From Eledone cirrhosa (Eukaryota): a stretch of DNA of 64,000 nucleotides. Where the stretch lies: positions 216,132,001 through 216,196,000 of the forward strand of contig OZ024743.1 of NCBI GenBank assembly GCA_964016885.1, given 5' to 3'. This document shows positions 1 to 64,000 of the stretch, one piece after another. The notes under the pieces were generated by a model. The model had not been told where the DNA came from. It made no database searches and was given only the letters and a program-made list of their open reading frames with translations. Every line of letters begins with the position of its first letter. The stretch's first letter is position 1. The position numbers and the translations under genes were made by a program.

Positions 1-1226
1 ATAACCATCTCTACTTATAGAAAATGGCATCCAGCGGGCTATAAAAATACCTATACAACAACTTAGAACAACCCAAGGAAGAAGAAACCAAGAACTGGTC
101 ATACCATTTATAATGACACACAACCCATGTCACCAGAATATCTTCAACACTGCCAAAGCAAACCTACCGATCATTGCTCAAAGTAATGAATTAAAAGGCT
201 TAATCACAGATCGATCTTTGACTCTTAGTAAAAGACAGCCAAACAATTTGAAGCAATTGCTAACAAAAGCAAAGTTTGACCTTAACAACAAAGTCCAATC
301 ATTCACTGTATCTAAATGCAATGATAATTGATGCGGCACATGTCAATCCATACACGCCGGTCAATATATGAAAACAAAAACTGGAAAAATATTCCCAAAT
401 GCAAATATAAACTGCAAAAGCAGAAATCTAATTTACTGCATTAAATGCCCGAATTGTGAAGAACTATATGTTGGTCAAACTGGAAATGCACTATCGGAAC
501 GTGCACGGGTACACCGTCAACAAATCAGAGACCCAAATGTACGTCAGATACCCCTAAGCGGCCACCTAGCAACATGTGGTCAGGGAATATTTATAATATT
601 CCCATTTTACAAATTACACAGCCCAAGTGAAATCAAGAGAAAAATCAAAGAAAAGAATTTTATTGATAAATTCAAACCCAAGCTAAATGAACAATAATAA
701 CGCCTAGGGGTATTACTTCTACTACCACTATGACCACGACCACTAACAACAACAACAACAACAACAATAATAATAATAAAAGTGATGTTGATGGTGATGA
801 TTAATAGAAAATGCTATTTTCATCATTTCAAAAAGCAAAACAATTCATACGTTGGGTATGACTATTGGTCGTTAGCATGCTCAACCAGCCGTGACGCTTA
901 AACCAATCAGCTGTAGTAATTCAGTGAAACTACACACTGATTGGTCGAAATACAGTTTACAGGGCTTTGCATTCTGGAGCCACTTTTCTCTGTATAAAAT
1001 GTATAAAAGGTAGTAAATTTACCCATCTCATTACAGTTGAAAATTGCAAACTCGACTGTAACCACATATCATGAACCTGAAGATTGCGAAAGCATGAAAG
1101 TACTTGTTCAATTAACACTTAGAATTTAATATTCTATCATACTATTTCATTATAATACCATATTATATGTATTTTAAAGGATCGTAAATAAAACGAGTAA
1201 ATCAGACCAAGTTGGAATTCCTCTTA

Positions 1227-1229
<3 letters not shown>
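1..1229 (+). mobile_element. Penelope-like element 3' part (Neptune-type): RT thumb, Cys linker, GIY-YIG endonuclease and 3' region ending in (TA)n
   Basis: One frame reads PSLLIENGIQRA..IPFIMTHNP..KCNDN*CGTC..NLIYCIKCPNCEELYVGQTG..R..H..E..LN. In-frame TGA at 329-331. Hammerhead downstream. Confidence 0.9.
1072..1110 (+). ncRNA. Minimal type I hammerhead ribozyme
   Basis: TGAAC-CTGAAGA-T-TGC gaaa GCA-T-GAAA-GTAC-TT-GTTCA: stem I TGAAC/GTTCA, GAAA-capped stem II, palindromic stem III. Confidence 0.85.
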
Positions 1230-1289
<60 letters not shown>

Positions 1290-1292
<3 letters not shown>

Positions 1293-1866
1293 AGTTGGCA
1301 TATAATGATCAGAAAGGCTTTAGGCACTACCACTTTTAATGTCGCACTACATTTCGCCAAGGGACTTGAGCACTGGAGCGCGATGCTACCATTTTTTGTA
1401 CAGCGATTGGAGACTGATTTTCTCTAATATCCAATGTTTTCACTCATTTGTTATATTGTGTTTGAAATTTGTTGGTTTAGTGCTTATGGCGGGAGATGGA
1501 GTATTTGAATTTCGACTCCTACCATCATATAAATTTCAGAACAAGTAGCCAATCGGTTGACAGCATTGTGACGATGCATAAGGATTTCAGTTGCTAATAT
1601 ATTACTGTGTCACCAGTCACATTCCCTGCCATAGCCGACACGGACTGGAATCGAAATATGTCGATCGATTGATTAAACGAAACCTGCTGATGAAGCCACG
1701 TGCGCCGATTTTGCATTGTTGCATAATAAATATAGACATTGGATGTCATGGACACTATTGATGTATTAAGTATGGCCGAAACTCGAATTCAGGTATATAT
1801 TTAAGGTACCCATTCACGTATTGGAGCAAATAACATTCTGTCTACTCTGAGAATTTTACAGAACAT
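1290..1866 (+). mobile_element. Truncated PLE 3' end between two (TA)n tracts
   Basis: Remnant GIY-YIG C-terminus (IRK..VALHF..FFVQRLET) followed by a hammerhead motif. Confidence 0.6.
1682..1794 (+). ncRNA. Type I hammerhead with a long insertion in stem II
   Basis: ACCTG-CTGATGA-A-GCCA...TGGC-C-GAAA-CTCGAA-TT-CAGGT; stem I ACCTG/CAGGT. Confidence 0.6.
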
Positions 1867-2355
1867 TATATATATATTATATATATAACATTATATATAT
1901 TTATATATATATAAGTATATATATAAATGAAATAAATACAAAGGAGTATATACCGTTAAAACATGTTTATATAAAAATGCACCTACGTACGCTTCGCCCA
2001 AAAAGGACTTCTCGAGGGCATAGAAAACAAAAAAAAATGATTAGTACGTGATCAAGGAGGGGTTTTAAGGTTATATTTACATCAGAGTTCATTCTCCGTT
2101 TAAGCACGCGTGTTGTTTTTGCCACAGAGCAAGAGCGGTGCTTGAAAAACCGTCCCCCACAGCTTTTTACCCGTTCACATGATGGTGTTTTGCGTTATTA
2201 TTTTGTGGGTGCTGCGTTACTACTGCCGGTTCGAGCCGGGACTGGGATGTATATTTGGTTCACCGATGATTATTTGCGCCTGCTGCCCTCCGGAGTGTTA
2301 TGGTTTGGGCAGGGGGACACAGTTTATAGTTTTGATGCCACAAATACGACACATT

Positions 2356-2492
2356 TATTCGGTGCCTGTAGTTTATGACGGATTCGGCTGTGCTGTTTAT
2401 GAGTTATAGTAGCTTTACTATATCATAAGAGCACCCCTTGAACTCATAAACAGCAGAGCCGAATCCGTCATAAACTGCAGGCACCGAATAAA
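2356..2492. repeat. Inverted repeat with ~50 bp arms
   Basis: TTTATTCGGTGCCTGTAGTTTATGACGGATTCGGC... pairs with ...GCCGAATCCGTCATAAACTGCAGGCACCGAATAAA. Confidence 0.9.
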
Positions 2493-2730
2493 GGTTTATT
2501 ATAATGTAAAACAAACAGCCCGAATTAAGCCGTAAAGTGTTCTGCATCCATCGTTGCCCTTTTGTTCAACACTGACAAGAGGAACGATGAACTAGTTTCT
2601 AGCTTATTAGCTGTCATCAGCACCGTATACCTTCCTGTCAGTCGAATGAACGTTTGAAAGTATATACTTTCCTTAAGCATATTAACGGCTAAGTGAGAAA
2701 TAAATTTTCATTTTTTTCCATTTATATATA

Positions 2731-3195
2731 TACAATATATTAACAAATGGAAACTATATTTATAAAACCATATTTATTTTATTATACATATTTCAAGGGC
2801 CACCAAGGCAAATTATGATGCGCTTCCATCAGATAAAATACAATACAGATTAGATTTATAAATAAATATTGAAATACCCTGAAAAAAGACAACCTTAATG
2901 GTTGGAGTTTCTTGGATAGCTTCCTGGACTATCTTCCTGGATAATCTTCCAGGACTAGCTTCCTGGACTATCCAAGAAGATCCAACCGTTAAGGTTGTCT
3001 TTTTTCAGGGTATGTAAATATTTATTTATAAAATTAATCTGTATTGTATTTTATCTGATGAAAGCGCACCATAATTTGCCTTGGTGGCCCTTGAAATATG
3101 TATAATAAAATAAATATGGTTTTATAAATATAGTTTCCATTTGTTAATATATTGTATAATTACTCCACTAACTGTTGAGTGCTTTATATCCCCTC

Positions 3196-3197
<2 letters not shown>
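2731..3197. mobile_element. Fold-back pair of PLE 3' ends (~190 bp arms), each with a hammerhead (2775-2840 minus, 3047-3112 plus)
   Basis: The arms are reverse complements. Plus-strand motif: TATTTTAT-CTGATGA-AAG..CACCA..TGGTG..CTT-GAAA-TATGTA-TA-ATAAAATA. Confidence 0.85.
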
Positions 3198-3242
<45 letters not shown>

Positions 3243-3266
3243 ACGCACACACACACGCACAGACAC

Positions 3267-3314
<48 letters not shown>

Positions 3315-3339
3315 TATACTTACTTATATATATATATAT

Positions 3340-4225
3340 CTAAGGCGGGTAAAATTCCCGAGATCCATGGACGAGTTCTCTCCAGCGGTCTCTGTCCCTC
3401 ATTATTGCTGCCATATCCTGCATCTCCAACAGACAAGTGTCTGTCCTTAGGGCATCAACATATGTTAACCTTGAACTTCCTCTTCTAGTGTGTCCATGTA
3501 GGGGCTCCCAAAGGAGCACTGAGTGCAATGTCAACTCTGGATGTCGGTGAGCATGTCCAGCCAACGTCAGTCTCCTCTGTGTCACTTTTGAGCTGACTTT
3601 TGGGATGCTCCCATACAGCTCTGAGTTTTTCATCCTCAGTGTATACTGATTAATGTTCAGAGTCATCCTCAGCATTCTCGTGTAGCACCCATCCACCATC
3701 TGAGTGAGTTTCTTGGTCAGTGTCCAAGTTTCAGACCCGCACAGCAGCACAGACTCCACTACAGCAATGAAGAGGCGGACCTTCAGGTCTCTACGAAGGT
3801 CCGACTTCCACACCGATCTCAAGCTGTGGCACGCCGCCCAGGCCTTGCTCTTCCTCTCAACCACATCATCTTCCGTATTCCCAATCTTTGCTCCCAAATA
3901 CAGGAAGTCCTCAACCAATTCCAGCGGCTTCCCGCCTACATTAGTGATCCCCTATGGCTTCTCAACATTCTCTACCAGATATTTTGTTTTAGTCTCATTC
4001 ATTCTCATCGACACAGTCTCAACCTCCCGCATCAAATCCTCTGCCTCCTTGTTCGCTCTAACTCTCCTGCTCTGAGCCGGTGCTACAGTAAAGCCAAAGT
4101 CCTGGTGTTTCTCCAGTGCAAGGCGCATACAATAGTCCACTACGATGATAAAAAGTTAGGGAGCCAATGTATCTCCCTGGAGCACTCCAGCCAGTATCTC
4201 AAAGAACTCTGTCATCCCATCAGGA
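3340..4225 (-). mobile_element. RTE-clade non-LTR retrotransposon, 5'-truncated and deleted RT C-terminus
   Basis: EDFLYLG, ESVLLCGSETWTL, DGCYTRMLR, LAGH, DRDRWR motifs; flanked by (TA)n. Confidence 0.85.
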
Positions 4226-4369
4226 TATTTATATATATATATACGGGGTAACAGATTATTGTTATAGTTAGTCCACTTAAGTGTAGTCGAGTTATGGTAT
4301 TCCGGGTAGCGGATGATATCAACGCTTGGCTAACTTTGATTCAACAAGGCGTTTCCATAGTGATGCTGT

Positions 4370-4635
4370 ATAAATAAATATTGACATACCCTTAAAGAAT
4401 GCAACCTGTTGAATTCTTTAAGGGTATGTCAATATTTATTTATAAAACTGATCTATATTATATTTTATCTGATGAAAGTACACCATAATTTAACTTGGTG
4501 TCCTTGAAATATGTATAATGAAATAAATCTGGTTTTATAAATATAGTTTCCATTTGTTAATATCGTTGAGTGCTTTATATCAGTTATAAAAATATTGGCT
4601 TGTTGTATCCCAACAATTTAAATAGAACTTTTACA
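4370..4635 (+). mobile_element. Third copy of the 2731-3197 PLE tail, with hammerhead (4461-4525) and a short 5' fold-back (4370-4444)
   Basis: Homologous to 3005-3190. Hairpin TAAATAAATATTGACATACCCTTAAAGAAT / ATTCTTTAAGGGTATGTCAATATTTATTTA. Confidence 0.8.
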
Positions 4636-5125
4636 TATATATATATATATAGGTGTTTGAAAAGAGAAAACTACATTTTTATATACAAATGATACATGTC
4701 TTTTACATTATAGATTTCATTAGAAAATATTTCTAACCATCATTGAAATGGCGGTTTCTTTCTACCCTCTATTCTAAGAAAGCGCAAAGGCACAAATCGC
4801 TGACATATGCAACATTTCTTTTTTTTATTTCGTGACAGGACAATGAGAGGAACTTGAAATGATGTATATTATTTCGAGGTTTATCACATTTAATATATAT
4901 GCACAATATATATATTTGACGGAACCACAGAAAAATGGAATCATGCGCAAATAAATTTGCATATATTATAAATATATACATGCACACACATTCACACACA
5001 CACATATATACATATATATGTGTGTGTGTATGAGTGTGTATGCACATACACACTCAGTCACACACACATATAGGCACACTCATATAAAGGTACACACATA
5101 TACATACATACACATATATATATAT

Positions 5126-5152
5126 AGAAAGAGAGAGAGAGAGAAAGAGAGG

Positions 5153-5230
<78 letters not shown>

Positions 5231-5240
5231 GAGAGAGAGA
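5126..5240. repeat. (GA)n microsatellite
   Basis: Direct inspection. Confidence 0.95.
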
Positions 5241-5824
5241 TTTTGATAATCAGATAGTAATAAAACATTATCTGTTAAACATAAATGAATATCGATCTGA
5301 GATTTGTACTTACAATTTGTGAATATTTTTTCAGTTTATCGTATTCACTTCCAAATATATGAATTATGTATTTTTTTAAATAATACATTTTGGCGAAAAC
5401 ACTTAGATTTAATTGAATTGTGAAATTTTGTAGATGTCTGAGGAATTATCTCTTTCTGTGAAATATGTAATTCACGATATAAAGACTAATAGTATAGATT
5501 CTTATGTAAGAGAGAATTATAAACTTGCGTCATGATTTGATTAAAGCGTTTTCTAGTGATAAACAATGTAATATTGCCTGTCTAAGATGCGACATGAAAG
5601 TTTTATGGGAAAAAGAGGAATGATTTTTGTTTTTCCGAATTGTTATTTATGTGTTTCTTCCTCGTTCAACAAAACATTGACATTTTATATTGTATAAAAT
5701 AAAAAATGCATGTTGAGAATACAATGCTATCATCAAAACTAGTTTTGATTTCAAAATTCTTCGATGAAATAAGAATTCACACCTTTTATACATGAATAAA
5801 TATATTTATATATATATATTTCGT

Positions 5825-6935
5825 TTCTGAATATAGAAAGAACTAAGAACAAGGCCAATAGAATAAACTCATGGTATGATAGCAATAAATACCAGAGTGT
5901 AATGTTCATCATTACAACCCCTAGAGGTGAACTAGCCTACAAATTTAGAAGGGCCCTAAAGAAACATAATCTCAATATTAAGATAGTAGAAAGACCTGGT
6001 ACCTCCGTAAAAACACTTATTAGCAAGACATACCCGTTCCAAAGACCCTCATGTATAGATAAGAAATGTATAACCTGTAAAATAAGCCCCCATATTAACT
6101 GTAAAACTAGAAATGTAGTATATAGCATAAGATGTACTGAGGGACAATGTAGAAACAAAAATATAGTGTACATAGGTGAGACAGCTCGTAGTATAGGGGA
6201 ACGAATAAATGAACACTGGCGAGACCTCCAAGATAGTAAAGAATCATCTGTGCTCTACCAACATGCTAAGATAGAACACAGGGGTAAATTAGAGAGCATA
6301 GAAATAAAAATAGAATCCACACACAAGAAAGACGCAATGTTTAGGCAAATTACAGAGGCAGTAAGCATAAAGGAATTAAAACCAAAATTAAATAGAAAAT
6401 ATGAGTGGAACAGCAACATCACAACTTACAATTAAGGACAAAATGAAAACACACACACACATATATAAACAACTTACAATTGAAAACACACACAAAATGA
6501 AAACACACACAAGACAAAATGAAAACACACACACACATAGAACAAACAACCAACCAACAATAAATAAATAAATAAACAAACAAATATAAATATAAAAATA
6601 GAAAAATAGAAAAATGAACACAAACACACACAGACACCCGGATGTGGCGCATGCGCAAACTGAGCACGCAACCCACACACAAACAAAATGGCGTAGGATA
6701 GAAGAAAGGAAAGGCACAGAAACGAAGAAAGAAATCCCCAGTCACTGAAGAGGTCACAGAGTGTGTGACGAAAGAACTATGACTATATATATATAAACAA
6801 CTATCTGGTTGTGGAACCAACCAACCAACCAGAAATTTATAAATTTGTAAATTTATAAATATATATTAAATTAAATTGAAGTGAAAGCAACTGGTGCGTG
6901 TGTTTCTTATTGGCAACATGACCCTCCCAAAGTAT

Positions 6936-6940
<5 letters not shown>
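5825..6940 (+). mobile_element. 5'-truncated PLE with GIY-YIG domain (ORF 5902-6435) and 3' region
   Basis: C-x4-C-x2-C linker, NVVYSIRC..YIGETARSIGERINEH..EAV.I...KPKLNRKYE; ends in (TA)n. Confidence 0.9.
6740..6784 (+). ncRNA. Type I hammerhead ribozyme
   Basis: AGTCA-CTGAAGA-G-GTCACA gagtg TGTGAC-GAAA-GAAC-TA-TGACT. Confidence 0.85.
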
Positions 6941-6997
<57 letters not shown>

Positions 6998-7284
6998 AGA
7001 TTTGAATGGATACAGTTTAGTTGAAAGGAATTTATTGACACGTGTTTCTATAACAGTTACATAACCTAAAACAGCTATCTACAAACTTTTAGTTATGCAG
7101 ACATTCAATATTTCAATGATATTGTTTACTGTCATTTCATCAGAATAATATTACTGAGGACCTATTTAGTTTTTATAGAGAATATTAGGAGGAAGGGGTG
7201 AAGTTGTTAGAAGAATAGTTGAAGGAGTGGTTTTTCGATAGCAGTGAGAATAAACCTTAATCTAGTTAGAAAAATATAAAAAGA

Positions 7285-7531
7285 ATAAACCTTAATCTAG
7301 TTAGAAAAATATAAAAACAATCTCTTTTCAACATATATTAATAACCTTAAATTACCATACTAATAATGAAAAGATATGCTGATGAGAATAGGTACAAATA
7401 TGCGATAATGAATGTGTCTAAAAACGTCCATAAGTATGTATATATATGTGAAAATGTATATAAATAAGTAAATATATATATATGTTTGATGTGTATAGTT
7501 AGATGTAAGTGTATTCATGTATTAAAGTGCT

Positions 7532-7580
<49 letters not shown>

Positions 7581-7581
7581 G

Positions 7582-7626
<45 letters not shown>

Positions 7627-8485
7627 GTATATGTATATATGTATATATATATGTGTATGTATGTATGTGTATATGGATGCGTATGTATGTGTATGTGTGT
7701 ACACATGGACTAGAGTATGTATGTATATATGTGTGTGTCTATACGTGTGTATATATAAAGATAAGTTGAGTATGAAAATGTATACACATGAGCGCGTATG
7801 TATGTACATGAATACATGTGTGTATATATATGTGTATGCATGTGTATATATATGTAAGTATGAATATGTGAATTGTGAGTATATGTATTTTGTAGAGGTG
7901 TGCAAATATATTTGTGTGTGAATGCGTGGGTGAAAGAATACGTACACTTGAAAGAAAAATTTAAGTCTGAATGTTAAGTGCAAACACAAAACCAACCACG
8001 CATATCTTTACTATCTCTAATCCTTCTATAGATTTAGAAAAATAACCAATAATATATTCTATAAAAAATGTCAAAACAACAGATGGGAATCTAATTAATC
8101 ACTGCCACCAAGAATTCTCACTGCTATCGAAAAACCACTCCTTCAACTATTCTTCTAACAACTTCACCCCTTCCTCCTAATATTCTCTATAAAAACTAAA
8201 TAGGTCCTCAGTAATATTATTCTGATGAAATGACAGTAAACAATAACATTGAAATATTGAATGTCTGCATAACTAAAAGTTTGTAGATAGCTGTTTTAGG
8301 TTATGTAACTGTTATAGAAACACGTGTCAATAAATTCCTTTCAACTAAACTGTATCCATTCAAATCTTTCTATTTTTCTCCGGATTACTTTTGGAACTAC
8401 AACTGGAACCGTCGAGCAAACTCTACGTGAGCTGATAATCTACTGTGTGTAATATTTATATTACAACACAACGGAAAAAACTGTA
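7285..8485 (+). repeat. 5' pseudo-LTR containing a ~500 bp TA/TG low-complexity tract and a degenerate hammerhead motif (8216-8264)
   Basis: Direct repeat of 10882-12080; CTGATGA-AATG..CATT-GAAA. Confidence 0.9.
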
Positions 8486-8537
8486 TATTTACCTCCTGTA
8501 AAGTCGAGCAACCCACACAGCAAACGCAACCACAACA

Positions 8538-10859
8538 ATGGAAAAACACTACCTGGATATGTCACTCAAAAACATACCAACCCAAGGTAGAAAGGAATAT
8601 TTATTGAGCATGATTCAAAAAACTAATGAATTCATTCGACGTGTCAGGTGGAAAACGCTCCACTATGATAGAAGCCGTATGAACTCAACATTAGAAAGTG
8701 GTGTAAACAAAAAATTCGGTTTTAGGACTTGTAAAAACCCACCCACCAACCCACTATTAGATGCATTTGAGCAGGACCTTATGAACTTAATCCTTAAAAT
8801 TAAATTCAAAGGACGCAACACCAACAGCAAATTACAGAAAGATATAAAAAAACTACTGGACGACCTTAAAAACACCAAAGGAATTGTAGTAAAAGCGGAC
8901 AAAACATCAAACCTGTACACTATGGATTGCACTACATACAACAACTTCATTCGAAAAGAATTACATAAAAAATATAGAAAAACGAGTGAAGTAACCCTTA
9001 AGCACATCAATGATGAGGCATGCGAAATAGTGAAAAATCTCGGAATCGAAGATAGGACAGGACCACTCTTACCGGCGGTACCCACTTTCAATCTTAAGGA
9101 CCACAAGGTAAACTTTGATAATGACCCTAAAATTAGATTAATCTGCCCCTCTAAATCAGATATAGGTAAAATAAGCAAATATATCTTAGATAGAATCATC
9201 CCCCAAATTAAGGCTAAGGTTAACATTAAACTCTGGGGGAAGACCCAAGAAGCAATAAGATGGTTTAATAGCATTAGCAATAAGAATAATTCTAAGTTTA
9301 TCCAGTTTGATATCGATGAATATTACTCATCGATATCACCTGAAACTTTGAATAGAGCCATTAAGTTTGCTAAGGATAACTCCGACCTTACAAACGATGA
9401 AATTAAGATTATATTAGAAGCTAGGAAAACTATAGTCAAATTTGAGAACAGTTATTGGGTACGTAAAGATAGACCCTCTAACTTTGACATAACAATGGGC
9501 TCTAACGATTCGGCGGAAATAACTGATATTGTGGGGTTATTTATCGCCTTTAGACTCCAGGAAAAATTCAGCAATCTCCACGGCGGAATATACCGCGACG
9601 ATGTTCTCCTCCTAGCTAAAAACCTTAATAACCAAAAACTAGAAAAACTACGCAAAGATATAAGAAAATTACTACTCGAAATAGGACTAACTATAACATA
9701 TGAATACAACCTTAAAGTAGTTAACTTCCTGGATGTCACACTCAATTTAAACTCTGGTTTGATTAAACCGTTTCATAAATTGAATGAAAATCTCAAATAC
9801 GTAAATGTTGGGTCTAACCACCCCATCTCTATAATTAAATCTATCCCTAAAAATATTTCCCTTAGAATCTCGGGTCTATCTTCTAACATACAAGTATTTA
9901 AGGAACACACCGAGTACTACGATAACGCCCTTAGTAAAGCAGGCTACCTCAACAAAATAGAGTACATAGATGGGAACAATCAAAACACCCAAAATAAATC
10001 CCACATAGGTAGATATAATAACACAACACCAAACCACACTTACTACCATAGTATGCACACCAGTAAACCAACAAACAAAACTAATAGAAAGCGATGCAAA
10101 GAGTACTTATGGTATAACCCCGAATACAATAGCTCCATTAGTACAAATTTACCAGTACTCTTCTTTAAAATAATTAAAAGACATTTTCCCACATCACACA
10201 AATACCACAAAATCCTAAACCCTACCACTATAAGACTGTCATACTCTACAGCGTTAAACCTTGAACAACACATAAAAAAGATCAATACTAGAAGGTTAAA
10301 CGAAAACACTAAGAACTTAAGTACAAAGAACCCCAAAAAAACAGTAGACAATACACTACAGAACATAAATAAACCACACCTAAGTTCGTCCGCAATACTA
10401 CTCCAGAGAAAACCCAACGTACACAACTGTAACTGCACCTATCCTGACAACTGCCCCCTCGGCAATAACTGCCTGGAAAAAAATATTATTTATAAGTGTA
10501 CCATTAAATCCGGAGGCAACGAGTGGTATTACGTGGGATCAACGGCAACATCGTTTAAATCTCGATTGTATAGGCATTCTTACTCAATAAAACACCAGAG
10601 CCAAAGAAATGTAACAACTTTAGCAGAGAAAGCTTGGACGCTCAGGGATAGCAATCAAAAGTTTACCCTAAAATGGGAAAAATTAGCTAAAACCCAAAGC
10701 TTTTCCAGGAGCCAAAATTTCTGCAAATTGTGTAATCTTGAGATTTATTACATAATCACACACAAGAAGAAACTGCTGAATAACAGAATTGAACGAACAT
10801 TATTCTGCCGTCACAGAACTAAAACCCTTTTTTCCCACTACAAGCCGAATATTACATAA
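8538..10859 (+). CDS. PLE reverse transcriptase + C-terminal GIY-YIG endonuclease, 773 aa
   Basis: ADKT, LKDHK, QFDIDEYY, ITMGS, GIYRDD, NFLD, WYNP, CNC..CPL..CL, IIYKC..YVGST..FKSR, C..C..E..N. Confidence 0.95.
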   Translation: MEKHYLDMSLKNIPTQGRKEYLLSMIQKTNEFIRRVRWKTLHYDRSRMNSTLESGVNKKFGFRTCKNPPTNPLLDAFEQDLMNLILKIKFKGRNTNSKLQKDIKKLLDDLKNTKGIVVKADKTSNLYTMDCTTYNNFIRKELHKKYRKTSEVTLKHINDEACEIVKNLGIEDRTGPLLPAVPTFNLKDHKVNFDNDPKIRLICPSKSDIGKISKYILDRIIPQIKAKVNIKLWGKTQEAIRWFNSISNKNNSKFIQFDIDEYYSSISPETLNRAIKFAKDNSDLTNDEIKIILEARKTIVKFENSYWVRKDRPSNFDITMGSNDSAEITDIVGLFIAFRLQEKFSNLHGGIYRDDVLLLAKNLNNQKLEKLRKDIRKLLLEIGLTITYEYNLKVVNFLDVTLNLNSGLIKPFHKLNENLKYVNVGSNHPISIIKSIPKNISLRISGLSSNIQVFKEHTEYYDNALSKAGYLNKIEYIDGNNQNTQNKSHIGRYNNTTPNHTYYHSMHTSKPTNKTNRKRCKEYLWYNPEYNSSISTNLPVLFFKIIKRHFPTSHKYHKILNPTTIRLSYSTALNLEQHIKKINTRRLNENTKNLSTKNPKKTVDNTLQNINKPHLSSSAILLQRKPNVHNCNCTYPDNCPLGNNCLEKNIIYKCTIKSGGNEWYYVGSTATSFKSRLYRHSYSIKHQSQRNVTTLAEKAWTLRDSNQKFTLKWEKLAKTQSFSRSQNFCKLCNLEIYYIITHKKKLLNNRIERTLFCRHRTKTLFSHYKPNIT

Positions 10860-10881
10860 AAGAGGGACATCCCCCAACTAT

Positions 10882-11128
10882 ATAAACCTTAATCTAGTTA
10901 GAAAAATATAAAAACAATCTCTTTTCAACATATATTAATAACCTTAAATTACCATACTAATAATGAAAAGATATGCTGATGAGAATAGGTACAAATATGC
11001 GATAATGAATGTGTCTAAAAACGTCCATAAGTATGTATATATATGTGAAAATGTATATAAATAAGTAAATATATATATATGTTTGATGTGTATAGTTAGA
11101 TGTAAGTGTATTCATGTATTAAAGTGCT

Positions 11129-11179
<51 letters not shown>

Positions 11180-11180
11180 G

Positions 11181-11221
<41 letters not shown>

Positions 11222-12075
11222 GTATATGTATATATGTATATATATATGTGTATGTATGTATGTGTATATGGATGCGTATGTATGTGTATGTGTGTACACA
11301 TGGACTAGAGTATGTATGTATATATGTGTGTGTCTATACGTGTGTATATATAAAGATAAGTTGAGTATGAAAATGTATACACATGAGCGCGTATGTATGT
11401 ACATGAATACATGTGTGTATATATATGTGTATGCATGTGTATATATATGTAAGTATGAATATGTGAATTGTGAGTATATGTATTTTGTAGAGGTGTGCAA
11501 ATATATTTGTGTGTGAATGCGTGGGTGAAAGAATACGTACACTTGAAAGAAAAATTTAAGTCTGAATGTTAAGTGCAAACACAAAACCAACCACGCATAT
11601 CTTTACTATCTCTAATCCTTCTATAGATTTAGAAAAATAACCAATAATATATTCTATAAAAAATGTCAAAACAACAGATGGGAATCTAATTAATCACTGC
11701 CACCAAGAATTCTCACTGCTATCGAAAAACCACTCCTTCAACTATTCTTCTAACAACTTCACCCCTTCCTCCTAATATTCTCTATAAAAACTAAATAGGT
11801 CCTCAGTAATATTATTCTGATGAAATGACAGTAAACAATAACATTGAAATATTGAATGTCTGCATAACTAAAAGTTTGTAGATAGCTGTTTTAGGTTATG
11901 TAACTGTTATAGAAACACGTGTCAATAAATTCCTTTCAACTAAACTGTATCCATTCAAATCTTTCTATTTTTCTCCGGATTACTTTTGGAACTACAACTG
12001 GAACCGTCGAGCAAACTCTACGTGAGCTGATAATCTACTGTGTGTAATATTTATATTACAACACAACGGAAAAAA

Positions 12076-12080
<5 letters not shown>
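10882..12080 (+). repeat. 3' pseudo-LTR
   Basis: Direct repeat of 7285-8485. Confidence 0.9.
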
Positions 12081-12112
<32 letters not shown>

Positions 12113-12114
<2 letters not shown>

Positions 12115-15010
12115 AGGAGGTTATAGTTCACTTGAAGCATTGTGTAATGATGTATAAACGTTTGAATATGTATAATAAACCCAAAACAATGCAGGTATGG
12201 ACATAGAAAAAAGAATGCAATTGCAAAAGATATTGTTGACAAGTCGTCTTTTACCTTAGATTTATTTAAATGTCCTTAATTTTCGAGATAATATCTCTTC
12301 TTCAGAGGGAAATAAAGGTCTGAAACCAGCGTTCTAAATATCTTGTCAAGCCATGCTCACAGGAAATAGTATAGAGTATCTGTTCTATCTCTAATGTCAA
12401 AGAGTTAAAATTAGGTGGATAGAGAATAGTCTCCCTTTAAAAGGGGTTTGTTTAGTTTTTTTTTATATACATGCCTGTTTAAGTGTGTGGGAGAATGCAT
12501 GAAGGTGTAAGTATGTGAGTGTGTGTGTGTGAGTGTGAGAAGATAAGTCTATTCGTAAATGTGGGGGATAGGTGTTATCTGGTGTTAGAACTGGTTGTGT
12601 GTGTGTATGTGTGAGAGAGAATAAGTGGAGGTGTAAGCGTGTGTGTGTGTGCGTGCGTGTGTGTGGGGGGGTGTAAATATGGGGCTAGAAGCCCTATCAG
12701 GTTATAAATTGGGTGTTGAATTCTAGTCTATTATTGATTGGTGGTTGTGTTTTATCTATAATTAGTGCTTCCTTAATTCTAAGATTGCCGAGGTTTCTTT
12801 CCTTAGTTTCTATCCTAACTGTTATGGTTTTGTCGGTGTTTTGGCATTTAACTAAGTGTTTCTTAAATGAGGAAGCGTTAGTATTGAGGTGTTCTTTTAT
12901 TCTTATGTGGAGTGGTCTGGTGGTGCTACCTACGTAGAAGTTGTTGCATTTGTCACACTCTAGTCTGTATACGACGTAAGCCTGGTGGCATAGGTCTGTG
13001 TCGTTGACGGGGCAGTTGGCTAGTCTGCAGCAGTTGTCATGTCTGGTGGAGTGTCTTTTGGTTAGCTGTCCGCGTAGAGAAGGACCTGAGTGGACCAGTT
13101 GGATATCTAGTCCCTCTCGTCTGATGGCTCTGCGGATGGCTGTTGTTGTTTCTTCACTGAAGTGTGGGAGCTTCAGGAAGCAAGTGTTAGTGCCTCGGGT
13201 GTGGTGTCCCGTGTTCTTTCTGGCACGGTTTGTGGTGGATGTCGTGTATCCGTTCAGTTTGAGTACTTCCAGGAAATGTGTGGTGTGTGTGTCTCGGTCT
13301 CTAGCGTCGGTGCATGTGTTCCGGATATGTGTCAGCTCGTTCCCTATGTATCCGAACTTGGAACCGAGTGGGAGGGCCGACTGAAATGTACGAACAGGTC
13401 CCTGCTAGCGGCTTTTTTATAGAAGCAGGTGTGCATGTTGCCTTCCTCTGTTACCCTGAGTTGGAAGTCCAGTAGGGATAGGGATCCGTGGTCATCGGGG
13501 TGTTCCATGTTCAACTTTATACTAGCGTCCATGCTGGACAATGTTTTGTATATTGTATCTGCCTCCTCACGGGATGATGTAAGGATGAGTATGTCATCTA
13601 CATATCGGGTGAAGAAGGCATGGGAATGGCAGGTGTTTAGGGCTCGGCATTCTAGATGGTTCATGTAGGTGATGGCCAGCAGGCCCGATAGGCTGGATCC
13701 CATGGGTAACCCTGTTGTCTGTCTGTATGTGTGGTGGTGGAAGGAGAAGTAAGTGTTGTCTACTGTGAAGGACAAAAGCTGGTGTATGTCCGTCGAGTGG
13801 AGGCCGTAGCAATGGATGTCCTCTGCGACCACGCAGTCCGTCAATAAATCGAAGCTGGATGAGCGGGGACTGTAGTGTAGTGGGAGACAACGTCGAGGCT
13901 AAAAGCGTATTTATTTAGTTTAAGTTGTTCTGGCTGGAGTTGGTGTAGTCTACGTATAACTTCGTCGGTGCTACTGACATGCCCGGGAAAGGTGGAGAGT
14001 AGAGGCATGAGGACCTGGCAGAGGAGCCAAGAAATTTTGTATAGGGGTCCTTCTATGCTAGAGACGATGGGTCTTATTTGCGTCTTAGTACTATTCTTGT
14101 GTGTCTTGATGAGGTGGTAGAAAGTGGGCAGTCTGCTATTTATAGTGGTGTAGTTGAGCTTAACTTTATTTGGGAGTTGTCTTCTCCTACAGATATCGAA
14201 CCAAATGGAGTTGGTCTGTTTTTCGATCTGGGCTGCAGTCATGTCCGGGATCTCTGTGTATAATTCATTGTCGCTTAGGTTTTCAAAGGCTAGGTTATTG
14301 TATGTGGCTTGAGAGATGACGCAAAACTATTTACCTTTGTCGGAAGGTAAGTATATAAGTTCCCTATTCCCTAGGTTCTTCAGGGCGAGTTGTTTTGTCC
14401 TACAGAGGTTTGGGGCTATCTTCTTCTGTTTCCGTGAGATGTTAAATACGGAATGTTTTAGTCTCGAGAGTTTTTCTTCAAGCTCGCGGTTGGCAGGCGG
14501 TGGACAGAGTGGGCCACCCAGTTGGTATATCGGGAATCTGGATTTGATGGATTCCGTGGTGTTGTTGTCGAGAGTCGATATCCATTTTAGTTGGTAGGCA
14601 GCCCGACAGGATTTCGTTTCTATGTCGAGCCATAATTTGTCGTCCAGTCTCTGTTTCGATATGAACTTGGGACCCAGGCTGAGGAGGTCTAATTCCTCTC
14701 GGGAGAGGGATCCTGTCAAGTCTGTGACGAGGTGTTTTGCGTCAGGTGTGTTGTTGGTCGGGGCGCCGCTAGGTTCGGTGTTGGTACCGTCTTGTTCGCC
14801 TCTGTTGGTGTTTAGAGTTGGGATGTTGTTAAGACAGTTGGCCGTCCTGAGTTTGAGAAATTTTTGCGTTAGACGTCTTTTCTCGTAGTCTCGGCGATGG
14901 TGGTATGACCTGTCTATAGTGTCGGAGATGACTCTGGACAGAGGTTCTGGGGTTTCAGCGAGTTGTGGTACAAGGCTGGAAATAGTCCGTGTGTGATGTT
15001 GTAGCGTGCA
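12113..15010 (-). mobile_element. Near full-length, frameshifted PLE (Penelope/Poseidon-like)
   Basis: LLSLGPKF, SDKG, LPTFYHLIKTHK..IRPIVS, GLPMGS, RYVDD, SLLD. Hand-translated GIY-YIG VVYRLECDKCNNFYVGSTTRPLHIRIKEH..EALII..N ends at ~12703. Confidence 0.92.
12274..12309 (-). ncRNA. Minimal hammerhead motif in the PLE 3' region
   Basis: Minus strand CCT-CTGAAGA-A-GAGA tatta TCTC-GAAA-AT-TA-AGG; stems I and III very short. Confidence 0.6.
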
Positions 15011-15025
15011 GTATATATATATATA

Positions 15026-15027
<2 letters not shown>

Positions 15028-15090
<63 letters not shown>

Positions 15091-15095
15091 GCGTG

Positions 15096-15165
<70 letters not shown>
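15028..15165. repeat. (GT)n microsatellite
   Basis: Direct inspection. Confidence 0.95.
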
Positions 15166-15334
15166 TGTGGGTGTATGTGTGTGTGTGTATGTGTGTATAC
15201 AGGGTGTCCCAAAAATGTATACACAATTTGATTACCTGAACAGGTATCATTTATTACAATGCGTTTGAAGTGTGTATTTATTATTTTGGAATACATTCTG
15301 TATATATATATAAATATATATATATACATATAAT

Positions 15335-16440
15335 GATAAATTATATATCCCTACACGCAAAATACATATAGGGACACATATATTATCCAACCATATGCCA
15401 ATGTGGTTCTATGGCAGATTAATAAATTAACGAGCCAGAACATATATAATCAAGATTTAGCAAATAAGAAAAAAATGTTAAATAAATTTTAAAAAATTCA
15501 CTGTACCTGCTGTGGTTACATTTACCGTACGGTTTCGAGTCTCAAGAATAAATGGATAGTCCTTACGGGCCTCCATTGAACAGAAAAACCCTCGTCAGAA
15601 GGTTCTTTTCACTCGGAGAATATAAAATTCCAGGGTTCGAATTACGAACTGGCGCTATTCAAAATTGTTCCCGAGGTGAGAATGAATGATGTGGAAGCAA
15701 TTCTGTCCAGTGCCGTGTGCAAAGATAGAAGGCAGAGGCGGAGAGTTCAATCTACTACCACTAGAAACAGCAGCTGTCAAAACGACCAAATGTTATCTCG
15801 ACAATGGGGGGGATAAATAATAATAAAGTATATATCCCTACACGCAAAATACATCGAGATAACATTTGGTCGTTTTGACTGCTGCTGTTTCTAGTGGTAG
15901 TAGATTGACCTCTCCGCCTCTTATTTGCTAAACCTTGATTATATATGTTCTGGCTCGTTAATTTAGTAACCTGCTATAGAACCACATTGGCATATGGTTG
16001 GATAATACATGTGTCCCTATATGTATTTTGCGTGTAGGGATATATACTTTATTATTATTAATCTCCCTCTGGTCGAGATAACATTGGGTCGTTTTGACTG
16101 CTGTTGTTTCTAGTGGTAGTAGATTGACCTCTCCGCCTCTGCCTTCTATCTTTGCACGCGGCACTGGACAGAATTTCTTCCACATCATTCATTCTCATCT
16201 CGGGAACAATTTTGAATAGCGCCAGTTCGTAATTCGAACTTGGGAATTTTATATTCTCCGAGTGAAAGGAACCTTCTGACGAGAGTGTTTCTTTCCAATG
16301 GAGGCCCGTAAGGACTATCCATTTATTTTTGTGACTCGAAACCGTACGGTAAATGTAACCATAGCAAGACCAGTGAATTTTTTTTAAATTTATTTTAAAA
16401 TTTATTTTAAAATTTATTCTTATTTGCTAAACCTTAATTA
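15335..16440. mobile_element. Non-coding retrozyme-like element: two inverted ~490-500 bp monomers, each terminally redundant, each with a type I hammerhead
   Basis: CTACACGCAAAATACAT recurs at 15351 and 15838; TTATTTGCTAAACCTT recurs at 15921 and 16420. Hammerheads at 15518-15603 (-) and 16271-16356 (+). Confidence 0.8.
16271..16356 (+). ncRNA. Type I hammerhead ribozyme with palindromic stem III
   Basis: ACCTT-CTGACGA-GAGT..AATGGA..TCCATT..ACTC-GAAA-CCGTACGG-TA-AATGT. Confidence 0.85.
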
Positions 16441-16443
16441 TAT

Positions 16444-16535
<92 letters not shown>

Positions 16536-16557
16536 GCATGTGTGTGTGTGTGTGTGT

Positions 16558-16602
<45 letters not shown>

Positions 16603-17374
16603 ATAGTTTAAAATCAAATCAAATAGTGTACTCATAACATAGTTATAATGGAAGTTATCACGTAGAGATACACCACATTTAATACTTTAATAATAATTAA
16701 AGTCAATCAGAACAACGTAAAGCTGTTCATTAATGATATTTTTTTAATAGCTTTGTTAATCTAAAGGGAAGTTGCCGGAGAATAGCCACATATATCTCTA
16801 TGTGTTGGTGAAACTCAAAGAATTGTATTGATATTTTTTTCACCACATTATGCCCATGCTATTGGCTGATGATGATATCTGATGCTTCCGTCATGCATTT
16901 TAGTTCCTTTTATCTTGAAGTGATTTATTTGTGGCAATACATCAAACTCCATTTAAGAGCTTACTTGTTGGTTACATTCTTTAAACTTTTACCGTTTACT
17001 TCCATTTTTTAATATATATATGTATTTTAGGCATCTACTTTTTTTACATTGACGCACACTAGATTTTATCAGATGCCACCTTCATGATTCCAATCGTATA
17101 GATGGGTTATCTTCCGATAAATGTTTAACGCATAACCTGCAAGGGCAAGTAGTAATATATTGTGTTAGTTCTTTGTTTTATTTGTGGTGTTTATTAATTC
17201 TTCAGCAGCACTTTGAGAGAGAAATAAATGTAACACACACGCCATATATAAATATTAATATATGCGCGCCTAAGTGTTTGAGTATGTGTACACATATAAA
17301 CGTGCATACATTCATACACACACACACACATATGTATATAAGTGTATATATATGTATGTATATATATAAGTATG

Positions 17375-17432
<58 letters not shown>

Positions 17433-17467
17433 CTTATATATATACATACATATATATACACTTATAT

Positions 17468-17512
<45 letters not shown>

Positions 17513-17542
17513 AGTGTATATATATGTATGTATATATATAAG

Positions 17543-17613
<71 letters not shown>

Positions 17614-17850
17614 GTGATATATAGATTTTCTTTACCTTTCTTTTGTGTTTCTGGCTTAGCACTTTGAAAATGACTCAGTGATTGTAAAGGCGTAGATATT
17701 TTGTTGGTATCATAAGGTTACAATTCGTATAAATATGACGTATGTATCATGTCATATATTTAATGTGCAGTGGTTTTTCATTTGTCACATATAAGTTTAA
17801 GAAATTGGCATATTTCTCCTGTGTAAAAACCTAAGACGAGACAATATATT

Positions 17851-17884
<34 letters not shown>

Positions 17885-17888
17885 TTAA

Positions 17889-18783
17889 AAAATAGAGCAA
17901 GAAGCCAGGACTATCCATCATCAGTGATATTCTGGCCATCATAGGTATTTCTTCGCATGAAAGATTAGGTACCTCAGGCCAGCGCGAACAATAACTAAAA
18001 TAAGTTATTGGGATAAAAAGAATTGGGTGGAGAAAGAGAGACATGTAAACAAACAAGAATGGTGAGGCATCGTAAAGAGTGGAAAATGAGAATACAAGTC
18101 AGTGATACATATGAACATAAGATCTAGCGAATCATTGACAAGAAGAAGAAAGATGCATCCAAGCCATGCGAAATATGAGCGAGAAAAGAATTTCACACGG
18201 GTCAGACGGGGGAAGTGAGAGAGGGAGTGAGTGAAAGTGTTTGGAAGAGGCTAGCCGAGAGAGGCTCTTTCTCCACACAATATGTTTTCCTTTCGCTGTG
18301 ACCTGTCTTTTTCTCTTCCCTTACTGCTATCCTGTTTCTCTCTCCCCGTCTCTCTCCTTGTACCTCTTACTTTCATTCACCCCCTCTGCTAGTCACCCTC
18401 TTTCAGCTAGCCTCTTCCTCACACTTTCACTCACTCACTCTCTGCTACTCACCCTCTCTCACTTCCTCCCGTCTGACCCGTGTGAAATTCTTTTCTTGCT
18501 CATATTTCGCATGGCTTGGATGCGTCTTTCGTTTTCTTGGCAATGATCCGCTAGATCTTATCTTCACATGTATCACTGACATTTTTCTCATGTTACGCTC
18601 TTTACGTTGCCTCACCATTCTTGTTTGATTACATGTCTCTCTTTCTCCACCCAATTCTTTTAATCCCAATATATTATGTAAGTTATTGCTCGCGAAAGGC
18701 CTGAGGTAGCTGATCTATAATTCGAAGAAATACCTATGATGACCAGAATATCACTGATGATGGATAGTCCTGGCTTCTTGCTC

Positions 18784-18787
<4 letters not shown>
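17889..18787. mobile_element. Inverted pair of diverged ~380 bp repeat tails (probably PLE 3' ends) between (TA)n tracts
   Basis: 17889-18264 is the reverse complement of 18395-18787 with many substitutions; CTGATGA motif near the outer ends. Confidence 0.7.
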
Positions 18788-18835
<48 letters not shown>

Positions 18836-19779
18836 TGTTAACGGATGGGCGAATGAGTACTCAATACGGAAGACTATTTTAAATATTAACGTCGTTTTAG
18901 TTTGATTTTCCACCTCTGCATTTACTGGAACTTCATGATTGCGTCATATATATATTGTGATATTTGGGTCTGGCCAATGTGCCAATTTTGCCAATAAACA
19001 CACCTATTTGAATTTTACTTTTGGTTAATTATTGGATAGTGTTTAGTGGTTAATTCATCACATTTCTTTCGTCAAACGTTCTCTGAACGCCTCAATGTCT
19101 TTTTGTTCCACTTCCCTAAGTCGCCTCCTCTTTCTAGTCTTATTTTGTTCATTCCATCTTGACTTTCTGTAGCATAATATTAGGATTCATATACATATTA
19201 TACTACAAGCTTCCAATTCAAGTCTTCCTTTGCTGAAGCGTAGTATCTTCGAGGATATTCACTTCAATCGAGTAAAAATGTTCTTAGCAACCTTTTATAA
19301 GCATTACATTCTTATTTCTATCATTTCAAAATATTTACAATTAATATAAATTTTTACATGTATTCAATCATATTAAATATTTTAATTGGTCTTTCTCAAT
19401 TTTGCATTTAGTAATTCCTTAAAAATAATTTATATTCTCATACAAATCTTTTATATATGTCAGTACTATGTAATACCTATGTTCGGCATTGTTCACTATA
19501 TTATACGTATGTAAGTATGTGGATTTGGGTATATACCTACAAGTGTATCCGAGCATATATACATATGTAGCTATATGTGTGTGTGGGTGTGTATGTGTGC
19601 GTGTGTGTGTGTATGTGTGCGTGTGTGTGTGTGTGTGTGTGTATGTGTGTGTGTGTGTGTGTGCGTGTGTGTGTGCGCGCGCGCGCGCGCGTGTGTGTGT
19701 GCATGTGTGTGTGTGCTAGCGAGGAGAATGGCATAGACCATTTCCTCAATTGGAAACACGAAGGACGCATTGTTAAAGT

Positions 19780-19915
19780 GCTTGCTCTCAACTACTGATA
19801 GGACATGTTGCGAGACGCCAATAACTGCAGCCGAGATTCGGAAAGCCATAGCCGACTGTACTAGGTGCATATTTGCATATTGCCCAGTTTGAATGGTCTG
19901 CCCTATGAGTTTTCT
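19780..19915 (+). mobile_element. L1/Tx1 ORF2 fragment
   Basis: CCETPITAAEIRKAIADCTR..GLPYEF matches CCEKPITTAEVRDAMTNCTR..GLPYEL in the 49-54 kb element. Confidence 0.75.
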
Positions 19916-19929
19916 CCAATTTCCTTAAA

Positions 19930-20158
19930 GCAGTCTAGAGTAATTGGCTTAAGCATAGTATATTTGTCAGATCTCAACCTTACGAATTTGAGACGTTTGC
20001 CTCTAATAGAATCTCTTGGAATGTGTGCTTGAAGACTCTGCCTCCCCCGCCTTGTCAGGAATAAGGGCTAGAAGAAGAAGAAGAAGAAGAAGAAGAAGAA
20101 GAAGAAGAAGAAGAAGAAGAAGAAGAAGAAGAAGAAGAAGAAGAAGAAGAAGAAGAAG
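19930..20158 (+). mobile_element. RTE 3' end with (GAA)n tail
   Basis: ETFASNRISWNVCLKTL resembles ETIASNRSP*KGCLRTL at ~23920-23970; followed by a GAA microsatellite tail. Confidence 0.6.
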
Positions 20159-20782
20159 ATTATGATGATGATGACGATGATGATGATAGAGAAACTTTTC
20201 ACAACTCTGGGAAGAGGCATATTCTCGAGATATATTGAATATATATTCATGAAGAAATCTAAAATTGTAAGATATTTCTGAAAAGCCGTCTATATATTCC
20301 AATTTCTAAGACAGTGTAAGTCCATAAATTTATTATTTAGCTTATATTTTCCAGATAAGATACTACCTGCTCCGACGAACATTATCATGACAATTTCATT
20401 TGTCGGTTGTTAAAAATCTTCCAGCAAGAAAAATTCAAAGTGTTGCATATTGAAGGCATTTCACAATAAATTATGGTGGAATTATTGATGCATTTTCAAC
20501 GTCAAAATTATTAACAGTGATACAAATTGTGCTTTAAAATACACAAAAATGGACGTAAACCAAGCATTTATAAGAACATTCCAAACAATACGAATGATTC
20601 GGTTTAGATAAAGTTTTACACTTGTTTGCTTTACATTTAAAAGTATTATTAAATGTTATATTCTCATTTTGAATTGCGCATGCATTATATAAAACTGATA
20701 TTAATTTCTTAAAAAATAAACCTCTTAAAATATAACATTATTATGAAAGATGAAATACCATAACAGCAATAAGATAGAATGT

Positions 20783-20963
20783 TAATTGTTTCTACTTTAG
20801 GCACACGGCCAGCAATTACCCAGTGCATTACTAGTACTTTATTTTTCGACCCCGTAAGGAAAAATAGCAAAGTCAACCTCGGCGGGATTTGAACTCAGAT
20901 CGTAAAGGGACGTAACTATGCTGGAAAGCATGGCGTCCGACCCTCTACCGATACTGCCAATCC
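20783..20963 (-). mobile_element. tRNA-derived SINE (Octopus-SINE-like)
   Basis: A box TGGCAGTATCGG, B box GAGTTCAAATCC, then CCGAGGTTGACTTTGC..GGGGTCGA..AAAGTAC core and AGAAACAATTA tail. Confidence 0.85.
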
Positions 20964-21129
20964 ACTTTAATGTACACTGATATCGTATGTACTAATCATT
21001 GATTATCTCTGAGCTGCAATGAAGCCTACAATCCTGCGTAGCGATAGTGAAAATAATTTTAACTTTACTAATCGTAGACATTTTCATATAACACTAGTCA
21101 AAAATATTTGAAAATGTGTGTGCTTCTTT

Positions 21130-21289
21130 TCGGACGCCATGCTTTCCAGCATAGTTACGTCCCTTTGCGGTCTGAGTTCAAATCCCACCGAGGTTAACTT
21201 TGCCTTTCATCCTTACGGGGTCGATAAAATAAAGTACCAGTAATGCACTGTGTAATTGATGGCCTTGTGCCAAAAGTAGAAACAATTAT
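21130..21289 (+). mobile_element. 5'-truncated copy of the same SINE, inverted relative to the first
   Basis: Reverse complement of 20783-20940. Confidence 0.85.
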
Positions 21290-21740
21290 CTAATTCTTCT
21301 GTATTTCCAAGTCCTGAATCCAAATATCACATTGATAAATTCTTATTAGATATAGGATTAAAGATATACGGCATAATATATATGATTATTTTATTATAAC
21401 GTACAATATGTGCCATTATGTTTTAAGCTATACTCTGTATCTACTCTTAGACATTTTGCTTGACAGTTCTAGTGGCCTGAAGAATCATCTCTTGCCAATG
21501 TCCAGCAAATGTCTGTAAGCAAGGTTGTGCTCCATTTGCCATTCTACCACTTTTCCATTGTTGAAATACATTGGTGAAACCTTTCACTTAACTGCCCATC
21601 ACTTAACTGCACCACAATTCGCTGGAAAAAAGTCTAAACGTGAGTCCAAGAAGTGGATTTTAAGTGACATGTTACATCCCATGATCTTGTCAGCCTTGAT
21701 GACGTTTTCCACCAATTCCTCATAGCAAATCTGCAGAAAA

Positions 21741-22920
21741 CCTGAAAAAAGGTTTACATAGTCTCATTCAACGGAAACAAAATGGTCAGATAGTGTGTCT
21801 AACAGACAAATCCGGGAGAATTTCAATAGACAATATGGCGAATTCCATCAAAGATATCCAACCCCACGCCATGAACACAATTCAAACAACACCGCAACAA
21901 CACGAACAAAGAGAAAGGTTCCTCTATGCTCACGTATAGGCACTGCCAATAACTTGCAAGCCTCTAAAAATGCCGTACCGCCCCTGTACAGACTCTGCGA
22001 AGATCATCAAACAGCTATTGACCCTATAACAGGATCACAAACAAAATTTGTTTTCGGAGCTATTATAGCCAGCATATACAGGATTACTTACTTTTTCACT
22101 AAGATTATGCACCCCATAATTAAGACGTGCCCAGATGTGTGTGATAGCACAGAGGATATCCTCAACAAAATCAATGATTGCAACCACACTGAAGACCTGA
22201 CAAACAACATAATAGGCAGCATGGATATAGCGTCCCTGTACCCTTCCATTGATGTTGATTTTGCTGAGGTAAAATGTGTTGAGATAATCAGTGATAGTGA
22301 GGTAGTGTTCTGTGACGTTGAAACGGATGATCTGGCCCTCCTACTTAGACTTACATGTGACAGAGAATATCTAGACAATTATAACCTTTGCAGTTTCTGC
22401 GCCAGTAGACAAATACAAGGTTGCACTGCTACCATCATTCTGATAGCAGAAAGGACTCCCAGAGGATGATGGAACGGAAGGACCAGAGCAATACAAACAA
22501 GAGAAAGCAATGATCAGGTGAGAAAGATGATCGTACATGATTCAGGGGCTATTACTACAGCTATTCTAGAGGGTGATTTGTTCATATTTAACAAGAACAT
22601 ATACACCCACGACGAAGGAGCCACCATCGATGTCAGTATAGCTGGCAATATACCCAAATTATTTAGGGTATAGTGGGAAATGCGTCTGAAAGAATGCCTA
22701 GCAGAGAACTCCATAGCCCTCATCATGTACTCTCGTTATTTGAAAGATATTAATATAGTAATAAAAACACCTCCACGAGAGATTACCTATGAACACGAAT
22801 TAGAAGCTAACACAATGGTGAGCATCGAGCAAATAGCTAATTCCATTCACCAGAGCATCACAGTAACTATAAAATACCCTTTCAAACACCCTAACAATAG
22901 ACTACCAGTATTAGACACTG
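21741..22920 (+). mobile_element. Decayed PLE RT fragment
   Basis: PPLY..EDH, CDSTED, GSMDIASLYPSI, YSRYLKD (decayed YxDD), LPVLD. Confidence 0.75.
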
Positions 22921-23079
22921 AATATACAATACACGTGACGCACAAATCCCCCACGCACATTGCTTGGGCTTATACTAGCCGAAATCTATCAAAGTTATCA
23001 AAGTTATATATACATGTATCTATATACACGAGTACATTGAAAACGCATATGACTGCATTCCACCTCCTGTGCTGTAAAT

Positions 23080-24010
23080 CGTTCGGCAGGCGTATGATAC
23101 CGATGGTCAGCTTCTTAGTGCCGTTATTACTATATGAATGCATGAGAAATGGTGTTCGGTACATGGCGCTAAATCGAAACCATTCCAGGTGGGAGTTGAA
23201 CCTCGCCGAAAGGTTGGAAGTGGACGTTTTATTAAGAGTAGCAAATGTAGAGCCAGTCAGCCGATATTTGTAGAAAAATTGCTATTAATTAACTCGACAG
23301 ATATTAATATCCAAGGTGCACGTGATAGGTCACGTCTTTGCATGGCTGGAATGAAAATATGTGCTACAAAAACTAAGACAATCGTACCCTCAAGGACACC
23401 GGTTCAATGGATTCTACATGGAAATGGAGTTCCACTGAAGAATGTGGAGACGTTCAAGTATCTTGGGGCCGTTTCAACGAGTGATGGAAGGTATGAGGCT
23501 GAATTAAGTGCAAGAATTGCAGGAGATGTTGCAGTAAAGCGCGTGATACATAATTCGGTAACAAGAAGAAGGGAGTTATGTGTAAAAGGCAAAATATCTA
23601 CCTTCAATTTGGTATTCGTGCCAATCCGTACCTTTGACCAAAAATCTTGCGAATGACTGGAAGAATACGAACACGATTACAAGCGTCCGAAAAGGGGTTC
23701 GAAAGAAGGATCTTTGGAGTAGCGTTACTCTATACAGATGCGTAGCTCGGAGATCAGTGTTGGCGCTATTTATCCGATTTCAGGGATACTATAGACATGA
23801 GCTTAGAATGTTTCAGGAACTAATCGCCCCATATATTTCCGAGGGTAGGCTCTGCTCAAGATGATTGGGTAACATGCATGACTTGGCTGCTGTCACCTGT
23901 GGATGAAGCCGGGTCAGATGGAAACGATTGCTTCTAACAGGTCCCCGTGAAAGGGGTGTTTGAGAACATTGCTCGCACGACACTTTCATGAATAACTTAG
24001 CGAAGAAGAG
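23080..24010 (+). mobile_element. Decayed RTE RT 3' fragment
   Basis: SKPFQV, GMKI..KTK, VETFKYLG, ELSARI; short GAA tail. Confidence 0.75.
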
Positions 24011-24046
24011 TATATGATTGCATATATATATATATATATATATATA

Positions 24047-25732
24047 AGTTCAGACAAGTTGAGAAAACTTCTAAACGTAATCGGCTCCCCTTAACCTTGA
24101 GACTCTCCCCTTGTCATTATTATATTTACACCGGTAGCTATGAATATTTTCGATGTATATTTGAATGTAAAATTTTCATAAAGTTAATTTAAATATTCAA
24201 AGATCCAATATGTTCTTATATACTTCCTTTTTACTCCCTCCATTACCACCCTTGATATGACTGTATTTATTTATGCATTTTACTTATGTTTTTATTTATG
24301 TATTTATTTACTCGCTTTACTCTCATTACATACTTATCCTTGTACTCATTAGCACACGACGCTAGAATATTACTCTCTGTACCCTTTATATATGTCTATC
24401 TTTATTCACTCCCCTACCCACCCAAGAATCACACTACATATAACCCGGACGAACTGGGGACTAAATATAGTCTATTTGCATATTTCATCAGATTTTACCA
24501 CTTTCAACTTCACATCACGGGTGTCAATAACTAATAATCGTGTGGTACACGCGATCGATGATCCGACGGACGTGGCTGCTTTACCGACTGCACGCCAGGC
24601 GCTCGGGTCGATCAGCCCTCCTAGAGTGCCTGGAAAAATAAAGTACTCCTTCATTCGGCAAACGAAAATACTCGGAACGGCTGCTTCGCCTTGGGGCCCT
24701 GTTAGGCTTGGAATCCGCCGTGCACCGGTTATTGACCGCCAAATAATACCTGTAAATTCTAGGCTTAATCATAACTTTTATCTTTATCATGGCTCCTTCT
24801 ACTAGCACATAACTAAATTCCCCACCAGTGTGAATAACTAGTAATCGTTTGGTATATACAATAGCCAACTGACGGTGGCGGACTTCCCGCTAGCACACCC
24901 GACGCTTAAGACAGTTAACTTCCTGGAGTGCTCGGAAAAATAAATTTCCATTTCTTTCGCTAGACGATAATACTCGGAACAGCTGACACACCGTTGGGTC
25001 CCGGGCTGGCCGGGTGTCTGCAAAGTCGCTGGTTATTGACCGCTAAGCATGGGCTTAATCTTTACTTTATATTCTACCCTGAAACTTTATCGTGACTATC
25101 TATAATACACTTAAACTTTTTCATAAAAGCCTCCTTCTGTAAATTCTTTAACTAAATCTCCCGACTTTAAACCTAAAGCTTATTTTTCTAATGTCATCTT
25201 AAATGGCATTTTCTAACTCTAAACATAAATTTAACGTTTCTAATTGTTAATCGTAATTTCTGTCCATACATTATACTATGCAGACGTCATCTATGTATTA
25301 CTATATATAGCTTTGTTAAAGATACAGGTTCTTTGAAAAAATATTTTTCGTGGTACTTTCTGGCACTCATGACCAGCTTGATTGTAACCTGATCTCACGG
25401 CTGGCATGTGTCTGTGACGGGGTAGTAGTAGTACACTATAAGCATGCGCCCCTTCACCAGAGTGACACAAGTAGGTTTAATAATCACCACTCCAGGGCGG
25501 CCGACCCGGGTAGAAGCTGCTAAATGGTCGGCCGCCCTGATGTCTCTGATTTTCAGCCCCAGGGATTTTGTCTATTATAATCCTTTGTTATATTTCAAAT
25601 TTCTGATGATGTCACCAGATTCATGCTGAACCCGGTCATTGATATGATCATAGTATAATAAACCTTTTAAGGAATTACAGCAGTTATTTTATAATTTTTA
25701 TAATAATTAACTCCGTACTCGCACCACCATCT
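24047..25732 (+). mobile_element. Probable PLE 3' region / solo pLTR with an internal diverged tandem repeat and a degenerate hammerhead (25590-25645)
   Basis: Starts at (TA)n; CTGATGA..GAAC-CCGG-TC near the 3' end followed by AATAAA; PLE origin is inferred. Confidence 0.55.
24519..25158. repeat. Diverged tandem duplication, units 24519-24820 and 24827-25158
   Basis: Shared blocks AATAACTA.TAATCGT.TGGTA, TCCT.GAGTGC..GGAAAAATAAA, ACGA.AATACTCGGAAC, GGTTATTGACCGC, GGCTTAATC, CTCCTTCT, AACTAAAT. Confidence 0.85.
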
Positions 25733-25852
25733 AGACAAACGAAGAGGTGTGAGATGCATTTCGTCGAGTGCTTTCCATAATATTACATCGAGGTTGACCA
25801 CACGGAATGACCAGTTCTATCCAGTGGTGAACCAACAAACCTAAATATATAT

Positions 25853-25978
<126 letters not shown>

Positions 25979-26589
25979 AATATGTACATATATATATATA
26001 CACGGGTACATAAAACTAACCCTATAATTCTATATATGCACTATTCTAATATCGCTATCTATATATGTTTATATATTGGTTCATTATCATGCCCTTCTTT
26101 GTCTGTGACTCTCCTAATATAATTTGATCTCATCCATTTTTTTTTACTATATCATTGATCCTGCTTCCATTATTATGGTTGCGTATTTGCTGCCAGCATT
26201 GCCCTTGGGCAACATAGAATTAATGAGATAGCACAGTCAGACTAAAATCAATATATATATAGGATGAATCAGTTTTTGCATAAGGGGTTTGCGAATATCT
26301 TGACATTTGTGTAGTTCATGTTGTTTGTAAAGTAGAGGCGTTTTCGAAATTCTTCTATTGTTTTACTAGCCGTAATTTTTCTTTATATTTCTGGTAATCG
26401 TGTAGTTGTTTTTTGCTTATCATTATTCCTATCGTTAATGTCATAGATTCTTAAGCCTTATATTAATCTTTAGATTCTGAACATCTGCAAAAAAAATATT
26501 TATATAATATATATATATATAACAAAGAAAATGTGGTAAGGAGCCAGAGGGGTCATACTTTTTCCTATATTTTATATATATATATATAT

Positions 26590-29500
26590 GTAGGAGGTGA
26601 GTTTTATTGTAACTCAATAAAGCAATGCAACTATCGGATAAGTAGCACTCAACAGTTTATAGGACTGGAGTATAAATAATATAAAATCAAAAGATGGTTA
26701 AAAGAGTACCATGTATTTTATTATGCGCATTTCAAAAACAAATATCATCATGGGATGATATTTGCGTTCTCATCATTTAAAATAGGGAGACATGATATGA
26801 AACTTAAAAACACTTGCGAACAGTGAAGTGTTAAATCAACATATGAAAAATAAAATAAGATGGATATATGAGATTGGAAAAAAGGAAAGGAAGGGGGAAG
26901 GGAAAGGTAAGGAAAAGGAAGAAAGAATATAGATAGAAACAAATATAATAATAAGGAAAGGATGACGGAGGAGGTATATAAGAAGGAAGTATGAGAGAGG
27001 AGGAGAAAATAATTTGAGAGAGATAGAGAGATAACCTTTAAAACAGAGAACAATTTAAAACGAACCGTTGTAAGATAATACATAATTTAAAAAATTAAGA
27101 AATTATAAGTTAATGAGGTTTACGAATGGTAATGCTTATGATTAAAGAAAAGGGAATTAAGAATACTATTTATTTAAGGTTTATATATTGAAGGGTTTAA
27201 TAAGATGTGCGAAAAAGGAATTTATTAAAATGTATTATCAAATAAAATATATTAAGAAGATAAGGTGAATGAAGATAAGGTTAAAAGAATTATGAACTTA
27301 GAGGAATTAATTAGGGACCAAGTTTGTTTCTATATATTGTAATAGGAAAAATTAAATAATAGATTTAATACGAGCATGGAAGGAGAGAAGAAAGTAAAAA
27401 TTCAAGGAAGAACAATTATATAACGTAAAAAAAAAATATATATTAGTATATATTAAAAATAAAAATGTGTATGGCCGAGAATATAAGGAAAATGTTATAG
27501 TGAGTTATAAGATGAATTAAGAAGTAATTGAGAAGTAAAAGTTGCAGATTAATGATTAGAAATTAAAAAAGAAGAAAATTAGGGGACCGCTAATGACATA
27601 GTATGAGTAATATTGTATAATATACTGAAATAAGGTAGAAAGATGGGTATATTTGTAAAAAATATAAAATTGTTTGAGAAAAAAAGATTTTAAACTAATT
27701 AGGTAGTAAGATATTAGCTGTATACTTTATGGAATGTTCAATGGGATTTATGCAAGCAAAGCGAAAATAAATCTGTACGTCTATTTATTATAGAAATAAA
27801 ATTAGAGATAATGGTAAATTTCTCCGCTAGGCAGAGAAAATATTGTTTTTAACTAATTAGGTAGTAAGATATTAGCTGTATACTTTATGGAATGTTCTAT
27901 GGAATTTATGCAAACAGAGCGAAAATAAATCCGTACGTCTATTTATTATAGAATTAAAATTAGAGATAATGGTAAATTTCTCCGCTAGGCAGAGATTACA
28001 TCTTCTGGCTAGGGAAGAATTAAGGTAAGGAGAGAAGTTGCAAACCTTTCAGCAAGAAATATTGTAGTTAATATTTTTGTCCTTTAATGACCATATGAGT
28101 TCTGAGAGTGCTGTGTTAGTTCTATTAAGTTGGTATTTAAAAGAAGAATTGTGATTATAAGATCTTGCTTTAAAGGAAGTGGAAGTGGAACCAAAATAGG
28201 TAAAATAATTATTACCAGTTATAACCTTACATTCATACATTAAATTTGTATCAAGATATTCGTTACTAAGAGGACATTTAGTTCTAATAGGGCAATTGCA
28301 ATTACGATTAGAGAAATTACCAGAGTTATTAGCAAGTGACCCAGTATTATTTATAGAAGGAATTTAATTGGAGAAGTTACTTACGATAGGTGCTAAAGTT
28401 TCCTGATTTAGATTGGTATTATGAACATTTGACAAAGTTACGTTTGACGTCGTATTTAAATTTACGGAATCTAGCATAGAGTTAACATTGACGTCGGGCT
28501 TACTATTGTTATCAGTATGACGCTCAGTGTTGGATGGATATGGTTTATTGCTTAATATTTTAGTATTATGTTTTTAGATAATGTTAGAGACGTTGGAAGT
28601 GGTGGAATAAGAGAATTTAATTGTATGCTTATTAAAGATATTATTATAAATATGTGAAGGGGGGAAGCATTTATCTAAGGCCCTAAAAAGTAATTTAGGA
28701 ATATTACTAATAATAGATAGAGAAAAAGGAGCGTTGTACCAAATCATATTTTTATATCTAGGTTTTTTCTTTATGCTATTGGAAATCTTATAACTAACTA
28801 TATTACTATAAGTTACTCCATGATTGGTTTCTTTACTGTATTTAATTTTGTCAAGATAACCGGCTCTTGAAAGCGCATTGATGTAATAATTGGCTTTAGC
28901 GTCAAAGATAAGTTTATTAGAAGATAGATTTGAGATTTTTTTTCAACATTACTGACTATAGCATGTTTAAGTTAATAGGGTGGTTCGATTTAAAATTAAC
29001 ATAATTTAGATTCTCATTGTCTTTATGGTAAGGGTAATATAGGCCGGTGTCAAGATTAAGGGATATATCCAGGAAGTTAGCTAGTTTGACATTGTGTTCA
29101 AATTCAATTTTTAGGTTATGGTGCTTAAATAGATCAAGTATATTATTCTTAATCATATGAAGGTTAACTAAGATACAGTTTAAGACAGTAAAAAGGGCAT
29201 CGTCACGATAAATTCCACCGCGAAGTTGAGGAATTTTCCGATTTAAAGAATTCAAAATAAAGATTCCAATCAAGTCCCTCAATTGCGCTGAATCCAACGA
29301 ACCCATTGTGATATCAAAATTGTTGGAAGTATCAGCTCTAGTCCAATATTTGTCGTTGAATTCCGGGATAGGTTTTTTCTTGCGGTGAGAATGATGTACA
29401 GTTCATCGGTGGTGATGTCAGAATATTTAAATGCAAAAGAGAGAGCGTTGTTGAGGAGTGAAGGCGAAATAAAGGAATAGTAACTGGCAATGTCAAACTG

Positions 29501-30060
29501 AATAAATGTGTGTTTGTTTTTATTATTCAGGTCATTGAACCAGTCAATTACATCAGATGTACCAATCCTTAAATTTAAGTTAGAAATAGAGCAATTAGAA
29601 CGAACCTGTGGGTTAATTCTATTCAAAATGGATTTACTAACAACCCCCAGATCGGATTTAGAGGGGGCGATTAGTCTAATAGGCAGTTCAGTTCGAAAGT
29701 TACTGTTGTGATCCTTAAGTTTTATTCTCGTAGTTCTTGGCAAGAATGTTTAGGTCTTTTTCTCGATGCCAAGTTTAGACGTAATCTGAGAAGCTTCCAA
29801 GTTTATAGATTCAAGATTCTCATGGTTAGTTTTGCGATACACCATCTTTAGATACACCATATAAATTATTAAGTTTGTCGGAATGGACTAAGCCTTTTAT
29901 AGAAGAATTAAGGTCCGAAATCGTATTCCTGAGATTTATAAGGTGCTCCTGTCCTCTATTAGGGTTTCTCTTGAATTTAAGTACTCTTATAATATTAGTT
30001 AGTTCTTCCTCAAACTGTGCTAGATTTTTATTGAAAGGAGGATTTCTTCTAGAGTTTATA
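26590..30060 (-). mobile_element. Decayed Nematis-like PLE, 5'-truncated
   Basis: LKDH, IRLIAPSKSDLG, QFDIASYY, MGSLD, GIYRDD, YFGSTSTSFKAR; ~158 bp tandem duplication of the ORF end (27688-27995). Confidence 0.9.
26714..26784 (-). ncRNA. Hammerhead variant (first core C changed to A)
   Basis: Minus strand TATTTTAA-ATGATGA..CAAATATCATC ccat GATGATATTTG..GAAA-TGCGCA-TA-ATAAAATA. Confidence 0.7.
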
Positions 30061-30122
<62 letters not shown>

Positions 30123-30124
<2 letters not shown>

Positions 30125-30297
30125 TTATACTTTGGGAGGGTCATGTTGCCAATAAGAAACACACGCACCAGTTGCTTTCACATCAATTTATTATAATAAA
30201 ATTATAAATTTAGGAATTTATAAATTTATGAATTGAAATGAAACCACCTGTTGCGTGTGTTACTTATTGGCAACATGACCCTCCCAAAGTATAAGAA
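30123..30297. mobile_element. Inverted pair of PLE tails of the 5825-6940 family
   Basis: Both arms match 6878-6938 (GCGTGTGTTTCTTATTGGCAACATGACCCTCCCAAAGTATAA). Confidence 0.85.
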
Positions 30298-30422
30298 TAT
30301 CAGTTTCAACACACGTTATCAGATAAAGAATCTTGCTAAACAAACTCAGAAACGAAATATATATATATATATAAAAGAAATAGGATTTCGCTTGAAGCAT
30401 AGCTTCATACAATATGTATAAA

Positions 30423-30763
30423 TATTTCGTATCTCCAAAGAAATACGGTTTTTGGAAGCCGTAGCTATGCAAACAGCAGGGGGCTAACGCCCTCTGGTGA
30501 TGTCCAGCAGATGTAGAGCCAACTTTGGCAGTTTCATATGCATATGAGATTAATCACCTCATTTACACAAACGAGAAATGTATATATTCTAGCCTGTCTT
30601 CTAGTCCAGCAGTCGAAAGCGGTGGGAGGGACCGTTCTGACTAAGGTCAGTTAGGCTTGAAAATGCATAGAGATTTGTTCCCCTTGCTTCTGCTGGACAT
30701 TTCCAGAGGGAGTTAGCCCCCCGGTGTTTACATAGCTACGGCTTTCTCTGGAGATACGAAATA
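30423..30763. mobile_element. Fold-back / MITE-like element with ~90-100 bp imperfect inverted arms
   Basis: TATTTCGTATCTCCA..CCGTAGCTATG..GGGGGCTAAC..GTCCAGCAGA pairs with TCTGCTGGAC..GTTAGCCCCC..CATAGCTACGG..TGGAGATACGAAATA. Confidence 0.7.
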
Positions 30764-30800
30764 ATTATACATATATATATATGTATATGTATATATATGT

Positions 30801-30890
<90 letters not shown>

Positions 30891-30929
30891 GTATACATAT
30901 ATATACATATATATATGCATATATATATA

Positions 30930-32130
30930 GTGAAAGAGTGAAGAATAGCATGGTCGACTGTACAAAAAGGGTGTGTCTCTGATCAAATCATCGCAATACT
31001 GGAAGTTATAACATATGGCATTGGTATTTATAGATACATCGGAGAATCAAAACAATAACATCAATAATAAAAGGTAATAAAAGATAATAATAAAGAATTT
31101 AGAAAGAAAATGATTAAGATGTAAAAAATAAGCACAGAATACGATTGCTGATAATAGTAGTGAAGGTGGTGGTAGTTGTAGTTACAGTGGTGAATAGTGG
31201 ATGTGTAAAATAGTGATGACGGTAAAGATAACAATAACATGAAAGGAAACACTAAATATATATGTGGTATAAATGGAAGAGGTATGATCAAATCTCAGAA
31301 TATTAGGAAAAAAAAAAAAAATAAAAGAAAAAAATAGAAAAAGTAAAAAGATAAGAAAAAAAAAATGAAAAAAAAAACAATAAAAAAAAAATAAATAAAT
31401 AAAAAAAATGAAAAAAAAAAAATAAATAAAATAAATAAAAAAAAAAATAATTGATAAAAGAGTAAAAATAGATAAAAATAAGTGAGAGAGGAAGAGATAA
31501 GAGACAGGAGACATCGAGGATGAAACAAGGCGTAGGGCTAATGACGGGGAAGGAGCAGATATATAGATAGAGAATAAAAAGTGAAAGGGCCTGTGATGAT
31601 ATACGGGTGGTTAATGTCTGGCCTACAGATTGTTTTATCTTAATGGAGGTGATGTGTCTATAGAGAGAGAGTGAAAGAAATGTTGGGAGATTTATGATGT
31701 TGATTTACTGACCAGTTGGTCAGTTGACAGCTGATAAAAGTGGGGCGGTGTGGAGCTAGTACATTAAACCCGGGGGGGTTCTGCTTGAATTCTGAGATTG
31801 CTGGATCGAATCATGCCCGTTTGTAGTTAGAGAACTTGGTAGCTGCTGTGTGCCTACTGAAAATTGATCGTTCTATTTTGTTGTTAAGGTGCATTTTATC
31901 AAACTTTAAAATATGGAGCAGCTCCATATTGCAAAGACCGCAGAGGGACATTCCATTATCGGAGGCCCTTGCTCTCGATAATTTCGACCAGCTAATCCCA
32001 TATTCCTGGTTGGTGTCCTTAAGCTGCCATACTTTATTGGCCAACGTCGTTGAGTTCTGTAGGCTACGGTCTTTTATAGAATGTCTATGTACATACCATC
32101 TGTTTATTTTATTCCCCAGCCGTAGAACCT
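30930..32130 (-). mobile_element. Nematis-like PLE GIY-YIG C-terminus and probable 3' region
   Basis: ORF 31811-32044 (KVWQLKD..W..L..CGLCNME..LNNKIER..RH) is homologous to the C-terminus of the 773-aa ORF; the 3' boundary is uncertain. Confidence 0.75.
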
Positions 32131-32486
32131 ATATATTGCCATATATATGTGTAATCTGAGTTTTTCGAATATTAATAATAACATTCGATTCATTTGCAAT
32201 TATGCAAAGAAGCCTCATTTTTAAAGCCATGTCAGGAGATTGAACCCTTCCTTCTTCCTCTTGTGTTGGCATGTAAACAGAACTGCTGACACTAATGTTT
32301 CTGGGTATCACCCTTCATCAATACATCTCACTGTTCACTTGCCAACTGTCAGAGCTAGAGAAAATATATGATATTTTCTAAAGTATACAGTGACTGATCG
32401 GCCTGATTTGCATATTACCAGATTGGCTGATCAGTCAGATCTGCATACCAGCAGATCCGCTGATCAGCCAGATTTGCATGTAAATG

Positions 32487-32519
<33 letters not shown>

Positions 32520-32537
32520 GTATATATATATATATAT

Positions 32538-34200
32538 ATAGGAACAAGTAGGACCCCGACGGCTGAGCTCAAGCCGTTTCAACGGCTAATTCTGGCCTAA
32601 ATGAAAATGTTTATCCTGGTAAATGAATAGACGAACATCTCAGGGGATAATTCCATATAAGGTAAAAGTGATTGTCACAAGGATTGGTCAAAAGTTTGTT
32701 GTTGAGAAACATGATTCTATCATGGCATTTTGTGGAAGGTAGTGGTAGCTGAACTTGTCAGTAGAAGAAATAGGGAGAGGGAGTGGAGGAAACCCAGTCG
32801 AGCTTTGAAAGTGACAACTACAGCAGAATCTAAGGATATTAGGTCGAAAAAAGTATACTAGAGAAGGGGAGGGGGAGGAAGTCGAAACAATAAGTAAGTC
32901 TATATGGAGTAAATATATAGAAAAAAAAACAATTTCTGGTTACTATTCCCCTTCCACAATCATCAAATCTCTCACTGGTACTGCTAAGCTATAGAAAAGT
33001 TTAATATGTGGGACGGAATACTAAATACGAGATTGTAGTGAAATAATTTTTTGAGTTAGTAGTAATCGGCCAAATCTATCTTACAATGACAGGTCAACAA
33101 GTAGGGGCCAAAATACTAAAAAAAAATAATAAAAAAATAAAAATAAAAATAAATAATACGAAATAATAATTCAGAGACCCGAGACTAGTACGAAATATTA
33201 ATTCAGAATCCCGAAACGTAAATACTAATACGATATATATAAGTACTGCTACAATACATAAATTCTAATACAAATTACATAGATACTCATACAATAAATA
33301 TAAAAAGCTAATACAATATATATAAATACTGCTACAATACATAAATTATTATCCAATCTACATAAATGCTCGTACAATATATATGAAAAACTAATACGAA
33401 CAATTAATTCAGAATCCCCCCCCAAAAAAGAAAATACTGATATACGAGAAACTAAAGCAGAAATACCACTAAAAAATCTAGAAATCACGGAAATGGCGTA
33501 GCAATCAGAGAAGAAAGCCAGTATCTGGGGTCTAGCACATCGGCTATAAAAAGCGAAATCGGCCAATTCTATCATAAAATAAGGGAGGTCGGGGTGCTGA
33601 GGCTACAGAGAACCGGGATGGGCGAGAAGTTGAAAATAACGACGACAAAGGAGGAGATCTGGGGTGGAAGGACTAGGAAGGGATGGGGGAAGAAGGAGAT
33701 ATAGAGGAAACGATAAAAAATATATGAGAAAATATATACAAAAAAGTTACGTCTACCTTTGTCGGCAAGTGGGGTGTTTCAGCCCTTGTATACCCCCTCC
33801 CCCGGGTCATTATGGGGTTTTAGGGCGAGGTAAGTCCTACGCAATCTCTGTTTGCATGCAGTTACCAGTTTGTCTTTCTTGTTTAGGAGTTGGTCCGTCG
33901 AAAACAACATTTGTAATGATTCCTCCGAGCATAAGTTACACGGACGGCGTCCTCCCGTGTAAGAGTTGGCTCTGGACAGTAAGCTCCAAGTGAGATTATA
34001 GGTTATATTGTTATCTATGAGGTCCCATATGTAGCCCGAAAGTGTAGAGGCGTGACGCCGGGCCGGGTTTCGGACCATCCTAGAAACATCACCAATAACC
34101 TGGTTAAAAAATCTCCCTCCGCATATCTCCTTTGTCCGCTAATGAGGAATATGCGCCTTATTACAACCAGGCCCTCAAGCGGAGTGACTTCCGGTAGTCC
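32538..34200 (-). mobile_element. 5'-truncated Nematis-like PLE with 5' inversion
   Basis: ORF 33779-34078 (STLSGYIWDL..CNLCSEE..LLNKK). 34082-34200 encodes a thumb fragment (YAPYYNQALKRSDF) on the opposite strand. Confidence 0.8.
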
Positions 34201-35643
34201 TATATTCACTTAAAAATCTTCAAGCACAGAAATCACTTGATCCAAACGATTTTCACATGTGCTGCATGAGCATGGCCTTTTAGTTTTTCGTTCTTCGTTT
34301 TTCGTGTTTCGTTCGCTGACGAATATGCACAAAGTAATGTAAGTAATTGCCAGTGCTAAAGAGTAATGGCCTTGCCACCCATGTATAGAAAAAAGGTCGA
34401 GGGATGTCAATTATTAAAACCCAGATACAGTAATTATATTATATATATATATGTTTCTCTTTCTCTTAATTTCTAGAACATTTATGACCGACCACGTTCC
34501 TGGTAGCAAGTTTGTAAAAAAAAGAAATTGTCATCCCTGATTGGCAAGAATGTTTTGCAAATTTTGAAGGTGCCAGCTATCGCAGCCAATTGTAGTCTAT
34601 GAATTTGGGAGCTGCGTTCTTTGTCCACAGAACCAAATTCAGTTATACTGTGGTCCAATAATGATGGGTATGTAGCTGAAGGTTTATCTTGGATACTGGA
34701 TTTGCAAGCTCCTCATCAATGGTCCGTAGATGCCCTCCTTCTCTTTGTTTTTCTGACAGCGTTGACATCAAGTGGGCAGCTGATGTATATATATATGTAT
34801 GTATATATGTATGTATGCCTGTATGTATGCATGAGTGTATGTATATTTGATTGTATGTATGTATGTATGTATGTATGTATGTATGTATGTATGTATGTAT
34901 GTATGTATGAATGCATGAATTATTTTCGTCTCAGAATGAATTATGAGAAATGTACATATGTATATGTGTGTTTGTCTCTTTTGCTACCAGACTTTATATG
35001 TAGATTAGTGAGGGGATGTTTGCTAGTTTTGTAACAAGTTTACAGTGGCACTAATTAATGTCAATATTCAAGATCGTATAAAGTTTTAGCTAACAGCTAA
35101 CTAACACCTATACTTTCCGTTTAACATTTTTCAATAACACATGAGGAAATGGGAGAAATTTTCCAAAGAAATCGTTTTAGCAAACCTATTAAGTGAGTTA
35201 ATCGAAAATAATAAAGTTTCTCATTTTTTAACACCTTTCATGAAAGATAAATGATTTAGATATTGAATCAACACTTTAAAAAAATACACAGCTAATTAAT
35301 TTGCAAATCAACAGCTGCTTTACAGAGAAAATTGCATACTTCAACGAAATTAAACAACGGGAGCAAATTATATATTTATTTTTAGTTTTTATCATTTTGA
35401 TTTTAGTTAAAACAACAAATGTTGTATATTGGATAGCTTTAACCATTTACGTACAAGTTGGTACTGATTTTAATTCTTTCAAACAGTAAATGTCGTTAGG
35501 AGATGCATAACACATTTTATTGAAGTCATGGCTCTGAAAATTATATATTAATTGATGTGAATGTAAGCTAGTTGTGAGTGCGACCGGCCACAACACCAAA
35601 TATTGCCCATGCGAATAATAAAGTTCAGTAAGATACACATACA

Positions 35644-35723
<80 letters not shown>

Positions 35724-35896
35724 GGAGGACAAGGTACAGCGAAACCGACCGCGTTGGGAACATGTGTACAATTAACAAGTAAGCCGTCTCTTCCATGTTT
35801 TTTCTCGGATTCAATTTAAACAAACATGAATTAGAATTACCCTACACAAAACGGATGCTCCTATTTCTTCTCATATATATATATATATGTATTTAT

Positions 35897-37200
35897 AGGG
35901 CTGATCGGTGAGCTATGCCCGCCGTCTGCCTCCTCGCGTTCAACCCTGGTAAACCACATACATCAGTGGGCCTGGAGACCAAGCAAATTTGTGGATGTTG
36001 GGTTAGCAACGTGTCCCCTTGTAACTGTAAGCCGCTACATAAACAACCAAGGAAATCCACAAAAATGATAGGCACAAAAATAAAGGCAGTGGAAACAGTC
36101 CACCTATGATGAAGCTCAACAAAACATGTAGGGATGTTGAGCTCTCGCTGAGCCGGTTTCTGAACACCAAAAGCCAAACATAAATTGGTACTTGGAACAT
36201 GTGGACACTGTACCAAGCGGGAAAGATGTTTCAGCTTCTCTAAGAGTTTGACGAGTAAAGACTGGTCATCTTCTGCATCAGTCAGGTTCGGTGGACAGTC
36301 AGCTGTAAGATCAACAACAGCGCGGTCACGAAACTTCTCTTATCCGTCTGCCAGAATCAGCACTTACACGGAGTCGGACTTCAGTTGAGTAAGGAGATGA
36401 GTCGGGCATTAATTTAGTGGAACGCATCATCACCAACAGACAGAAGACAATGATACCGCTGAAAAGGATGACTTTTACGATCAGTTGGGAACAGCCTGAG
36501 CGTAGGCAACATCTATTTAAGCACAAATCCATCCACAAGGACATTTGGCAGTCCCTGTACAATAACATCAGAAACAAGAATGACCATATCTGCACTAGAC
36601 AGCGCTGGTAACATCAGTTCGTGATGTCAGAAGAAATAGAGAATGCAGATGTTGGCTCCGACCACCTTATACTTCGAGCCAACCTAGAGGTAGGCTGGAA
36701 GAAATAGATATAGGCCAAGACAATGAGCGGTACAATTTAAACCTTAACAGGGTACAACAATACCAACTCGGGTCAAACAGCAGAGTGAGGTAGCGCAGCT
36801 AGTGGATCATTAGGTGCTATTTACACCTGCGGTGTCTGAAGTAGCGCAGCAGGCGGTGGAAAGAAGGCGTGAAACGAGAAGGGAGGGGTGGCTAGAAAAT
36901 TGAGAACTGGGCGATGAGAGGAAAAAGGTAAAGGGCGAAAGGACATCACCAAACCGGAGGAAGAAAAGTAGAAAATGGACGCTGCGTATCCCCTGCTCGA
37001 CCTACATGTGAAAAAAGGCTGGAAGAGAAAAGAGAGGCAGAGAAAGCAGCCAGTCAAAACGGCACGAGAACCCTATACCTCATTGTAAGAGATGTGACTG
37101 GGGCAGAGAGCAAACCCGGTATGCAAGTGAAAGACAAAATCAGCAAACCCTGTGACACAGATGAATATGAGCACAGATGGATAGAAATCTCCCTTGTGAT
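35897..37200 (+). mobile_element. Decayed RTE 5' part: UTR and AP endonuclease
   Basis: IGTWNMWTLYQAGK, ISQVRW, HK..W.S..NDHIC, ADVGSDHHL. Confidence 0.8.
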
Positions 37201-38379
37201 CAAATTATTATCGTGTTCTGCAAATGTTTATAACAACTCAAATATTTTACAAATCCCTGGAAGTCTTGATAGAGGACGAATAACTTTCAATAGCATAAAC
37301 GATTACTACTGTTGATGAAATTTTGTGCGATTTGGAGAAACAATACGATCTCAAAGGATTATATGTAAGTTGTTTGCATCCCTTTACTCATAGGAAGTCA
37401 AGATAGATTCTAACTAAGACGTAACGAGCCGGACAAAAAACACAGATGATGAAATTAACAGATGATGTTCTTGTATGTGACAACAAAGATAATGAGCTTA
37501 ATGAACAGTTTACTAATAAATCGAATTCCCGATATCGTAATTTCGTTGCTTTACGTGTTGAAAGCAAACGATATTCAGCAATATAAACATCTAGCATCCT
37601 ATGAGACCACATTATACAGAAGCATTATTGGTGAGGCAAACAAATGATAATGGTTTTCGTCACAACCTTGTTTCCTCTTCAACGCTTTACATATAAAAAC
37701 AATTTATGCAATATATATAATGAATGTGATCTATCTAAAAAAACAAATCAATAGAAATCATTCAAAGAAAGGAAAGGTAGCAATGCAGATGACTATAAAT
37801 GGGAGGAAAACGTGGGGAAGGACAAGAATTATAAGATAGGGAAAGTATCGGTGAAGGGAAAGAATGATAGATGGTACACCTACGTCAGCGTGGTGTTTAT
37901 GCTGAGCACTGCTGACAAAAGGCAAAAAGTATTTCCTCGTAGAATGGGCAGTGACATACGCTACAACAGCCACCGAAAGGCTTGAGATCTTTCCCCAAAC
38001 GAGCTGGTGTCATGCTGATTTGTCGGTAGTGCTCAGCTGTATGGGGAAGTGGCCGGAAAAGCCACGGTATTTGATTATCTTCCTGTCTTCTGAATTGCAG
38101 ACATGGTACGGGGTTTCTGGCTCAAGCGACTATGTTGGAGGCGGACAAGGTGTCGCGTAATTACTACTGAATTTATAATTAACTATATAAATGAACATTT
38201 CTATGAAATGTGAATAGTTTGCAGTTGGGTTATTATATATCACCTACAATGTGCAGGGTGCATATATGTATAAAAAGTAAAGATTATCATCGATTATTTC
38301 GGATACCTGCATGCTGCAAGTATCACCTGTGTCGATAAGCATGTGGTGCTGTGTTATATATATATATATATATATATAT

Positions 38380-38610
38380 TTATTAAAATAACAGATTAAA
38401 GTTTAAGCAAAGAATCGCTGTTTTCACCCTTAACGGGATCTTCTGAAACTAACAAAGTCAATCAAAGGGTGAAAGCAGCGATTCTTTGCTTAAATTTTTA
38501 TCTGTTATTTTAATAAATATTTGCTCTACGGTTCTTATATATTTGATATATATTTTCCTTATCGAGCCCTCTTCGGATTTTAGTCTTCAATGTTATTATT
38601 ATTACTATAT
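38380..38610 (+). mobile_element. PLE tail of the 44449-46930 family with 5' inversion
   Basis: 38464-38610 matches 46785-46930; 38380-38463 is an inverted overlapping piece. Confidence 0.85.
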
Positions 38611-38755
38611 ATATATATACATACATGCATATATTTACAAACAGTATAAGTAGCTGCATTTTCGGCTTTTGAAGTGCTGACAACATATGTATGTATATAT
38701 TGGTTTAAAGAGAGAACTCAAGTGCAGAAATAGTGTGAGGACCCATAAAATAGGG

Positions 38756-39171
38756 TAAAACAAGTTGCCGCTATGAGGAATTGAACACCATATCTTCCAG
38801 AAACATTTCTGAATGTGTATCCCTTCCATTTATTTGAACTAGATAACTGGACAACAACATTCAGATGTCAGCAGGCAGAGAGAGTGACAAACAGACATCC
38901 GTATGTTAACAAACAACGTACGAACCCGAACAATCGTTTTCTGAAGCGTTCAGAATATATGTAAATATATAAGTAAAAAAAAAATTGTTTAAACACACAA
39001 AAGCATTCTGACATCTGAAAGCTCTTGTCAGCTATCTAGTTACCGTTAGAGGAAGTGACTCCATAGCTTGTGACTCGTCATGGCTCTATAGCTTAATTGT
39101 TAAATCGTATAGCCGATATCGGGAAGATATGTGGTTCAATTCCTCATAGCAGCCGATTGCAACTTATTTTA
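38756..39171. mobile_element. Fold-back element whose arm includes a tRNA-like sequence
   Basis: Inverted blocks 38756-38798/39122-39171 and 38837-38870/39008-39040. Confidence 0.65.
39082..39154 (+). pseudogene. tRNA-like pseudogene / SINE head
   Basis: 73 nt, GGCT..AGCC ends, TAGCTTAATTG A-box-like, GGTTCAATTCC B box; anticodon stem does not pair. Confidence 0.6.
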
Positions 39172-39229
39172 TACATACGTAAAGAAGTCAGTTAGTGTTG
39201 CAATAAATCTATTCACCATCGATTACTGA

Positions 39230-39856
39230 GCTTTCCTCTATAGATAATACAAAGGAACCAACACAGTGGAATATATAAACAAATAATCACAAAAGTACAC
39301 ACTCACATGCATAGATTCAATAGTAAAATGTCGCTTACAGACACATGCCTGTAGACAAGATCACCCACACTCATCGTACACACATAATAGAAACAATCGT
39401 ACACACATAATAGAAACAACAGAAAACTCCCTTCCCCCTACACACGCACGCAAATGCGCAAACACTCTCAGAAATCACATACACACACAAACCGACAATA
39501 TAAGACACCCTCGTGTTTACACACACACGGACTAAAGTAACGCCCATCTAACAATTTCTTCCCTTTGGCACACTCCCAACTACACACATGACACCCTGCA
39601 CCCTGCATTTCGGCCACCAACCCCGACTTCGTACCTTTCATCTACCACCTCCAACCTATCGCTATACTCCCAACACCCTTTTCCTAAATTTCAGACACTA
39701 CTTTCATACATTTACCTGTCTCCTCTTATCCGAACTTTCCCGATGAAGGACTACAGTTCGAAACGTCAAAACTACCCCTCATAATCTCCAAGCTTGATCC
39801 ATATATATATGTGTATCGTTACGTACCTGTGTTTTTTTTTTGTTTCCTTTATTAAA
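39230..39856 (+). mobile_element. PLE-type 3' end with hammerhead variant at 39735-39770
   Basis: CCGATGA-A-GGA ctacag TTC-GAAA-CG-TC followed by ATTAAA and a microsatellite; 5' boundary uncertain. Confidence 0.55.
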
Positions 39857-39863
39857 CACACAG

Positions 39864-39940
<77 letters not shown>

Positions 39941-39945
<5 letters not shown>

Positions 39946-40723
39946 TATTTTCCGTAGTGTTGTAATATAAATATTACACACAGTAGATGGACAGCTCACG
40001 TAGAGTTTGCTCGACGGTTCCAGTTGTAGTTCCAAAAGTAATCCGGAGAAAAATAGAAGGATTTTAATGGATACAGTTAAAAGGAATTTGTTGACACGTG
40101 TTTCTATAACAGTTACATAACCTGAAAACAGCTGCTATCTACAAAGTATTAGTTATGCAGACATTCAATATTTCAATGTTATTATCAACTGTCATTTCAT
40201 CGGAATAATTTTACTGTGGACCTGTTTGGTTTTTATAGAGAATATTAGGAGGGAGGGGTGAAGTTGTTAGAAGAATAGTTGAGGGAGTGGTTTTTTGATA
40301 GCAGTGAGAATTTTTGGTGGCAGTGAGTAATTAGATTCCCATCTGTTGTTTTGACATTTTTATAGAATATATTATTGGTTATTTTTCTAAATCTATAGAA
40401 GGATTAGAGATAGTATAGATATGCGTGGTTGGTTTTGTGTTTGCACTTAATTAACATTCAGACTTAAATTTTTCTTTCAAGTGTACGTATCTTTTCGCCC
40501 ACGCATTCACACACAAACATATATGCACACCTCTACAAAATACATATACTCACATACACATACTTACATGCTCATACTTACATACATATACACATGCATA
40601 CATATATATATACACATATATACATGTACATACATACGCGTTCATGTGTATACATTTTCATACTCAACTTATCTTTATATACACACGTATAGACACACAC
40701 ATATATACACACATACTCCAGTC

Positions 40724-40764
<41 letters not shown>

Positions 40765-40924
40765 CGAAGGAAGTGTGGTAAGGAACGAGGTGGACCATAA
40801 CGCACCAAAGTACTCAATACTTGAGGTAGTAGAGTGGGTAATAGGAACCAGTAAGACCCCGACAGCTGAGCTCAAGCCGTTTCGACGGAACGGCTTGAGC
40901 TCAGCTGTCGGGGTCTTACTGGTT

Positions 40925-41009
<85 letters not shown>

Positions 41010-44000
41010 ACTTTAATACATGAATGCCCTTACATCTAACTATACACATCAAACATATATATATATTTACTTATTTATATACATTTTTCCCATATATATA
41101 CATACTTATGGTCGCTTTTAGACACATTCATTATAGCATATTTGCACCTATTCTCATCAGCATATCTTTCCATTATTAGTGTGGTAATTTAAGGTTATTA
41201 ATATACATATATATGTTGAGAAGAGATTATTTTTTTTTTTTTTTATAACTAGATTGAGGTTTATATAGTTGGGGGAATGTCCCTCTTTTATGTAATATTC
41301 AGCTTGTAGTGGGAAAAAAGGGTTTTAGTTCGGTGACGGCAGAATAATGTTCGTTCAATTCTGTTATTCAGCAATTTCCTCTTGTGTGTGATTATGTAAT
41401 AGATCTCAAGATTACACAATTTGCAGAAATGTTGGCTCCTGGAAAAGCTTTGGGTTTTAGCTAATTTCTCCCAATTTAGGGTAAACTTTTGATCGCTATC
41501 CCTGAGCGTCCAAGCTTTTTCTGCTAATTTGTTACATTTATTTGGCTCTGGTGTTTTATTGAGTAAGAATGCCTATATAATCGAGATTTAAACCATGTTG
41601 CCGTTGATCCCACGTAATACCACTCGTTGCCTCCGGATTTAATGGTACACTTATAAATAATATTTTTTTCCAGGCAGTTATTGCCGAGGGGGCAGTTGTC
41701 AGGATAGGTGCAGTTACAGTTGTGTACGTTGGGTTTTCTCTAGAGTAGTATTGCGGACGAACTTAGGTGTGGTTTATTTATGTTCTGTAGTGTATTGTCT
41801 ACTGTTTTTTTTGTGTTCTTTGTACTTAAGTTTTTAGTGTTTTCGTTTAACCTTCTAGTATTGATCTTTTTTATGTGTTGTTCAAGGTTTAACGCTGTAG
41901 AGTATGACAGTCTTATAGTGGTAGGGTTTAGGATTTTGTGGTATTTGTGTGATGTAGGAAAATGTCTCTTAATTATTTTAAAGAAGAGTACTTGTAAATT
42001 TGTACTAATGGAACTATTGTATTCAGGGTTATACCATAAGTACTCTTTGCATCGCTTTCTATTAGTTTTGTTTGTTGGTTTACTGGTGTGTATACTATGG
42101 TAGTAAGTGTGGTTTGGTGTTGTGTTATTATATCTACCTATGTGGGATTTATTTTGGGTGTTTTGATTGTTCTCATCTATATACTCTATTTTGTTGAGGT
42201 AGCCTGCTTTACTAAGGGCGTTATCCTTGTACTCGGCGTGTTCCTTAAATACTTGTATGTTAGAAGATAGACCCGAGATTCTAAGTGAAATATTTTTAGG
42301 GATAGATTTAATTATAGAGATGGGTGGTTAGACCCAACATTTACGTACTTGAGATTTTCATTCAACTTATGAAACGGTTTAATCAGACCAGAGTTTAATA
42401 TTGAGTGTGATATCCAGGAAGTTAAGTACTTTAAGGTTGTATTCATATGTTATAGTTAGTCCTATTTCGAGTAGTAGTTTTCTTATATCTTTGCGTAGTT
42501 TTTCTAGTTTTTGGTTATGTAGGTTTTTAACTAGGAGGAGAACATCGTCGCGGGATATTCCGCCGTGGAGATTGCTGAATAATTTTTCCTGGAGTCTAAA
42601 GGCGATAAATAACCCCACATCAGTTATTTCCGCCGAATCGTTAGAGCCCATTGTTATGTCAAAGTTAGGGGATCTATCTTTACGTACCCAATAACTGTTC
42701 TCAAATTTGACTATAGTTTTCCTAGCTTCTAATATAATCTTAATTTCATCGTTTGTAAGGTCAGAGTTATCCTTAGCAAACTTAATGGCTCTATTCAAAG
42801 TTTCAGGTGATATCGATGAGTAATATTCGTCGATATCAAACTGGATAAACTTAGATTTATTCTTATTGCTAATGCTATTAAACCATCCTATTACTTCTTG
42901 GGTCTTCCACCAGAGTTTAATGTTAACCTTAGCCTTAATTTGGGGGATGATTCTATCTAAGATATATTTGCTTATTTTACCTATATCTGATTTAGAGGGG
43001 CAGATTAATCTAATTTTAGGGTCATTATCAAAGTTTACCTTATGGTCCTTAAGATTGAAGGTGGGTACCGCCGAGATTTTTCACTATTTCGCATGCCTCA
43101 TCATTGATGTGCTTAAGAGTTACTTCATTCATTTTTCTATATTTTTTATGTAATTCTTTTCGAATGAAGTTGTTGTATGTAGTGCAGTCCATAGTATACA
43201 GGTTTGATGTTTTGTCCGCTTTTACTACAATTCCTTTGGTGTTTTTAAGGTCGTCCAGTAGTTTTTTATATCTTTCTTTCTGTAAATTGTTGTTGGTGTT
43301 ACGTCCTTTGAATTTAATTTTAAGGATTAAGTCCATAAGGTCCTGCTCAAATGCATCTAATAGTGGGTTGGTGGGTGGGTTTTTACACGTTCTAAATCAA
43401 AATTTGTTGTTTACACCACTTTCCGATGGTGAGTTCATACGGCTTCTATCATAGTGGAGCCTTTTCCACCTGACACGTCGAATGAATTCATTAGTTTTTT
43501 GAATCATACTCAATAAGTATTCCTTTTTACCTTGGGTTGGTATGTTTTTGAGTGACATATCCAGGTAGTGTTTTTCCATTGTTGTGGTTGCGTTTGCTGT
43601 GTGGGTTGCTCGACTTTACAGGAGGTAAATATACAGTATTTTCCGTAGTGTTGTAATATAAATATTACACACAGTAGATGGACAGCTCACGTAGAGTTTG
43701 CTCGACGGTTCCAGTTGTAGTTCCAAAAGTAATCCGGAGAAAAATAGAAGAATTTTAATGGATACAGTTTAGTTAAAAGGAATTTATTGACACGTGTTTC
43801 TATAACAGTTACATAACCTGAAAACAGCTGCTATCTACAAAGTATTAGTTATGCAGACATTCAATATTTCAATGTTATTATCAACTGTCATTTCATCGGA
43901 ATAATTTTACTGAGGACCTGTTTGGTTTTTATAGAGAATATTAGGAGGGAGGGGTGAAGTTGTTAGAAGAATAGTTGAGGGAGTGGTTTTTGATAGCAGT

Positions 44001-44260
44001 GAGAATTGTTGGTGGCAGTGAGTAATTAGATACCCATCTGTTGTTTTGACATTTTTATAGAATATATTATTGGTTATTTTTCTAAATCTATAGAAGGATT
44101 AGAGATAGTATAGATATGCATGGTTGGTTTTGTGTTTGCACATAATTAACATTCAGACTTAAATTTTTCTTTCAAGTGTACGTATCCTTTCATTCACACA
44201 CAAACATATATGCACACCTCTACAAAATACATATACTCACATACACATACTTACATGCTA
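39941..44260 (-). mobile_element. Decayed sister copy of the 6992-12080 PLE (ORF 41288-43579 frameshifted, YRDD changed to SRDD)
   Basis: High identity to 8538-12080; partial 5' pLTR at 43631-44260. Confidence 0.95.
40841..40929. repeat. Perfect 41-bp-arm hairpin made from PLE tail sequence
   Basis: ATAGGAACCAGTAAGACCCCGACAGCTGAGCTCAAGCCGTT, 7-nt loop, exact reverse complement; homologous to 32538-32586. Confidence 0.95.
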
Positions 44261-46924
44261 ATACAACCCATTCAATAAATTGAGGGTAACGTTGAGGTAA
44301 TTAACGACCGAGAGATTGGCCTCAACCTGTATAGAGAGGTTGAAGCCTTTAAAGAAGGCTGTGAGTTCTTTTCTGAACCTGTCGCAAGCACGAGGTCCGC
44401 ACTTAGTCATGGTCAAAAGATCATCGTCACGGTACAAATTGGTTCACGGTGATTGATTGGTTCAACGGCATACGTGACAAGGAACATTGCCGTTTTATCC
44501 AATTCGACATCAACAATTACTACTCCTCCATCACTTTACCACTTCTCCTTAGAGCTATCAATTTCGCTAAAACACTCACAGTGGTTAAGGATTTCGAAGT
44601 TGATGTCATCCTTAATGCCCGAAAGTCGGTGATTAATTTCGACGACTCTATTTGGATAAAAAAATCCAATAGTACTCCATTCAACGTGAGTATGGGTGCC
44701 AGTGACTCTGCGGAGGTTACTGATCTTATTGGCCTTTTCCTCCTTTTCTCTACCAAGGACGAATTCCCCAACGCGGGTCTTTTGACCATGACTAAGTGCG
44801 GACCTCGTGCTTGCGACAGGTTCAGAAAAGAACTCACAGCCTTCTTTAAAGGCTTCAACCTCTCTATACAGGTTGAGGCCAATCTCTCGGTCGTTAATTA
44901 CCTCGACGTTACCCTCAATTTATTGAATGGGTTGTATTACCCGTATAGAAAGCCGAATGGTACGCTTAATTACATAAGTAAGCATACCAACCATCCTGTC
45001 AGCATAACCAAGAACCTGGTAAGAAACGTTTCGTTGAGGCTTTCCCGTCTTTCCACCAACGAGCGCATTTTTAACGACCATTCCACTTATTACAATGAAG
45101 CTCTTGCTCGAAGTGGATTTGTCGATAGGGTAGCATATACAGAGTACGAAAATAGACCTAGAAGAAATAGATCCCGTCGCATTTGTTGGTTTAACCCACC
45201 ATATAATATGGAGGTGGTCACACCATTAGCTAAGATCTTTCTTTCCCTTATTACGAAGCTTTTTTTCCCCCTACACATAAATATATTAAAATCTTTAATA
45301 GAAATACTATTAAAATTTCTTACTCTACGACTCCTAACCTTGCACATAACATCACAGCTTCAAATTTAGATAAACTACCTAGCCGTAGGAACACGTGCAA
45401 CCCTGTAGTTAGTACTAACTGTAATTGTAGGAATCGGGCTGATTGCCCCCTATCCGGGAAATGCCTCTCTAGTAACGTTGTCTACAAATGTAAGGTTGTA
45501 ACACCCACGTCCCGTAGGGCCTACATAGGGTTAACCGCCAATAGTTTCTAGCAGCGTCTTTACATGCATACCCATTCTTTTCGTTACCCTCTAAGAAGGA
45601 ATATGACGTCACTTTCAGCTTATATCTGGAGTCTAAAAGACAACCACACCCAATATGAGTTACACTGGGAGATCCTAGCTAGGGCTAGATCGTATAACGG
45701 AAATAAAGGACCATGTGACCTCTGCGCCACTGAGGCCCTGGAAATACTCTACGCCACAGACCACATATTAAACAAAAAATTTTAGGCAATTTCGGCTTGT
45801 AAACGTAAATTGCACAAAACTTTCCTGTATTACAGCCCCACGTTATACCCTAACGGATAGTTCGATCTATACGTGGATATTTTACGTCTTGATGTGGGAG
45901 CTAAGTATATGTTTTGTTTATTCCTTTACTTATCTGCATAGGTAAGTATATATTATCCATATATTTTGTGAAGGTATGTATACCTTCTCGTACGTATATT
46001 TGATTGTTATTGCGTATAATTATTATATTCTGGTATTTAGGGTTTGGCTATGTGTATACGGGAGTTTTGCGTCTGCGTGAGTATGCAGGCTCGTACGTAT
46101 GGTGGGTGTGTGTATATGTGTACTTCTTGTTTTAGTTGACTTACGTCTCCGAACATTCGTGTATTTATATGTAGGTATGTGTGTGCGTTTGTTATATACG
46201 TATTTATTTACTTATATACGTTTATATAATTATTTATTTGTACACAAGCATACACACACACACACATATTTATATGTGCGCGGTTTTGTATACCTATGGT
46301 AAGGTTTTGCGTATGCTTGTGTATGTACGTATTTATTTGCGTGTATGTATTTATTTATTTCTATTACTTCTGTATTGTATTTATTTACTTTGTTCTTAAC
46401 TCTGTAGCAGAGATTCATTTGGTCTCCTAGTTAGAATTTTAGTCTACCACTTCTGCTATACCATTTACGTGGTTTTGTCTCCACGGTCCACATATGACTT
46501 ATTATCTTCGTTTTTTCGTACATTGCCAGAGAACGTCTCTATGCACCACCTAAGAGAAGATTAGTCTACGACCTCTTGTATACCATAAACGTGGTTTTGT
46601 CTTTGCGCGTAATTGTTTTTCACCGCTCCTATTAATGACGTATTGTTCGTTTTTTCCCGTTCTTTGCCAGCGAACGTTTCCACGAACCAAAGTATCGTCT
46701 TCCTGTCTTCCTCCGGTTGCAACGTTTTTTGAAATATCCAGTTCTGCGTTTACAGATTGACATTGTTAGTTTCAGAAGATCCCGTTAAGTGTGAAAGCAG
46801 CGATTCTTTGCTTAAACTTTAATATGTTATTTAATAAATATTTGCTCTACGGTTCTTATATATTTGATATATATTTATCCTTATCGAGGCCTCTTTGGAT
46901 TTTAGTCTTCAATTTTATTATTAT

Positions 46925-46930
<6 letters not shown>
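44260..46930 (+). mobile_element. 5'-truncated Nematis-like PLE with 5' inverted duplication (44260-44439)
   Basis: QFDINNYY, VSMGASDSAE, NYLD, WFNPPY, CNC..CPL.G.CL, VVYKC..YIG, CDLC..E; ends in (TA)n. Confidence 0.92.
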
Positions 46931-46986
<56 letters not shown>

Positions 46987-47030
46987 GTTTACATATATAC
47001 ATATATATATATATATATATACATGTTTAC

Positions 47031-47122
<92 letters not shown>

Positions 47123-48429
47123 GTTTACATATATACATATATATTAATTTAAATGTGTGTACGTATCCTTAGTGCCAAAAATCATGCTTCAAGTAGCTGC
47201 GATCTTGTAAAGTAGAGTAGAAACACCATATAATCGGTTTTACTCAAACACATTAATCGCAATTAGCAATTTCATGGATTTTATTCCTCCCTGTATCCTT
47301 GCTGATGTGTTCATTATTTACGTTTACAATTTACGCCGTTCATAGTTCAATAGCTTTAGGCAAATTCCATCAATAATTTCTGCTCGATTATATTTTCTAA
47401 TTTACTTTGCGTAATACCTTTATAATTACTAATTTATTTTCATCTTTTTGGAATGTTAGCTTAATTTCAAAGTGCTGTAATGAACATCTACTTACCAATC
47501 GCTTTGAGTCATTTTACTTCACTTGCTTTTCAGCAATCCGACCTATAACCAAATATATCCACAGTTTAGAAATTATTATTACGAATTTCGTTATACGAAA
47601 TATGGCAACGAGAAAAAAATTATTTAATTATTTGCGTAATCCCACTTTGGCTTGAAATTATGTCAGATAGTATCTTACACATATTTAAAACCACGATTAT
47701 ATGACGCTGCTGAATTCATATCCATCTCTTTGTATACAGCGTATTCTCTGTGACTTTTTCTTTTGTTACGAATGGTAAACTAACTTTCCAAAGTATTTAT
47801 ACAAATCGAGTTGAATGGCAATTTTTAAATAAAATTATTTTCCTTGGGGAATATTTTTATTGAACATCAGAAATATTGCCTTGCGAAATATAAAATGTAA
47901 ACCAAATGAAATTTAGCATTAAGTAAATGTATTTAACATTTAGTACATCTAGATTCTAAGACAGTGATTAATGTTGGTTGGCACCAACATTATATTTCCG
48001 GTAGATCGAAGTAAAAAATGTTAGATGCTCTCTCGGATTCATTTGTTCTTAGTCCAGAAAACCAAATTTATGGTATCGGCAGAAATTTTCCTTAATGTCT
48101 CTTATACTTAACCAAATTAAAGAAATTCGTTCTCTGCCAAATGACTGTTAGCTATGACTATTTATCAATTAATATTAGAATGGTAAAGTATGATCGCTAT
48201 ATTGATAAACTTTCCTTTTAATGTTGCCTGAATTGAGACACATGTGTAACTATATTACTACGAAAGTCTTGCTTTGCAAATTAATTAATATTAACTTATA
48301 GAGAGTTTCGTTTCTTGTGTTACAACTTTTTGCCATCATATTCACAGACAATGAAGTGTTCGGTTGCTTCAAGTAAAGTTAAAATTTATAGTTTTTGTTT
48401 CAGGATAACCCATTGTAAAGGAAGCATTA

Positions 48430-48477
48430 ATGACTCAAGATATCCGTAAACGTCTGTTTACGGATATCTTGAGTCAT
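48430..48477. repeat. Perfect 22-bp-arm hairpin
   Basis: ATGACTCAAGATATCCGTAAAC-gtct-GTTTACGGATATCTTGAGTCAT. Confidence 0.95.
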
Positions 48478-48992
48478 ATTGAATGTGTAATTCCATATGT
48501 AACCAGCATTGAAATTTTGTGGATGATTTGGCAGCAAATTCTAGCAGATTGAACAGCTATAAAGAGTGTGTTTTTCGCTTATTGAAAATAAATTGTAGAT
48601 TAGTGGTAAGTTTCCGTCCAACGAAGACTATATTTTGAGTAGGTTTTAATGTTTAACCATACTGTGGAAACACATTGTCAAATTTCAAAATGCAGTGATT
48701 TAGATGGTTGGACAAAAAATAGGTGTTAGATGTAGAGTCATCGCGGTGATGTCGATAATGAATATAAACAGGGAAATATCTCGTACAGGATTATTCTTAC
48801 TAAATCATCACATGTACATAGATATATACCAGATCATCAAATGTACTCTGTATTCAGAAGTTACTTTTAAAGTTATGATCAATTTCCTGCACCTGAACAA
48901 GGCCATATATATACATATACATAATTCAGGGATTGTAATGTCAAGTTATTATAGGTACATCAGTAGGTATATTGGCGTTGTACTAAGCAGAG

Positions 48993-49062
<70 letters not shown>

Positions 49063-49304
49063 TTTTCTTTATTAACCACAAGGGTTCACATAAAGTAGAC
49101 ATTAAGGACAGTACAGGACAATACAGGACGGTACAAATGGGCATTTCTGCGTGTAAAAAAACAGAGGTTGAAATAAAATAACAAAGAAAAATTCCCCAAT
49201 AGGGGGGAGACTTCCAAGGGACATTTGTGGAGAAAGCCCATTAAAAGACCACAGTGGACCTGACCACCAGGGCAAGTGCCCTCTCCCAGTTTTCCACCTT
49301 TAAT

Positions 49305-52300
49305 TTACAGACACATACTCAGAGAAGGCCCATTCATTCGGGCCATACTTGCTTCTCTCACCCATCTTTCAACAAAATGCTGGGAAGAGAGCACTTCCCT
49401 CTCTACCCTGATTTTCCTTTTCAAATGAAATTTGAAAAAGTTAATCAGGGCATCACCGAAGAGGTAAGTGCTCGTCTTCAGCCCTTTCAAACGTGTCCAC
49501 CATACTATCTCTTTCGCCATGGCCACCAGACAGATAAAAACTGCCTGCCCTTCCCGGCTAAAGAAAGGGGGCGGGGCAATCCTCACGATGGACTCAGCTG
49601 ATAGCCGGATCCGTCCTACACGTGACAGAAGGTGTTCGACATAAACCCACAAGTCAGCAATGCTCGGACACTGGACGAGTGCGGGCAGGACGGTTTCGTC
49701 GCCCTGCGCGCATCTCGGACATGCCTGGCTGACGGCACCTCCATGCCTGTAGAGTTTATCCCGAACTGGCAAAGCTCCTCGGTAACACTGCCAGGCCAGG
49801 GATTTCTGGAAGTTGTCCATAGGCCCCGGCCCGAAAGTCCTTCCGAAGAGATTGACTAGTTGATTTTCGTCGACGCCTAGAGTTTCTCCAAGTGTCTGAG
49901 CATCATCAGCCACGGCATGCCCAGCCCTCCACGTAACGGGTGTTGACAGCAGATGGACCGCCTGACCATCGGAGCGCGTCCCTTCCACAAGAAGCGAAAG
50001 AGCAAACGCTCCAGCGCAGTCAGGCGGGGCTTAGGACAAGGTACGACGGTCAGGCGGTAGTAGATGACGGATGCAATGTACGGATTCGCCACCTCCGCTC
50101 GACCTTTCAGGGATAGCTTCCTCTCGGCCCATTTCTGGGTGAGAGAAGCCACCCTGCTCGTCACCTCGTCCCAGTTTTTGTCCGTCTGGAGGTCTGGACC
50201 GAACCAGACCCCTAGCAATTTAACAGGTCCGTCCGTCCAGCGCCCGACGACGCTGTTGGACGGCATGGACCTGCCTCTCCAGGTGCCGAGCTGCAGGCCC
50301 ACTGACCTTTCCTGGTTGATCATTGCTCCTGTCACCGCTTCGTATTCTCCTAGTGTAGTGCCGATCGCCTCGATGTGTTTGGCGTTCGACACCACTACGG
50401 TGACATCGTCCGCATATGCTGACACGGATCTTCCGCATCCTAGTTCGCGCGGGACCCCCCTCAACGTCTCCAGTTTGTGCAGTAATGGCTCGAGAGTCAA
50501 TACGTACAATAGGGACGAGAAGGGAGATCCTTGGCGGACCGAGCGCATGATGTTGAACGGTTCCGAAAGGAGACCGTTCACTCTCACTACAGAGCAGATG
50601 TCGCTGTGTATGGCAGCGATCCAGCCTCTGAAGACGGGCCCAAAGCCAGCCGCCCTCAGGACTGCCGCTAGGTAACGATGGTCGACCCTATCGAAGGCTT
50701 TCGACTGATCTAAATTGATCAAAGACCCACCCGTGCCAGGCTCCCTAGCTACCCTCTCTACGATGTATCGCTTGAGGTGGAGGTTGTCGTGGATGGATCT
50801 GTCGGGAATGGCGCATGTCTGTGCCTCTCCCACCAGACCACCAACGACAAACGCCAACCTCTTTGCTAGCACCTTGGCCAACATCTTGAACTCTGTGTTT
50901 AGCAGAATTATGGGCCTAAAATTATCTATGTTATCCCCCTTGTTCGGATCCTTTCTCAGCAGCGCCACCGCTCCTCGGCTCAGAGAGCTGGGAATTCTTC
51001 CGTTCTGTTGCCAGTTGCAGTAGACGTCCGCCAAGAGGCCTCCGAACAACTTTGGCATTTGTACGTAAAGTTCATATGGCAGACCATCCAAACCAGGCGA
51101 TTTACCCCTTGTGCAATTAGTCATTGCATCCCGTACTTCAGCGGTTGTTATCGGCTTTTCGCAACACTCCGCCTCAGTGGCCGAAAGCCGCGGCAGTCCG
51201 TCGAGGTAGACACTAAAGTACATCCCTCGATCCGGCCCGCCACTGTCCCCGAACAGTTGAGCGAAGTGTCGCTGAAAAGCTTCACACATTTGCCCAGGAT
51301 CCAGTAGCATGCGCCAGTCGTGGTCCACCAAAGACCGGATCGTGGCTTTGTTGCCACGACGCGCCTCCGACACTCGGGCCCATTGAACGGCTTTCGTCCC
51401 CTCGTGTCTGAGAGCACGCACCCTAGCTCTGACAACGCAACCTTCGTGCTTTGCATTGAAGAATTGGTCAAGGGCCAATTTCGCCGCAAGTATGTCGGTC
51501 GCGATGCCTTTGCTAAGCGCCTCATCTAATTTTCTAACTAATTCTCCCTCTGCTCTATTTTTCTCTATTGCTAAAGTCTTACTAAACCTAATGGACTCTA
51601 TTCTAATTGCTCTTTTCAGAGCAAACCACCACTTGTTGTTTACGATGGCCCCTGTCAACGCCCGCTTAACTAGTTCGCTAATCCGGTCTCTGTAGGCCTT
51701 GCGCGCTGGTAAGGAGGCGTTTAGCTTCCAGTAGCCGGGTCCTCGTCTATGAAGCCTATCTAAGTCAAGCACACAGATCACGAATTTGTGCTCCGTGTAG
51801 CTGACTATCTTCAATTGTGGACAGCCTATGCTAGACCTATCTATTTCCCTACAAAATACTCTATCTAGATATGATCTGGATGACCCTATGCGATTTGTCC
51901 AAGTCCACATTGGTACATTCGGGAAATCCATTCGGTACCTGTCAGACAGTTCAAAACGTCTGAGCAGGTTGGTGAGACTGTTGCACCCTCCTCCCCTATC
52001 CACTAATCCCACACAATCCCAGCGTGCATCTAAGATCCCGTTCCAGTCGCCCACTAACACTAAAGAGCGGGACGTTCCAAGAAAGGTCTCCAGATGCCGG
52101 AAGAAATCAGGCCGCCCTGCTCCTGTCGGGGCATAGACGGCCACTAACCTGAAAGCTTGGCCGTCTCCGCTGGTCACGTCCAGCACCACCAACTTACCTT
52201 CTGGGTCCAGGAAGATGGCCCGTATGGCAAGATCCAAACCTCTCCGAAAAAGCACAGCAACTTCTCCCCCCGATCCCGGACGGCTGGGAGATGCGTACAC

Positions 52301-52468
52301 ATCGTAGCCGCCGAAGATCGGTGCGAAAGCCTGTGCTTCGGAGATTCTGGTCTCGCTGATGGCCACTACATCTATGTTTAGTGACCTGAGGTCGTTGAGC
52401 AGGTGGCCCTGCTTCCATGACGACCCCAAGCCACGCGCATTTATGCTGCCTATTCTGAGTGAGGTCAT
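49305..52468 (-). pseudogene. Tx1 ORF2: AP endonuclease + RT (863 aa open), frameshift before the C-terminal zinc finger
   Basis: SINARG, SET, YAP, GDWN, YLDR, KSPGLDG, FRPI, DQSKAFD, RQG, AYADD; C-terminal CPRC..ET..C in another frame. Confidence 0.92.
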
Positions 52469-52502
52469 GTTGAAAAGAAGGGGAAAAGATGGTAAAGACC
52501 AC

Positions 52503-54493
52503 TTACCTTACTTCTCGTAGGGGAAGGACGGTTTTTTCATCCTTTTCACTGCTTGTGGCCTCCTCAGGAAGGATGTCCTTATAAATCCTCCTGGAGAGTG
52601 CTTGTCGGAAGTCTCCGATGTCTTTGGGGAATTTTTGTTTTAGTGTCATGTACGTTTTCTGTGTGATGCGAGTGATTTGTATGTGTGGAGGTGGTGTGAA
52701 TTTTGGGGTTGTTGTGTAGTCTTTTTCTGTGATGCTGGTGTTGTGTTGGATGTAGTGTAATAAATGCTTGTTGTTCAAATTTAATGCTGTGTAGTGTGTA
52801 TCGCTTTGGTTGTTTTGTTTGTTTGCGTTTGTTGTGGGTTTGTTTCTGTTTCGCATTTTGGTGACTTTTGTGGTGTCGGTGATGGTGGTGTTGGAGTTAA
52901 TGATGGTGATGGTGTTGGTGTTTGGGTTGATGGGGTTGGTGATGCTGGTGTGGATGGTGGCATATCTGTCCTAACTTTTTTGTTTCTTAATTTATTTGTT
53001 TCCCTCTGTATTTTGTTTTTGGAGGGGGAAGGAAGAGAATTTTTTCTTTTTTGGTTTCTTTTTTTTTCCGGATATCGTTTCCCACTCCTCGTCGTCCCAA
53101 ACTGTCTCCAGGTGTGATAGGCCGGGGAGTGGAAAATCCTCCACAGCCGTTAGTTTTGGTTGTGGCGTGGTGGATGGTGTAGGCGCTGGTGCTAGTTCTG
53201 AAGCGTTGGGTGGTGGTGGTGTTGGTTTTGCTGGTGGTGGTGGTGGTGTTGGTTTTGCTACTGTTGCTGGGGTTGTTGCTGTTATAGTTGCTTCTGTTGT
53301 TGCTGCTACAGTTGTTGCTGCCATCTCTGCTACTGGTGGTGTTGATGGTTGTGTCACTGGGGTGGGTAGGAGAGGTGGCCTCAACCTTTTAGCCTGAGGG
53401 CAGAAAGCCCTTAGGTGGGTTCCTTCACCACAAACGACACACCTAGGTCTTCTGCCCTCGACAATTACCGTGAGGTGGCTGCCATCAGTGAGGTCTATTA
53501 CCTCTGGGATCTCCTCAATGCTTTTTTGGTCCGCTTGGATCAGGAGCTCCATCCCAGATCCGGACCTGTTTTCCTGCTTTTCTTTTGCTATTGCTATTAT
53601 TTTCGTGTTGGCTTCGATGCCGGCGAGGACAGCCGCTATTAGCCAGGGAATTTCGATGGCCGGTAGAACATGGGTCACCCTGATTTTTACGAGTCTCTGG
53701 CCACAATAGCTTGGGACGAGTGTGAAGTCGTCACTTTTTAATGGGGCCATGGAGTGTTCTCTAACCTCCTCTGGTGTTTCAAAGAACACATCCACGGTTC
53801 CATACTTTTGCCCACGTCTGATATGGGTTTTTCTTGCCCACACATGTCCCAAAGCTTTTTGGATTTGGGACTCGGATGCCCGTTCCACTCGGCGCGATTT
53901 TACATTTATTGTTCTATACGACACGGTGCATAGGCGCCGATGCTCCATTTTATTGGATAGGGGGTGAGGCTGACCCTGTACCCATCTTTCTTTACCATTT
54001 TTTGGGCATTTTCTAGATCCTCCTGAGTTACCGTGAATGCTTCGAACTGTTTTGCTACTATGGCGAAACTGAGGGTCGGTTTTATAATGTCATTGTTGTT
54101 GTTGTTGCTATCGTTATTTGTGTTAATATTAATTTTAGTTTCAGTTGTGGTGGTGGTGACGTCAGTCGTCTTTGGTGCGGAAGAGTCCATTTTGCTTGAT
54201 TTCATTTCGACATCACGAGTTAATTTACTTTTTTCTTCTTTTGTTTCTGTTGTCGCGGTGGTGGTGGTGGTGGGGGTTGTCGCGGTGGTGGTGGTGGTGG
54301 AGGCTTTAACACCTGCAGTCATTGGTAATGGCGGGAAATGAATGTCTGCCTGAGACAAATTTAAAATATTTCTACTGCTTATGTTTTTTTTTGTGTTGGC
54401 AAACGTAGTAACATTTACAATGGTGGTGTCGGTGTGAGGTGTTATTTTGTGAGGAAGGCTTTCAGCTGCTTCGGGCAGAGGTGAATTAGCCAT
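52503..54493 (-). pseudogene. Tx1 ORF1 (gag-like, disrupted)
   Basis: Fragments 53906-54493, 52992-53948 (CVVCGEGTHLRAFC, Pro/Thr-rich) and 52503-52963. Confidence 0.8.
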
Positions 54494-54699
54494 TTTCTTT
54501 CAAAGAAATTTTTGGATAATAATAAAAGTTAAAATTTTGGGCACAAGGCCCAATCTTTTTGGGTGTCCTTTTCGGAAAACAATGTATGTGTGCTTATAAA
54601 CAGTTAACAATAAATTTTCCATAAAAGGCAATTTTTAACAAACGGAAATAACAAACCTTTGCGGAGCTCACGATGATACGATTTACTACGTAGGTCGCC

Positions 54700-54732
<33 letters not shown>

Positions 54733-54735
54733 TAT

Positions 54736-57700
54736 AAACATGTGTCAGTGAAAACGAGGTAAACTGTAACACTTCGAATCCCAGGGTTGGGGCGGAATCA
54801 CTGGCAACAGAAAAAAATAAAGAAAGGATCGAAAAAGTGGAGGGAGTGCATGCTCAGGATGAAACTCCAAATGAAAATAATGAGATCGTAAATGATAAAG
54901 AAATGAATGAGAATGAACTTGCCAACTTGAAGGATGAAATTATGATCGAATGGATGAAAATGAAAGAATCTGACATGGGACAACGAGACACCCTCCCTAA
55001 GATCCAGAACTCCAAACAGAACCAAAAGATAATACACAAGACTAACATAATTCTCAAAAACATTATCATCACAAACAAACTAAACATTACTGATTTAAAT
55101 CATCTCTATTATGCATCGGCTAAAGTCACCACTCACTTATGTGGAGTGAAGATGAAAAAACAAAGGAATTCCCACAAGAAATCTACCTGGCAAGAGAACA
55201 TCAATCGACAAATAAACCGTCTCCGATCTGACATAGAAATTTTAACAAACTATAAAGTAGGTGAACATGTTAAACAAACTAAACTTAGAAAATTGAAAAA
55301 AAAGTACAGTATAAAATCAACATGTGACATAGACATGCTGATAGAAATAATCAAGCAAAAAGTGTCCTCCAAAGCTGCTCGTATAAGGCGCTTTGAAAAA
55401 CGATCTAGATTCTATAAGGACAATAATATGTTCAAAAACAACCAAAGAAACTTCTACAGACAAATTGGTAAGTCAACGATAACTGCTAAATCAATACCAC
55501 CCAAGGAGGAAGTGCAAGAATTCTGGGAAAAGATCTGGGCCGAAGAAAAAGTTCATAACATACATGCCCCATGGATAGACAGACAAATGAAAGATACAGC
55601 TCACCTAGAGGAACAAATATGGGAAAATATAACAGTTGAACAGTTGCGCTTGGCTCTAAGAAAAGCCAGCAAAAGGAAATCCCCATGAAAAGACAAAGTA
55701 CAAAACTTTTGGATAAATGCCTTCACAGAGTCTCATGAGCTGTTAGCCCAACTTTACAATGAAATAGTTAAGGAGACAGACAAGATAACTTCATGGCTAG
55801 TTAACGGCATTACGTTCCTGCTTCCGAAGAATGATGAGACAAACAATCCCAAAAATTACAGACCGATAACTTGCTTGACCACAATGTATAAAATTTTAAC
55901 ATCAGTCCTAACTGAATACATATATGACCACCTGATAACAAATGACCTATTTCCCATTGAGCAGAAAGGGTGTAAACGAGGCTCATATGGCTGTAAGGAT
56001 CAGCTTCTGGTTAACAAAATGATACTGGAAGATTGTCATAATAGACACAAAAATCTATCGATTGCTTGGATAGATTATAAAAAAGCATTCGTTAGTTTGC
56101 CACACAGTTGGATTGAAAAATGTTTAGAGATTTTCAAAGTATCCCCCGTTGTCAGGAGGTTTTTGTCATTCAGTATGAAGACATGGAAAACGACACTCCT
56201 TTTGAATAGTGAAACAAAATCACTGGAAGCTGGAGAAGTTAATATTAAGTGTGGAATTTTTCAGGGTGACTCTTTATCACCGCTTTTATTCTGCATCGCA
56301 CTTATACCATTAAGTAAAATGCTCAATGAAACAAAACATGAATATAAAATCTATGACAAAACCATTAATCACCTGTTCTACATGGATGACCTGAAACTAT
56401 TTGCAAAAAATGATGGACAATTGCAAGGGCTATTATCCACTGTGAAGCAGTTCAGTGATGACATTAAAATGGAGTTTGGACTAGATAAATGCGCCAAAGC
56501 AACGTTCACCAGAGGAAAGCTGCTGAAGAGTTCAGACATTAATCTTGATCGGGGGAACGTGATAAGAGAACTTGATCAAGAAAAAACTTACAAATATCTA
56601 GGTGTTTGTGAAGGAGACGGAATCAAGCACTCGACAATGAGGGAAAGGATAAGGAAGGAATGTTACCGCAGAGTGAGAGCAATCTTAAAAACGGAATTGA
56701 ATGCAAGGAATAGGATCGATGCCATAAACACGCTTGCCATACCAGTAGTAACCTACAATTACAATGTCATCAACTGGTCAAGCACAGAGATCCGTAGGCT
56801 CGATACAAAAATTCGAAAATTCTTAACCATGCACAGAATGCATCACCCTATAGCAGATATAGAGAGAATATATCTCCCTAGGAAATAAGGAGGACGTGGG
56901 TTAATCCAGTTAGACATTGCGTTGAAAACTGCAACAATTGGATTATCTACATATCTAAGGGAATCACATGATTGGATGATCAAACTCGTTTTGAAACACG
57001 AAAGCATCAAAAGATCATATTCCATTACAAAAGATGCACAAAGATACAGTAATGGACTACAAATTTCAGAAGTCCCATTTACTGCTGAAATGGAAAACAC
57101 AGAAAAAGCAAAGCAGGTAAAAGTAACTGCAAAGAAAGAACTGCTACAGAAACTGGCTAAGAAATGGCAAGAGAAGCCTCTGTATGGAAAATACCCAGAG
57201 CGAGCTAACAATCCTGATGTTGACAAAATTTTAACCGATCAGTGGTTGGCATCCTCTGGACTGAAATCGGAGACTGAAGGACTGATTATATCGGCACAAG
57301 ATCAGTGTCTGCCAACAAAAAATTACCAAGCCAACATAATAAAAAATGGGTGCAGCCCTTTATGCCGTGTATGCGAAAAACAACCAGAGACCATTGACCA
57401 GATAATTTCAATGTGCAGTCATATAGCTCCAACCGAATACCTAAACAGGCATGACAGAGCTGCACAATACATACATTGGATAATGTGTAAGCATTTTGAC
57501 CTGCCCCATCAGAAGAATTGGTGGGAGCATCAACAACCTCCCATACTTGAAAAAGATCACATCTCAATCTTGTGGAACTTTAGCATCCAAACAGACCGAA
57601 AAATAGATGCAAACAGACCTGATATAATATTGAAAGACTTTCAAAAGAGGGTATGCCTGCTAATTGATGTCTGTTCCAATAGACAAGAATGTATCTATAA

Positions 57701-58071
57701 AAACATTTGAAAAATTGAGCAAGTATAAGGACCTGGAGATAGAAATTGGAAAAATGTGGAAATTGAGAACTAAAACAATGCCAGTGCTTGTAGGCGCTCT
57801 GGGAATGATACCTAAGGGGTCTAATGATTACATATCGCAAATCCCAGGAAACCCGCGTATAGGAGAAATACAAAAGATAGTACTAATGGGAACTGCCCAT
57901 ATACTAAGGAAGATTCTGTCAATATAATTACATCACAAGTCTAAACACTAAAGATGCATGTGTGAATATGTATGTTCTTTCTTGAACATGGCGGACCTTG
58001 TTGTCTCTTGAGGTCACTGGTTGTGACTTGGTGATAACTCGTATGAACATAAAGCAAGATAAATGCAACTG
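54736..58071 (+). mobile_element. R4/Dong-like RLE non-LTR retrotransposon, 5'-truncated, with stops
   Basis: YRPITCL, DYKKAF, GIFQGDSLSP, FYMDD, YKYLG, CRVC..ETI..C, RHD, RPDI..D..K..KY; (TAA)n on both sides. Confidence 0.92.
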
Positions 58072-59194
58072 TAATAATAATAATAATAATAATAAGTAAT
58101 GAATATCTGAGGCTGCAGGTAGTGGCTTGATATTCATTTCAACAAACTTTCCAGTTGACTAACATCAATGACTGAGACTCAAAGAGTAATAACAATAATA
58201 ATAATATTTATAATAATAATAAGATGGACGAGAAGAAGACGCACGTGGTGGATAGAAGGTCATGAAATCGGTCCCGTAAGTTTTTGATTTTTAACATATT
58301 CAAAACAATTGTGATATTACAATTCTTAGTACAAATGATACATAAAGTACCAGACTCCACTCTCAGAAAATTCGGATCCATAATATCCTGTTATATCGCT
58401 CAAATATTCAATTTTGTATTATAAATTTTATATTAAAAAAAAGAAAATGGTTATAAATTGAAGAAAAAAACCCCTCTGTCTACACTATATAGAACAGCCA
58501 AATGACAGCATTTTCACCAACATCACACATTAGATACACCACCTATCCCATCACCCCTCTGTGTATACAAGAGGGGTGATGGGATATATACACTAAATAC
58601 AACAGCCAGATAACGGCAATTTCACCACCACCACCACCAATCCCAGCATAATAATAATAATTACTATTATTATTGTCGCAAGTTTTCACAAAATGTTTAA
58701 TTCCAATATTAAGAAAATATGTCAACACATATATTAAACATACGCGACAAACCGCAATGATACACAGATCAAACAAACTACAGTCAATTCAACAAAACTT
58801 AGTAACGACAGCGCCATCGCTATAGTCACCGCCGCGACCACTCCATCCATCATTGCTACCACTATCCCATCACCGCCCCCACCACTCCTTCATTGCAACC
58901 ACCACTATTCCCCCATTACCTTCTGTTAACTTAAGAAAGGGGAAGGTGGTGGTATCACTAGACAAGGGAGAGGCTAGCAAAAGATATAAACGACTATGGC
59001 ACTGCTGGCTCCCCCCTTCCCCACCAGCAATAGAAAAAGCCCCAGCACCACCACCGACATAGCCAATTACAATAACAGGCAACCTCAGCAAGAAGTATAT
59101 TATATTATTAATAATTTCATTCTTAAGCCACGCTATACTCACATTAAGGAACCACTCATGATAATAACAATTTAAAAAAACAACAAAAAATAAA

Positions 59195-62100
59195 ACCGCG
59201 TGACCAAGAAATACCGGGATGGCAGCCGCGGGGAATAGCCGTGTCTCTAGGGGAAGACCACCCCTCTAGTCTTGGTTGACACTCGTCCTAGAAGTGGTAA
59301 CACGAAATGATTACGCTTTGGCGGTTAAGGTTAAAACGCGACAAAATAAAGTAATTGTCAAATGATAAAATCTCATACAGGATCGGCCGTCACCCGGGTC
59401 AAAAAGGGCCGCGTCCCTCAGAGAGGAACCAGACTGGGGTCGAAAAATCAGCTAATGATTCAAACCTTCCCACCACTTCGGAGCTGGAGACCTCCCATAA
59501 CCGGAATACTCCTACTGTTGGCCCTCCATGCTCACCACCAAGAAATCCAAAGAAAAAAAGAGAAAAATGGTCAAGGGAAGATAATAAAGAAGTCCTTGAG
59601 GCTTTCTACACTGCCATGTACGACCCATCAAATACATCGAATACAGAACAGACATATATTAACTGGAAAAAGAAACATCCCGAAAACAGAGGCTATATTG
59701 ACAGTCACAAACTAGCCAATATACGAAGAAATATTGTAAAAAAAAAGTTACTAACTGATATAGAAATTAATCAGATAAAGTTATTAGCACAAAGTCAGCG
59801 AGGGAAAATGAAACATGTGTCAGTGAAAACGAGGTAAATTGTAACACTTCGAATCCCAGGGTTGAGGCGGAATCACTGTCAACAGAACAAATTAAAGAAA
59901 GGATCGAAAAAGAGGGAGTGCATGCTCAAGATGAAACTCAAAATGAAAATAATGAGATCGTAAATGATAAAGAAATGAATGAGAATGTACTTGCCAACTT
60001 GAAGGATGAAATTATGATCGAATGGATGAAAATGAAAGAATATGACATGGGGGAACGAGACACCCTCCCTAAGATCCAGAACTCCAAACAGAACCAAAAG
60101 ATAATACACAAGACTAACATGATTCTCAAAAACAGTATCATCACAAACAAACTAAACATTACTGATTTAAATCATCTCTATTATGCATCGGCTAAAGTCA
60201 CCACTCACTTATGTGGAGTGAAAATGAAAAAAACAAAGGAATTCCCACAAGAAATCTACTTGGCAAGAGAACATCAATCGCCAAATAAAACTTCTCGGAT
60301 CTGACATAGAAATTTTAACAAACTATAAAGTAGGTGAACATGTTATACAAACTAAGCTTAAAAAATGGAAAAGAAAGTGCAGTATAAAATCAACAAGTGA
60401 CATAGACATGCTGATAGAAATAATCAAGCAAAAAGTGTCGGCCAAAGCTGCTCGTATAAGGCGCTTTGAAAAACGATCTAGATTCTATAAGGACAATAAT
60501 ATGTTCAAAAACAACCAAAGAAACTTCTACAGAAAAATTGGTAAGCCAACAATAACTGCTAAATCAATACCACCCAAGGAGGAAGTGCAAGAATTCTTGG
60601 AAAAGATCTGGGCCGAAGAAAAAGTTCATAATATACATGCCCCATGGATAGACAGACAAATGAAAGATACAGCTCACCTTGAGGAACAAATATGGGAAAA
60701 TATAACAGTTGAACAGTTGCGTTTGGCTCTTAGAAAAACCAGCAAATGGAAATCCCCAGGAAAATACAAAATACAGCATTTTTTGATAATTGCCTTCACA
60801 TAGTCTCATGAGCTGTTAGCCCAACTTTACAATGAAATAGTTAAGAGGCCAGAAAAGATACCATCATGGCTAGTTAACGGCATTACATTCCTGCTTCCGA
60901 AGAATGATGAGACAAACAATCCCAAAAATTACAGACCGATAACTTGCTTGACCACAACGTATAACATTTTAACATCAGTCCTAACTGAAAATACATATGA
61001 CCACCTGATAAAAAAATGACCTATTTCCCATTGAGCAGAAAGGGTGTAAACAAGGCTCATATGGCTGTAAGGATCAGCTTTTGGTTACTAAAATGATACA
61101 GGAAGATTGTCATAATAGACACAAAAATCTCTCAATTGCTTGGATAGATTATAAAAAAGCATTCAATAGTTTGCCACACAGTTGGATTGAAAAATGTTTA
61201 GAGATTTTCAAAATATCTCCCGTGTCAGGAGGTTTTTGTCATTCAGTATGAACACATGGAAAACGACACTGCTTTTGGATAGTGAAACAAAATCACTGGA
61301 AGCTGGAGAAGTTAATATTAATTGTGGAATTTTTCAGGGTGAGTCTTTATCACCGCTTTTATTCTGCATCGCACTTATACCATTAAGTAAAATGCTCAAT
61401 GAAACAAAACATGGATATAAAGTCTATGACAAAACCATTAATCACTTGTTCTACATGGATGACCTGAAACTATTTCCAAAAAATGATGAATAATTGCAAG
61501 GACTATTATCCACTGTGAAGCAGTTCAGTGATGACATTAAAATGGAGTTTGGACTGGATAAATGCGCCAAAGCAACGTTCACCAGAGGAAAGCTGCTGAA
61601 GAGTTCAGACATTAATCTTGATGGGGGGAACGTGATAAGAGAACTTGATCAAGAAACAACTTACAAATATCTAGGTGTTTGTGAAGGAGACGGAATCAAG
61701 CACTCGACAATGAGGCAAAGGATAAGGAAGGAATGTTACCGCAGAGTGAGAGCAATCTTAAAAACGGAATTGAATGCAAGGAATAGGATCGATGCCATAA
61801 ACACGCTTGCCATACCAGTAGTAACCTACAGTTACAATGTCATCAACTGGTCAAGCACAGAGATCCGTAGGCTCGATACAAAAATTCGAAAATTCTTAAC
61901 CATGCACAGAATGCATCACCCTAAAGCAGATATAGAGAGAATATATCTCCCTAGGAAAGAAGGAGGACGTGGGTTAATCCAGTTAGACATTGCGTTGAAA
62001 ACTGCAACAATTGGATTATCTACATATCTAAGGGAATCACATGATTGGATGATCAAACTCGTTTTGAAACACGAAAGCATCAAAAGATCATATTCCATTA

Positions 62101-63142
62101 CAAAAGATGCACAAAGATACAGTAATGGACTACAAATTTCGGAAGTCCCATTTACTGCTGAAATGGAAAACACAGAATAAGCAAAGCAGGTAAAAGTAAC
62201 TGCAAAGAAAGAACTGCTACAGAAACTGGCTAAGAAATGGCAAGAAAAGCCTCTGTATGGAAAATACCCAGAGCGAGCTAACAATCCTGATGTTGACAAA
62301 ACTTTAACCCATCAGTGGTTGGCATCCTCTGGACTGAAATCGGAGACTGAAGGACTGATTATATCGGCACAAGATCAGTGCCTGCCAACAAAAAATTACC
62401 AAGCCAACAAAAAAATGGGTGCAGCCCATTATGCCGTGTATGCAAAAAACAACCAGAGACCATTGACCATATAATTTCAATGTGCAGTCCTATAGCTCCA
62501 ACCAAATACCTAAACAGGCATGACAGAGCTGCACAATACATACATTGGATAATGTGTAAGCATTTTGACCTGCCCCATCAAAAGAATTGGTGGGAGCATC
62601 AACCACCTCCCATACTTGAAAAAGATCACATCTCAATCTTGTGGAACTTTAGCATCCAAACAGACCGAAAAATAGATGCAAACAGACCTGATATAATATT
62701 GAAAGACTTTCAAAAGAGGGTATGCCTGCTAATTGATATGTCCATTCCAATAGACAAGAATGTATCTATAAAAACATTTGAAAAATTGAGCAAGTATAAG
62801 GACCTGAAGATATAAATTTGAAAAATGTGGAAATTGAGAACTAAAACAATACCAGTGGTTGTAGGCGCTCTGGGAATGATACCTAAGGGGTCTAATGATT
62901 ACATATCGCAAATCCCAGGAAACCCGCGTATAGGAGAAATACAAAAGATAGTACTAATGGGAACTGCCCATATACTGAGGAAGATTCTGTCAATATAATT
63001 ACATCACAAGTCTAAACACTAAAGATGCATGTGTGAATATGTATGTTCCTTCTTGAACATGGCGGACCTTGTTGTCTCTTGAGGTCACTGGTTGTGACTT
63101 GGTGATAACTCGTATGAACATAAAGCAAGATAAATGCAACTG
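59195..63142 (+). mobile_element. R4/Dong-like RLE retrotransposon, near full-length, disrupted
   Basis: Paralogue of 54736-58071 with additional N-terminus (REKWSREDN) and 5' leader; (TAA)n tail. Confidence 0.92.
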
Positions 63143-64000
63143 TAATAATAATAATAATAATAATAATAAGTAATGAATATCTGAGGCTGCAGGTAGTGGC
63201 TTGATATTCATTTCAACAAACTTTCCAGTTAACTAACATCAATGACTGAGACTCAAAGAGTAATAACAATAATAATAATATTTATAATAATAATAAGATG
63301 GACGAGAAGAAGACGCACGTGGTGGATAGAAGGTCATGAAATCGGTCCCGTAAGTTTTTGATTTTTAACATATTCAAAACAATTGTGATATTACAATTCT
63401 TAGTACAAATGATACATAAAGTACCAGACTCCACTCTCAGAAAATTCGGATCCATAATATCCTGTTATATCGCTCAAATATTCAATTTTGTATTATAAAT
63501 TTTATATTAAAAAAAAGAAAATGGTTATAAATTGAAGAAAAAAACCCCTCTGTCTACACTATATAGAACAGCCAAATGACAGCATTTTCACCAACATCAC
63601 AAATTAGATACACCACCTATCCCATCACCCCTCTGTGTATACAAGAGGGGTGATGGGATATATACACTAAATACAACAGCCAGATAACGGCAATTTCACC
63701 ACCACCACCACCAATCCCAGCATAATAATAATAATTACTATTATTATTGTCGCAAGTTTTCACAAAATGTTTAATTCCAATATTAAGAAAATATGTCAAC
63801 ACATATATTAAACATACGCGACAAACCGCAATGATACACAGATCAAACAAACTACAGTCAATTCAACAAAACTTAGTAACGACAGCGCCATCGCTATAGT
63901 CACCGCCGCGACCACTCCATCCATCATTGCTACCACTATCCCATCACCGCCCCCACCACTCCTTCATTGCAACCACCACTATTCCCCCATTACCTTCTGT
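63143..64000 (+). repeat. Near-identical direct copy of the 58072-58927 spacer
   Basis: Colinear sequence at an offset of ~5.07 kb; only a couple of substitutions seen by eye. Confidence 0.95.

Follow-up and report, generated by a model that had tools for sequence, protein, structure and literature searches.

Within the 64,000-nucleotide stretch of Eledone cirrhosa DNA analysed here (the window), positions 15330-16445 hold what is very probably a single head-to-head insertion, made in one event, of a non-coding hammerhead element of ~486 nt. The element is a non-LTR retrozyme, or non-autonomous Penelope-like element (PLE), that belongs to an abundant family and sits in (TA)n; the copy in the window is old and decayed, and is otherwise an ordinary repeat copy. 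With monomer positions counted from the predicted hammerhead cut, the left arm (15330..15854, minus strand, 525 nt) starts at +156, makes one full round and stops at what we call site B (+193). The right arm (15919..16445, plus strand, 527 nt) starts at +54, makes one full round and stops at site A (+81), where its last bases are common to the TA tract. The terminal repeat and period are 38 nt and 487 for the left copy and 28 nt and 499 for the right copy, the latter period exceeding the 486 nt of the family majority because 12-13 nt are duplicated within an AT tract. The opposite orientation and the two periods were already given in an earlier note on this DNA and hold good, as does its placing of the copies in (TA)n: the outer end of each arm abuts such sequence, at 15301..15329 on the left and 16446..16535 on the right. 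Target-site duplications are unreadable inside (TA)n. A "tail", the ~112 nt between sites A and B (15330..15441, minus strand), is present at the outer end of the left arm only, and 15442 aligns with 16445. The note had joined the arms by a 65-bp inverted piece; a piece does lie at the inversion joint, but it is 68 nt long (15854..15921, plus strand, monomer +208..+275) and has the orientation of the right copy. It overlaps the arms by 1 and 3 nt, and is likely a template jump.

The kind of element that the note had named, a non-coding hammerhead monomer in tandem copies of more than one unit, is what we find, and its canonical hammerhead survives in part. Each arm has a type I hammerhead core, on the left at 15523..15598 (minus strand, predicted cut between 15523 and 15522) and on the right at 16276..16351 (plus strand, CTGACGA...GAAA CCGTACGG TA), where the cut is predicted after 16351. 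The departures from the canonical form are a 55-nt insert in stem II and a damaged stem I, which scores 2 bp in the window as against 5 bp in the family because of a G>T change three bases past the cut (+3) in both arms. This change is present in 8 of 73 loci. A strict hammerhead scan of the window returned two matches only, one per arm, and Rfam at its gathering score gave no match in the window. The two arms are 91% identical to each other, with differences at 36 of 486 sites; against their own majority they reach 95.2% and 93.5% identity, and four non-majority variants are common to both (1.0 expected).

The retrozyme-like family is new, of a known kind. It comprises at least three subfamilies with units of 483-488 nt, their majority lengths being 486 (the old subfamily, that of the window), 483 (young) and 488 nt (third). 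First-look searches of the 3.0 Gb genome gave 2,521 candidates with the window monomer, 2,094 with its younger sister and 1,408 with the third subfamily, sets that overlap and whose numbers are not copy numbers; a 25-base monomer motif has 1,739 exact matches in the genome as against 0 for its control. Between the old and young subfamilies the similarity is 79% and is highest over the 150 nt that follow the cut; most young copies have 95-99.5% identity to a single young unit. An arm runs over two laps in 16 of 209 insertions, with a maximum of 8.8 laps at locus L263. At another locus, L112, three family insertions lie within 2 kb, and one of its copies (5767-6814, minus strand, young) starts at the predicted cut and is two laps and a further 81 nt long. 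At L161/L162 (C17) one insertion is present in three duplicated copies of two or three laps each; since the lap number differs among these duplicates, it must also change after insertion.

Across the family the hammerhead core is conserved, and in 25 aligned copies the stem I-III pairing of the named structure is kept in 91% of cells. Stems I and II show compensated changes across the three subfamilies, and a two-sided change is seen at one pair of the 25-copy alignment, so that the covariation rests on few events. Stem I reads ACCTT/AAGGT in the family and ACCCT/AGGGT in the third subfamily. The stem III majorities of the three subfamilies are CCGTACGG, CCGATCGG or CCGCGCGG, all of them palindromes, and a non-palindromic stem III, CCGTTCGG, occurs in 41 of 106 old-subfamily laps. 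Hammerhead domains taken by themselves show no folding advantage over shuffles (z of -0.6 to -1.1), and the best fold of the window copies is not the hammerhead. The predicted circle of the majority unit (GC 0.37 for the monomer) has a z of -5.6 against 40 shuffles, the window units reach -4.4 and -3.6, and the antisense circle folds well too (z of -3.6). Adopting the hammerhead within a predicted circle is 3-6 kcal/mol less favourable than the best fold, and stem II covaries with a competing upstream helix; these two observations suggest that the ribozyme may be switched off within the circle.

The ends of the family were mapped at 260 loci, from which 51 repeat views were removed to leave 209 insertions. 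About three segmental duplicates are still among the one-direction young copies, and pieces under 60 nt were ignored in scoring ends, both for the monomer and for the Hydra-clade PLE described below. Three of the four samples consist of top-scoring matches and are hence biased; the fourth, ordered by position along one chromosome, takes the first 100 of the 1,739 motif matches and favours B arms. The earlier note had seen in the locus a monomer integrated twice at different points of circular permutation. When ends are tabulated over the 209 insertions, the 5′ ends are scattered but the 3′ ends fall at two fixed sites, A at +70..86 (~80 nt past the predicted cut) and B at +178..199 (~190 nt). 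One-direction copies (n = 140) end at A in 115 cases, at B in 14 and elsewhere in 11, and the 69 two-armed copies among the 209 comprise 57 A+B, 2 A+A, no B+B and 10 with one end elsewhere, the window element being one of the A+B pairs. Of the 27 two-armed copies in the position-ordered sample, 25 are A+B and none is B+B; independence would give, per 28, about 11 A+B, 10 A+A and 3 B+B. Sites A and B each lie a few bases 3′ of a predicted hairpin. TA runs are longer past 3′ than past 5′ ends (median 33.5 vs 9.5 nt in the young set, 14 vs 8 in the old), which could come from target choice or from a telomerase-like addition of TA.

Given that the 3′ ends keep to two fixed sites, and that both sites are represented in 57 of the 69 two-armed insertions, we read the window locus as one event, and the double integration is set aside. 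Two independent integrations at random permutation points, or an assembly artefact, would account for arms that differ at so many sites and end at different points. Each arm, however, lies 5-7% from its majority, as expected for decay after one old insertion, and insertions of this build, with just two end points, are found at 69 of the 209 loci. The end map refutes the integrations, recurrence at other loci is the one argument against an artefact, and to this pair of explanations we give next to no weight.

A different origin for the inversion would be fold-back, in which one cDNA or an antisense template primes itself, as has been proposed for rotifer Penelope elements (PMC3846280). It would suit the mirror joints seen in 3 of 69 two-armed monomer insertions and in 2 of 18 of the Hydra-clade PLE. 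The other 66 of the 69 monomer joints are non-mirror, so that fold-back is largely refuted for the monomer family; the arms of the window copy begin at two different positions, +156 and +54, and are separated by a third piece. We consider fold-back improbable. At most joints the arms either overlap by a few bases or leave a short gap (range -17 to +9).

The insertions have the anatomy of PLEs, namely fixed 3′ ends, 5′ truncation, an inverted arm, a one-sided tail and a microsatellite target. Of these, the fixation of 3′ ends, the truncation, the tail on one side and the use of (TA)n as target are documented for PLEs (PMC8557442), and would also be expected if the copies were 5′-truncated ends (solo pLTRs) of an autonomous Penelope element. 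Against this, what lies upstream of the unit is the unit itself, up to 8.8 times, and tblastn with nine window PLE protein fragments found no ORF abutting any 5′ end of the examined copies. The earlier note had named as an opposing outcome that genomic copies are always the pLTR of an ORF-bearing PLE; no examined copy adjoins a PLE ORF. The feature of autonomous EN+ PLEs, an ORF with RT plus GIY-YIG joined to the repeat, was likewise not found, and the monomer has no similarity to PLE proteins (best E 0.18). Among the 10,595 GIY-YIG candidates in the genome, 30 loci were checked for a monomer match and none had one; the window's PLEs show no pLTR homology to the monomer. A search for a parent by a short-stem-II pattern gave two matches, one unrelated to the monomer and the other a family copy with a deletion. 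None of these searches, which took in a small part of the GIY-YIG candidates, brought up a parent PLE with sequence in common with the monomer. It is thus very improbable that the copies are solo pLTRs.

The window also contains a very young PLE of the Hydra clade (6992-12086, period 3,595) with an intact 785-aa frame (8502-10859). The frame has RWK, DKT, a terminal CRH and a CxCx5C linker, which are marks of that clade (PMC8557442), and a 321-nt piece of the element is matched exactly at at least 41 places. Its inverted arm (6992-7251) stops 115 nt short of the main arm. Counted from the putative cut of this element, its two 3′ end sites are +114 and +229; the putative hammerhead (about 11818-11854) reads GAAATATTG, with an atypical cut site. 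Eighteen of its 31 insertions are two-armed, and all 15 of these that can be scored are A+B, the other three being unscorable at N gaps. This PLE follows the same A+B rule as the monomer. It shares no real sequence with the monomer, its pLTR matching AT-rich bits only, and as a parent it lacks a sequence link.

Several other elements lie in the window. A second, older copy of the same Hydra family (about 94%) is found at 39909-44264 (minus strand), and a broken PLE with RT and GIY-YIG (12113-15010, minus strand) adjoins the retrozyme insertion; visual inspection of this broken PLE suggests a minimal minus-strand hammerhead near 12260-12310, and it has no sequence in common with the monomer. 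Two further head-to-head elements are present, one non-coding and lying between TA tracts (17841-18838), whose left arm extends about 10 nt beyond the right (a one-sided tail), and one palindromic (2729-3158), with a hammerhead-like CTGATGA...GAAA seen by eye at about 3056-3098. A short stretch at 15200-15300 begins CAGGGTGTCCCAAAA, which we take to resemble a Tc1/mariner terminal repeat. A long RT frame with a zinc finger lies at 49305-54089 (minus strand), and two tandem LINE-like copies, 97% identical, at 54736-64000 (plus strand).

A key question related to the mechanism is what template was copied. In the young subfamily 18 marker haplotypes are found in 37 insertions. Marker sites agree in 397 of 402 comparisons between laps of one arm (115.6 disagreements expected) and in 230 of 235 between opposite arms (68.7 expected); homopolymer and gap sites are left out of these counts, which become 546 of 573 for laps and 303 of 316 for arms when they are included. 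For example, private variants at L135 are common to every lap of both arms, and L263 carries 8.8 laps of one 24-variant haplotype with only two private differences, plus an inverted B arm. In the old set non-majority variants are shared 136 times between laps and 25 times between arms, as against 33.5 and 7.3 expected. The arms cross the cut site, which means that the template was uncut or re-ligated. We infer that a new variant reaches every lap only via passage through a single unit, as a circle provides. The haplotype shared by laps and arms therefore favours rolling copying of a circular monomer, and we lean, with moderate confidence, toward a circular template.

The main rival is a homogeneous linear donor or multimer, which would give the same haplotype pattern for one generation. 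Here the element and the two-ended priming would be unchanged, and an uncut linear multimer, transcribed from a tandem donor locus, would serve as the template and make a circle unnecessary. Long homogeneous arrays such as L263 could serve as donors, ribozyme mutants still insert in vitro (PMC11167929), and in one sample, the position-ordered set, 5′ ends are mildly enriched near the cut (7 vs 2.0 expected, P 0.005, in one of 12 bins, chosen post hoc). Three of those seven ends, however, extend 2-3 nt beyond the cut, and the old set has no such pile-up (3 of 89 vs 3.8 expected); in the young set, which is query-biased, 8 of 54 5′ ends lie at the cut. A linear donor would also have to explain many haplotypes, each uniform over all laps, which needs repeated passage through a single unit, and arrays copied from linear donors could become shorter but never longer. 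Of 84 lap differences, only 5 are found again in a second insertion, about as many as we estimate for chance. A linear multimer is accordingly an unlikely template, if one to be taken more seriously than the other alternatives.

We favour as likely, with moderate confidence, a mechanism in which a Penelope-type RT/endonuclease acting in trans cut (TA)n and primed one DNA end per site on a probably circular RNA. Tandem genomic copies, of which we find examples up to 8.8 laps, would be the starting loci. Their transcripts would self-cleave, probably as double hammerheads paired via the palindromic stem III, and the cleaved monomers would be ligated into circles. Both target strands would then be primed, one at each start site, and rolling copying would follow, as is suggested by arms that cross the cut site for more than one lap in one haplotype. 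Finally, the arms would be end-joined, in the window with one captured 68-nt piece; end joining is suggested by the joints, which connect unrelated positions of the monomer and show an overlap or gap of a few bases.

More tentatively, and with rather more doubt than conviction, we extend the proposal to Penelope retrotransposition at large: the reaction might be two-ended, one complex priming both ends of a (TA)n break on one circular RNA, at fixed and different sites, with rolling copying. An implication, if this is true, is that the tandem, inverted and one-sided-tail structures of PLEs all stem from one two-ended reaction, which would be recorded in both a retrozyme and an autonomous Hydra element. 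The near-strict A+B pairing, repeated in the autonomous element, and the single-haplotype arrays of up to 8.8 laps are countable genomic evidence.

A type of inverted insertion is known from LINEs: L1 twin priming makes one insertion with a 5′ inverted arm and a microhomology joint. By comparison, the arms of the monomer overlap freely and may each exceed one lap, and the second primer is at a fixed site. Plant LTR retrozymes, with a type III hammerhead in LTRs, a PBS and a PPT, were rejected as a class, the topology here being type I and the units head-to-tail laps.

The closest relatives in kind are the metazoan non-LTR retrozymes, tandem type I hammerhead units that are expressed as circles and for which PLEs are the proposed mobilisers (Cervera and de la Pena 2020, PMC7229834); they are described as derived from pLTRs (Li et al. 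2026, bioRxiv 10.64898/2026.07.22.740005). Like them, the monomer is non-coding, has a GC content below 50% and a type I hammerhead, is dispersed as monomers to multimers, has a stable predicted circle and co-occurs with PLEs. It is longer than the 170-400 nt of invertebrate retrozymes, within the 51-972 nt of the 2026 preprint, and differs further in its 55-nt stem II insert. Circles have been shown experimentally for published non-LTR retrozymes, whereas here they are predicted from sequence. In the parts consulted of the 2020 paper and the preprint we found no mapping of fixed 3′ ends or inverted arms.

The second comparison is with EN+ PLEs, especially the Hydra clade (Craig et al. 2021, PMC8557442; Arkhipova et al. 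2013, PMC3846280), which share with the monomer partial tandems, an adjacent inverted copy, a tail at one end only, a hammerhead and (TA)n targets. PLEs have been described with an inverted, 5′-truncated copy and with a tail of 30-40 nt on one end (PMC8557442; PMC3846280); the monomer differs in having no ORF and a tail of about 110 nt. The origin of tandem and inverted PLE copies with a one-sided tail has been called an open task (PMC8557442), and a proposal of 2014 has PLEs use a circular template and dimeric cleavage (PMC4209133). The anole Poseidon PAc protein acts on AT-rich DNA, of which it cuts both strands and extends both (Frangieh et al. 2024, PMC11167929). It starts internally at two sites that bound the tail, one of them about 85-92 nt past the ribozyme cut, and in vitro its choice of start site shows no strand difference and ribozyme cleavage is not needed. 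The monomer is alike in its AT-rich target, in two start sites bounding the tail, with A about 80 nt past the cut, and, under the proposed mechanism, in the extension of both strands. That study saw no strand preference of the start site, and pairing within one insertion is outside its scope in the parts consulted. The literature searched contained no statement of A+B pairing, which the reviews of 2005-2006 or the supplements of PMC11167929, PMC7229834 and the 2026 preprint may describe, as they may the family itself. What is known already is the kind of element and the tail on one arm; what is added here is the counted A+B rule and the haplotype evidence, which together turn a qualitative, known feature of PLEs into a testable mechanism, with predictions for an existing in vitro system.
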